DNA of 64,000 nt from Azolla caroliniana (lineage: Eukaryota > Plantae > Polypodiophyta), in assembly GCA_043228905.1 (NCBI GenBank), contig JBHGNT010000009.1, positions 13,020,001-13,084,000 of the forward strand, written 5' to 3'. Numbering within the stretch: the first letter of the stretch is position 1; the number at the start of each line of letters is the position of its first letter. Made by a program: the position numbers and the translations under genes. Below, piece by piece: positions 1 to 64,000 of the stretch. The notes under the pieces were generated by a model. It saw only the letters and a program-made list of their open reading frames with translations, was not told where the DNA came from and did not search any database.

Positions 1-164
1 GGTGCCAACCGGCACCTAATCAGAATCGGTCCGGATCTGGATCGGCATACCGATTCCGGTCCGTCCGTCCATATTAATACAATAATTACAATAGTTCCAA
101 AATAAACTATTCCTTTCACACTCCGGTCTGGACATCCTTAAGCCTTTTTGCCGGCCGGGTAACA
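1..164 (-). repeat. 3' LTR of element A (partial, R-family LTR)
   Basis: High similarity to 9932-10095, ending ...CCGGGTAACA on the plus strand. Confidence 0.93.
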
Positions 165-166
165 CA

Positions 167-206
167 TGGCACGCCCGTGGGACAGTACCTTGTACATCGA
201 ACCCAT
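167..206 (-). other. tRNA-Arg 3'-end-like motif with inserted hairpin at the PPT position (element A)
   Basis: Element sense ATGGGTTCGA-TGTACAAGGTACT-GTCCCACGGGCGTGCCA, 2 nt before the 3' LTR. No purine tract is present. Confidence 0.85.
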
Positions 207-218
207 TATCCGGCCCTG

Positions 219-3200
219 CTACTCTTCGTCTAAAATGTCCAGAATGCTTTGCTCCAGAATTTCCAATGGCTTGTAGTTGTTGCTGCTGTGGCTGCTGTTC
301 CGTTTGTGGCTACTGCGATGGCTGCTCCGTTTGTGCCTTCTCCGTTTGGGGCTGCTGCTCCGTTTGTCGCTCTTGCACCGGCATTTCCTTCGTTGTTTTG
401 TTCGCCGGAGTTGTTGCTGGCTGACCGACCCCAGCTTGGTCCCCGTGTGGTCCTTGTACCGGCGACGATTCCTCATCACTAAGGTTTATCGTTGCCGCTT
501 TCCTTGCTTTTTCTTCCCGAAGCCGGGACCGCTCATAGCTCTCAAACTGGATTTGAGCCTCCAGCCGATCGTCGTCCAGTTGAGCTATGAGCTGTCGGAC
601 CTGTACCAATTGTTCATCCACCATGGCTGTGAAATCTTCAACCAGCTCATCCCTTACGGCGGTGAAGTCCTTTGATGTCAGCGTATAACAGTCGTCACCC
701 TCCTTCCACTGGTTTTCCACATCCGCCCTGAGCAATTGGAGTTCCGCAGTATTCTGCACCCATTTCGTCCACCATCGCACAGAGCTCTCGTCAATCAAGC
801 GTTTGGTCTTAGTGAGCCATGCCTGGAGGATGCACTGGATCCATTCGATTCCCATCCGTGATTTGTTCTCCACGGCTTGTCTCTCCTCTTTCAATTGCTT
901 GATGATTCTGATCGTGTCTGCCTCCTGCTCCCTATAATGCGACAATTGACTTTGATAGGTTGTTTGCAACCTCTGTAACACCATTGTCGCCCTTTCCTTT
1001 TCTTTATGGTTCTGCTTGTGGAGCTCCATCCGGTCCATCGCCGCTTCCTCCAATAGCTTTGAATTCTTAGCTCGTTCGTCAATGAGTGCCGTTGTGGCCC
1101 TATCAACTTCTTGCCGGAGCTCGGCCATCCTTTCCTGCTGTTGCTTATACTCCGCCTCCAGTTGCTTGTAGTCCCGATGCAGATGATCAAAATCATTGGT
1201 CCTCTGCTTCAGCCTCTGGTTGATCTGCCGGCGCGCGCGGTCCTCCTGGTCCTTCTGTTGACGGAGTTCTTCCTTTAGCCTTTCGATTTCCGTCTATGCC
1301 ATCCGTCGCAGCTTGTCTTTCTCCTGCTGCAATTTCTCTTTTTCCTCCTTTAGCCGGTCATAAGCTTGATGTCCTTTACGTAGGTTTTCCTCTGCCCGGT
1401 GGAGGTTCTCAGTAGTCTTCTTTAATTCTTCTTCGGCCGCCTTCTTCAAGTCGCGTTCGCGGCTCCATAATGCTTCTTGTGTGGCAAGTTCGTCTCTTAA
1501 TTCGGCAAGCTCTTGGGCTTGCACCGCATCTTTCTCCGGGACAGTTTCTGTCTCCGGGGTCTTATTCGTATGTACATCCACCGGAGTCACCGGTGCTTGG
1601 ATATGTGTTGCGGTTAAGGCCATTTTGGCCATGTCTTCTGTTACCTGATCCAAGTCTTGTTCGAGGCACCGAATCCTTGACTGGGCCGTCTCTAGTTCAT
1701 TGGTTGTGACTAGCAACCGTTCCATCTGCGCTCGTTCTTCCGCCTCTACGTATCCGACTACTCCGGCAATTTGTTCTCCTATCCACCGAAGCCATTGGCT
1801 GCCGGTGCCCTGTTGTTGCGTCTGCACGGCGGGTTGGCCGATGGGTTCACTTGCTAGTGGCTGGTCCCGCCCTTCTGCGTTGAGCAGCAATTCCGGCTCT
1901 ACTTGTTGACCACTTTGCCGTTCAGGTTCCGGTTGTGTTTCGGTTGGCCACACTTGTTCTGCTTGTTCTTGGCTGGATGAGGAGGTTGGCATTTGTATAA
2001 CCGGCTCTTGAGTTACGGGGCTTGCCAGTGCTGCCTGTTGTACAGGGACTTCTGTGACCGGTTCCATCCGAACCGGTTCCGGTGCCTCCCTTGGCGTGGG
2101 ATTCTCAGTGTGGGTTGCGGGTGTTCCATCCTTCTGTGGGTCCGAACGCTTCACGGGTGATTCTACGGTCCTCTTCACCAGCCGCCGCTGGAGATGCTCC
2201 GTAGGCTCTTCCTTCGTTTCCTCCTCCTGAGTCTCGGCATTCATTCTTGCCACCAGGGTGTCCGTTTCTTGCTGCACCGGTTGGTGGAGTGGGCTCTTCA
2301 GGGGCCGTGCCGGTGTCTCCTCGTGCGTGTCCATCGGCTGCTTCCGGTTGGCGCGCTCCTTTGCCACCTTCTGTGCGTCGACCGTCTTCCCCTTAGTGGC
2401 CTTGGAGGCCAACAACTATTGCCGTTTTGAAGCAGGTTTTGGGGTGCCGTCCGTTGCTCTTCCCCATTTCTTGGTCTGGACGAGCTCGACAGGTGGCGCC
2501 AATAGGGTGAGCCATTGCTTCACCGCATGCCATATTTTCCGGCCTTCTTTGCCTTCCTTACCTCTTACGGTATCAATAGTCACGCACAATCCGTCGGCGA
2601 TCAGCATTGGCCAATCGACCTTGACCCCTTCGTACGTTGCGATAATCAAGCCTGCTCGGTTCTGAGGCTTAACGGGGGGTCGAGGGTATACGTGGCCGAA
2701 ATCATGGAGTACACGGGCAATTTCGCGGAATAACATATCTTCGCCGCCCTGTGTCCTGTAGCCCTTGCTGGCGAGAGAATACTCACCGAAATATTTGATG
2801 AGCTGCTCGGAGGTAGGATTGTCGATCGTGTAGATGCCCCGCTCCGGAAGGCCTGTTAACGCACAAATCGTTTCCTCCGTGATCAGCTCGGTGTCAATGT
2901 CTTTGATAATATTTTCGGCCTCCTTGTGTGGCGCCGCCTCCATGATCGTCAAGAAACCCTCCAGTCCGTGTTGCCGTAGCCATTTCTTGGCGGCTTCAGA
3001 CAGTGTTTGATAGTCCATCTCTGCGTCGAGGTCGGAGAGCGTTGGCAAAGTTTGACGGTGGAGAGAGTGTGAGAGAGAAAGTTCTGAGTGAGGGGGTTCT
3101 CTGTGCATGATCTCTCTTCGATTGATCTTCACACGTCTGTCTGCGTCTGTTCTCCTTGGTTCGCGAAAGAAGAAGGTCTCGATGCGGGGGGCGTTTTCTC

Positions 3201-3297
3201 TCTGCATCTTGGCGCCTTTTTCGAGCCTACGCATGTGCAGGTCGTGTACTATAATAGCATTTCGTGCCATGTGGCGGTGGTTTAATGCCCTATTCAT
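219..3297 (-). pseudogene. Extra ORF3 of element A: globular N-terminal domain, low-complexity linker, long coiled coil, acidic C-terminal motif
   Basis: ORFs 2416-3297, 1294-2415 and 310-1128 share one frame separated by in-frame stops. A frameshift leads to the C-terminus LEQSILDILDEE*. Homologous to 21263-23996. Confidence 0.85.
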
Positions 3298-3424
3298 AGC
3301 CTCCTCGTACCTTTTCGAAGTGCCTCTTTACTCCTTGTTTGCATGGTCGTTCCCACCACTCCTTTGCATGATTTCTTTGATTCGATTTTTTTTTTTTCTT
3401 TTTTTTTTGAAATTAATTGTGTGG

Positions 3425-6400
3425 TTAATTTTTCTCCGGTCCTGTCGGACCCTTACCTGAAACGCGCACCTTGCCAGCCTCTTGACGGTTTGCCGTCGTT
3501 TTGCTCTCCCCGGTTGCCGGCTCATGCTCCTCCTTACCGGCTTGGTGGTAGCCGTTTTCCTCACAGGTTGCCATCTTGGTTGGCCTGCCGGCGTTCGATT
3601 CGGTGTCGACCCTTCGTTCAAATGGGTTCTTGGGCATAGGTCCTTTGCATGGCTTTAGTCTAAATCCGTTGACCCATTTACCCAGCACCTTGCCGGCAAG
3701 TGTCCCTAACTGGTAAGACCCATTGAACCCGCGTGTGATCTAGTACGGTCCGGTCCATCTAAACTGTAGTTTGCCTGGCATTTTACCCATCCAGGTCTGG
3801 AACACTAGTACCGACTTGCCGATTTCAAACATCTTTTCGTTTCCTTTTCGGTGCCGATCTACAAACGCTTTCCGTCGCCGTTGTTCTAATTCCAGGTGCA
3901 TGATGCTCGCCAGTCGGTGTTCTTCTAGTTCACACAGAGCCTTTAATCGAATTGCTTCCGATTCCTTTTCATTAAGTTGTTCCCAAATCTAGATCCGTAA
4001 GCTCGGTACCTGGAACTCAACCGGCATGACTACCTCTAATCCGAATGCTAATCGGAACGGTGTGGTTTGGATGCTTATTTTGTAGGCTGTTTGGTAAGCC
4101 CAGAGTGCACTGTGTAGCTTCGTGTTCCAATCTGTCCGATTCTCATTGACGATCTTGCGCAGGATATTCTGTAGCGTTTTGTTTGTTGACTCAGCTAATC
4201 CGTTGGCTTGTGGGTAGTATGGGGTGCTCCATTTATGTACTACCGCATAAAATGACGTCAAGCTCTCCACTACCTATCCAAGAAAGTGCCCTCCTTGGTC
4301 GCTTATCAGCTCTATGGGGCATCCGTACCGGCACCAAATGTATTCGTATAAGAATTTTGCCGTCGACGCCGCGGTGTTGTCTCGTAGGGCTTTGGCTTCC
4401 ACCCATTTAGTGCAGTAGTCCGTCGCGACGATCACATACCGGTTGCCAGTTCTCATTGCCGGTGGTTTAAATGGTCCGAAAAAATCCAGTTCCCATTTCT
4501 GAAATGGTTCTAGCGGTAGTACTAGCTGGTGCGGCATCCTAGCTTGTTCCATTGGTTGGCCCATTGGCTGGCATAGATCACACTCTTTCGCGTACCGGAC
4601 TGCGTCTTTCAATGTAGTCGGCCACCATAGGCCACTTTGCCATATCTTCCTTGCCGTAGCATCCCCGGCATAATGGCCTCTGGCGACTCCGCAGTGTGCT
4701 TCCCATAGTATTACCTCTTTCTCGTCGTTGCGCACCACTCGTCACCATATACCATCCGCACCTTTGTGGTATAGCGTGTCCCGTAATAAACAAAAGTGCC
4801 GGCTTTGTACCGCCAGGCGTTTCCTCTCGTCCCGGTTCATCTCCTCCAGAAGCAATCTGGTGCTCAGAAATTGGTGCATATTTGTTAGCCACTTATCTTC
4901 TGGTGCCACCGTTTCATTTGTTGCCGTTTCCGCGGTGACTCAAAATAGCTCAGCATCCGGAAATTCGTCCGGTACTCCGTCGCCGGTTTCGCCGGAATCT
5001 AACCGGCTTAAATAATCTGCTACCGCATGTTGTATGCTGGGTCGGTGGAATATCTCGAATTTGAATTCCTGTAATAGCAAAGTCCACCGGGCCAACTTAC
5101 CAGTAAGTGACGCTTTGGACACTAGGTAGAGGAGTGCCGAATGATCTACATGGAAGGAAAACTTTCTTCCCAATAAATAATGCCTGAATTTTGTTACGCT
5201 GTAGATCATGCCTAAAGCTTCCCTTTCTGTGGTGGAATAATTTTGTTCGGCTTGGGATAACTTCCGGCTTGTGTAATATACGGGCCGGTACCATCTTGGC
5301 TCTGTAAGTTGTATCAACGCACTCCCGATTGCAATGTCAGACGCATCCACGAACACATGAAATTCCTTCGCCCAATCTGGGGGTTGCACTACCGGCGCTT
5401 GCGACAATAGAACTTTGAGTGCCCGGTACGCCTTGTCTTCGGTGTCGGTCCACTAGAACGGTGTTCGGTGTACCGCAGCATGCAGTGGTGTAGCTAGGTC
5501 CGCCAAATACCGGAGCATTCGGCTATGCCAACGGATTTGGCCTAAGAAACGGCTCAATGCCTTTGCCGTTGTTGGTGCCGGTGCCTCCAGGATTGCTTTT
5601 ACTTTGTCCGGATCCATGACAATGCCTTCCTTGCTCACAATGTGCCCTAGTAGCATTCCGCTGGACACGCCGAATACACACTTCGCCGGATTCAGGCTTA
5701 GCCGGTAAGTCCTACACTTTTCTAGACACAGTCGGAGGTGCTGAAGGTGGTCTCCTTCCCGGCTGTAAATGGCGAAGTCGTCGAGGAACACCTGCATGAA
5801 TGCCGGTATGAATTCTCCGAATATTTCCATGATGATCCTCTAGAACGTTGCCGGTGCCGTTTTTAGTCCGAACATCATCACTACGGCAACAAACACTCCT
5901 CATTCATTGACGAAAGCCGTTTTTTCTTGGTCATCGGGGTGCATCCGGATCTGGTTGTATCCGCTGAATCCGTCAAAAAAACTATATACCTCATGGCCGG
6001 CGACTGCGTCCAAAACTCCATTCGTAAATGGAAGTGGAAATGCATCAGTTACCGTTGCCGCATTAAGCTTCCGGTAGTCGACACATACTCTAATTTTGCC
6101 GTTTTACTTTGGTACGACTACTATCGCGCTCAGCCATGTAGATTTCTTTACGGGACGGATAAAGCCAACCCTCAGCAACTTGTCGATTTCCTCCTTCACT
6201 TTGGCGACGTAGTTTGGATTCATCCGGTACTGTCGCTGTGCTACCGGTTTGGCGTCTTTGCTCAAATGTATCTGATGTTGACATAGCTGAGGATCAAGCC
6301 CTCTCATATCCTCATAGGACCTGGCAAACACGTCCCCAAACTCTTTGAGAGTTGTAATCATCGCCGTTCTGTTCTCCGCAGTCATTTGCTTGGCTATCTG

Positions 6401-7677
6401 CATCGGTCTCGCCTCTTCCGTAGTTCCTAGATTTACCTCCTCTAGTTGGGATGCTTTAACCCTTTGTGATACGGCCATTTCTCTTTCCAGCGCTTCTTGT
6501 GCTTGCCGTAGCTCCCAGATCACTTCTTTATTTGGTTCTTCATCCGCTCCGTCTGGTGGGACTATGTATGGTGATATGGCTTCAGCTACGTCGATTTCGA
6601 ATAGAGGTACTATCTTCGGATTATCTTGCAAATATTGATCCACCTCTTCGTCTGCTAATCCGTCCAGCATATTGACACATTCGGCATATAGGGGTGTCAA
6701 TTCCTTCCCGGTACCCGTCTGTGGTTGTGTCGGTACCCGTACTTTTGCTTTTCCCCGCCGGAAGGTGATTATATTCTTCCTCCAGTTTTGTTAAATGTGC
6801 GGTGTTTTTAGCCACGGCCGCCCCAACAATAGCGGGTAAGCTCCTTGTGCTTGTAATTGTAGCACTACTGCTGAGATGCGAAATGTGTGGCCGCCGATTG
6901 TTACTTCCAAGTCTCGTATCAAGCCGGTCGGTCGCACTGAGGTTGTATCCGTCATCCGTAGCCAGAACGGGCATGGTTCCCACTCTTGGATTCCCAAGGT
7001 TGTGCATGTTCGGAGGCTAATCACAGTGATCCACCTCTTCGTCTGCTAATCCGTCCAGCATATTGACACATTCGGCATATAGGGGTGTCAATTCCTTCCC
7101 GGTACCCGTCTGTGGTTGTGTCGGTACCCGTACTTTTGCTTTTCCCCGCCGGAAGGTGATTATATTCTTCCTCCAGTTTTGTTAAATGTGCGGTGTTTTT
7201 AGCCACGGCCGCCCCAACAATAGCGGGTAAGCTCCTTGTGCTTGTAATTGTAGCACTACTGCTGAGATGCGAAATGTGTGGCCGCCGATTGTTACTTCCA
7301 AGTCTCGTATCAAGCCGGTCGGTCGCACTGAGCTTGTATCCGTCATCCGTAGCCAGAACGGGCATGGTTCCCACTCTTGGATTCCCAAGGTTGTGCATGT
7401 TCGGAGGCTAATCACATTGATGCCAGATCCTCCATCTATTACTGTTCCGGGTAACTCCTTTCCCTTCACGATGGCTGTGATGGTCGGACTGTTTGTGTCT
7501 ACCACCGCCAGTCCCTCCTCTGGATTTAAGAAGAATATTGATGCCGGTGGTGTTTCTCCTGCCGTCATGCCTGTCTTGAGTCCTTCTGTGAATCTAGGCA
7601 CTAGTTGCAGGAGCCGTCCTAATGGCAGCGTGATTTGGCACTCTTGCAATGCCTGCCATGTCGCATTTTCGGTCTGA
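3425..7677 (-). pseudogene. pol: pol of element A (protease, RT, RNase H, integrase)
   Basis: Protease VIDGGSGIN, RT VFLDDF, RNase H HVFVDAS..NYSTTEREAL..VDHSAL, integrase H-H-C-C, WELDFFGP, SDQG, PQANGLAE. Many stops and frameshifts. Confidence 0.95.
6636..7416. repeat. Tandem duplication, 391-bp period, in the protease/RT linker
   Basis: 6636-7025 is repeated at 7027-7416 almost identically, with ATTGAT-like microhomology at the junction. Confidence 0.95.
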
Positions 7678-9660
7678 CTGCTGTCGGCGAGCTCTTCGGT
7701 GTTCTCCTTTTGCTATGCAAGTTTTGCTACGTTTCGCTCATTTGCCTTTTTCACCCATTCCGTTGCCTGCTTCCGGATGGCCTCTTGTGTCTCCCATTCC
7801 GTCACCTTGCCCTTCGACCTTGTGGTAAGCTGTTGCAGGTCTGCGACTTCGGCGACTACCATGTTTACTGCCGGTCGCTTGTCATAGCTCTTTGCTGGAC
7901 ATTGATTACTATAATGTCCTTCTTGCCGGTAATAATAGCAATATGCTTTCCGAGTATTGCTGGATTCGGCATTGTTTCCTATACCCGGTGGAGGACCTGT
8001 GGTAACCGCGGGGCTTTGGTCTGGTTGGCTGCTTGAGGCGCCTTTTTCCGGTTCATGTGGGTGGTTCCCTTTTTTGAACTGCCATTTTTTATTAAAGTTC
8101 TTTTTGTTGCGGTACTCTTGACGGGGTTGGTCGTCATATCTCCCGTAATCTTCCCGTTGTTGGTGATACCGGGGGGAGTGATCCTGGTTGTAATGCTCGT
8201 ACCGTCTATTGTAATCTCGGTACCTGTCATATCTCTCGTACCGGTCATAGTTGTCTCGCCGATCGCCGTACCGGACATCCTGTGCCGGTCGATATCGCTC
8301 CTCTCGCCGCCAACGTTCGTCTTCTTCGTCACGACTGCTACATGGCTCGATTTGCCGGACTGGTGGTGCTTGCCGATTCAATAAGTTATATTCGCACCGG
8401 TCCATCGTGTGGGTCGTAGATTGGCAGAGTAAGCAGTGCGTTCGCATGGTGCACTCCAGTGCCAAGTGTCCGGAATTTTAGCAAGTCGTGCATTGGATTG
8501 CTTGCCGGAACCAGAGATCCTCATCAATTGGTAACGCTCGTTGGAGGGCTCCCATTGTTAGCCAAGAGCTCGTTTTCTCCATTTCTCTAACCCGGTCGAT
8601 GACTTGGTCGACGGTGCTTGTGCGAAAGTCGATGACCGTGCATACCGTTCATCGAGGTTCCCGGAGCGCGGCTAAGAATATAGCTCGTGTTTCTTCCTCC
8701 GGAGGTGTTCGGGTAAGCTGATTGTGCATCCGTTAAAACCGGATGACAAACTGCGGAATGCTCTCCCCAGGGTCCTGCCGGATGGTATAAAATAGGCCCA
8801 CCATTTCTCTCTGGTCCACCTCCTTCTAAAAGAAGTGCAAGAATTTATCTTTTAGGTCCGCAAAGGTGGTGATGGTGCTGGGGTCCTATGTCCGGTGCCA
8901 TCTGGCGGCCGGTCCTTCCAATGTAACGCCGAATTCGGCTATCTTAGATCGTTCCTCTTTAGCCGCGGTTAACTGTTGTGACACATGGTTCGCCTCCCAT
9001 GTTTGTTGAAATGCATGAACATGAGCCTTCGCGTCCGGGTCATCCCTATACTTGGAGTACTGGAATGGCATGTCGTCGTCCGGTGTCGGTACGCGGGCTA
9101 GCGGTGTCAATGGTCTTTCCTGCTGTTCCGTCGTCGTCAGAGGTCTTTGCCGGTCGTCCTTTCGTGTTGCCAGATCGACTTCCGGTGTCGGAGGTCTTTC
9201 TTTGTCTTCTTCTGTCTCCGGAGGTTGCTCCACGTCTAGTGCTAGGGGTTCCCGGTCTGACAACTCTGGTTCTGGTGTCGGTAATGTATCCAACTCCTTG
9301 TCCTCCGGTCCTCCTGGGGTGTCGTTACTGCTACGATAGTTCGTGTGCGCGCTGTAACCCCCTCCCGAATCCGATTCTAGCGCTGAAAATGCTTCGGATT
9401 CGCCATCTCTTCCGGCCAAGGCCTGGAGAAGGGATTCCGCTTCCCGGAGACTGCTTAAGCTGCTTCCTTCGTCCGGGTAGGCATTTTGTTGCAGACGGAG
9501 CGACTCCTCTGCCACTTTGCGGATCACTTTGGAAAATGATCGATCCGATCAAATTTCTTCCACTGCTTGCTGGAAAGCCTCTCTCCGCCTTTGCCGTTCA
9601 GCAAGTCTTCGTGCTCTCTCCGTTACCGGGTCGTCTGTTGGCCTGTTCACTGCGATTGTG
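7650..9660 (-). pseudogene. gag: gag of element A
   Basis: Capsid-like AHVHAFQQTWEAN..FGVTLEGPAARW and zinc knuckles (CLLCQSTTHTMDRC; CYYYRQEGHYSNQC). Interrupted by stops. Confidence 0.85.
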
Positions 9661-9666
9661 CAGGAA

Positions 9667-9678
9667 TCGTGGTCGCCA
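9667..9678 (-). promoter_or_regulatory. Primer-binding site, probably tRNA-Arg(UCG)
   Basis: TGGCGACCACGA lies 7 nt (CCGTTTT) after the 5' LTR. The tRNA assignment is from recalled tRNA-Arg 3' ends. Confidence 0.75.
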
Positions 9679-9685
9679 AAAACGG

Positions 9686-10095
9686 TGTTAAACCTAGGGC
9701 CGGACAACAGCCTAACACAGGGTGTCCACTTAAGACACTTCACCAAAGGGTGTTACGACAGGATGACTTACGACACAATGCTTAATTAGACCTTAATTGG
9801 TTACTTAGCAATACGTAGTATAGAACGGTAATCAATACTGAAAGGTTAAGGCAATAAGTTCTATTAATTATCCGCTGTCAATTACATTGTAACCGGGCCT
9901 TTATATAGGTCTCCGGTGCGAAGTACAAAACGGTGCCAACCGACACCTATTCGGAATCGGTCCGGATCCGGATCGGCATATCGATTCCGGTCCGTCCATC
10001 CATATTAATAAAATAATTACAACAATTCCCAAATAAACTATTCCTTTCACACTCTGGTCTGGACATCCTTAAGGCTTCTTGCCATCCGGGTAACA
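9686..10095 (-). repeat. 5' LTR of element A (R-family, 410 bp)
   Basis: TGTTA...TAACA inverted ends, a TATATAA box near 9901-9907 on the minus strand, and homologues at 29486 and 55955. Confidence 0.95.
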
Positions 10096-10717
10096 ATCGG
10101 GAAGTCCTTGTGTGTAGAATCCGGCGGTGGTACATTCGCTCCTTCCATGTAGCTCCAGTATTTGTGCCCGAGCAGGTACTTATGCATTTTATACGACCAG
10201 GATGCATAGTTGCTCCAGTCGAGCTTTTTTGTTGGAAGCGAGCTCGCCATGCTTTTGTCCATACTTCCCTTTTCGATCTTTACCGGTGATTAGGGTTTGT
10301 CCATTTCGAGCAGTTGTCAGTAACAGAGGTTCTCAACCCTCGCGCTTTGATAGCATGTGAAGAATAGCATGCGGAAGCTTGTAGACAAACCGGTTCAGCT
10401 GGATTACAACAATAAAATAGAGAATTAAGGTTTAATGGAAGCTTAAGAACAGAGAATACACAAGAGAGACAGAGAGAGAGCAGAAAGCATAAACTCAATT
10501 AAAAAAATAGCACTTTGTACATAGAATGTGCTCAGAGAGCATTTTATACAAGTCCTTACACGGACTGATAGAAGTACTGATAAGTACTTCAATGCTCATA
10601 CGAGCGACTGTCACTGACTCCTAAAAATTTGGCTACGTACTAGGCTAGATTCGTAAGCCTCTAATGGCCCACTGGTTCCAATCTGATCCGGATCCGGTTG
10701 AGCTTGTCCGCTCAACA
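10096..10717 (-). mobile_element. Ty1/Copia 5' end (LTR 10356-10717, degenerate Met-i PBS, gag start), interrupted by element A
   Basis: TGTTG...TTCACA LTR, then TGCTATCAAAGC (degenerate TGGTATCAGAGC), then gag KLDWSNYASWSYKMHKYLLG. Confidence 0.85.
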
Positions 10718-11299
10718 ACCAACAGGTCCTCAAACATTCTTCCACACATATCTATTCACAATCCCCACATGCTACAACATCCAAAAATTCCACATGAGAA
10801 TGCATTTCAACTTTTTAACATAGGCTTTGACATCATGTCTACCATTGAACATGAGAATATCACACATTCCAATTGTGTTGCAATCCTTAATATTGTAAAA
10901 TGCGTAACAATATCTCTAACTCGTCATTTGGACCATTTTGACCATACTAAGCAACAATCCATCGCTAAAGGATCAAATTACAATGGAATAACGCTTACCA
11001 AATCTCTGATAAGTACTTCCAAATTATATGAGTTACAGGGCAATTGATGAACCTATATGTACAATCTTCGAACGTAATGTTGTAAACGGAGCATGCGATC
11101 GTGTAACGGAAATCGTAGTGTTGGTTGAAGAAACCATTTCTTTTGTTTGGTAAGAATTGGTGGGTTCATTAAAATATGAATATTATAGTGTTCCTAAATA
11201 TATAGATTCTAAATTGCTCAAACAAATAGTACATTGGAAGCTTTGGAGTTGCCTTCCAGTTTATCTGATTGGTAGATTGTAGGATAATATGGAAGTTTT

Positions 11300-11760
11300 C
11301 TCCCCTTGGTTGGTTGTTTCCCACTACTTTAGATGTGTATCGATTCTTCTCCTTAGTTATTTTAAGGGAAGGTTCTATGATTCATCATTGACTTTCATAA
11401 GATGGCTTTGGAAGTCTATAGAATCATTCATAAGGACATCTTTGTTTTTCTCATGGTTCAATTGTATAGTGAGAAACTACACCAAACTCGATTTGTCTTG
11501 ACTCCGAACCTTGGCATAAATCAAATAGTTGTCAAACACCTTTGTTTCTATTCAAGTTGTCATAATGTAAGAGTCTTTGGGGATGACAGAATGAGATGGT
11601 GACTCTTGCACAAAGAAGTGTTGGTTCAGTTCAACGTCACCAATCTTGACTTTCATGTAAGGCATGCTCCATGGAGTTCTTCCATGGCTCTTGTTGCCAC
11701 TTGAATCTTCCACCCATGTTATGCACACATAACGTAGGTGAGGGTAGGTCACTAATATTT
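11300..11760 (-). pseudogene. Highly degraded Gypsy protease-region relic
   Basis: The peptide MKVKIGDVELNQHFFVQE resembles Gypsy protease C-termini. Boundaries are uncertain. Confidence 0.4.
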
Positions 11761-14700
11761 AAATAAGTGAAGGGTATATTCACTAATACTAGAAAGGGAC
11801 TAATGTGATTGCCAGATAGAAGGAATAATAGGTGCATGCACTATCATGATCTTGACAACCATTGAATGGAGAGTCTTTTAGAAAGACACATCTATTCAAG
11901 GGGCCTAGGTAGATGTATAAATATGATGCCTAACTACCCTTATAAAACACGTTACATGGGACGACTGTTGTCTTAAGACACCGGTGGTGCAGGCTAGGCT
12001 TTTGTTGCAACGATCATGTTATCTATTCCAAGGTATTAGTCATCCTAATATTCGGCGGTATGGGACATCAGTGGTAGGTTGGATATGTCTTGATCATAGC
12101 TTGGGGGTGGTTGGGTGGAACGGGTTATTCTATCCAATCTATTTACCTTATTTTACTTTATTTCAATATATTGATTAGTAATAGACTCGTAACAGTGGTA
12201 TTAGGGCGTTTACTAACAATTTTGTTTTTGTTTTTTTGATGTTTTGGTGTGAGCAAGGGATCTAACAATGCTCGTCATGCACTGCTCAACATTCAAAACT
12301 CGATATTTTTCTTTCTTGATCTCTTTCTTCTTTTCTATGAGGCGTTATTCTTGGTCGAATAAAATTTACGTTATGATTTCTTTTCTTTCTTTCTTCTTTG
12401 CGTTTGCATGACATATTTTGTATTGTGTGTGATGATACCTACAATAAAAATTATTATTGTGAATGGGCCCAAGTGTGTTTGCAATAATCGCACACGTGCC
12501 ACTTATGGCTGTTTTGCATATTGCATTGTGGATGCCACTCTCCCCTCTATTGAGCCATCTCTTGGTCGATTCTATGGGATGTTGTGATCTTGATGAGGTG
12601 CATGTTGACTACCCTAGGGCTTCTTACCTTAGGGCATGCTTAATGTTCCATACACCTGTTTGATTATTATTATTATTATAATTACTTTCTAATTACACAA
12701 TTTATCTTTCCACTTTCTTAAGTTTTCTTGTAATTGCCATCTACCCACCCACACAACTCACTTTTTTACCCTTAATTTTCATGTTTCCTCTACACTATTT
12801 ACATACCTTTACCTATGGTGTAATGATTCCATGTAGACTATTTTTTCGTATTAACTAGGCTTCATGCCGCCTTTTGAATACTTTTTTCAAATTGTCATCT
12901 AGGTTAAGTCATGTCATCGAACCTTAGAACTCGTTTCAAAACACAGGAGTTCACCTATGGTGTTTTTTCCCATAGATTTGAGTACTACATCTTTGCATAC
13001 AACACCGCATGATTTGTATCAATTAGTGGCCTTATGTCCGCAATTGTAAAAATCACTATCACAATATTTGGATGGATATGTGCATACATTGCACCATCCA
13101 TTTATTTGTGCCATTTTTTTAGTCATTTTTTGAACCTTGTTTTCATCACTACTTGACTATATAGGTTGTGACTTATTTTTGTCTCTTTTTCATAACATTG
13201 GCTTGTAACTCACCACTTGCAAGTGCACTTTTTTTTGCATGTAATACAATTTCTTGACCATACCAATACATGTTGGGTTGGCAATTTAATATAAGGATAA
13301 CTAGGAAATTATATTGATGTTAGAACCATGGTTGAGCCTCGGGGAGCCACCATGATTATTCAAGATAGAGATTCGAGAAATATATTTTAGCCATGTTTTC
13401 CCCTATGGTTTTCAAAAAACTGTAGTGTTACTATAGTTATCGAATCTCAAATCACATCTCATGTTGTAGAGGGGTAAAAACGTGAGATACTTTCTTGGAT
13501 ACTGTTCTTCCAATCAAAATTTCAAGCATTCATTTTGCTTACGTATTTTTTGAACCTCATTATTATTGCGTACACACTACTTGCATCATGGACCAAAATT
13601 TGAACATTATTGGAGTGATATCTTTGACCGAGTCCTCTCAACTAAAGTCGACAGGCTGAGATCACTATTAAAAAATTACTCACTACTACTTTGAATCAAT
13701 TGGTCGAAGTGCGGCAAGCCAATATAGCTTTGGAAAAGAAATTCCAAGAATTGATTATTGAGTCCGAGAAAGAAGGTGAAACTTCTTACATAGTCATGCC
13801 ATTTAAGGGAGATAAGAAAGAAGGAACCAAGGAGGCCATTAGCAATTGGCTCGATCATGAGTTAGGTGGCTGAGCTATTGCTTGGTGGCACAACTTGAGG
13901 ACTGCAAAGAACTTACCCACAACTTGGGAAGGTTTCGTCGATGATTTCAAGAAAGGGTTCTTGCAGCCACCTTAAACGTAACAAGTGCAACACTTGCTCA
14001 CATTGTCAAGCAAGCCATTTACCTCTCTCGAGGATTATGTGCATCATGCTCAGACCCAGATCCAAAAATGGGGACTTACGGGTGAGAAATGGTTTGTTTC
14101 TTGTTTTTTCAATGGTATTCCCAATGGGGATTACCATTGGATTGTCCATGACAAGAACCACACAACTTTCGAGGAAGTGGTCAACATTGTGCTTCGGTAC
14201 CATAAGACTTCTAAGAAAGACCACAATAAAGTTGAGTTCATCAAAACTCTGAATGTTAAGTTCGTTAGAAACATAAGAAATATAGTGACACGCTTGACCA
14301 CGACTCAAAGAAACCAAACCTCGTCAATATGTATTGCAAGAAGCGGGGCCATAGAAAGGATACTTGTCGTCATCTTGAGAGGAAGTCAACGAACACCCCT
14401 CAAGACAAATCTACAAGTCAAGAGTGTCACCAATTCAAATAGACACCTATATGGAGAAGCTTGACCTTTGCATTATGAAACTGTACTTCGCAGATGTCAT
14501 TTTAGGATACCCTTGGTTTTTTAATGAAAACCCTTCTTTGTCCATTATTTGGGTTAATCACATTTGAACTTAATAATTGTACGCATTTTATTCAATGTTA
14601 CAAACTTCCTTCTCGTTCACTTGTGTCTTACAAATATTTAAGTGAGTATTCTAGTTCATCAATTTATTTGTATTGACGCTACACACTTACCACATTATGA

Positions 14701-15480
14701 ACAACAATTAGTCGACTCTCTTTTAGACAATTTTCAAGACGAGTTTCCTAATAAATTGCTTCTTACTTTACCACCAAAATGTTATGTGGACCATCAGATT
14801 GAGCTCATTCCTAGTGCTACTCCTATGAGCATTCCACCTTATCGATTTAGTTGTTTAGAAGAGGATGAGATTGCAAAAAACGTTAAGGAATCCTTGAGTA
14901 TGGGCCACATTAGGTATAGTAAATCACTTTAGGTTGCACTGATTCTTTTAGTTACTAAGAAGGAAGGTTCATGGTGAATGTGTATTAACTACCGCTGTTT
15001 GAATAAAATGACAATTAAATAAACGTATCCCTTACCTCATGTTGATGATTTGATTGATTGTTTTCATGTGGCTTGATGTTTTACGAAAATTTACTTACGA
15101 ATAGGTTATCATCAGATTCACATTGCCGAAGATGATATTCCTAAAACCCCTTTTCGTACATGTTATGGACATTATAAGTTTTTTGTCATACCCTTTGGAT
15201 TGGTTAATGCTCTGACCACATTCCAACGAGCAATGAATGACGTTTTTTGAGATCAACTCGGTGATTTTGTTGTTGTTTTCTTGGATGCTATTCTCATTTA
15301 TAGCCATACCTTGCAAGACCATGTTCAATATGTTCGATTTGTTTTGCATAAGTTGCATGACAACTCGTTTTATGCAAAACATTCAGAATGTGATTTTTTC
15401 CAGAAATCTATTCTGTACCTAGGTCATTTAATTATGGAAACTAGCTTTGAAATGGAACAGTCTCGTATTACAAATGTTAA
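11760..15480 (+). mobile_element. Degraded chromovirus-like Gypsy element G1 (LTR end 12194, Met-i PBS, long 5' UTR, gag, partial pol)
   Basis: AACA-G-TGGTATTAGGGC at 12191-12207, gag fragments 13588-14464 and RT fragments (LPPK..VDHQIEL, PFGLVNA, FLDAIL, YLGH). Same family as 49658-53544. The left boundary is approximate. Confidence 0.8.
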
Positions 15481-16023
15481 ATTTTGTGTTCATACTCTCT
15501 AGGCAGCACGAGTCGGATACCCAATCATTGAATACCCTTCACCAAAGATTATGGTAGGAGGGATGGTAATAAACATACCACAAGTAAATTAACTAGCCGG
15601 ATCGGCTATCACAATTCTGTTACAAGCACAAAAGGATTCGGCCACTGCCGAATCGACTAATGCACACAACACAGTCCAAATCGGCTAAACAACCAATCAA
15701 CTAATAACAACACAACAATTAGGAACTTGATTAAAACTTAACACATATATAAATGGACAGAAAGGGTAATGCATACACAAAACTCTTATGGGTCAAAGCA
15801 TGCTACGGTGTACCAACTTTTGGCCAAAACTTTAGTACTAATTCCATGTGGAGGAAAAACTTCAAAATGTTGCGCACGACAGAAGCCTCGCCTGAGCGAC
15901 CTCAACACTACCTGTCGTGATCACAAAGGTGATTTTCCACTCTCCAAATATCTTGACGATACGCGGGGAACACGCTCACCACAGTAGCACTGTGGTCTTT
16001 CCCGAGATGCCATAGCCCCCAAC

Positions 16024-19000
16024 ATGGCCTTTGCCTATCCCCGTTTTAACGGCGAAACCGATGCCGCAACTCATATTCGCATGTTCCTCAATGTTTGGAA
16101 TGCAAACCACATGGTGCAGAGCCTTTCTGAGGCGGTATTGCACCAGTCCAAAATGACGGAGTTCGGGTTAACATTGGATGGACGAGCGACATTGTGCCAT
16201 TCACAAATGGATTCGCCAGCAATCATGACCTTTGACCAACTGTAGTCCGCCTTTTTGCGGTTCTTCCATCGGAGGGTTCCACAACGCGAAATCCTCGGAC
16301 AGTTCTACACAATTAAGCAGCTGCCGACCAAGACGATCACAGACTTCAGCTTACGTTTCCAAATATTACGGTGCAAACTAGAACGGAGCCCCGTGGAGGA
16401 CAAGGCTCGGGAGACATTTCTGGCAGCATTACGCTGACCCATACAGACAACACTCAACAACAATAGCGTGAAAGGGGAAACGACGGATATGGTCAATGAA
16501 CGAGCATTACAGACGTGGCGGCTTCAATGGTTATCGTGGGAAGCAACAGCAATATCGGGACCACCAGCGATATGACGAAAGCTCGGGCGACACCAAGAAC
16601 CACGCCGGGACCAACATCAACCACCGCGTACGCTCTGACAGACGAGGCCGGACCGTGAGGAGCAAGTCTCACCGGGGGATCGACACACACCACCAGGAGC
16701 CGAGAAGGGCGAATTGAGCATCAATTGTTTTGTTTGTCAGCAGCCCGGACATTATGCCACGCAATGCCTAGTACGCTAGGGCAAGGGGCCCGCCGTCAAT
16801 ACGATTGCGGCAGAAGTACAGCAAGTCACGACACGCCAACAAACAAAAACGGCTGATTGGGCCGCGCAAGATGAGATACGATGACAAGCCCATGCATGGG
16901 TTGAAAAAACATACGCGACAAATACAGAGCGCATGCGGAAGGAGTCCACAAATACAATGGAGTGAGTGGAGGGCGAAGGACCGACTCTGGACCCCATTTG
17001 GCAAGCACTGACAGGCTGCGAGATAACGTTAACCATGGAGAAGCTACTGCAACTAGTCCCATGCTTCCGCCAGACCATGGAAGAACGGGTGACGAGCATA
17101 CCCGGGGTGAGCGTCGCTACGAACCTCACGGACGTTAGCGACGGACCGTCTGTAGTGGATCACCACAACCCAGCTATTACATTGATATTACACGGACAGG
17201 AAATCCCAGGATGCGTAATCGATGGCGGTTCGGGCGTTAATGTAATTAGCGCGAAAACATGCGAGTAGTTAGGCATTTCAGAATGGGAGGCTTGCCCATT
17301 CTGGCTCCGTATGGCAGATACCCGCTCAGTACGACTATTGGGGTTGATACGCAAGATAGGCATTATCGTGGGAGGACATTGCTTCGACATCTCGGCGGTA
17401 GTCCTCGCCCTGGACGCCCTAGGGGCATACCCTGTGCTACTGGGCAAATCGTGGCTTCGGGCATCAAATATCAAGCAGAGCTGGCAACACAAGTGTATCA
17501 GTTTGCGACCCGGACGCACCAAGGTTCGCGTACCTACGGAGGGAAGCGCAACACAATCCAAGGGTATAACACCATTATACGCGGGCATCAAATATCAAGC
17601 AGAGCTGGCAACACAAGTGTATCAGTTTGCGACCCGGACGCACCAAGGTTCGCGTACCTACGGAGGGAAGCGCGACACAATCCAAGGGTATAACACCATT
17701 ATACGCGGAAGATATAAAGTAGGGTTCTAATTTTGAAATAATCCCAAAGTTGTATGTCTGTATATTCTATTTTCTGAAATTCCAAGTCTTTTTCAATAGG
17801 AAAGGGCTTTGAATCGGCTTCGGAAGACGGAGGCGCTAAATATGCTAGTTGGGGTGGAGGATGCAGAATTAGAGGCATACGTAGACGAGCACCCTCGGAT
17901 TATTCTTTTGTTCGAAATCGACGTCATCGCAACCGCGACAGAATATGCCACGACCACGATTCTCCATGATGAGGCTTACGAACCAAACCCAGAGTCAATA
18001 TTGGAACTAAGCAGAGCACGGGCAGCATTTGAGAGGGAAATGGAAATTTCACGGCGAGTCACCGCCTCCGCCCTCGAAGAAGTAAATGTGGGTACGACGT
18101 CAGAACCCCGTTTTCTCTCAATCGCAAAGGAATTAAGGCCGAACTAGAGAGACGCGATGATCGAACTACTCAAGAAATATAAAGATGTGTTCGCCTGGGC
18201 TCACGAGGACATGAAGGGGTTAGATCTGAAGCTCTATCAACATAAGATCAATTTAGCAACCGACGCAAAACCCGTCCAATAGCGCCGCTACCGCATGAAC
18301 CCGAACTACGCGACCCGCGTAAAAGAAGAAATTCATAAACTCCTAAAGGTGGGATTCATACAGCCAGTTAAACAAGCCACATGGTTAATTCCAATAGTAG
18401 TCGTCCCAAAGAAAAACGGCAAAATATGTGTATGCGTGGATTATCGAAAATTAAACGTCGTAACCATTACGAACGCATTCCCTTTACCATTCACCAATAG
18501 CGTACTGGACGCGTCGCAGGACATGACATGTACAATTTTTTAGATGGCTTCAGTGGGTATAACCAGGTACGCATGCATCCCGATGACCAAGAGAAGACGA
18601 CATTTGTCAAGGACTGGGGATTCTATGTGGCAGTCGTCATGATGTTCGGGCTAAAGACGGCGCCGACGACATTTCAACGAACAATTACAGAGATCTTTGG
18701 GGAATATATTCCGGCGTTCATGCAAGTTTTTTTAGACGACTTTGCGGTATATGGGAAAACAATCGACCATTTTACGTATCTGTAACTATGCCTGGAACGT
18801 TGCCACACCGCACGCTTAAGCCTGAATCCCGCGAAATGTGCCTTCGGTGTGACTAGCGGGACTCTCCTAGGCCATATAGTCAGCAAGGATGGAATAACGG
18901 TCGATCCGAACAAGATCTTCGCGATTACGCAAGACAAAACTCCGACAAACGCGAAATCACTCAGCCGGTTTTTAGGACAAATACGATGGCATAGTCAGAT

Positions 19001-20924
19001 GATACGATACTTGGCGGACTTCGCCACGCCGTTACATGCTGCCGTGCATCAGACTTCCTTCCAATGGACTGCAATGGAGGACAAGGCCTATGAGGCGCTG
19101 AAGATAATGCTCACACAGGCACTCGTCGTACAACCACCAGTTTGGGCGAAGCCATTCCACGTGTTCGTAGACGCCTTGAACATAGCAATAGGAAGTGCGC
19201 TAATGCAGCTCACCGAACCAAATTAGTACTAGCCAGTGTACTATGCTAGTTGCAAATTATCAACAGCCGAGCGTAACTATTCCACAACGGAGTGGGAGGC
19301 GCTAGGGATGATCTATAGCATCAATAAATTCCAGCATTACCTGTTGGGGAGTAAATTCACGTTCCACGTGGATCATTCGGCACTGTTGTATTTGGTGGAG
19401 AAACAATCACTAACGGGGAAATTGGCGCAATGGATGCTGCTGCTTCAAGAATTCGATTTTGTAATTCAGCACCGCCCAGGGACGCAACACGCAGTGGCAG
19501 ATTTTTTGAGCAGACTCGATAATGGAGAAACAGTACATAAGGACGACAACGATTTTCCGGACGCCGACATTTTGTGGGTAGCAGCACTAGCAGAAGGAAA
19601 GGAATCGACCTTTCCGGACTGGTGGCTTATGGAAATGACGTACTTTTTTACTACGGGACTGCCTCCACCACAATTACGCACGGACGAGAAGAAACGATTA
19701 GTCGTTGGAAGCCGTAACTTCTGCTTGTAGAAGGAATTTTATATCACAAAGGAAGTGATGGCATTTGGCGATGCGGGGTATACGTCAGGATGAGAAAGAA
19801 GCAGTCTTACGGGAGGCTCACTACGGCACGTCAGGCGGCCATTACGCGGGCGATGTTACAGCCCGGAAAATATGGCAGGTGGGCCAACTACACAGAAGGA
19901 CGCATACGAGTATTGCAGAAAGTGGGATTTGTGTCAACGGATGGGCCAGCCCACGGAGGGCGCAAGGATGCCACACCAGTCCGTATTACCGTTAGACCCC
20001 TTCCAAAAGTGGGGATTGGATTTTGTGGGCCCCTTCACACCGGCGGTGGCCCGTACGAGCAATAAATACATATTGGTAGCCACGGATTATTGCACCAAGT
20101 GGGTAGAAGCAAAGGCACTACGAGAAAATACGGCAACCGTCACAGGGAGATTCCTTTACGAGCACATCTGGTGTCAGTTCGGCTGTCCGATTGAGCTTAT
20201 CAGTGACCAGTGGAGCCCCTTACTCGATACGGTTCTTTGAGAACTAACACATCATTACGCCGTAGTTCACAAGAAGAGTACACCATATTATCCACAGGCG
20301 AATGGGTTAGCAGAATCCACTAACAAGACGTTGCAGACCATCTTAAAGAAAATAGTCAATGAAAATAGAACGGACTGGGATACCAAATTACAGAGTGCGT
20401 TATGGGCGTATAGAACCAACTACAAAACAAGCATATAGTCAACACTGTTTAGGCTAGTGTTTGGGCTGGAGGCCGTGATGCCGGTAGAATTTCAGCTACC
20501 CAGTTTACGTATTCAGGTACGGGACTGACTATCGGAAGCCAAGTTGGAGGAGGTACGGCTCCACCAGCTACTCGAACTCGGTGAAAAACGCGTACACAAC
20601 ATGGCTGTGTTGGAGCAGGAACAACGATGGCGTAAAGCGTTTGTGGATCGACATCGGAACACACGGGAAAAGGATTTCGCAGTCGGTCGAGCGGTACTGG
20701 TTTTCCAAACCCCCATTGGCCATATGCCAGGGAAGTTACGATTCGGCTGGACAGACCCGTACTGGATAATAGGAGCGGAACAAGGCACGTTCCAACTAGG
20801 CATGCTGGCCGGGGAAGTCTTACGACCAAAGGTGAATGGGTTTCTCCTTAAACCTTACCTAGGCCCTACGTCACCTAACCCATTCACCGCCGGACAGGAC
20901 AAAGCCGGAGAACCCGCGATGTAA
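16024..20924 (+). pseudogene. gag-pol of element B
   Basis: THIRMFLNVWNAN (gag), VIDGGSGVN (PR), DGFSGYNQ and VFLDDF (RT), NYSTTEWEAL (RH), WGLDFVGP (INT). Many stops. Confidence 0.93.
17458..17708. repeat. Tandem duplication, 124-bp period, followed by an AT-rich ~110-bp insert flanked by CGGAAGA
   Basis: GCATCAAATATCAAG occurs at 17461 and 17585. CGGAAGA occurs at about 17706 and at 17821. Confidence 0.9.
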
Positions 20925-21262
20925 GTGGATGGCCCCACTTGTATCATAATGTAAAAATAGGCTGTATGTAACCGTTACGAAAAAAAGAAAAAGAAAAAGA
21001 GAAGATAGCGATGCTATTAAAAAAGGACTGAATGCATGCACAGACTTCTAGATCAAGAACACGTGGCACCACGATGGCTCACCGCCCAATGAACCCTAGG
21101 CCAGAAAATGAAGGAAATAGAGGATCTTCTGCACAAAACAGAAACCCACCTCCTAACTCTTAGCACTCTCATCGCTCCCCTCCCTCACCCTCTCCTCCAT
21201 CCTATCACAGAGCTCAAGCCCACTGCAACCACCAATCTCCTCCCCACAAGCCCACTCTGGCT

Positions 21263-23996
21263 ATGCTGATCTTTATCTCTACCGCCTTACGTCGATGGCT
21301 CGTGGACAAACGCCTGGATGGGTACATCAGGGTCGTAGAGGCACCTCCACACCCGGATGCGTTGGACATCGCCAGAAAGCTCAATATCGACACGGTCACC
21401 AACTCTTCCATTCGGAAAAAGTTGGACCTGTCATCACTAGGTGAGAGGCATTTCGAAATCCCTCCTGTAGAGTCGTTACAGAGATATTTCGGCCCATATT
21501 CCTCCTCCGCCAAGGCCTATAGAACGAAGGAGATCGCGAATCCCTTTTTCCGTGAAGTCGCCAAATTCCTATTAGAGGTCGGATGCATACACGTAAACGC
21601 ATATGGGATGCCCAAGCAGAAGGCAGGTATCATTATTGATACCTTTGAAGGGTGTGAGGTCGATTGGGGAGTCATCACGGGGCCGATGTTAAGGGAAGGC
21701 CTGCATGCGTATCAAGGAGGCAAGAAGCTTAGGCCGATCATACAATAGTACCTGACGGTGCTATTCCCACCTCGAGGCCTGCCGGCACCACAGCCCATCA
21801 GACCCACGCCTCCGCCCTGATCTGCGAGGCGTAGGTTAGCAGAGTTAGCTGCCACAGAGTGGGAGGATGAACCCCAACCCGCCCAGCCAGATACACGGAC
21901 AACGCCGGAAGAGCAGGCGGCGCGCTCCGTGGAAGCGACATCAGAGCCAGACGCCGAACCACGACAGGATAGCCCCAGACCGAAACGATGGAGGTTGGAC
22001 AGGAAAGATGGGCGGGGATTAGTTAAAGACGTACCCACGATGGTAGAGACAATGACTGAAGGCGATGGCTCCGCATCTACGGAGCCCAACACCACCTTCG
22101 AAATAATCCTGGAGCCACGACCGATCATTACGGCCCAGTCACAACGAGGGAAAGCTGTATTGATGGCGGAAAGCGAGGTTTTGGCATATCCGGATATCCC
22201 AGACACGGCCCATGAGTTCAGCGCCCTCTTGCAGTTCGGAACCTCTTTCGAGCTCATGGAATTCTTGGCAACGCAACAGATAAAGGCCTCACAACGAATG
22301 GCCAAGGAGCACACGGAGCGCCAGATGATTGAGTACGCCTTAACACAAACGACGGAGAGCAAAGATGAGGACCGGTTAGCCAGAGTTGGCAGACAGAGGA
22401 ACGCCGGCGTACGCCGTGTGGGGATGGAGCTACCCCCATTAAACACGGCCCTAGTCGAAGTCCATAGGGAACTGGCAAAGGTCAGCACGGGCGCCAAGGA
22501 GATGGCCATTAAAAATAAGAATGTGTGGAAGAAGGTGAAACTGACCCAAGCCGAGTTGCAAAAAGCCAACGAACGCATCGTGGAGTTGGAAACTAACGCG
22601 ACTACGGCGCAATAGGAAACTCCACCACCTAACCACGCCATCACAGCCTTGAAGGAAGAGATTGAGGCTCAGATCGCCATTGCCTCAAAAGAAAAAAGGG
22701 TTGTACAACTAGCGGAATAAAAAATTGATCGCCTTCGCGCTGAACTTCACCAATTCTCAGACAGGGAAAAGGACATCCGGGCCAACGGCCGAAAGCAATA
22801 AAAACCCTTGAAGAGAAACTCGTTGCAGAGGCAGCACAACACACCCAGACAAAAGAAGAAAACGCCGAATTACGGGAAGAAGCGAAGAAATCAGAGGCGG
22901 CAATCGGGGGACTCCGGACCTTATTGGAGAAAAAGAAGGTATGGTTCGACGAGCAGCTGGTGGGCGAATAGGAAAGAAGGCATCAGCTTGAAATCCGCCT
23001 AAACAATGAAATGGGGAAATTAGAAGAACTCCATCCAAAGGAATCCCAGTTGTGGGCAAGCCTGAAGAGCACGTACGAAGAAGCGGTGGCAGTTAGTCAG
23101 CAAGAAATTGCAAACCTCAAGAAGTCGATGGAAGAAGCACGCAACCGTTGCCTGGCCATCACAGACAACGTGCGTATCCTTCTACAAACGAATCGGGAGA
23201 GGTTCACAACGCAATTGAAAATGTTTCTAGGCAAAGGATGGATGGCATGGGCAGCCCAAGCGGCGGAATTGCATGCGTATCGTGCGGACTGGGAGAACCG
23301 GTGAAAAGACGGCCGAGGTTTCCATAAACTCAATGAGGAGAGCATTGCGGCAGTACGCGAGGACCTAACGCAGGACTATCGCATGCTAGAGGATCAACAT
23401 TCCGAAGAACTCGTGCAGCTATTAGATGATTTTGATGAAAGCCAGGAGGAGCTGTTTCACCAGATCACACAAGCCGACAGCACGCGAACAAATGAGGAAG
23501 CCATCCCGACACCAATTCCGGACACTGCCAAAGAAGAGGAACCTCAGGCCAGGTCACCAAAAATTACAACTACGGTGAATAGCGCGGAATGACGAGCGGA
23601 GTCCCCCCCATTACCAGAAAGCGAAACCGCTGCCCAAGAGGAACCCCATCTACCGAACCATACGCTATCGACCGACCACACGGAGAACGTTGCGGACAAG
23701 CGGAACCGCAACCCCACTCCCCAGAGCGTACAATGAAGGCCGACACCACAAAGGAAGTGACGGATGAGATGGAGCCGCGACCGACCACAAGCCCGCTGAT
23801 GGCTCAGCCCAACCCCCTAGCCCAAGAAGAGCCCATAGAACCCGGACCGCCCACACAGGACGATCGTGACACTAGGAGAAGCCTTCCCGATCAAACAGGG
23901 GAACCATACCACGATGCACCTACGGGCCCTACGCTATCCCCGGACACGGACACCGTAGCAGAGCCAAACATCCGGGCCATTTTGGAAGAAGATTAA
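21263..23996 (+). pseudogene. Extra ORF3 of element B
   Basis: LRRWLVDKRLDGYIRVVEAPPH..FGPYS..AYRT..FREVAKFL..FEGCEVDW aligns with ORF3 of A. A coiled coil follows and the ORF ends EPNIRAILEED*. Confidence 0.85.
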
Positions 23997-24000
23997 TGGG

Positions 24001-24041
24001 ATGGGTCCGACGTGCCATGGCACTGTCCTACAGGCTTGCTA
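24001..24041 (+). other. tRNA-Arg 3'-end-like motif with hairpin at the PPT position (element B, decayed)
   Basis: ATGGGTCCGA-CGTGCCATGGCACT-GTCCTACAGGCTTGCTA, 2 nt before the LTR start. Confidence 0.75.
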
Positions 24042-26831
24042 GGTGTTGTCCGCCGGAATAGTAACCGACGCACAAGAGCGCAGGAATAGGGAATAATATA
24101 AATTGTAACACATGTAACGGTTCACGTAGGAAGCGTGAACGGCTAAAAGACCCTGCATATATAAAGGGCAGAAAACCTCTGATAGAGGTAGCGTGTAATT
24201 TTGGAATGTAAAGAAGCGTATCATAATAGAATTCTATCTTCTCTAATATCTGTGTATAGCTACGGCTAATCTACTTTGTGTTTGTAAAACCTAAGAGTGT
24301 AGAAGTAAGCAACGGTGAGAGTGTAGCCACTGTTAAGGAGCTCGGTTGTAGCAGTCTCCCTTATACGCTGTTAGGTTACGGGGAACATTCCCCTACGGAT
24401 TACGCACAAACGCTACCATTCGTTGTCAAACAGTCACTTGGAGGTCTAGGTCGAAGGACTGACCGTAGACCGTGTTCCCAATCAGTAACACTTAGGGCAA
24501 AAAGGTTCACACAAACATCCTTCGAGGTTAAAAATTGGGATGGGGTTATTTCCTTCGTGCACGACCTGACACTTATGAAGACGTAGACATGTGGATGACA
24601 CAAACTTGGGGCTCATCACAACCCGAGTCACGGAGAGGTTTCCACGTCACTCAATTGAAGAAGGATTATATCATTGAACTAAAGTCACGATATGAACAAG
24701 TTTATGTTATGAAACATATCCTAAACAATGAGGTAGGATCTGTCTTTGCACGTGCATTTTCATGTAAACTCCATGGTGGCATTGAAGTTGATTGGGAAGA
24801 TTTTGCTCATCATCGATCATCACATTATAGAGGGTCCTCAAGTACCAACACTACCATGAAGTCTGAGGGTACCTCTCATATTGAAACCCTAACTCGGACA
24901 TCTATGTTGACTCAACAAATTGCAAAAAAGAAAGCCACACTGACAGAAAAACATGAAGAGCGATTGTTGCGTTGTATGCTATTCCATGCAAACAAAAATG
25001 CAAGCACTGTTGGCCGATTTGGAAGAAGTTTCATTTGGTGAGATGGCAGCAGAGAAACAATTCACATCCAGGTCGATTACATACGAATGGATTGCATCAA
25101 CAATCCAAAATTCTGAAATTGATGTGTTGAAAGAGGAATTGAAGAAGGAGGTCACAAGTATGGGCACTCATCTGGAAGCACAGAAGAAAGTTCTAGAGAC
25201 ATGGCGGTCTTCTCGTAATGAAATTGATGAGTAGTTATCAACCTTAAAGTTGCATTCAGAGAATCTAACATGTTTGATGAAGGGTCTAAAAGAAAAAGGT
25301 TTAGATACTCTATGTCCAGACGTAGTTGAGCACCCCGCTTGCATGGAAAGTACAAATAGAAGCATTACTATATCACGATAATGGTTTATATTTCTCCTTT
25401 TTGACCTTCTATGGTATAAAATATCATTGGTACTAATATAGTGTATGTCGTGTCTCATTACTGAAGGTGTTTATTCTGTGGCCTTGGATTCAAGCTTGAG
25501 GCTATGGATGCTATCATTACACCATGATTACACACATATCATTTGTTATGTGCTAAGTACCATTTCGAGAAAGAAAATATATGTTTGGATTGTAAAAGTA
25601 CAGTTGGCGTCGAATGGTACCTAGCTTGGGGTTTAAAAGCACACTCCTATGGTACTTGATTAAGCATTATGTAATTTTTATACTATGATTTTATAATTTT
25701 ACTTTTGGATCTGTTCTTACAGTTGGATCCAAGATGATCAGTCGATTTAGTGCAGATTATTTAGTACTAAATGTCTTAAATGTTTAGTTGTATAACTTGT
25801 ATTAGTATTAACACTGTTTATTGCATTATTGCTTTGCATGATTAAGTACTAACAATACTTATTTCATTGTATTACTTCGTGATCATTTGATTCAGTATTG
25901 ATTATTTAGTACGGAGAGTCTTAAATGTTTAGTTGTATAACTCGTATTAGTACTAACATTGGTTAATTGTATTGTACTTTTTGTGTCCACTTTACTTAGG
26001 CTTTCCATAACCGAACAAATAGGCATGTCGGTCTTGGTTGTTTAGTACTAACATTGCTCATTACCATCAGAAATATGCATGTCTAGGTGGTTCAGTACTA
26101 TTCCTTTAAGATCCTAAGATGTTGATTAAGTACTAACAGTACTTTTTGAGTCCACTTGACTTAGGCTTTGCATAACCGAACAAATAGGCATGAAGGTCTT
26201 TGCTTTTTAGTGATAACATTGTTCATTACCAGATGAAATATGTGTGTCTAGGTGGCTTAGTACTAATCCTTTAAGTTCCTAAGATGTTGATTAAGTACTA
26301 ACATTACTTAATACATTGTATTCCTTTATGATCAATTGATTCAATATTGATTATTTGGTACGAAGGGTCCTAAATGTTTAGTTTTATAACTTGTATTAGT
26401 ACTAACATTCCTTATTGCATTGTACTTTTTGTGCCCACTTGAATTAGGCTTTGCATGACCGAACAAATAGACATGAATGTGTTGGCTTTTTAGTACTAAC
26501 ATTGTTTGGATCCAGATGAAATATGCATGTCCAGGTGGATCAATACTATATTTGTTATTTTGGACTCATGTTATAATATGTACTCTTATAATATGTATGC
26601 TTATAATATCAATGTTGTAGTTTCTAGCAACACCACACCAGGGAAGGTAATTGACAAACCAAGCCCCACGTTACTACGTACAGAGTCTGCTGCAAATTCC
26701 AAAGTCCACGGTCGTTCCTTAGTGGTACTTGATGAAGTTTATGATGAAGATGAATGTATGAGAAAGGCCATTGGAACAATTGAAGATGTGATTCTTGAAA
26801 CAAAATCTCCTAGCTCGGCACGCCCTGACTC

Positions 26832-27029
26832 TGTGAGTGGTAATGCTAATTGTGTTTGCCTTTCTAAATTTTGAAATGTTGGTATACTACTAATTTATTA
26901 TGTTTCTATGAAAGAGCCTACAAAGAAGCGTGTGAGTGGTAATGCTAATTGTGTTTGCCTTTCTAAATTCTGAAATGTTGGTATACTACTAATTTATTAT
27001 GTTTCTATGAAAGAGCCTACAAAGAAGCG
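26832..27029. repeat. 99-bp tandem duplication
   Basis: TGTGAGTGGTAATGC...AAGAAGCG occurs at 26832 and 26931. Confidence 0.9.
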
Positions 27030-27172
27030 TAATGCTGCAAGGAAATTGTACAGAAAGGGGAAAAAATGCAAAGTTGATTGTTGTGGTGGGTAATACAAAT
27101 TCTCACAAACTTGTGGCTGTTGTCATCTTGATGAGTTAGACTAATACTGCATACTAATTTTTGTTTTTAGAT

Positions 27173-29947
27173 TGTTAATCCTAGGGCCAGACAACAGCCT
27201 AACACAGGGTGTCCACTTAAATAGTACAAGAGGGGGTAGATACATAGGGGTGTAAGCCCCCTCGAGCATTCATACTGGACACTCACTTACACCTCCTCGT
27301 ATCCATGCACATGCACACACGTGTGCATGTGTTCACATACGTATAGACTCATAATTACATTTATGCCCCCTACACATACACAACAACATCATCATAACAT
27401 TCGATCCTCACTCATCACACTTGACTCTCCGTACATCTCGTACGGGGTAACACAATATGGCACGCCCGTGGGAGAGTGCCTTGCACGTCGATCCCACATG
27501 CCTTGATGATGATATTTCTTCGATCGGGACTTCCATCGGTCCTTTCAACGATCGACTCCCTCGATCGGAGTGCTTGACTCGAACATCTTTGTCGGTCAGC
27601 AAATCTTTGACACGAACATTCTCGTTTTGTCGGCTTAGGAACTTCGTCATGGGTCCAAAATCATGTTGTGTATATGTATGTTCTTCCTTTGTTTTGAGTG
27701 TGTGTGAGTAGTCTTGGGGATTTTCAAAATTTTGGTGGTGCCCTCTTGTTTTTTTAAAATTTTGATATGTACCCTTATGTTGATGAAATTTTCTCGTTAC
27801 GTCGTCATAATTGTTTTTTTTTTTATTTAAAAATTTTGTTCGTGCCCCTATTCTCTTTCCCTCTCTTTTTATATATTATTATTATTACATATTTTCCTCC
27901 TATTCTCCTAGTGGGAAACAATGTTCTTCTTTCTTTTTTTCTTCTCGTCGTTTCTCTGTTTCTCTCTTCTATACTTCTTCTTCTCTCTATTTCTCCATCT
28001 TCTTTTCTCGTTTTTCTTTCTACTTCCACCATCACTATGTCTAATGTGCTCGCTGTTTTTGTTTGTCCGGTTCAGTCGTTGTCTTGGCCTTCGTTGACTA
28101 TGTAAACGCCTCCATCAGCGGCCTTCTCCCTTTGGCGGGATGTTATCTCTCTCCATTTAACGCTTTCGATTGTCCGGCCATTTCGGTTGCATTTCGGCCA
28201 CTTCTACGCATTTTAGCCGCCCTGACCGCAATCGGCTGCTTTCCGGTCGCCGCCCCTATTCTGCCGTCATCATCATTGTTCCGACCACTCTTTGATTGCT
28301 TATTTGATCCGGCCATTGTGTTCATTTGTTTGGCCTGTTTGGTTGTCTCTTCTAGTCTGTTCCGGCCATTCGTCCTCCCGACTCTTTGTGTCTGTTTGTG
28401 TCGATGTCATTGTTCTGGCCATCGAGCCGTCTTAGTCTGAACCGTTCAGGCTAACTTTGTTAGATGTGTCTCTGTATCCAACCGTCTCTGTCGTTTCTTC
28501 GTCGTCCGGCTCCGTAGCTTTTCGGTGTCAATGTTCCATCGTCTGGCCGTTGCCGTTGCTATGGCTGTGCATTTCGGCTATTGTCTCCGTCGCTCTTTGA
28601 CTCTGTCTGGCCGTCGTCCCGCTATTTGTCCATCTCCATCTTCGTTGTTGTCTGGCATCGTCCGCTCCGGCCGCCTCCGTTCCGGCGCTTTTCGGCATCG
28701 GTGTCGTCGTTCCTTTGGAACCGGACATTCTGTTCATTTGTCCGGCCCATTCCGGCCAGTCTGTGTCTGGCACCATTGCTTTAGGGACGGGGGCCGCCTT
28801 TGTTCAGACGCTTGTCCGACCGCGACTGCAACTGTTCCAAACGTGCTTTGTCATTGTTTCGGTCGTCACTCTTGTTGCCGCCGCTTTGGGCGTTGTCACC
28901 ATATTCCGGCCAGTGCCTCCGACGTTTGGTGCCTCCGACTGTGTCTTTCTAGTGCTGTTGGTTTCTCTGGTTGTCAATGTCTTGTCTGCATCTGCATCTC
29001 CTTCTCCGCCTTTTATGACCCTTCCGTGTTAACCAACTCTGGTTCTTGTTCTGATTCTAGTTCCGACTCTCTCCGCGTTGTTTCTTCTGGAACCATTGCC
29101 CGTGCATTCTCAACACATCCAACCGGTCTTCGCTCCACACACTGCAACTTTCTCCGCACTCTCCTGGTGGGCTTCTCTTTCCGGTCGTGCTGGCACCGGT
29201 TCCCTTTGCGTTGTTGTTTGTCCAGTCGTGCATCTTGCACCACGCTTTTGAGAACACGCACATTGTCGCTAACTGCTTTCGGAAACACGCACATGGACAC
29301 TAAGCGCAACCTCGCACAAACATTGTTGCCATTCATGCATTCCTCCATACACTTCCTCCAACATCTTCACCGTCATTTTCGCGTTTCACCATTTCTTACA
29401 CTTAGTTGCTATGGCTTGCACATCCGCGTATCATTCTTTGACTCCGTCTCCAAAGGGGGTTCGCCTTCGTAGTTGCCAAAAGGTGTGTTAATCCTAGGGC
29501 CGGACAATAGCCTAACACAGGGTGTCCACTTAAGACACTTCACCAAAGGGTGGTACGGCAGAATGACTTAGGGCACAACGCTTAATTAGACCTTAATTGG
29601 TTACTTAGCAATTCGTAATTAACATGCCTAAGATATAACAATGAATACAGAACGGTAATCAAAACTGGAAGATTAAGACAATAAGCTCTATTAATTATCC
29701 GCTTCTGATTACATTATAACCGGGCCTTTATATAGGTCTCCGGTGTGAAATACAAAATGGTGCCACCCGGCACCTTTACGGGATCGGTTCGGATCCGGAT
29801 CGGCATACCGATTCCGGTCCGTCCGTCCACATCTTCTCATATATTAATATCTATATTAAGATTACTAATTACAACTGTTCCCGAATAAACTATTCCTTTT
29901 CACACTTTGATTTGGACCTCCTTAAGCCTTCTTGCCAGCCGGTAACA
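27173..29947 (-). mobile_element. Non-autonomous LTR element with discordant LTRs (5' LTR R-family 29486-29947; 3' LTR S/R chimera 27173-27452)
   Basis: TSD TAGAT/TAGAC. PBS TGGCAACTACGAAGG at 29464-29478. The internal region is non-coding and homologous to 40972-43094. Confidence 0.9.
27458..27497 (-). other. tRNA-Arg 3'-end-like motif with hairpin at the PPT position
   Basis: GTGGGATCGA-CGTGCAAGGCACT-CTCCCACGGGCGTGCCA, 5 nt before the 3' LTR. Confidence 0.85.
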
Positions 29948-31126
29948 TAGACAAGGAAGAAAAGAGTAATGAAAATGGAATTATAGATTCAGAGCCACAA
30001 TATGAAGAAGAATTTATCTCACTTCCAGGTACATGTTGATAGCATATTACTTCGCGTGACAATATTACTTCACATGACAATAATGTACATGTGTATTAAT
30101 ACATAGGGCATGATGAAGAGCCCCAAGTTGAAACCGGGATCATCCCAAGCAATAATGACGATGTAACAGTAGGTAAACATTTGTCCCTTAACCTTAATCA
30201 TTTGGCTAGATGCCTTCCCTTTTTCAGAATGTGAATTGATATTGTTATTGGATCACTTTACTGTTATTTAGGAGTAGAAGAGCATGTAGATTCACAAATA
30301 CCATCAGATGATTCAGGTAGTTTATGGAGCAATCTTGATTATTCTAGCTCAGATGCTAACACACATGAGGAATGTGAGATCAGTCAAAAAGAGGAGCTGG
30401 AGTGTGAAAAGCCGGAGGTGACAAGCAACTTTGCAATGGAGTCTACAGAGAATGTGAAAATGACCCAAGGAGAGAATGAGGTGTGTGTCCAAAACACCAC
30501 AAGCAGCCTTAATCTAGGGCAAGGATGTAACATTAAGTAGACCCCTGCAGCTACCCAAGAAGGAGAGTGTGGTACTACAAATGAGGTGTCTGTCCAAAAT
30601 ACTGGAAGTAGGTTGCACTTGGAGCACTCTAATAATGTGGTAGTGGTGTCTACCCAAGGAGAGGAACATGTTTGTACTCCTAATAATGTGGTAGTGGAAA
30701 CTACCCAAGATGAGGAACATGTTAGTACTCCTAATAATGTGGTAGAGGAGCCAGAAAAGTTGAAGAATGACACGTCCAATGACCTCCAGCAGATTTCTGG
30801 TAAGACTATCGACCGCATCTTCTTGGAAGTGTGTGCATCTCAGGTAGTTGCAACAGAGCACATTGTTCCCTCCAGGTTGGCTTCACCCTCCGATGATGAG
30901 TTGCCACTAAGTAGTTTACTACCTCGTGGTTTTAAGATGAAGAAGGGTGTGAAATCTGAGAAGAATGAAACCAAAAATAGGCGCATTACAAGATCTAGAA
31001 AAAACTAAAACCAAAGTTTATTGTATATTGATCGTTTTAATTTATAGGAATGCTAAGTCATTGATTACCATCATCTTGACATAGTTTTAATTTACTTGTT
31101 ATGCACACATGTCATGGTGACACAAC

Positions 31127-31930
31127 TTTAGTACTAACGATAAGTTTATTGTATCTAGGTTGTTGTTTGTAATTGATAGGAATGTTAAGTTATTGTTTAC
31201 CCTCATCGTGACATTGTGTTGGTTTACTTGTTATGCAAACATGTGACAATGAGAAGATGAGTGATGTGTGATGAGTGCCACTACTTTGATACATATGTCT
31301 ACGGATGCAAACTCTTAACATAGCTTTAGTACTAACGATAAGTTTATTGTATCTAGGTTGTTGTCTGTAATTGATAGGAATGTTAAGTTATTGTTTACCC
31401 TCATCGTGACATTGTGTTGGTTTACTTGTTATGCAAACATGTGACAATGAGAAGATGAGTGATGTGTGATGAGTGCCACTACTTTGATACATATGTCTAC
31501 GGATGCAAACTCTTAACATAGCTTTAGTACTAACGATAAGTTTATTGTATCTAGGTTGTTGTCTGTAATTGATAGGAATGTTAAGTTATTGTTTACCCTC
31601 ATCGTGACATTGTGTTGGTTTACTTGTTATGCAAACATGTGACAATGAGAAGATGAGTGATGTGTGATGAGTGTCACTACTTTGATACATATGTCTACGG
31701 ATGCAAACTCTTAACATAGCTTTAGTACTAACGATAAGTTTATTGTATCTAGGTTGTTGTCTGTAATTGATAGGAATGTTAAGTTATTGTTTACCCTCAT
31801 CATGACATTGTTCTGGTTTACTTGTTATGCAAACATGTGACAATGAGAAGGTGAGTGATGCGTGATGAGTGACACTACTTTGATACATATTTCTACGTTA
31901 GCAAACTCTTAACACAGATTTAGTACTAAC
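31127..31930. repeat. Tandem repeat, 4 x 198 bp
   Basis: The GTAC of TTTAGTACTAAC recurs at 31131, 31329, 31527, 31725 and 31923. Confidence 0.95.
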
Positions 31931-32230
31931 TTGACATGCATTCTACTAACTTTGATACATATGAACTCCTAAAGAGTTATAAGCACACATATGATACATA
32001 TGAACTACTAAAGAGTTATAGGCACACATATGAACTCTTAACTTTGATACTAACGTAGGCTCCAAGCACTAGACAATTCATGTAAAAGAAACATACATAT
32101 CTAAACCAAAGAGGAATATTGTCAGAAAACCCAAGATAAATATGAAAACCGGTTTTGATATATTTCCTTTCACGTGTAAGTCAGAGTTTGAGTACATGCA
32201 AAAGTTACATTAGACACAACACTTGCCATT

Positions 32231-35200
32231 CTAGGCATTAAAGAGGGAGACCTCCCCCAATATGTGTTCGTGTATCCCTTTGGGGACTTTGTAGATTGTG
32301 TTGTATCCCTTAACCTTGTGCTTTGCTTGAGTCATTTTGAACTTGATTGCGATAATGGCATCAACATAGATAATTGCGGTGGGTGCATCTTTTAACAATG
32401 CATATGTGTTCTTGCATTGTGGCAACTTTGCATAGTAGTTGCCATACACGACAGACTCACCAACATTGAACATGTTGCCCCAACCACCCCTCACGACTTC
32501 TTCCAATATTGTATTTCCTTGCTTGCACACCACAACATAGTAGTCTTCAAAATCTTCACTCTGAGGAGATTTGAGCACTGCAAAATGATCTCCAATTTCC
32601 AATAATGTTGCCAAGTCCTCACACTGGTTGTAGTAGACAATATTGTCTGAATGTTCGTTTTCTTGGATATTCACGCTGTCTTCTATCTCTAGCTTCTGTA
32701 GCTTCCATGGCTCCACAATTGATAGATTGGTGCATTCATCCCAAGCTTCATCTAAACACATGGAACAAAAGCAAGATAAACTGCGGAATAACAATTGTGT
32801 TGTGTCCTTGCGACTAAACCCTAAAACACAATGGGTCTTGCACGTCCCTTTCACGGTTTTACAACTGTATGATTTACTCCTATCCACCTCATTAGCACGA
32901 ACCTCAATAAAAAATCTATTCTTACCATCATTTGACATCTTCCATGTGAGCCACTCCACAACATCATGTGCATTTTGTAGCTTAGCACCATTATTATCCA
33001 ACTGCTCCGATGTAAGAGCACGCTTGATCACAACCCCCGCGCCATGGTGCTCTCCCTTTCCATGTCTAGACCCGATGTAGTTCCATTGCATCCTAATGTT
33101 TGTCAATGAGAAGTATTTGGGTGTTTTGCATGATAGTTAGCCAACAAACATAATTAATTGCATGACTTAAACCATAATTATTACTTATACATGAGTGAAC
33201 AATACTAATATTTGAATCAATACAAATGAACAAGAGAGGATAACACTAAGTTATTGATTAGTACTAATGCACGAGAGAAGATAATACTAAGTTGGAAATT
33301 AAAACTAAAAAATGAGAGAGGGAAGTGGTAAGTTATTAATTAGTACTGATGCACGAGAAAGGATAGTACTAAGTTGGAAATTAGTACTAACAAACGAGAG
33401 AGGGGAGTGGTAAGTTACTAATCAGTACTAATGCATGACAGAGAACAACCATAAGTTATAAGTTGGTCGTAATGTACAGAGTTGGAGAGTACTAAGTTAT
33501 TAATTAGTACTAATGCATGACAAAGGACAGTCCTAAGTTATAAGTTGGTCTTAATGAACAAAGTTGGATAGTTCTAAGTTTGTAATTAGTACTAATGCAT
33601 GACAATGGACAGTCCATAGTACTAAGTTGGTCTTAATGAACAAAGTAGGACAATTCTAAGTTTGTAATTAGTACGAATGCATGATAGTGGACAGTTCATA
33701 GTACTAAGTTGGTCTTAATGATCAAAGTAGGACAGTACTAAGTTAATGGATAGTACTAATGAACAAATTAGTACTAACGAACAAAGTTGAATATAGCTAA
33801 GATATGAATTGGTACAAACGTTACTAAGAGGGGGTAATCCTAAGTTATAATTTAGTACTAGTGCATGACAGTGGACAGTCCTAAGTTATAACTTGGTCTT
33901 AAAGAACAAAGTTGGATAGTTCTAAGTGATTAATTAGTACTAATGCATGACAGTGGACAATCCTGAGTTATAAATTGGTCTTAATGAACAAAGTTGGACA
34001 GTACTAAATTAATGGATAGTACTAATGAACATGGTTGGATAGTACTAAGTTAATAATTAGTATTAATGAGAGAGAACAATCCTAAGTTATAAATTAGTAC
34101 TAATGAACAAAGTTGATTATAGCTAAGTTACTCATTAGTACAAAGATTACTGAGAGGGGGCAATCCTAAGTTATAATTTAGTACTTGTACATGTGCACCT
34201 TTGGGGACAATACTATATTGTAAATTACAGATACATTACAAGGCCTCAACCTTAATTAGTACTTGTACACGTAGGATGACAATACTAACCTGTAAGTTAA
34301 GTTTACTTAGCATTGTTATTACCATAATCAGTACTAGTGAATCTAGGTGCATGTCATTTAGTATTTTATACAAACATTTCTAAGTACTATGGAGTATTAC
34401 CAAAATAAACTTCCATTTATAAGTACCAAACATATGGATTATTTCCTCACCTTGCAATGAAGTAGAAGGACCAGGCCGCCTTAAATTGCGAGGCAACACC
34501 ATCAGACCAAACCCAATGCCGATTAAAGTTAACATCCAAGGACAAATAATCTGCATGGTGAAGCTTAAAACAATGTTGAACAAATAGCGTATCGTGTTTT
34601 TTATCATCTGAAATGTAGAATATTGATTTCTTATGTAACTCACCGTCTTTTCTCCAAGAGCAAATATGTACAAGTATTGTACATTGGTCATTATACCAAT
34701 GCATTGATTGAACCTCATTTTGAACTTTAAACGTATAGTTCTTTGCAAAGCCAATAATGGATACTATAACATCTGGTGGTAAGTTATTTATACATTCCTT
34801 GAACTGTGAATTTTGCCAATAATTCCTAAAGTTATGTGGAATGAACTCCTCGAGTTGGTTCTTAAACTCTGAGACAAGGGTAGCAACACATGTCTCCTTA
34901 TATACTTCCTTGATACGCTTACTAACAAGACCCTTACCTATATTTTCTGTCACATACTCTAAATATTTCCATTTCACAATATGACAATTATCTACATCAA
35001 GCTCTTGTCTACAAAATGGTGGTTGTGGGCAAACTTTACATGTTCTTAGAAGACATGTACGATTATGCCACTCAGATGATGGTTGTTTTTCACAAACAAA
35101 AGACCTCCATATCTCAGAAAACCGATGCGTAAGTCATGTTTCGTGCAGTACATCTATTATCACTCCCATTTGGTCTACATACCTCACAAGTGCAAACACA

Positions 35201-36109
35201 CCCATCCCCGCATATACCCTTAGAATCAATACGCATACTGTTCAGGCCAAGCCTTAACATGACCATTTTAATGTGGTACACACAACAACATGTGTTCCTC
35301 TCTTTTAACTTTCTAACAAAAAACGGTTTCAAACCTTGGAACTTGCGAAATCCAAGGTTGATGTTATGATGTTGGTCTGTGAAGTTCATGAACAATTCCG
35401 CCTACATCACTCAATAAATAACAAATGTTAATAGAATCCTTTAGTACAAAAAAATATTTAAAAACAAATAGATAAAAACAAAAGAATTACCTCAGTCATC
35501 TCCAAGAAGTGTCTTGTTTTTACCCCGACTGATACGTTGTCTACATACATCTTTTTTATTTGGTGAGACACGAGTGTTTTTTGTCCAAAAGGAATCCACT
35601 TTCTCAACAATCTCTTGAGACAAGGCATCACATCGTCATCTACGGCCTAACCCCAACCACTTAAATTGATTTGACTGTATATTTGTCTGATGCTTCCTCA
35701 AGTTTCTTCTTTGAATACTAAGGGCTAAGGCAACTTTAGTATCACTATATTTTCTTTTGGTTGTACCATTTACAACCATGTGAAGGGCTGCTCTTTTTGC
35801 ACCAAGCTTATCTATGCTCTCTACCCCTTTCACTAAGTGTACTGATGACTTCATAGACTCTACAATCTCCTCTAAAACACATTGGTCCCTAATCTTAATA
35901 TTTTCCATGCACTCATTCAAAAGTTGATGGTGTAACACTCTAGAGATAATATCCCTACGATCTTCCTTGGTAAATCTCTCAATTACTTCTAGTAAATAAC
36001 GAACTATGTGAAGAACCACCCGTCTCTTGCTCCTCTCAGACATAGAATTGCTACATGACAACTCACTCTCCTTGACATCTACCATTGCCACTCTCATGTA
36101 TTCCAACAC
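32231..36109 (-). pseudogene. Sola2-type DDD transposase, at least 3 exons (introns ~33117-34450 and 35402-35490)
   Basis: Motifs (D>G)FAKNY..EVQSMHW..ISDDKKHD..WSDGVASQFK..WNYIGSRHGKGEH(D>H)GAG..KR, plus Cys-rich segments. GT donors at 34450 and 35490. Catalytic residues appear mutated. Confidence 0.8.
33190..34390. repeat. Degenerate tandem array built on the TTAGTACTAA palindrome, inside the transposase intron
   Basis: Repeated TAAGTT...ATTAGTACTAATG units and variants throughout the intron. Confidence 0.85.
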
Positions 36110-37642
36110 CTAATTTCTTGTTATTTTAGTACCTAATTAACCACCTCAACTGGTTTTCGAATAAACATGTATGATAATACCACACACACATATTCCTTTA
36201 ACAAAACAATACAATACTAAGAAAGACAACCATACCAACAGGCTAATATAAAAAAGTCAAGTTTCAGGTGTTATCCACAAGTGCCTAACATCAGTGGCAG
36301 AAGATTATCATTCTATTAAGATCGAGAAATTCACAATAATAATCATGATGATGATGAAGACAGAATATTTTCAGCATAAATAAATCTTCAAGTTTCCATT
36401 TCAAAGGATAATCAATAAATATTAAACCTTAAAAAACAGTTCTAAAATAACCAATGCTTAAAAAATAATTCTGGAAAAAATAGTTCTGAAGACATACCAA
36501 GGGAAGATTATCATTCTATTAAGATCTAGAACTTGACAATAATAATCATGATGATGATGAAGACATTATCTTTTTAGCATAAATAAATCTTCAAGTTTCC
36601 ATTTCAAAGGATAATCAATAAATATTAAACCTTAAAAAATAGTTCTGAAATAACCAATGCTTAAAAATAGTTCTGAAAAAACAGTTCTAAAGACATACCG
36701 AGGGAAGAAGACGACATACTAAGGGAAGAAGAAGACATACCGAGGGAAGGAGAAGACATAGCGACGAAAGGCGAAGATGGCTCAGATGTGTGACACAAAG
36801 AACTCTTGATCATTTCCACGTAGGTTTGATTCGTAGATAAGGAATGGCAAGACCCTAAATCTTGGGGACATTCGCGTGCTGTGAATACCTGAGATGTAGA
36901 GAACGACAAACAGAGATGGGCTCGGTTGGAAGGAGGAAGGGGATGCGCCAAAATGGTAAGAAGAGCCACATTCAATTAATGTGGTGTGCTAAATTAAAAG
37001 TGAGGGGGAAATAGCCCCCAAATCAGTCCTGACTCCTGAATACCTCACAACTGTTTCCCCCCATTAAATGCAATGTGTACTACCCCCACCCCACTCCCTA
37101 AAAAGATTATAAAATTTTTCGAATTTTTAAAAATATTTTTTATAATTACTTAGTACTAACAGTACTTTTAGTACTCGTGTTTTTCTTGGCCAAAAATAGT
37201 ACTTTTTTGGTACACTGTAGCATGGTTCGACCCTTATATATTAAACTCTCAATATACAACCATTTATGTATAAGGTTCATGCCCCTTGTATAGGTAAGCA
37301 TGTAATGTTACAACGCTGAATCGGATCGACACATCCTGTTGGATTGTCTCTCTAAACATCAAGGGTCAGAACTATTCGGATCTAAATCCACTATATCACT
37401 TCATATTTAATATTATTTTGGCTACATCAATATTTATACTAATAATATTTTTGTTATTAATATTTTCTAACTTCACACTACTAGTTGGTTGTCCGAATTG
37501 ACATTCGCCTCTGTCCACACTTTAGATGGCTAATAGCAGTTTCGACTTCATACTTTAAATCTTTCGGCCTTCGGTCGTTTCTACTTAACTCCTTGACAAC
37601 TCTCTGACTCATAGGGCAAAACATGGCATGCAGGGCAAAACA

Positions 37643-37682
37643 TGGCATGCTCGTGGAACAGTGCCATGCACGTCGAACCCCC
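37643..37682 (-). other. tRNA-Arg 3'-end-like motif with hairpin at the PPT position (element C)
   Basis: GGGGGTTCGA-CGTGCATGGCACT-GTTCCACGAGCATGCCA, abutting the LTR. Confidence 0.8.
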
Positions 37683-40506
37683 AGTACCCTTCAATTATCT
37701 TCCATGATATTCAAAATACTCGGCTCCTAAGGAATTGGTTCGTCATTCTCCACATTTGTTTTCACCTCATCCTCTAAGTTTTGGATCAACTGCTCTACTT
37801 GCTCGCTCCATCACTTGCTTAGTCAACTTCTCCATTCCTATGTTCGGTATCACTTGTTCCTCATTTTGCTTCGTCTCTTCCTTTCTCTGGTAATTTTCCT
37901 CTATCTCTCCTATCGACTGCTCCTGATTATCTCCTGGCCGGTTGGCTAGCTGCACTTCCTGTCATTGCTTAGGCAGTTTTTCCTCAGTCTCGTTGGCATC
38001 ACTAGTTACCACATGTTCGGCTTGGGTGTCGTCCAACTATTCCTTAATTGGTTGCATTCGTTCTCTCTCGTAGGTTTCTAAATCCATTCTGAATTGCAAT
38101 TGATCATCATCGAATTCCTCTAGTAAATTCTAGATTTCTTCAGAATGGACTTGGGCCACATAGAAGTCATCAATCAGATCTTCTATAATCATAATTATGT
38201 TTTGCTTGTCCATCTTGTCAAATCCCTTGCCATTTTTCGTTCGATTTTCGTAATTCCATCGCTTGTGCCGACCATGCCTTCCATACTACCACTGAACTCT
38301 CTTCGATCCTTCTATCCAGCCGACTTCTATGGTTCTCCATGAGTATCTTTATCCTTGTTGCCCCCATTTTCGCTTTTGCTAGTGCTTCCTTCTTTTCCTG
38401 CTTGAGCCGCTTAATTGTGGTTGTTGACGTCTACACTTCTATTTGATAATTCTATATTTCCCAATTATAAATTCCAATAGAGTCTTTTTAGAAGCTTTGA
38501 TAGTAATGTCTGTCTCCGTGATCAGTCACTCTTTCTCCTCTCTGGCTTCGTTCTGAAGTTTCGTTATTTCTGTTTTGAACAACTTTGTTTGGTTTTGGAA
38601 GGCTACAACATGCTCCTTTAGTTCGTCCCTTGCCTCCTTAAGCTTCTTCTTCTGTTGATCGAAATCGGCTCTCAAGTCCTAAGTCTCCTTGTGCAATTTA
38701 TCAAAGTCAGCCTGATTTTCTTTTAATATCCTCGTTTGTTCAGCCCTTAGTCGATTGTCTTTTTCCTTCTGCTACCTCAACTCCTCTTTAAGCCGATCAA
38801 TCTGCTCATCGACAATCTTCCTTAACTTCCCTTTCTGCTACCATAATTCCTCCATTAACTGCCTGCTTTCTTCTTCTAGTTGCTTGTTCTCCGCCTTTAA
38901 CTAGCCGCGTTCAACATTTAGTCGATCATTTTCCCCTTTCAGTTGGTCGTATAGGAAACAAGAAATAGAAAGAGAGGGAGACAGAGAAAGAGAAGAAACT
39001 TTATTAAATGAATGTTTTGTGTCTCTCTCTCTCTACAACCACATAGAGAGGAAATGTGGTGGTTATAGGTACACCCTATTTTTGGGGTGCACCTTTTCAT
39101 ATCATATAGCTTTTCGTCTTATTATTTATTTTTTCTATTTACTTATTCTAAACTAATTAGTTTATTACAACAGCCCAGAGGGAGAGCCTTTGTTAGAAAA
39201 TCAGCCCAGATATGATTTGTCGATGTAAACTCTAAGGTAAGCTTGTTTTCTTCAGCCAACTCTCGTATAAAGTGATATTTTAAATCCACATGCTTTGTTT
39301 TCTCTGAGTGCTTTGGATTCTTCGTTAAGTAGATACATGATATATTTTCGCAAAAGATTTTCAATTGAAGCGGTTCACATAGTTGGAGTTCTTTTAACAC
39401 TGTTTGCAACCATAGTCATTCTTTAGCAGCCAACGCCACTGCTACGAATTCAGCTTCAACAGATGAGAGTGTCACAGATTCTTGTTTTTTGGATTGCCAC
39501 GTCACTACTGCTCCTGCCATTATAAAAGAAAAACCAATTAGATGTATGATTATGTCTAATGTATATATTTGGTTTTGATAACAATCTAGAATAGCCATGT
39601 GAGAGCATAAAATTGTTAAAATTTTGAAACCATAACCTAGGAGATTGTTTGAGTCCATAAAGTGATCGATATAACTGACACACATAGTTTGGTTGAGAGT
39701 GTGACTCAAACCCATGAGGTTGTGACATGTAGATTTCTTCAGGGAAATCACCATGTAGAAATGCCGTTTGTACATCCAAGTGATGTACCTCGAGGTCAAG
39801 AATGGTGGCCAAAGCCATTAGGAGCCGAAAAGATGCCATGCGAAGAACGGGTGAGAATGTCTCAGAATAGTCAAGGCCTTCAACTTGAGAAAAACCACGA
39901 GCTACAAGTCGAGCTTTGTAACGTGCAATAGTACCATCAGGGTTTAGTTTTTTCTTCAACACCCACTTGCATGAAATAGGTGAGCGTCCCATTGGGAGTG
40001 GGACTAGAGTCCATGTTTTGTTGGTGTCAAGAGATTCAAGTTTCTTTTGCTATGGCAGCTTCCCATTCAACACGATCTGGGCTTTGCAATGCCTCATTGA
40101 TAGTTAAGGGATCATCAGAAATGTCTGATGTGTTTGAGGGGGAACCAAGTGCCGAAAATGCAAACTCAGGTTCAAATTGTGGCAAGGACATCTATTTGTT
40201 TTGTGTGATCATAAAGATCTTGAATAGTATAAAATTTCTTTGGTCCAGTGGATGTAGGGCTAAGTGAGCTAGGTGATTTTGCAATGTCAGAACTATTTGT
40301 ATGTTCTACATGTTGATTATTAGTGGAATATGAAGTATTTCTACATCCTATTTTAATTACTTTTGCATCATTGGGACCAATGGTTTTCCCCTTGCCATTA
40401 AGGTGTGAGGATCGTCGTAATGGGATAAAGAGATTTTTAATAGGATGGGAAGACGAATAATCAATGTGAGTTAATTGTGTTCCATCTAAAGGTTTTTCCA
40501 TATGAG

Positions 40507-43500
40507 TGTTACCTCGTACGAGATGTACGGAGAGTCAAGTGTGATGAGCGAGGGTCGAATGTTATCATAATGTTGTGTATGTGTAGGGGGCATAAATGTA
40601 ATTGTGAGTCGATACATATGTGAACACATGCACACGTGTGTGCATGTGGATGGATACGAGGAGGTATGAGTGAGTGTCCAGTATGAATGCTCTAGGGGGC
40701 TTACACCCCTTTGTATCTACCCCCTCTTGTACTATTTAACCTCCTTATGGGGAATGAATGAAAAATGAATCATTTCTCTCTATCTATCTCTCTTTTCATC
40801 TCTCTCTCTCTCTCTTCCCTCCCCTTAATGTTGAACCCACCCCGCAATGCTTCTCAATGCACATAATCTCTCTCGCCATCAATCCCATACTCTCCATCAT
40901 CATCATAACCACCATGTCTATCTTTATCATGATTATCATCGTCCTTAACCCTAGCCCTAAAACATACAACACCTTTTGGCGACCACTAAGGCGACCCCCC
41001 TTTGGAGACGGAGTTGAAGAATGATACGCGACAATGTGAGGCATAGTGATGATGATATGTAAGAGATGTCCGGGTAATGATGGCGATATGCAGCAAAAGG
41101 CGGAAGAAATCAGAAATGGAAGATTGACAAGATTGACTGCTGCACAATTCTACAACAAATTAATCTCTATATGTGAATATTTTGTGTGGTCTGTTTTTGC
41201 CCTAAATGTCCGAGAAATGTTGGCCAAGATGTACAAAAACGGTGTCAATGCATGAGTGGAAGTTGCAAAACAAGTTGCAAAAGGATGGCGTTACATGAGT
41301 GTGCGAGAATGGAAATGACAATGTGCAAATGTGCGGTTAGCAGCAATGTGTGTGTGTTCCAAGGAGACTGCGGAGGAAGACGCAATGTGTGGAGCGTGGG
41401 CCAGCAAGATGTGCGGTACCGGAATGGGACGTGTTCACAATTTCCAGTTTCCAGAGAAGCAACGCGGAAAAAGTTGGAACCAAAACAAGAGTTGGTTGGC
41501 ACCGAAGCGGCTGTAATGGCCGGGCGGCCGTCAGAGTAGACAGAGCCGAAACAGCAACAGTGACGCCGAAAAGCGACGAACGAAGAGACAACCGTCAGAT
41601 ATCAACGGCTGACAACCGGATGACGACTGAACAGACCGGCCACGCGACTGCAGACCGGCCGGACAGGGCCGACGAAAATGAGAGAGGCTTCAGGAACGGT
41701 CATCACCAACCGACAGCAGCCGGAGCGGCCGGAGGGCCGGACAAGGTCAGGGAAGCAAACAGGCCGCCAAGATGACGGACGGTGTCGGACGACGACGAAA
41801 CCGACAGAGACGGTGATGGAGTCCGCAACGGAGGCAGCCGGAGCAACCGAGAGCCGAGGAGCGGCCAAAGCGACCGGAATAGCCGACCAGTGGCCGGAGT
41901 GGCCAGATAGGCCCGGACAGAGACGGAACCGGCCAGAGCGATGGCGGTGGCTGAACAATCGACGACCGGATCGGAGATGACGCTGAAACGAAGGGCCAAA
42001 CAGACACACACAACAACAAACGAGGCATAAATGGACAGAGACGACAACCGGTCGGAAGGAGATACACCAATATGTAGATGGAGACAACCGCGGATGCAGG
42101 ACCAGAAGGACAAGCAATCAAAGAGCGGTCGGAACAACGATGATGACGGCAAAACAAGGGCAGCCACCGGAAAGGAGCCGGTTGCAGTCGAGGCGGCTGA
42201 AATGCACAGAAATGGCCGAAATGCAGCCGGAATGGCCAGAGTGGCTGAAATGCGCCCAGAAAGGCTGGACAACTGACGCCAAAACAACGGGCCGAATAGT
42301 ATCGGCGACAGATAGAGGAGCGGCGACAACCAACGGTTACGAGTGGCCCGTAGACGACAGAGACAAAGAAATGGAGATAGTGACGGAGAGACCATGGAAT
42401 GAGAGAAGGAACTAGAACACACTGAGAAGAAAGTAGAGAGTATAGAAGAGAAGGCAGAGAAGGCTTAAGACAGAGGATGGAGAAAAATGAGCAAGGAAGA
42501 GGAAGACAAATACAGAAGAACAACAGAAGAAGAGAGGAGAGACAGGAAGGCAAGTAGAGAAGCGGGAAAAGAAAACAGAAAGAAAGAGGAAGAAGAGGCA
42601 AGAAGAGGCAAGAAAAAGAAAAAGACAAAAACGGAAAAAAAGAGGGAAAAAGAGAACGATAAGGGGCATTCGAGGAGTTTTGAAAACTTGAGGGCATTCG
42701 AAGAATTTCGAAAAACATGATGGCATTGAAAAAATAAAATAAAAATTTTAAATTTTAAATTTAAAAATCAAAGGGCACATACAAAATTTTGAAAACTCAT
42801 CCACCTAAAGAAATGGACGTGATCGACCATACACAACTCAAAATAAAGGAAGAACACACACACATACAACATATTTTTGACGACCCAAATGATTTTACGA
42901 AGTTCGTAAGTCGACAGAACGAGAATGTTCGTGTCGCGGAAGATTTGCTGACCGACAAATGTGTTTGAGTCAAGCATTCCGATCGAGGGAGTCGATCGTT
43001 GAAAGGACCGATGGAAGTTCCGGTCAAAGAAATATCATCATCAAGGCATGTGGGATCGACGTGCAAGGCACTTTCCCACGGGCGTGCCATATTGTGTTAC
43101 CTCGTACGAGATGTACGGAGAGTCAAGTGTGATGAGCGAGGGTCGAATGTTATCATAATGTTGTGTATGTGTAGGGGGCATAAATGTAATTGTGAGTCGA
43201 TACATATGTGAACACATGCACACGTGTGTGCATGTGGATGGATACGAGGAGGTATGAGTGAGTGTCCAGTATGAATGCTCGAGGGGGCTTACACCCCTTT
43301 GTATCTACCCCCTCTTGTACTATTTAACCCCCTTATGGGGAATGAATGAAAAATGAATCATTTCTCTCTATCTATCTCTCTTTTCATCTCTCTCTCTCTC
43401 TCTTCCCTCCCCTTAACGTTGAACCCCCTTGGGAGGGGGGTGGAGCCATTCTAGGCACCACCCCCTACCCCGCAATGCTTCTCAATGCACATGATCTCTC

Positions 43501-43599
43501 TCGCCATCAATCCCATACTCTCCATCATCATCATAACCACCATGTCTATCTTTATCATGATTATCATCGTCCTTAACCCTAGCCCTAAAACATACAACA
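40507..43599 (+). mobile_element. Complete non-autonomous LTR element (S family), non-coding
   Basis: LTRs 40507-40971 and 43095-43599 are nearly identical apart from a 40-bp indel. Perfect TSD ATGAG. PBS TGGCGACCACTAAGG at 40977. Confidence 0.95.
43050..43089 (+). other. tRNA-Arg 3'-end-like motif with hairpin at the PPT position (S element)
   Basis: GTGGGATCGA-CGTGCAAGGCACT-TTCCCACGGGCGTGCCA, 5 nt before the 3' LTR. Confidence 0.85.
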
Positions 43600-46383
43600 A
43601 TGAGTGCTAAGGTGATTATTAAGGCTCTTTTTAGTTTGGGTAGGGTTAGTGTTTAAAATTGGAGTATGTACATCAGTTTGTTGTGAATGTTTGGTTATTA
43701 GAGGCAATAAGTTGGAGTCATTAGTTGAACCTGGGACCTGTGGACAGACCTCTAGAGATGAGGGCATTAATGGAGGAGGGTTAATTGTTACTTGTTGAAT
43801 TTCCGAGGACATTTGTGGAGCCCGCCAAGAATTAGTAGGTGATGATATTACTTCTTTATTGGATTCAATGTTAGACATGGTAGTCGTGTCTTGTATCTTT
43901 TCATAACCATGATGTGGATGAGGATTAGATATCAGTTTATCTTCATCAAATATCACTCGTCGATTAAATATAAATCTTTTGAATTTTGGGTCATATAATC
44001 GATAACCCTTATAGCCATGAGGTTCACCATACCCAACAAATATTGTGTGAACTGCATGGTTATCTAATTTTGATCGAGTTTCTAAGGGTACGAATGCATA
44101 TGATGGACATCCAAAGATTTTTAGATTTTCATAATTTGGATTTTTCCCAAACCACAAGGAAAATGGAGTGGTCCTAATTGATCAACTATATGTTCTATTG
44201 AATATATAACAAGCGGTTGAAACAAACTCTTCCCAATATGTTTGGGGAAGGTTTGCAACGGGGAGCATGCAATGAGTGGCATCCATATACAACCGGTTTT
44301 GTCGTTCAGCCCTTTAATTGTGTTGGGGTGTATATGGGATAGTAAACCGTTGTTGAATCCCATGGTTTTGGCAATAAGTTTGGAAATTTTGGGACTTGGA
44401 ATTCTCCACCATTATCTGATTGGAGTACTTTAAGGGGTAAATTTTGTTGATTTCTTACAAGTTTATGGTAGGCTTTAAATTTCTCAAGGACTTGATCACT
44501 GCATTTTGTCTTGAGAAACGTGACCATTGTGAAACGAGTAAAGTCATCGATAAATGTTAAGAAACATACATTTCCAGATAGGGATAGGGTAGACAAAGGA
44601 CCACATATATCTGTATGTACTAGTTGGAGGGGTTTAGTGGTCGTTGTAGGATGGGATGGAAATGGCAAGTTAGAGAGTTTTCCAAATATTCACCCTTCGC
44701 ACAGGGATAGTTTCGATTTACTAGGAAGAGTAAAACCAATTGCTATATGTTGTCGGGCCATGTGAACCATTGTTTGATGGTTTAAGTGACCTAATCGATA
44801 GTGCCATAGTAAGGTCACATAGTTTGATGTGTTTGAATCATCTATGTGGTGTGCGTCTTCAGTAGGTACCACAGAGCGGCCTAAAAGGTAAAGACATGTT
44901 TGTCTTGGACAATTAACGACATAGCCTTGTCTAGAGGGTGTCTTATGACGAATGATACAATATTTGTGATAAAACTCGACAGATGTATTATCATTTGTGA
45001 GTTTATTGACAGATATCAAGTTTTTTGCTATGTTAGTTATATAATAAACTTCATTGATTTCAATGAAGTTCCCATCAGAAAGTTCAAGATGGGTAGTCCC
45101 ATGTCCAAGGGCATATTCAACACCATTGTTCCCAAATCTCACCGGGAAAGGATGTTCTAAGACCTTATAGTCTTTGGGCCATTCAACTCTTGAGGTGAGG
45201 TGACATGTGGCACTTGTATCAAGAATCCACATTGAAGTGGGAGAGATGTTAAATGAAGTGAGGGCCATGAAGGCAATGAAAGACTGTTCATTATCCTCAT
45301 CGGAATTTTGTTCATTATGACACATGCCATTATTTTGATCGTAGTCGTCATGTGATACATTGTAAGATTGGTCTTCTTTTAATATATGTTCTTTTCCCGT
45401 TGTTGTTAGAATTCCTATAATAATGTTTCGTTTCATGTCCACTCCTTTGACAATTTTTGCAGAAGGACCTAAGGAACCTAGATTTGTTATGATTTCTTGA
45501 ATCATTAAATTTAGAGGTCCGTGAATAAAATTTGGAGTTATTAGGTTGGTATGTTGATCTAGGTTTATTGTAAGGTTTTTTATTGTAATTTGGATGTTTG
45601 ATATAAAGTGCGTTGTGAGATGAGGAGGGTTGATTTATTACCCTACGAAGTATGTTTTCTTGTGAGATTGATGCCACTAATGTTGGGACACTAATGTTGG
45701 CTGATGTGGATTTTGTGCTTACAAATGGTTGCCATGATGGGGGTAGGGCGGCTAACAAGAGGGCGGATTGAACAGAACTTGGCAAACTAAGTCTTGAAAG
45801 GATCACATCATCAAGTCAAAGTCTCCAATTTTCAACAAATGTGTCAACATCATCATTTTCATTCATATTCATATTTATTAAAGTTTTTAAATTTGCAACT
45901 TGGGATGTAACGTCTGTATGGAGGTAATCAACCTCTAATCTATCCCATATTTGTTTGGGGGTAGTCAAGGTTCTCACACTTTGCTTAAGTGTGTCCTCCA
46001 TATGAAGGACAATTTCTAAGCGAGCATTAAATCACGATGCTTCCATGTTTGCACGTCAAGTGCATTTGTGGGGACCTTAATGTCGGGGCACACGTCGGTT
46101 CCATCAACGATATTTAACAAGTCATGTTGTTCTAATATAATTTCCATGGTCATACGCCATGGTTGATAGTTTTTATCATTCAATTTTTCAATGTGATAAG
46201 TGTGAGCCGATACCTAGGCGGCATTTGCCGGCACATTCGTTATCACTCCACCGTTTGACATGATCGAAAATCGTTTCTTTAATTCACACATTCGTTATTA
46301 ACACCGCGACACAATTCTTGGTGGGGTTGGACTCCTTCACCGCTCTGATACCATATAGGAAACAAGAAATAGAAAGAGAGGGA

Positions 46384-46717
46384 ATTAGAATTAGAATTAG
46401 AATTTTTATCGTCCATAAAGAGGCCAATTTTGACCTATGGAACCAGAGTATACATGTGTTCTTGATATATGTTTCCTTCCTAAGAAGGGGTATTCATATG
46501 TTGAAGCACAAAGTCTCTATGTGTTAATAATGCATACACATATGAGCTCAACCTTCTAGGTGGTGTCTTAAGTATGGCTCTTAAGTTATCACTCCCTCTT
46601 AGTATGTCAACATATCTTGAACGAATTGCACTATATGTCGAGCATGTGAAGAGCAAGTGACATTCATCCTCTACCATGCCTTCATTGCCTACTTTACATG
46701 TCTTCAAATTTGTTACA
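46384..46717 (-). mobile_element. 5'-truncated LINE 3' end (RTEX-like) inside the Copia 5' LTR
   Basis: C-terminal zinc knuckle CKV..EDECHLLFTCSTY and an (ATTCTA)n tail. It is absent from the sister LTR, and about 20 bp of the target are deleted. Confidence 0.75.
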
Positions 46718-47289
46718 TTTATTAAATGAATGTTTTGTGTCTCTCTCTCTACAACCAACCGATCACACAGAGAGGAAATGTGGTAGTTATAGGTGCACCC
46801 TATTTTTGGGGTGCACCTTTTCATATCATATAGCTTTTCGTCTTATTATTTATTTTTTCTATTTACTTATTCTAAACTAATTAGTTTATTACAACATGCC
46901 GCTTTCTCCATTTAACTGATCATTTTCCAATCTTTCCTACAATAACTTCATTTCTTGTTTGGACTCTAACCAATTGTTGGAGATTTTGTACGCCACCTTC
47001 CAGATGCTCTTGATCCGTTCCGTCATGTCCTTTGCCGCTCTTCGTACTATGGAGAATTCCTTGTGCATTTCGGCTAGTGCCATATTGACTGCCGACGTCT
47101 GCATATCCCCATATTTAGATCGTCCTGGCTTCTTCGCCTTTAGCTTCAGTCGTAATGCTTTCTTAACTAGCTCTCTATCGGCATATTCTACTACTAGCCG
47201 GGAAGCTACCAACGTATTCTGAAATCCAAGACACTCTACTAGCTCGTTGTCGAATACTAGTGTATAATGCCCATATTCACACTCTCTCT

Positions 47290-47990
47290 GGAAAGACTAG
47301 GTTTAGGACAATTTTGTAAATATGTCAAAGGGTAGTTACCCTAGCCTAGTTAGTATATAACTGGCTTTGTAACCTAGTTCAAGTAAGGTTGATAGTGCCA
47401 TTCTTCTATTGTAACTTTTGGAATAAGAATGTTACATTGTGTGCCTCCTTGTCACTTTTTCTCCCACTTTGTCTCCTTGATCTTGATTTGACTTGTTAAA
47501 TTGGTGATCTTCTCCGCATAGATGTTCTTGTTTTCGCATTGACGGTCTCAGCCTCCAACATCTGGTATCAGAGTGAAGGTTCTTCAACTCGCTACCGAAC
47601 ATCATCTATCCTCAACATCATCCTTGCCCCTGTCTTCAAAATCATCAATAGAAGAGAAGAAAGACACTAGTTGGTTTGCAGTCCACCGAACTTGATCACC
47701 TCTCAAGTGGGCTAGTCGGCCATACCTTGTTACTGTGATCATAGCCACTCAAAGTGAAACCTACTTTAAACAAGTCTCATTCATGCCTCATCAGGTTGAG
47801 GAACATCCGGACATGCCAGTCGACGCTGCCCACTTAATTGTTGTAACCAATTGAAGGAGAATAGGCTTCAAATCTGACATTATTTGTACTCCATCTAATT
47901 AGAAGAGATTCTGGAAGACCAGTCAACTCTGTCCCTCCCTCTATTGTAGCCACTCAAAGCAAGATTGTCACTGAAAATGGCACACTAACA
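47290..47990 (+). mobile_element. LTR end plus Met-i PBS of an unassigned LTR element fragment
   Basis: CCAACA-TC-TGGTATCAGAG at 47555-47573, with TATATAA near 47354. Boundaries are approximate. Confidence 0.6.
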
Positions 47991-47991
47991 T

Positions 47992-49650
47992 TGTGATTGG
48001 TCTAATCCGTGCCTAACTCGGCCAAACATGTTAATAATTAGGTAATTAATTACAGGTTAATTAGTACCTAATTATATGATTAAGCTAAGTGGAAGATTAA
48101 GTGATGTGTGTGTATCTATCTGAGAGGAAGAGAGAGAGGAAGTTAGCACTATTGAACAACGAGACAAGATGGGGGATGAGTAACTATATTAAAAAGCATC
48201 ATCAAATACAAAAATACCCACAATGAGGTATATAAACATCTCATGTGCAAAGGTGCTCATGTGTGAGTAGAATATAGGTACAAAGGTGTACTTGGGAGTG
48301 GAGGATCTAGAATATCCCACTTAAGTACAAGGTCCTATTTAAGGCATTATAGTCAACACTTCTAACTTAGATTATATCTAAGTAACTACGAAGTTATGTG
48401 GTTGACTAACTAACTAACGCTAGTTGAGCTTGATCTCTCAACACGCTATCGAGGAAATCCTCGCGTGTTTGTGAAATGAAGTGGGACCATCGGGGTCCTA
48501 GATCAGAACGGTTCGATGTTTTACTAGTGTCAACGAGAAAGTTTTGAAGATAGATAGAGAGGGTATTTAAGATAGATAGAGAGACAGAGATTCCAATTCT
48601 GAGACAGATTGAGAGAGATATTGAACCCTTGATTTCAACTTTGAGAGACAAGATACATCACCAATTGGATAACTAGATTTTTTATTATTATTTTCTTGAT
48701 TAGTACATAACTCTCTTGATCAATTCATTGATTGATTGATGCCCCTTTTCCTTTTCCTCCGCTCTATTATAGATGCCCCCATGCATATGATGCATGTGAG
48801 GGTGCAAGAAATGCATACAATGTATGTAATGCATGAGATGCATGCGATGTATGTTTGTCATTTGGCGCTCATGCATTACATGTGATGCACGATAGCCATG
48901 TCACTCATGCAAGCTCTCATGTATGAGAATTTACATATGAAAAAGTATAATGATGAAAATACAACTTTTAAAGAAATGTGGGGGAGTCGGTTGAAAAGAC
49001 GAAACGAGAGTTGGTTGGCTGAAATAGGCCGAAAAGCCGAAACGAGAGTCGGTTGGCTGAAATCGGTTAGAAAAGCCGAAACGAGAGTCGGTTGGTCGAA
49101 GTCGATTAGAAAGCCGAAACAAGAGTCAGTTGGCCGAAATGGGATTCGGCCAAATAGAAGTTCAAACGAATATACACATAGTCATATATATATGTGAGGT
49201 AAGTTAATATATATAGAGAAAGAAAGAAAGAAAGATATATTAATGTCATCTAATGCTAAAGTTGGCCCATGAGACAAATGGTTTACAACAAAAAATGGGA
49301 TATTTACCCATTCAAGCATCATGTATATGTGTGATACCTTGTGAGAAGAAACATTGAGAGAAGTGCGAAAGTGAACCCTTCTCAGTTTTCTCCTTTTGAC
49401 GTGATTTTCTCACTATTGCCGAAAGTGCACGTCCTCCAAAGTGCACGTCCTCTGGTACGTGTCAAGAAGAGAGTGAGATTTCGGTTACAGTGATCAATCT
49501 AATTCCTCTACGTCCTCGTTGACCTCACTCACGTTTGAGGCTTCCGCCCTACTATCTTCATTGTTGAGGTCATCCAGGTTAGGACCCTCTTCTTGTCTTT
49601 TCTTGAAGATCTTTACTCTTTTTCCTGCAATGGGTATGACTGGTACGGGC
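47992..49650 (-). mobile_element. 3' end of a Gypsy element related to F (integrase C-terminus plus long LTR with ~38-bp repeats)
   Basis: VIPIAGKRVKIFKKR near 49590-49640 matches the end of F integrase. The LTR start resembles 53545. AAAGCCGAAACGAGAGTCGGTTGG repeats lie at 48985-49150. Confidence 0.65.
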
Positions 49651-49657
49651 ATGACCA

Positions 49658-52600
49658 TATAATATCCCGTGGTGAGAATTTACCGTAGTATTCTATACAC
49701 GTGGATAAGTGTGAGGGTTAAACTAGAGTGTAAAGAAGGGGATGATTACTTTTAATCCTGGGGATTGAGACAACCCATTAGGCCAATTGTGAACTTGCGT
49801 GGGGGCCTCGGGTGTCGCTATAAATAAGAGGCCTAGCTACCCTCATTTGAGCATCTTGTTGATTACGTCGAGACTCTGTCTTGTGGTGGGTCAACTCTTG
49901 TAGCGAGTGCGCCAGCACCAGGTACGACTCGACACCACGGCGGTGGTATGGGACGCCGATCGAGGCTCAAGTCTGTCTCGGTCCCTTCGCTCGGGGTGGT
50001 CGGGTGGATCAACACCGTTCTTTCTCTCTCTCCTTTCTATCTATCTATCTATATTCTATCCTTATCTAATGCTTACATTAGTACATGTCTCTAACAGTTG
50101 GTATCAGAGCCTATGTTCTAATGTTTCTTTTGTTGGTTTTGTCTTCTTGATGCATGGCGATCAATCAACGTGCAGTCGACCTTGTTCCAAACAACAATCA
50201 ACAAAGGAACTTCGGTAATCTTTCTTGTTTTTTTCTATTCTTTCTTCTCCCAATTTAATCATGTGTATGGTTAATATGTAATTTTTTTCATAGATTCAAT
50301 GATGTTGTAGTGGTAATTAATTGGTTATATAAAACGTTTACATATGTGCACGAGGTCAATACCTCATTTGACATATAAATAATATGTGATTAGTGTTGTA
50401 TGCGTATGAGGTTAATACCTCAATTGTGTATTACGTTCACGTACATATGTTACATATGCATATGAGGTCAATACCTCGATTTTGTTGTAAATGATATGTG
50501 TTTGGTCTCGTATGCGTAAGATGTCAATACCTCAATTGCGTATCACGATGAACCCTTATTTTTGGATGTTTCATGTGCGTAGAGGGTATATGCCTTGATC
50601 ATGTATCTCGATTACATCATTTTTGGCTATTTGATATAACGATTTGTTTAATATACGCATATGTGGTCACGTGTATACATATTTGATTGTATATATGTGA
50701 TAATATACATATGTGTATATAAGTTATTACGTGATTTTAATATCGAATGTTTTCCTTTACGAGGAAAGGATCTTGGTGGCCGTCCTCACATTTTTGTGAG
50801 AGTGGTGTTATCACCATCCCTTTTTTCAACAATTTTTTATTGTTGACATTCCCATTGGTGACTTCGATTTTATTACGTAAAGAAATGCCTATAGCCACAT
50901 TGATGTTGAGAACGTAGGGCTTGCTTGACCCACTTCATGTGAGGTTGCTCCTATGACACACACATCCAACATCCCTCCCTCGTTACATGGATATGATGCC
51001 ACCATGAGATCATTCTTACGAGAGGCATTCGTAATGACATAACCATGTGATGGGACACGTGGGCCTACTACGAAAAGAGGGCTCATTTGGCTTGACCATT
51101 AGGTTGCACTTTGGCGTATGCCATCGTAATTACGAGACTTGAGGTTAGGTAACGTACCAACATAATTTGTAGTAATTACGAGACTTGAGGTTAGGTAACG
51201 TACCAACATAATTTGCCCATATATGTTTCTTTTATAAAAACATATATGGGCAAATGCCTTGCATATCTCTTGTATGCATGAAACATTAAACATTCAAAAA
51301 GAGCAACCTAATTGGTTAGCTCAAGTGTTTAATGCATTTGTTCTCGAGGTCTCGAGTTCAAATATGATCAAGACCATACAACATCGTTGATACATATGAC
51401 TATAACACATGTTAGACTTGAGGTCTAAGTGCACTTCGGGGTCCTCGTAATAGGACTTAAAGAGCCGAAACCACATATGTGGGCAATAAACATAGTTTAT
51501 TGTTAACATTTTTTTCGTGTATAAACTATTCATGACGAGAACATACATGGTTGAGCCTTGGGGAGCCGCCACGAAAAAAATTGATATAAAGATCAAGGAA
51601 AGAAATTTATTTGTCACCCCCATGGTTTTTAAAACACCTTTGTGTTACCATAGTAACCTGATCTTGAACCTCATCTCATATGTCTAGAGGGGTATTGACG
51701 TGAGATCATGATATCGATTAATGTTTGCCCATGATATGTTTACATCATGACATGATGTTATGACTATTTGTCTGACCTTATCCTATTTCTTTGCCAGAAA
51801 AAACCATTCAATGGCTCAAAATAACGACCTGATGTCATTCGCTCAAGCGGAAGGAACTCAAGGAAATCCTCCTGGACAAATGTCCATTGAGATGTGTTTT
51901 TCGCAAATAACCCAATACCTTAGTTTCACCGCTCAACAGATGACCGAACTTTGGCAATCTCAAAGTGCCCTCGAGGCACATGTCATTAGTTTACAACGTG
52001 AGACTAATAGACCTGATGAGCGATAGGGTGAACCATCGTTTGTCGTTAAGCCATTTACGGGAGACAAAAAGGAAAGAACCGAAGAAGCAATCTACACGTG
52101 GTTGGGCCGATGGGAGTCTCATTTTGAGCTCTATCCCACGCCAGATAGTACGAAGATTGCATATGTCAGCCGAGAACTAGGGGGTAAGGCTGCCGCCTGG
52201 TGGCATGGGCTCCGTACTTTGGGGAAATTGCCCGATACCTGGACAAATTTTCTCACAGTTTTCAAGGGCCAAATTCTGAAACCTCCCTCTGAAACCGAGG
52301 CAACACAAGCTTTAATGAACCTCTCTAGTAGGAAGTTTTCCTCGCTAGAAGACTGTGTCCACCATGCTAGAACCCAAATCCAAAAATTGGGTCCAAAAAT
52401 TGGTTAATTGCTTGTTTTGTCAATGGCATCCCCAATTTGGACTATCACTAGATAGTGCACGATAAGGATCCAAAATCCTTCGAAGAGGCCATTGAAATAG
52501 TTCTTCGCTATCAACGCACTTTGAAGAAGAACCACAACAAACCCAACAAAGCGCCCGAGACTAAGCAATCCCAATTCGCTGGGAAACGCAAGACACCCAA

Positions 52601-53544
52601 CGAATTCATGGATCGCGATTGTAAGCGACAACATCCTTTGTGCGTATTGTGAAAAAACAAGGGTCATACCAAAGAGCAATGTCGAAAGCTCCAACGAAAA
52701 GAGCACAACAGCAAAGCTAAAGCTGTAGACAATAAAGGTCAGATTCCTAATGTCCTTCAGGTCTATACACATCATTTAAGTAATTGTTAATGTTCTTTCC
52801 TTCACTATGTATTGGGTCCTAATGATTTACTACGTGCAAACGGGTATATCAATGGTTCTCCCGTACAATTTTTGTTTGATCGGGAAGCTCACACAACTTT
52901 GTGAATGATCGTTTGGTTCAGATATGGGGAATCCAACCTACCGTAAGTGATCACACCTATACGATGCACTTGGTTGATGGAAGAGTACAATACATCAACG
53001 GGGTGATTCATTCATTGAGAATTTATATTAATACTTATATACAGGAAGTAGACTTCCATGTAATGAATCTTTGTACCACTGATGTAATATTGGGTTATCC
53101 CTGGTTCTATAATAAAAGTCTTCTTTATCTATTGATTGGGTTCATCATTCAATAACATTTGTACTGAACGATTGTACTCATTTTATTCAATTTGTAAAAA
53201 AACAATCCCTCTCGATTGTTTCCTCTCCATCAATATCCGAGTTGTCTTGTTCTACTCTATTTTATTGTGTACTTGATCCAGACATTCACGTTTACAATAT
53301 TGATAATGTCTCGGTTCAATTAACATATTTTAAACAACAACTTGATGAAATCTTAAATGATTTTCGTGATGTTTTTCCGAGTGAACTACCAGATGGGTTA
53401 CCTCCTAAACGTAATATAGACCATCATATAGATATTGTACCTGGCGTTGCACCAATAAGTATACTTCCTTATCGCTTAAGTCGATCCGAAGAGGATGAGG
53501 TATCTAAGCAACACAAGGACTATTTACGAATGGGTTATATACGT
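49658..53544 (+). mobile_element. Chromovirus-like Gypsy element G2, 5' part (LTR to 50096, Met-i PBS, ~1.7-kb UTR, gag, PR, RT start)
   Basis: TAACA-GT-TGGTATCAGAGC at 50092-50110, gag ELGGKAAAWW, DVILGYPW and ELPDGLPPKRNIDHHID. Homologous to G1. Confidence 0.85.
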
Positions 53545-53859
53545 TGTCGTGAAGATTTTCGGCAATGGTGTAAAAATCGCATAAAACATACGAATTCGAG
53601 TATAAATAACACAAAACAATAATAATGAAGATACTAATTTGAAATAATTTTAATATCTTGGTACAAAAAGATGGAGGTCTTGAAGAGCTTTCGAATGCAC
53701 TTCACTACATAAGAAACAGACATCTAAGTGTCAAGTTATGTGGGTATGAAGTTTTGCAAAAGAAAAAGAGAAAAATAAAACTGTGAAATATCCCACATAG
53801 ATAGGAAAAGTTTAGGCTCTAGCTATATAAGAAGATTGAGATCCATCGTATTTCATCTA
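53545..53859 (+). repeat. LTR fragment starting TGTCGTGAAG (F-related family)
   Basis: It breaks the G2 RT frame at YIR| and shares its first 10 nt with the F LTR. The right boundary is approximate. Confidence 0.6.
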
Positions 53860-55954
53860 TGGGTTAAGAGCACATAAGAAATAGTTGGACTTGGGCCACT
53901 TTTGTCTAGATGGACATATGTGGCTAAGTCGTTGGATGTGGCTAAGTGCCCGAACCGGCCGGTGAAGAAACTCAAACCGGCCGATGAAGACCCGGTGAGA
54001 ACCGGATGTTGCAGGCCCGGTGAGAACCTCTCACTGGATGAAGGGACACATATGTAGATATGTTTTTGAGAGCCCATTGGGGCTATATCTGTAAATAGCC
54101 CTAATGTCATATTAGTATAAATGTGACCTAGGGCAAACAGTGTGATGGGGATCATAGTTGCTGTTATTACCTTTGTATAGCGTGATTGGTGTAACGACTA
54201 TACAGAGAGAGAGCGATACAGAGCATGTCTCTGTTGTATAGCGTGATTGGTGCAATGACTGTACAGAGAGAGAGAGAGAGAGAGAGAAAGAGCGATACAA
54301 AGCATGTCTCTGTTGTAATCGCCGCTAGGCGAAGATTGTGAGCAAGAGGTCGTTGCCTTCGTGCTCCTTGTTGTACTCCTTGACATAGTGATAGTTTGGA
54401 GTCTGTGGACTCCCATGGTTTTTCCCTCTCAGGGTTTTCCAAGCTAACATCCTGTGTATTCTCTTTCTTTTGTGTACTTACCTCCATTCCCATTTCCTCT
54501 GTGTTTGATTGTCATCAAGTGATCTACGCTTCAGTTGTGGCCGGAGATTATTCCGCATATTTCACATCAAACTGGTATCAGAGCTCAACGACACAGAAAA
54601 ATGGAAGATTAGTTGGGAGGCATGTTCAAGCTCACCGGCTCCAACTACTTAGTGTGGAAGTTGAAGATGAGGGACATGCCCATGGTTAAAGATCTTTGGT
54701 TGCCGGTTCAGTTCGGGGACAAGAGACCGGACAAAATCGATGCCACGATATGGGAGGTGATGCACATGAAGACAACGACGTACATACGGTGCTTCATCGA
54801 CATGAGTCTATACAACAACTTCAATGAAGAGAGCAAGGCTCATGAGCTCTAGGAGAAGATCAGCATTATGTTTCAGAACAAAAATGTTGTTAATCAGGTT
54901 TCGGTATTTCGGAAGCTAGTAAGACTCCGGTACCAAGATGGCTCCAGCATGGCGGAGCACATGAATGCCTTCTAGGGGCTGATCCACCAGGCAACATCAT
55001 TGGAAGTACCTCTCGCCGATGAGGTACTAGCACTACTCCTGCTCGGTTCCCTCCTAGATAGCTGGGAGACGTTGGTTGTCACTTTGGGCAACGCCGGGCC
55101 GGAAGGGAAACGGTTATCCCTAGCAAGAGTGAAGTCGAGGTTGCTAGATGAGGAGGCGCGTTGGAAAGACAAGGATACGAGCTCTAACTCCAAAGCGCTC
55201 CTTACCAAATCGGAATGCGGAAGACAAAGGAACCGTAGTCCCCAGAACCGGGAAAAGTCGGGGACACGGTCAAAGTCAAGGGGGAGGCCTACTTGCTTCT
55301 ATTGCGGCAAGCCAGGACACTTCAAGAAGAACTGTCGGCACTTCCGAAAAGACAAGGAAACCGACGGTACCGATTCGAAGCGGACACCGGACCGGAACGG
55401 TAAAGACCGGAGGGGGCCGGACCGGAAGGAAATGACGGCAATCGCGGCAAGTGAAGAAGAGTTGATGTTCATCACCGAGGAGAGTGAGTTGAACCTTGCC
55501 TGTGGCGAGACAACGTGGGTTGTCGATTCCGGAGCGTCGTTCCACCTTACCCCGGACCGGAAATGCTTCTCATTCTACACAACCGGTGATCACGGTTGTG
55601 TCCGGATGCGGAATGAAGGTACATGCTGAATCATCAGCATAGGAGACGTGTGGTTGACATCATCAATCGGATGCAAGCTGCTGCTGAAGGATGTCTGACG
55701 CGTTCTGGAGGTTCGACTGAACCTGATATCAGTCGGTCGTCTAGATGATGAAGGCTACAGGGGTAGCATCCAAAACGGAGTCATGAAATTCAGCAAAGGG
55801 AGCCTGATAGTGGCTCGGGCCCGGAAGGTCAACACGTTGTACCTGATGAATGCTCGGCTATGTCCGAAAGAAGTGAACGTGGCTTCCGACACTACCGGTG
55901 AGCTGTGGCACAAGAGACTGTGTCACATGAGAATGAGGGGATGAAGAGGCTTGT
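53860..55954 (+). mobile_element. Ty1/Copia (Tnt1/Tork-like) 5' half: LTR to 54569, Met-i PBS 54573-54584, gag, protease, GAG-pre-integrase
   Basis: KLTGSNYLVWKLKM, CFYCGKPGHFKKNC, WVVDSGASFH and LWHKRLCHM. The LTR start is uncertain. Confidence 0.9.
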
Positions 55955-56400
55955 TGTTAATCCTTAGGGCCGGACAACAGCCTAACACAGGGTGTCCACT
56001 TAAGACACTTCACCAAAGGGTGTTACGGCGAGATAACTTACGACACAACGCTTAATTGGACCTTAATCGGTTACTTAGCAATACATCATTAACACGCGTA
56101 AGATATACAATAAGCACAGAATGGTGAACAATACTCAATGATTAAACAAGGGGTTTATATTACTCTTTGTTAATGACTACATTATAACCGGGCCTTTATA
56201 TAGGTCACCGGTGTGAAGTACAAAACGGTGCCAACCGGCACCTTTTTGGAATCGGTCCGGATCCGGATCGGCATACCGATGCTGGTCCATCTGTCCACAT
56301 CTTCTCATATATTAATCTATATACTAAGACTAGTAATTTCAACAGATTCCTAAATAACAATTCCCCTTTTCACACCCTAGTCTTTGTCGGCCGGGTAACA
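55955..56400 (-). repeat. Solo R-family LTR with non-matching flanks
   Basis: Homologous to 9686-10095 and 29486-29947. The flanks are CTTGT and TCTTG. Confidence 0.92.
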
Positions 56401-59382
56401 TCTTGCACACAACTCTATTGTCGTCACTACCGTTTCTTTGCCTAGATGTATTTAACATACTAATACATCGTATGGACTATTTACAATTGTAGCCACTCCT
56501 ACATATCATTAATATTATTATTACTATAAAAATAATAATAATCTGTTTAAATAATCAACTCTCTGTTGTCGACTGTCGGCTATTTCCGAACAGTTGGTTC
56601 CTTCGACTCTTGGACTCTCGACTACTTCCGAACAGTCGGTTCCTCCCATTGGAGGGACATATCCCCAACAAACTCCCCATTCACGCCTGTGGGAGGGAGT
56701 CGGTCCATCCTGTCTTCTGTTGACAGACTTTACGTCTGTCCATAGGTAGGTTCTTCGTGAGCATGTCAGATCCATTGTTATCCATGTGGATCTTCACAAG
56801 TGTGAACTCTCCTTCTTCGACCTTCTCGTGCAACTAGTGATACCTTCTCTGTACGTGCTTGGTCCGGGAGTGATATGCAGCATTCTTGGCAAGATGTATG
56901 GCACTCTAGCTGTCACAGTGAAGCAAGAACTCCCTTTGCTTCCTAGCTCATTGAGAAAATTTCTCATCCAGATCAGCTCTTTGCCGGCCTCTACCGCTGC
57001 CATATACTCTGCTCTATAGTCGACAAGGCTACATACTTCTACAGTCGTGATTGGCACGACACTGCTCCCCTCCATAGGTCATCACGTACCCTAACGTGGA
57101 TCGACTTGAGTCTACATCTCCTGACATGTTTGAGTTAGCAAAACCTTCCAACACATGTTTTCCAACACCATACCCTAGACACACCCCTGAGGTGTCTTTT
57201 AAGTACCTGAGTATCCACTTCACCGTTGCCCAGTGTTCTCTTCCTGGATTACTCATATATCAGCTTACTGCTCCCACAACAAATGCTATGTTTGGTGTCG
57301 AACAGACCATAGCATACATTAGACGGACAACGACCGAGGCATATGGTACCTTCCTCATCTCGACCTTCTCCTTCTCCCCTTTCGGGCACGGTTTTGCATT
57401 CAACCTGCAATTTGTCGGCAACACCAAGCCGACCGGCTTTGCATCCGACATGTTGAACCTTTCTAGGATCTTCATCACATACTTTTGTTGTGACAACCAT
57501 AGCACCTTTGAGTTATGTCTCGAACTATATGCATTCCTAAGATTTGTTTAGACGGTCGAAGGTCTTTCATGGAAATAGACCTACTTAGAGTTTTCTTCAA
57601 GCTTCCGATCCTTTTTGTGTCTTGTCCGACTATCAACATGTCATCAACATATAACAAGAGAATCAAGAAGTCTCCTTCTTCGTACCTTTTGACGAACACA
57701 CAGTGATCGGCTTGTGTTTTCTAGAACCGGTGTTCCATCAGGAAGGACTCGAACTTCTTGTACCATTGGCATGGATCTTGTTTCAAACCGTGCAAGCTTT
57801 TCTTCAGTTGACACACCAGGTTCTCTTTCCCTTTCTCCTCAAAGCCTTCGGGTTGCTGCATGTAGATTTCTTCCTCTAGCTCCCCGTGTAAGAATGCGGT
57901 TTTGACATGCAACTGTTCGATCTCCAGGCCCATACTGGCTGCTATATTTAGAACAATTTGAATGGATGTCATCTTTACGACTGGTGCGAATATTTCTTCA
58001 AAGTCGACGCCCTTTTTTTGTTGAAAACCCTTCACCACTATGCGGGCTTTATACATATGCTCACTGTCGGCTTCTCCAAACTTCGCCTTGTAGACCCATT
58101 TATTCCTGAGTGCTCTCTTACCTTTCAGCAGCTCTACCAAGTCGTAGGTGTAATTCTCATGCAAGGATTCCAACTCATCTTGCATCACGCTCAGCCATTT
58201 CGCTCTGTGCTCATCGGCAATTACTTCTTCATAGCACTCCGGTTCACCTTCATCAGTCAAGAGGATGTATTGACTGGCATATGTTGTCGGTGCTTTCCTT
58301 TCTCAGCGTGGGTATCTCCTTTCACTCGTTGTTGGATCTCTTTCGGATGTCTCTGCCAACTCTTCTCTTCGCTCGGGTTCTTGCACGTCAATCAACATCT
58401 CCAGGTTCGATGACTCCAACTCATACTCTTCAATTGACCTTCGCAGCTCTGCTGACTCTGACTCACAGTCGGTCGGTCACTCCGAGTTGACCAACTCGGA
58501 TTCAGCTGTGCCGACTGTTGGTTCACTTAACCTTAGATCGACGATAGTCAACGTTGACTAGGGAGTCGTATCCGACTTCTGTTGCTTCCAGTCTTCAATC
58601 ATCTTATCTTCAAGAAAGACTACATCCTGACTTCTCACTACCTTCTTGTCGACCAGATCCCATAGCCTATAACCAAACTCATCTTTCGAGTATCCCATGA
58701 ATATGCATGCCTTCGACTTAGTGTCGAGCTTTCACCTCTGATCCTTTTGTACATGCATATACCCCAAACATCTGAACACCCTCAAGGTTTGGTAGGAGAC
58801 ATCCTTCCCTGTCCACACTCTCTATGGGACATCACCGTTTAATGGTACAGAGGGAGACCTGTTGATCAGATAAACAGATGTGTACATCGCCTCAGCCCAA
58901 TAGGATTTCAGCAGTTTCGCATGAGAGAGCATGCTCCTTACCCTCTCCATGATTGTTTAATTCATCCTCTATGCAAGCCCGTTCAACTTTGGGGTCTTTG
59001 GCACTGTGTATTTGATCTGAATACGTTGGCACTTGTTGTATTCCTCAAATTGCCCTCTATACTCGCCACCGTTGTTGGTTCAAACAACCTTCAACTTCCG
59101 ACCCGACTCTCTTTCGGCTCTTGCCTAGAACTCCTTGAAAAATGACAGTACTTGATCCTTCGACTTCAGTACGAAGGCCCATGTCATCTGACTATAGTCG
59201 TCAATGAACGTCACAAAGTACTATCCACATCGATGCGATGGAGCATCCACAAAGTACTCGTTCCAGTGGCACTTCTCTTCTCCTCAGTGGTCTTGTGTGT
59301 AATGATGCTCTATTCTGCTTTCTGACTAAGCAGTCGACACACTTCTCCATGTGCACTCCCTTGACTTCTGGTAGAAGTTTCT
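56401..59382 (-). mobile_element. Ty1/Copia (Tnt1/Tork-like) 3' half: integrase, RT, RNase H, PPT, partial 3' LTR 56401-56670
   Basis: KLLPEVKGVHMEKCVDC, YKARIVVKGF, LLLYVDDML and AEYMAA, then PPT GAATGGGGAG-TT-TGTTGG. Confidence 0.92.
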
Positions 59383-60236
59383 TGACAAGAACTACACACT
59401 CCAATGAACACCACTCAGCCACAACCGAGCTTAGAATCAAACACAGAAAAACGGGGAATGAAAAACACGACACAAAGGAGAGAAGAGAACAAAGGATGTT
59501 TAACGTGGAAAACCCTAAGAGGGAAAAACCACGGGAGTCCACAGAATCCAAACTATCACTATATCACAATGATTACAACAGTGAGCTCACGGCAGCAACG
59601 ACCTCGCGCTCTCGATCTTCGCCACAGGCGGCGGTTACAACAGAGGCAACGACCTCTTCCTCTCTCTTTTTGTCTCTGTGTACACTGTACACTTTTAGTC
59701 TTGCACCAACAAGAATGACAACAACCACAACATTCTCTGTTTGCCCTAAGTCATATTTATACTAATATGACTTTTGGGCTATTTACAAATATAGCCCCGA
59801 TGGGCTCTCACCATATTTACGAATATGTCCCTTCATCCGGTGAGCACTCCTCACCGGTCCTGCATCATCCAACGCTTGCTGGGCAGTTGTGATCCGGTTC
59901 TCACCGGGTCTTCCGTTGCCGGGCACTTGTAATCCGGTTCTCACTGGGTCTTCACCATCCAGCTCTTGTCGGGTACTCTTCATTCGGTTCTCATCGGGTC
60001 TTCACCATCCGGCTCTTGCCGGGTACTTCTCATCCGGTTCTCATTGGGTCTTCCGTTGCCGGGTACTCTTCACTTCCCATCCGGAGAGACCTGTTTCCTA
60101 ACAAACTCCCCCTTCACTCCAGCATGGGATGTCTTACTAGTCCAATCCGCTTCCGGCATGCATCCAGCTTGTCGGGTATCAGTACTTTGGTCAGCATATC
60201 TGATCCGTTCACGGCCGTGTGGATCTTCGTCAGCGC
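59383..60236 (-). mobile_element. 3' end of another Copia (RNase H end, PPT, full 3' LTR 59383-60103)
   Basis: KIHTAVNGSDMLTK..GL and PPT GAGTGAAGGGGGAG. The TG..CA LTR is homologous to 53860-54569 and carries internal CCGGTTCTCA repeats. Confidence 0.88.
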
Positions 60237-63200
60237 TGTCGAGGTATTCCTCGCGGATGCGTGGAATGAGGCGGGACCGCGGGGGTCTTGTACCGAAGAG
60301 CAAGAGAGAAAGGAGAAGGGAAGAGACCCACTAGGTGCGAGCGTAGATCCACAGGGACAAGGCCCTTCGACACAAAGACGCGAGTGGGACAGCGACACAG
60401 AGACACACGAATGTATGTATGTATTAACAAAGAACACGAAGTCGGTTACAACCGAACAGGCCGGCGAACAGATGCCGATACCTGTTCGTAAACGCACAGA
60501 AAAGAAAGAGTAGGCTGGAGGTGCTGTCGGAAGCACTCGGGCATTCCTCAGAGCAGCGCGAGCCTCCCGAAACCTGCACAGAAAGGAGCTACAGAGTATG
60601 GAAGAGAGAGAAGCCTTCGGCCCGCAATCCGACAGCACTTCGTCCTTTCTATCCACGATCCCCCATTCCCCTCTTCGTCTCCCTCCTTTTATAGGCAAGG
60701 AAGGAGCCGTTTCCTATTAACTTCCTACCTACCGAATCTACCTACCTAGGATCTCCCTTGTCCCTAATTCTCTCCTATGTACAACACAAGGCGTACGTGC
60801 ATGAAGAGCCGGTTCTTATGCTCCGGCGCACCGATTCCGCTTGTGGACGGTTTTCTTCACGACATCCGCCCCCACCTAACCGCGCATCCACCGCCATGCG
60901 CCAAATTGAGTTGGGACGGAGAAAACCGGTCCAGCCTTCAATCCCCGCCTGTCGGTTCTTCCTCGGTTTCGGATCGTTCGTCGTTCCAGTCCAGGTTAAC
61001 CGGATTCGGCTCGTCGTCATGACGCTTCTTGAACGCTTTGATCCGCTTCCCAGCTACCGGTATCGCCATTCTCGTGCCGTCGAGTTCCGCCAGATGGTAC
61101 GTCCCGTTGTCGTTGGCGCTTTGTACCACGTAAGGCCCGAACCACCTTCTTGCGAACTTCCGTGTTGCTCGGTGCTGGTTGTCGAGGCTGTTGTCATAGA
61201 CTAGCACCCAGTCACCTTCCTCGATCTTCTTCGGTCGGAGCCGGTGCGTTCGGTCGAACCGGGCTTTGTTCCTCGTCCTTGCCACCCGAAGCTTTTCCGT
61301 AGCTTGCTCTACGTCCTCCGGTCTTCGCTCGAGCTGTCAACAGTTCCTCCCGGCTCATCTCGTCTCTCCAGTCCACGGTTGCCCATGAGGAGATCGTACG
61401 TTCCATCGGCATGACCGGCTTCTGCCCAAACATGAGCTCTGCCGGCATGAATCCGGTTACCGAACTGTGCATAGTTCGGTCAGCCCATAACGCGTAAGGC
61501 AACAGTCGCGGCCAGTTCCCGACTTGACCTCCGCATGCCCGAACTAACGCCTTGACAATCGGTCTGTGTCCGCGCTCCACCTTCCCATTTGCCTCCGGAT
61601 TGTACGCAGTGGTAAGCGAGAGCTTGACTATAGCCGGTCGAACAGCTCCTCGGCCTCTTCGGCGTCCAACTCCCCGCGATCAGCCACGATCTTCCCGACG
61701 CACCCGTACCGGCATATCACGTCCTCAATCAGGAACCGACATACGGCCGCGGTCGTTTTGTTCTGAAGGGCTCGGCCTTCCACCTGGTTCGTCAGATCTT
61801 CCCGAGCCAGGACCAGATACTGCATCTGTCCTACTCCCATCGGCATCGTCACTAGGTCTACCATCCATTTGAAGTGGATGGTCGGAGGGTACGTAGGGTG
61901 AAGCTCGTTCCGGTGTCGGACTATGGAGTGCATCTGACAGCTCTCGCAAGTTGTCATGAACCGATGCACGTCCCGGTATAGTCCTCGCCACCAGTACTTC
62001 CCCTTTATCTTCTCGAACGTGGCCCACGTTCCACGGTGTCCGGCCCAAGGGATGTCGTGGTAGGCCGTCAACAGCTCCTCCTGTTCTTCCTTCATCGCCA
62101 CCACCCGGAGCGGGACGCCGTTCCTCTTCTTCGGGTGCTTCCATAAGTATCCATCCCGGAGAAAGAATCGGTAAGCTTTCTTCCGGATCCGGTTGGCCTC
62201 GTCCTTTGTCCACGACGCATCCGGCGTCATCGTCCTCAAAAATCCACCGATCTGGAGCCACTCGCCGTCGTACTTGCTCTCGTCGAAGTCGTTAAGTACC
62301 GGAGTGCTCGTCCCATCGGTCGTCACATACGCCGCCTCGAAGAAGTCCACGCCGACTTCTTCGTCCTTCGAAACCATGCCGCCCTCGTTATCAAACCTCT
62401 CCCTCGAAAGCATGTCGGCCATGGCGTTGTCCTTTCCGGAAATGTGTCGTATTTCCGGATCCAGGGACTTGATGTACGCTATCCACCTGAGCATCGCCAG
62501 GTCCGGTGTCGCGCATCCGGAAACCATGCCGAGAATTGGCAGGCAATCCGTCTCGATAATCACTTCTGTCCCGATCAGGTAGTCTTTGTCGGCCTTTACT
62601 GCCGAAACGATACCCCAAAGTTCGCGTTTAACCTGGGCATACCTCCGCATTCGCTCACTAAGGACCTTCGCGCCGAATCGGATCGGGAACCGAATGCCGT
62701 CCTCGTCTTCTTGGTTGACGACCCATCTGATCCTGGTCGGACTCATATCCACCGTTATGTATACCGGGGTACCCTTCTCGTAGACAGCCTTCTGGAGTGC
62801 CAGTGTTGCCGCAAGAGCTTCCTTTAGCTTCCGGACCGACTCCGTGTGCTCGTCTCGCCACTCGAATTTCCGCCCCTTCTTCAGCAACCCGTATAGCGGC
62901 TCCGCAACGGGATCCATATGTGGTAGAATGCGCATGCCCCCAGGAACCTCCGAACTTCCGTAACCGAGCTACAGTCGGTCTTCATCGCGGAGATGGCTTC
63001 TACTTTTGCCGGAGACGGCTTCCGGCCATACGGTCCACACAGGTGTCCGACCACCAGGATTTCTGATTGCCCGAAGGCCGATTTCTCCCCGGAGAAGGTG
63101 AGCCTTGCATCCTCTAGCCTTTGTAGCACCTTCTCGCAGTCGTCGATGTGTGTTGCCACGAATCGCCGGCATCCGTCCGGCCCGACTGTCTCGTCCTTCT

Positions 63201-64000
63201 CTTCCACCGGGCACCCCTTTATCAGGATGTCATCCAGAAATGGCATGGTGATGTCCGGGATGCAATCCCTCAGTACTTTGTTCATTGCATTCACCATGTG
63301 GGCCACCGAGTTGGTCCCTCCTTGTGGCAGGGTACACATTCGCACTAGGCCGAGGGGAGTTCGCATCGTCGTAATGTCTCTGCTCTCCACGGCTAGCTGG
63401 AACTGGTCGTACCCCGAGTATAGATCACTGACCGAGTAAATCGACCTTCCGACGAAGGCCTCCGCGAACTCGTCTATGGTCGGTCCGATTCCTGCGTTCC
63501 GAATGGTCACTCTGTTGACCGGCTGCAGGTCTTGAATGAAGCGCATCGTTCCGTTTTTCTTTGGTACGGTAAACCATCGGTTCGAGTATGGGGCACTCGA
63601 CGGTTCGAGAATGCCCATATCTACTTTCTGCCTCAATAGCTCCATCAACTTCGGGATGTGAGCTCTCGGTACCGGAATCAGCTTGAGATTCCACGGCACA
63701 TGCGGTACCGTGAATATCACCATCGGCTCCATGATCGTCGGGTCTACGCACCCGATCTCTTCCGGTGAGAATGCAAAGGCTTTCCCGTGACTTCCGAGCA
63801 TTCTCCGAAACCGGTCTTCCTCCGCCGGCAGTAGGAACCCGCCCCCACTGATCTTGAGCTCCCGGAGCGTCCCGTCGGTGAAGGTGTGTCCTATGCAGGC
63901 CGGATCTCGTAAACTGGGGTCCGACGCCACCCCTCTGATTCAGGACTCGCTGCCCTCCGGTAAGGGTGCTGCGATCGGCCTTACCTTCCGGTCCACAGTC
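60237..64000 (-). mobile_element. GC-rich Gypsy element F, 3' part (RT, RH, INT, PPT, 3' LTR 60237-60864)
   Basis: RT DLYSGYDQ..LPQGGTNS..FLDDILIKG, RH IETDCLP, INT with a GPY motif, PPT AGGTGGGGGCGGA and LTR TGTCG..CGACA. Confidence 0.93.

Follow-up and report, generated by a model that had tools for sequence, protein, structure and literature searches.

Elements carrying a tRNA-like module

We analysed a 64,000-nt stretch of DNA (the window) holding five LTR retrotransposon copies of interest, named A to E. A module of 41 nt is found at 5/5 of these sites, on the coding strand and 0-5 nt ahead of the U3 edge of the LTR. The main features are listed below by window position; bit scores are those of a covariance model of the module.

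1..164, minus strand: 3′ LTR of element A, truncated where the window begins, 91% identical to 9932-10095; its U3 edge TGTTACC is at 164
166..165, minus strand: 2-nt spacer TG of element A
167..207, minus strand: module of element A, with a tRNA-Arg(UCU)-like 5′ arm, a hairpin GTAC/GTAC and 18 nt ending in CCA; 62 bits
313..3327, minus strand: ORF3 remains of element A in three in-frame pieces, the end (..DILDEE, stop) lying 25 nt before the module
3992..9548, minus strand: gag (zf-CCHC), PR, RT, RNase H and INT of element A, decayed
9663..9678, minus strand: 5′ primer binding site (PBS) of element A, TGGCGACCACGATTCC, 7 nt past the LTR end
9686..10095, minus strand: 5′ LTR of element A
24000..24041, plus strand: module of element B, decayed, with four changes in the 3′ arm (CTA for CCA); 45 bits
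24044 onwards, plus strand: LTR of element B, separated from the module by GG
27458..27498, minus strand: module of element C, a member of the E family; the spacer TATTG leads to the LTR, which occupies 27452 and below; 67 bits
37643..37683, minus strand: module of element D, 3′ arm with three transitions, abutting the LTR start TGTTTTGCC; ORF3 end (..ILNIMEDN, stop) upstream; 57 bits
40502..40506: target-site duplication ATGAG of element E
40507..40971, plus strand: 5′ LTR of element E
40977..40986, plus strand: 5′ PBS of element E, TGGCGACCAC, behind the spacer CCTTT
43049..43089, plus strand: module of element E, 68 bits; the spacer TATTG comes next, at 43090-43094
43095..43599, plus strand: 3′ LTR of element E, which shares 98.5% identity with its 5′ counterpart; ATGAG recurs at 43600-43604

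The five copies can be aligned end to end, and the covariance model gives exactly five matches in the window, at 45-68 bits (E 1e-11 to 1e-18), with a runner-up at 10 bits. The 16-nt core TGGCACGCCCGTGGGA occurs in the window at four sites with ≤3 mismatches, versus 0.29 expected by chance. The 40-41 nt motif that the initial annotation had described at five sites is thus borne out by the alignment and the covariance model. Its assignment to four LTR families was revised; the elements instead form one lineage, with ORF3 and the module common to all. Between CCA and TGTT, A and B have a spacer of 2 nt and C and E one of 5 nt; in D there is none (0 nt). The conserved 3′ end of ORF3 (..ILEED-stop-like) is 10-25 nt upstream of the module in A, B and D, and the RNase H of element B is encoded on the plus strand, ahead of the module. 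Because the coding genes share its strand and ORF3 ends just upstream, the module stands in the sense strand at the place of a polypurine tract (PPT). The orientation proposed at first therefore stands, on the strand of gag-pol and RNase H and the position of the ORF3 end. ARAGORN found no tRNA gene in the window; the module comprises only positions 49-76 of a tRNA plus an insert, with no cloverleaf carrying an internal promoter. No Rfam family was assigned to the module at gathering and E-value thresholds, and a scan of viral contigs for the module gave 0 matches.

We then investigated the sequence immediately before the 3′ LTR. The lack of a PPT there, already stated in the initial annotation, was upheld: the longest purine run within 20 nt before the LTR is 3-4 in 45 module copies, and runs at module sites are ≤4. 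Three other ends in the window that had been taken as normal (56670, 60103 and 60864) have purine runs of 6, 10 and 5, respectively. At least two of the three (56670 and 60103) are Ty1/copia 3′ ends and therefore control for another superfamily. We also examined whether intact members carry a PPT, and the intact element of contig L127 (L numbers denote loci outside the window) has none, with the module instead. A purine-rich GGAGGAAGA, 10-25 nt upstream, was considered as the true PPT and rejected; it encodes the acidic ORF3 end, is missing in several families and would put the module within the LTR, which the 5′ LTRs exclude. As a separate observation, TCCCACAGGCGTG at a copia 3′ end with a normal PPT (56690-56702, minus strand) matches the module 3′ arm at 12/13 positions. 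It lies directly ahead of the copia PPT, within the pol end (..GWTDSLPQA, stop), by chance or through shared history; the sister copia copy at 60103 is less similar to the module 3′ arm.

Element E is non-autonomous and 3.1 kb long, with LTRs of the form TGTTACC...ACAACA. In contigs of four public DNA runs, its empty site is found, with 40501 joined to 43600, in further copies of the element that hosts E. The near identity of its LTRs, the 5-bp duplication and the empty site elsewhere indicate that E transposed recently without a PPT. In element A, the ORF3 remains have no Pfam match, and gag-pol contains a 391-nt tandem duplication (6636-7425, 99% identical). A chimeric element on the minus strand (27217-29947) joins an A-like 5′ LTR (about 29490-29947) to an E-type 3′ LTR; its interior consists of a decayed PBS, TGGCAACTAC, and about 2 kb of internal sequence, then the module.

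Autonomous elements of 10 kb with open gag-pol and ORF3 are found on two contigs, L126 and L127. On one strand, L127 carries the PBS TGGCGACCACGATTCC, gag-pol, ORF3, the module, TG, a 372-nt LTR and the PBS again, and the LTR has a TATA box, CCTATAAAAGG, on the sense strand. Its open gag-pol (1926 aa) contains the Pfam domains Retrotrans_gag, zf-CCHC, RVT_1, RT_RNaseH and rve in this order, and the Pfam scan found in it neither a chromodomain nor a second (archaeal-type) RNase H. Its ORF3 is open over 1057 aa and ends in LLDILEED (stop). L126 shows the same layout across two periods. These contigs indicate an autonomous partner that is intact and PPT-less. The ORF3 of the clade, 1050-1135 aa long, belongs to no Pfam family and has the same conserved end (L036:68-3397, minus strand; window 313-3327, minus strand); its middle is long, charged and probably coiled-coil. 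Among the matches found, ORF3 homologues occur only on plant-associated metagenome contigs.

Anatomy, conservation and relatives of the module

The module begins with positions 49-58 of tRNA-Arg(UCU) (GTGGGTTCGA), which cover one T-stem strand and the first part of the T-loop. An insert of 13 nt comes next, and positions 59-76, CCA included, complete the module; C66 is absent. We scanned metagenome contigs with a pattern in which the T-loop could hold 1-16 nt and one C could be present or absent. The 24-nt class of hits corresponds to tRNA-Arg(UCU) genes, as identified by ARAGORN, and the 36-nt class corresponds to the module, almost all of it from one plant-associated assembly series. The tRNA identity given in the initial annotation was confirmed against real genes from the same samples, less one C. 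One of these, L093, is a tRNA-Arg(TCT) gene whose upstream flank is rich in A and T; it comes from a sample shared with many module copies and does not encode CCA. Since CCA is added to tRNA post-transcriptionally, the module copies a mature tRNA.

Comparison of 23 distinct copies shows the insert folding into a stem of 4 bp capped by a loop of 3 nt, the stems being GTGC/GCAC, GTAC/GTAC, GGGC/GCCC, GGAC/GTCC and AGGC/GCCT. In these copies, 94.6% of the stem cells are paired, three of the four pairs have changed on both sides, and the covariation score was reached by 0/500 shuffles. Judged by this pattern of change, selection on the insert acts on its hairpin structure and not on its sequence. 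The T-stem-like helix is paired in 88% of cells and shows no covariation, its first pair being broken in 11/23 copies. From the hairpin to the CCA end, the same copies have a constant 18 nt with zero indels. A pseudoknot between insert and tail (GGCAC:GUGCC) was dismissed, its covariation being nil, as was an acceptor-like stem formed with the upstream flank, which came from a chance Rfam alignment in E and is not kept in other families. The stability of the predicted folds is nothing unusual (z -1.2 to +1.1). We also noticed that the 3′ part of the insert, AAGGCACT(T) (43063-43071 in the window, and in other copies), equals positions 21-29 of tRNA-Arg(UCU), that is, the 3′ strand of the D-stem and the start of the anticodon stem. 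This likeness, with a post hoc chance of about 0.01, may be a trace of template switching when the module originated.

The covariance model, which was built from the 23 distinct copies, retrieved 47 hairpin-type copies from 44 sources. CCA is intact in 43/47 of them, and the spacer between CCA and LTR is 0-8 nt, mostly 2 nt (TG, GG, AG or CG), with lengths of 5 nt in the E family and, in a single copy, 8 nt. Copies outside the window come from DNA contigs; no RNA run contained the element, so that RNA reads gave no LTR polarity. Most metagenome copies were retrieved with a pattern that fixes the arms, and the unbiased ones are those of the window, L001, L124, L126 and L127; L001 and L124, which both carry the module, and the long contigs L126 and L127 were retrieved through ORF3 homology, without the motif pattern. 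Conservation was compared with that of the flanks in 19 family representatives, as the initial annotation had advised. Identity is 81% over the module and 91% over the final 18 nt of it, versus 29% for the 40 nt upstream and 31% for LTR positions 9-40, both at chance level. In many contigs of other copies, the likeness to E ends exactly at 43049, the first base of the module. The arms are thus kept in sequence and the insert in shape, a pattern expected if the arms were held by an outside partner.

We then investigated the affiliation of the module-bearing elements. They share with Ty3/gypsy (Metaviridae) direct TG..CA LTRs with a 5-bp target-site duplication (E), the gene order gag-PR-RT-RNase H-INT (A and L127) and a PBS behind the 5′ LTR; a PPT before the 3′ LTR is the trait they lack. 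The absence of a chromodomain, the single RNase H and a large ORF (1057-1135 aa) after pol are OTA/Athila-like traits (PMC6317226). We tentatively regard the module bearers as a non-chromovirus Ty3/gypsy clade together with the non-autonomous elements that it mobilises. Its nearest named relatives are liverwort elements with 43-48% identity. Ranked by RT-RH-INT identity to L127, the informative relatives are as follows.

L128, 62%: a 5′ piece resembling the tRNA, a hairpin of 6-7 bp with unrelated sequence, 17 nt with CCA, AG, LTR
L132, 58%: tRNA positions about 40-61, an unrelated 7-bp hairpin, 17 nt ending in CCA, G, TGTTAC..
L130, 50%: module absent, weak purine stretch only
L129 (Riccia sorocarpa), 48%: normal PPT, AAAAAGGGGA, 4 nt before the LTR

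The lineages of L128 and L132 were missed by the covariance model and spotted by eye at the LTR edge. In L128, where a pair of LTRs fixes the edge, the 17-nt tRNA 3′ end has C66 and two CpG-type transitions. The hairpins of L128 and L132 differ from that of the main lineage in sequence, length and insertion point. The module copies align beside the tRNA gene, and three lineages thus keep one plan, in which a 5′ tRNA piece is followed by a hairpin of structural character, then by 17-18 nt that include CCA, and finally by the LTR. The more distant relatives use a PPT.

Primer binding sites behind the 5′ LTR

A PBS beginning with TGGCGACCAC is located 5-7 nt past the 5′ LTR in A, E, L001 and L127. 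The initial annotation had reported an ordinary 5′ PBS in three module-bearing elements, A and the chimera among them. This was confirmed in A (TGGCGACCAC at 9669-9678, minus strand) and in E (40977-40986), and in the chimera the site, at about 29470, is decayed. No tRNA matching TGGCGACCAC was found among the 115 tRNAs of the fetched loci. A paper on HERV9 gives an 18-mer with the same start as TGGCGACCAC, for which the Arg/Trp label is disputed, and the supplements of PMC6317226 contain no PBS sequences.

In L029, L047 and L080, the 5′ PBS is instead TGGCACGCCC, flush with the LTR and matching tRNA-Arg(UCU), and the 5′ PBS of L026 has 11 nt complementary to the same tRNA. In some families, tRNA-Arg(UCU) is therefore matched at both ends. 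In L049 (193-240), the 5′ PBS is perfectly complementary to tRNA-Arg(UCU) over 34 nt. The match begins at position 43, reaches CCA and includes C66; it extends well beyond position 58, at which copying of the primer normally stops. L098 contains a tandem array (1-1200; also 1328-1356 and 1866-1894) of an LTR of about 475 nt and a whole copy of tRNA-Arg(UCU) with CCA. On the sense strand of the element, the order is LTR, ATT, the complete tRNA in antisense, 1-2 nt, GG, LTR. The array resembles a mini-element, or else a junction of two LTRs at which a fully read-through primer was retained. The read-through copies in L049 and L098 thus indicate that tRNA-Arg(UCU) is used as a primer in the clade and that the enzyme reads past position 58.

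The PBSs of L128 (1568-1590, TGGCGACTCCGC..) and L132 (104-125, TGGCGATCCTGCGGG) are unlike both TGGCGACCAC and TGGCACGCCC; that of L128 resembles tRNA-Arg(ACG). If all 5′ PBS tRNAs were arginine tRNAs, co-packaging of Arg isoacceptors would be conceivable. The module stays constant while the 5′ PBS switches tRNA, and its role is therefore independent of pairing with the PBS.

Candidate routes of plus-strand initiation

The edge of an LTR is set by the start of plus-strand DNA, give or take a few nucleotides trimmed by integrase, and a 2-nt spacer is the usual integrase trim. To our knowledge, plus-strand priming from a PPT is treated as universal in retroviruses and LTR retrotransposons. In the elements described here, the PPT is replaced by a tRNA-derived module. 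The module is probably the plus-strand start site, because it is conserved, lies 0-8 nt from the LTR edge and occurs in transposing elements that have no PPT. A host tRNA is a plausible but by no means assured plus-strand primer. The best explanation that we can offer, held tentatively, is that a module built out of the 3′ half of mature tRNA-Arg(UCU) has taken the place of the PPT, with priming by a host tRNA. Host tRNAs might then prime both strands, a possibility that we hold with some doubt, through an inverted second tRNA-Arg(UCU) site on minus-strand DNA that would make the two LTR edges symmetrical.

In such a scheme, RNase H would remove the template RNA, and the minus-strand DNA copy of the module would serve as an additional PBS in inverted orientation. 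A tRNA-Arg(UCU) would pair with this copy through its 3′ end, its freed T-arm strand would pair past the hairpin, and reverse transcriptase would extend the CCA end into U3. The tRNA would be removed as at the other end, and integrase would trim the short spacer. Priming by a host tRNA would explain the tRNA sequence, the CCA, the retained 5′ arm and the free spacer, but it does not explain the missing C66 and the hairpin. The C66 gap, present in all main-lineage copies, would interrupt the pairing with the tRNA after 10 bp and counts against a host primer. Moreover, sister 5′ PBSs work with 10-11 matching nt, so that pairing alone fails to explain 27 tRNA-like nt and a hairpin. A measured RNase H cut would also agree with the constant distance of 17-18 nt that separates the hairpin from CCA.

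Such a cut is what a second, rather unlikely reading proposes, with the element's own RNA as the primer. Reverse transcriptase would pause at the hairpin and RNase H would cut after CCA, leaving 17-18 nt of RNA to prime, in mimicry of the m1A58 stall that positions removal of a tRNA primer. The spacing between the polymerase and RNase H sites of retroviral reverse transcriptases is about 17-18 nt. This would suit a hairpin conserved in structure alone and a constant hairpin-CCA spacing (18 nt in 23 copies, 17 nt in the two other lineages), and the absent C66 would be harmless. However, the 17-18 nt figure is known from retroviral enzymes and may not be that of the enzyme of this clade, and a hairpin of 4 bp is a weak pause site. 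The retention of tRNA sequence and CCA across lineages of 58-62% identity would be left unexplained, as would the retained tRNA 5′ piece beyond the hairpin. The primer would also be a GC-rich hybrid of mixed sequence, for which we know of no RNase H resistance. Priming by a host tRNA and by RNA in cis could be combined.

It is improbable, in our judgement, that the module acts as a tRNA mimic at the RNA level (in packaging, nuclear export, cell-to-cell mobility, stability or RNA circularisation via the PBS), with the plus strand primed by an unrecognised means. The T-stem-like helix (88% paired) and the single-stranded CCA tail in predicted folds would be consistent with mimicry, and in families with the PBS TGGCACGCCC the tail is complementary to it over 10 nt; but this complementarity is missing in A, E, L127, L128 and L132, and the first T-stem pair is the one broken in 11/23 copies. 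The module is internal in the transcript and not 3′-terminal, it always abuts the LTR edge, which is set by the plus-strand start, and no other primer candidate is found nearby.

We consider it very improbable that the module is a functionless relic, for example of tRNA read-through or of recombination during reverse transcription. The read-through copies of L049 and L098 show that material for such a relic exists in the clade, but flanks at chance beside a module conserved at 81-91%, the compensatory changes of the hairpin, the retention of the module in non-autonomous derivatives and the architecture common to three lineages all argue against it, and the decayed copies in B and D show what neutral decay looks like. 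Least credible of all is that, in mis-oriented or nested elements, an ordinary 5′ PBS was taken from the wrong strand: the opposite strand does read as an LTR end plus PBS, the LTR ends being inverted repeats, but for coding elements this is refuted by gag-pol and ORF3 on the module strand (A, B, L001, L126, L127, L128 and L132), a distinct PBS lies behind the 5′ LTR, the TATA box CCTATAAAAGG is in the sense strand, and element E has its own target-site duplication.

We then compared the arrangement with known systems. Like a PPT, the module lies directly before U3, would define the left end of the LTR and is followed by a spacer trimmed by integrase. Unlike a PPT, it has no purine run and consists of a tRNA 3′ end with CCA and a hairpin, and its primer may be a host tRNA rather than an RNase H-resistant remnant of the genome. 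Tags at the 3′ end of genomes that resemble tRNA are known from the tRNA-like structures (TLS) of plant viruses and the Mauriceville retroplasmid. The likeness to these genomic tags is a CCA-ended, tRNA-like piece tied to the start of replication. However, the module is not at the 3′ terminus of the RNA, since U3-R follows, and no 5′ acceptor strand is conserved upstream, so that there is no stem that could be aminoacylated.

Minus-strand priming by tRNAs with extended contacts is known from the HIV-1 PAS, the avian U5-TpsiC interaction and the Ty1 boxes, and the PBS of Ty3 is bipartite (PMC5371799). Read in antisense, the module has the same layout as these sites: 17 nt of PBS come first, then a short stem-loop, then a stretch complementary to the T-arm strand. 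However, it is at the opposite end of the element and inverted, and tRNA binding would therefore be possible only as minus-strand DNA. Self-priming in Tf1/Sushi and Tcn1/TAR (PMC6317226) would be comparable if the element's own RNA replaced the usual primer, with RNase H making the primer end. Tf1 self-priming, however, concerns the minus strand and the transcript 5′ end, whereas the module would serve the plus strand and the elements of the window retain a tRNA PBS. Self-complementarity of the Tf1 type is not found in A, E and L127, in which the PBS TGGCGACCAC.. and the module tail GGGCGTGCCA are non-complementary; the tail is complementary to the element's own PBS only in the L029/L080/L049 families. 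The Helenus TRIMs are likewise LTR elements containing tRNA-derived sequence, but their tRNA-like sequence is inside the LTR and probably a promoter; they have both a PBS and a PPT of the normal kind, and no priming role was found (PMC10886601).

The initial annotation had named no earlier description of the arrangement. In agreement with this, our full-text literature search turned up no published description of a tRNA 3′ end replacing the PPT; a survey of plant LTR elements covers PBS types and not the module arrangement, and the Retand paper has no bearing on the module. The arrangement points to an undescribed route of plus-strand initiation. A clade that transposes without a PPT shows that the plus-strand primer is exchangeable, and it offers a natural system for the definition of primer ends, for tRNA priming on DNA and for distance measurement by RT/RNase H. 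It is also relevant to the long-standing proposal that replication starts are marked by tRNA-like tags. As annotation tools search for a PPT, such elements will be mis-scored.

Further repeats were seen in the window. The copia fragment into which element E is inserted lies between direct repeats of 180 nt (39000-39175 and 46718-46900) with 94% identity. These repeats start with TGTTGTAATAAAC; as they have no CA end and are not followed by a PBS, they are probably not the LTRs of this copia. A tandem array at 31120-32013 has a period of 198 nt in 4 copies (77-99% identical), and another at 33192-34193 has a period of 41 nt in about 25 copies (60-86% identical).
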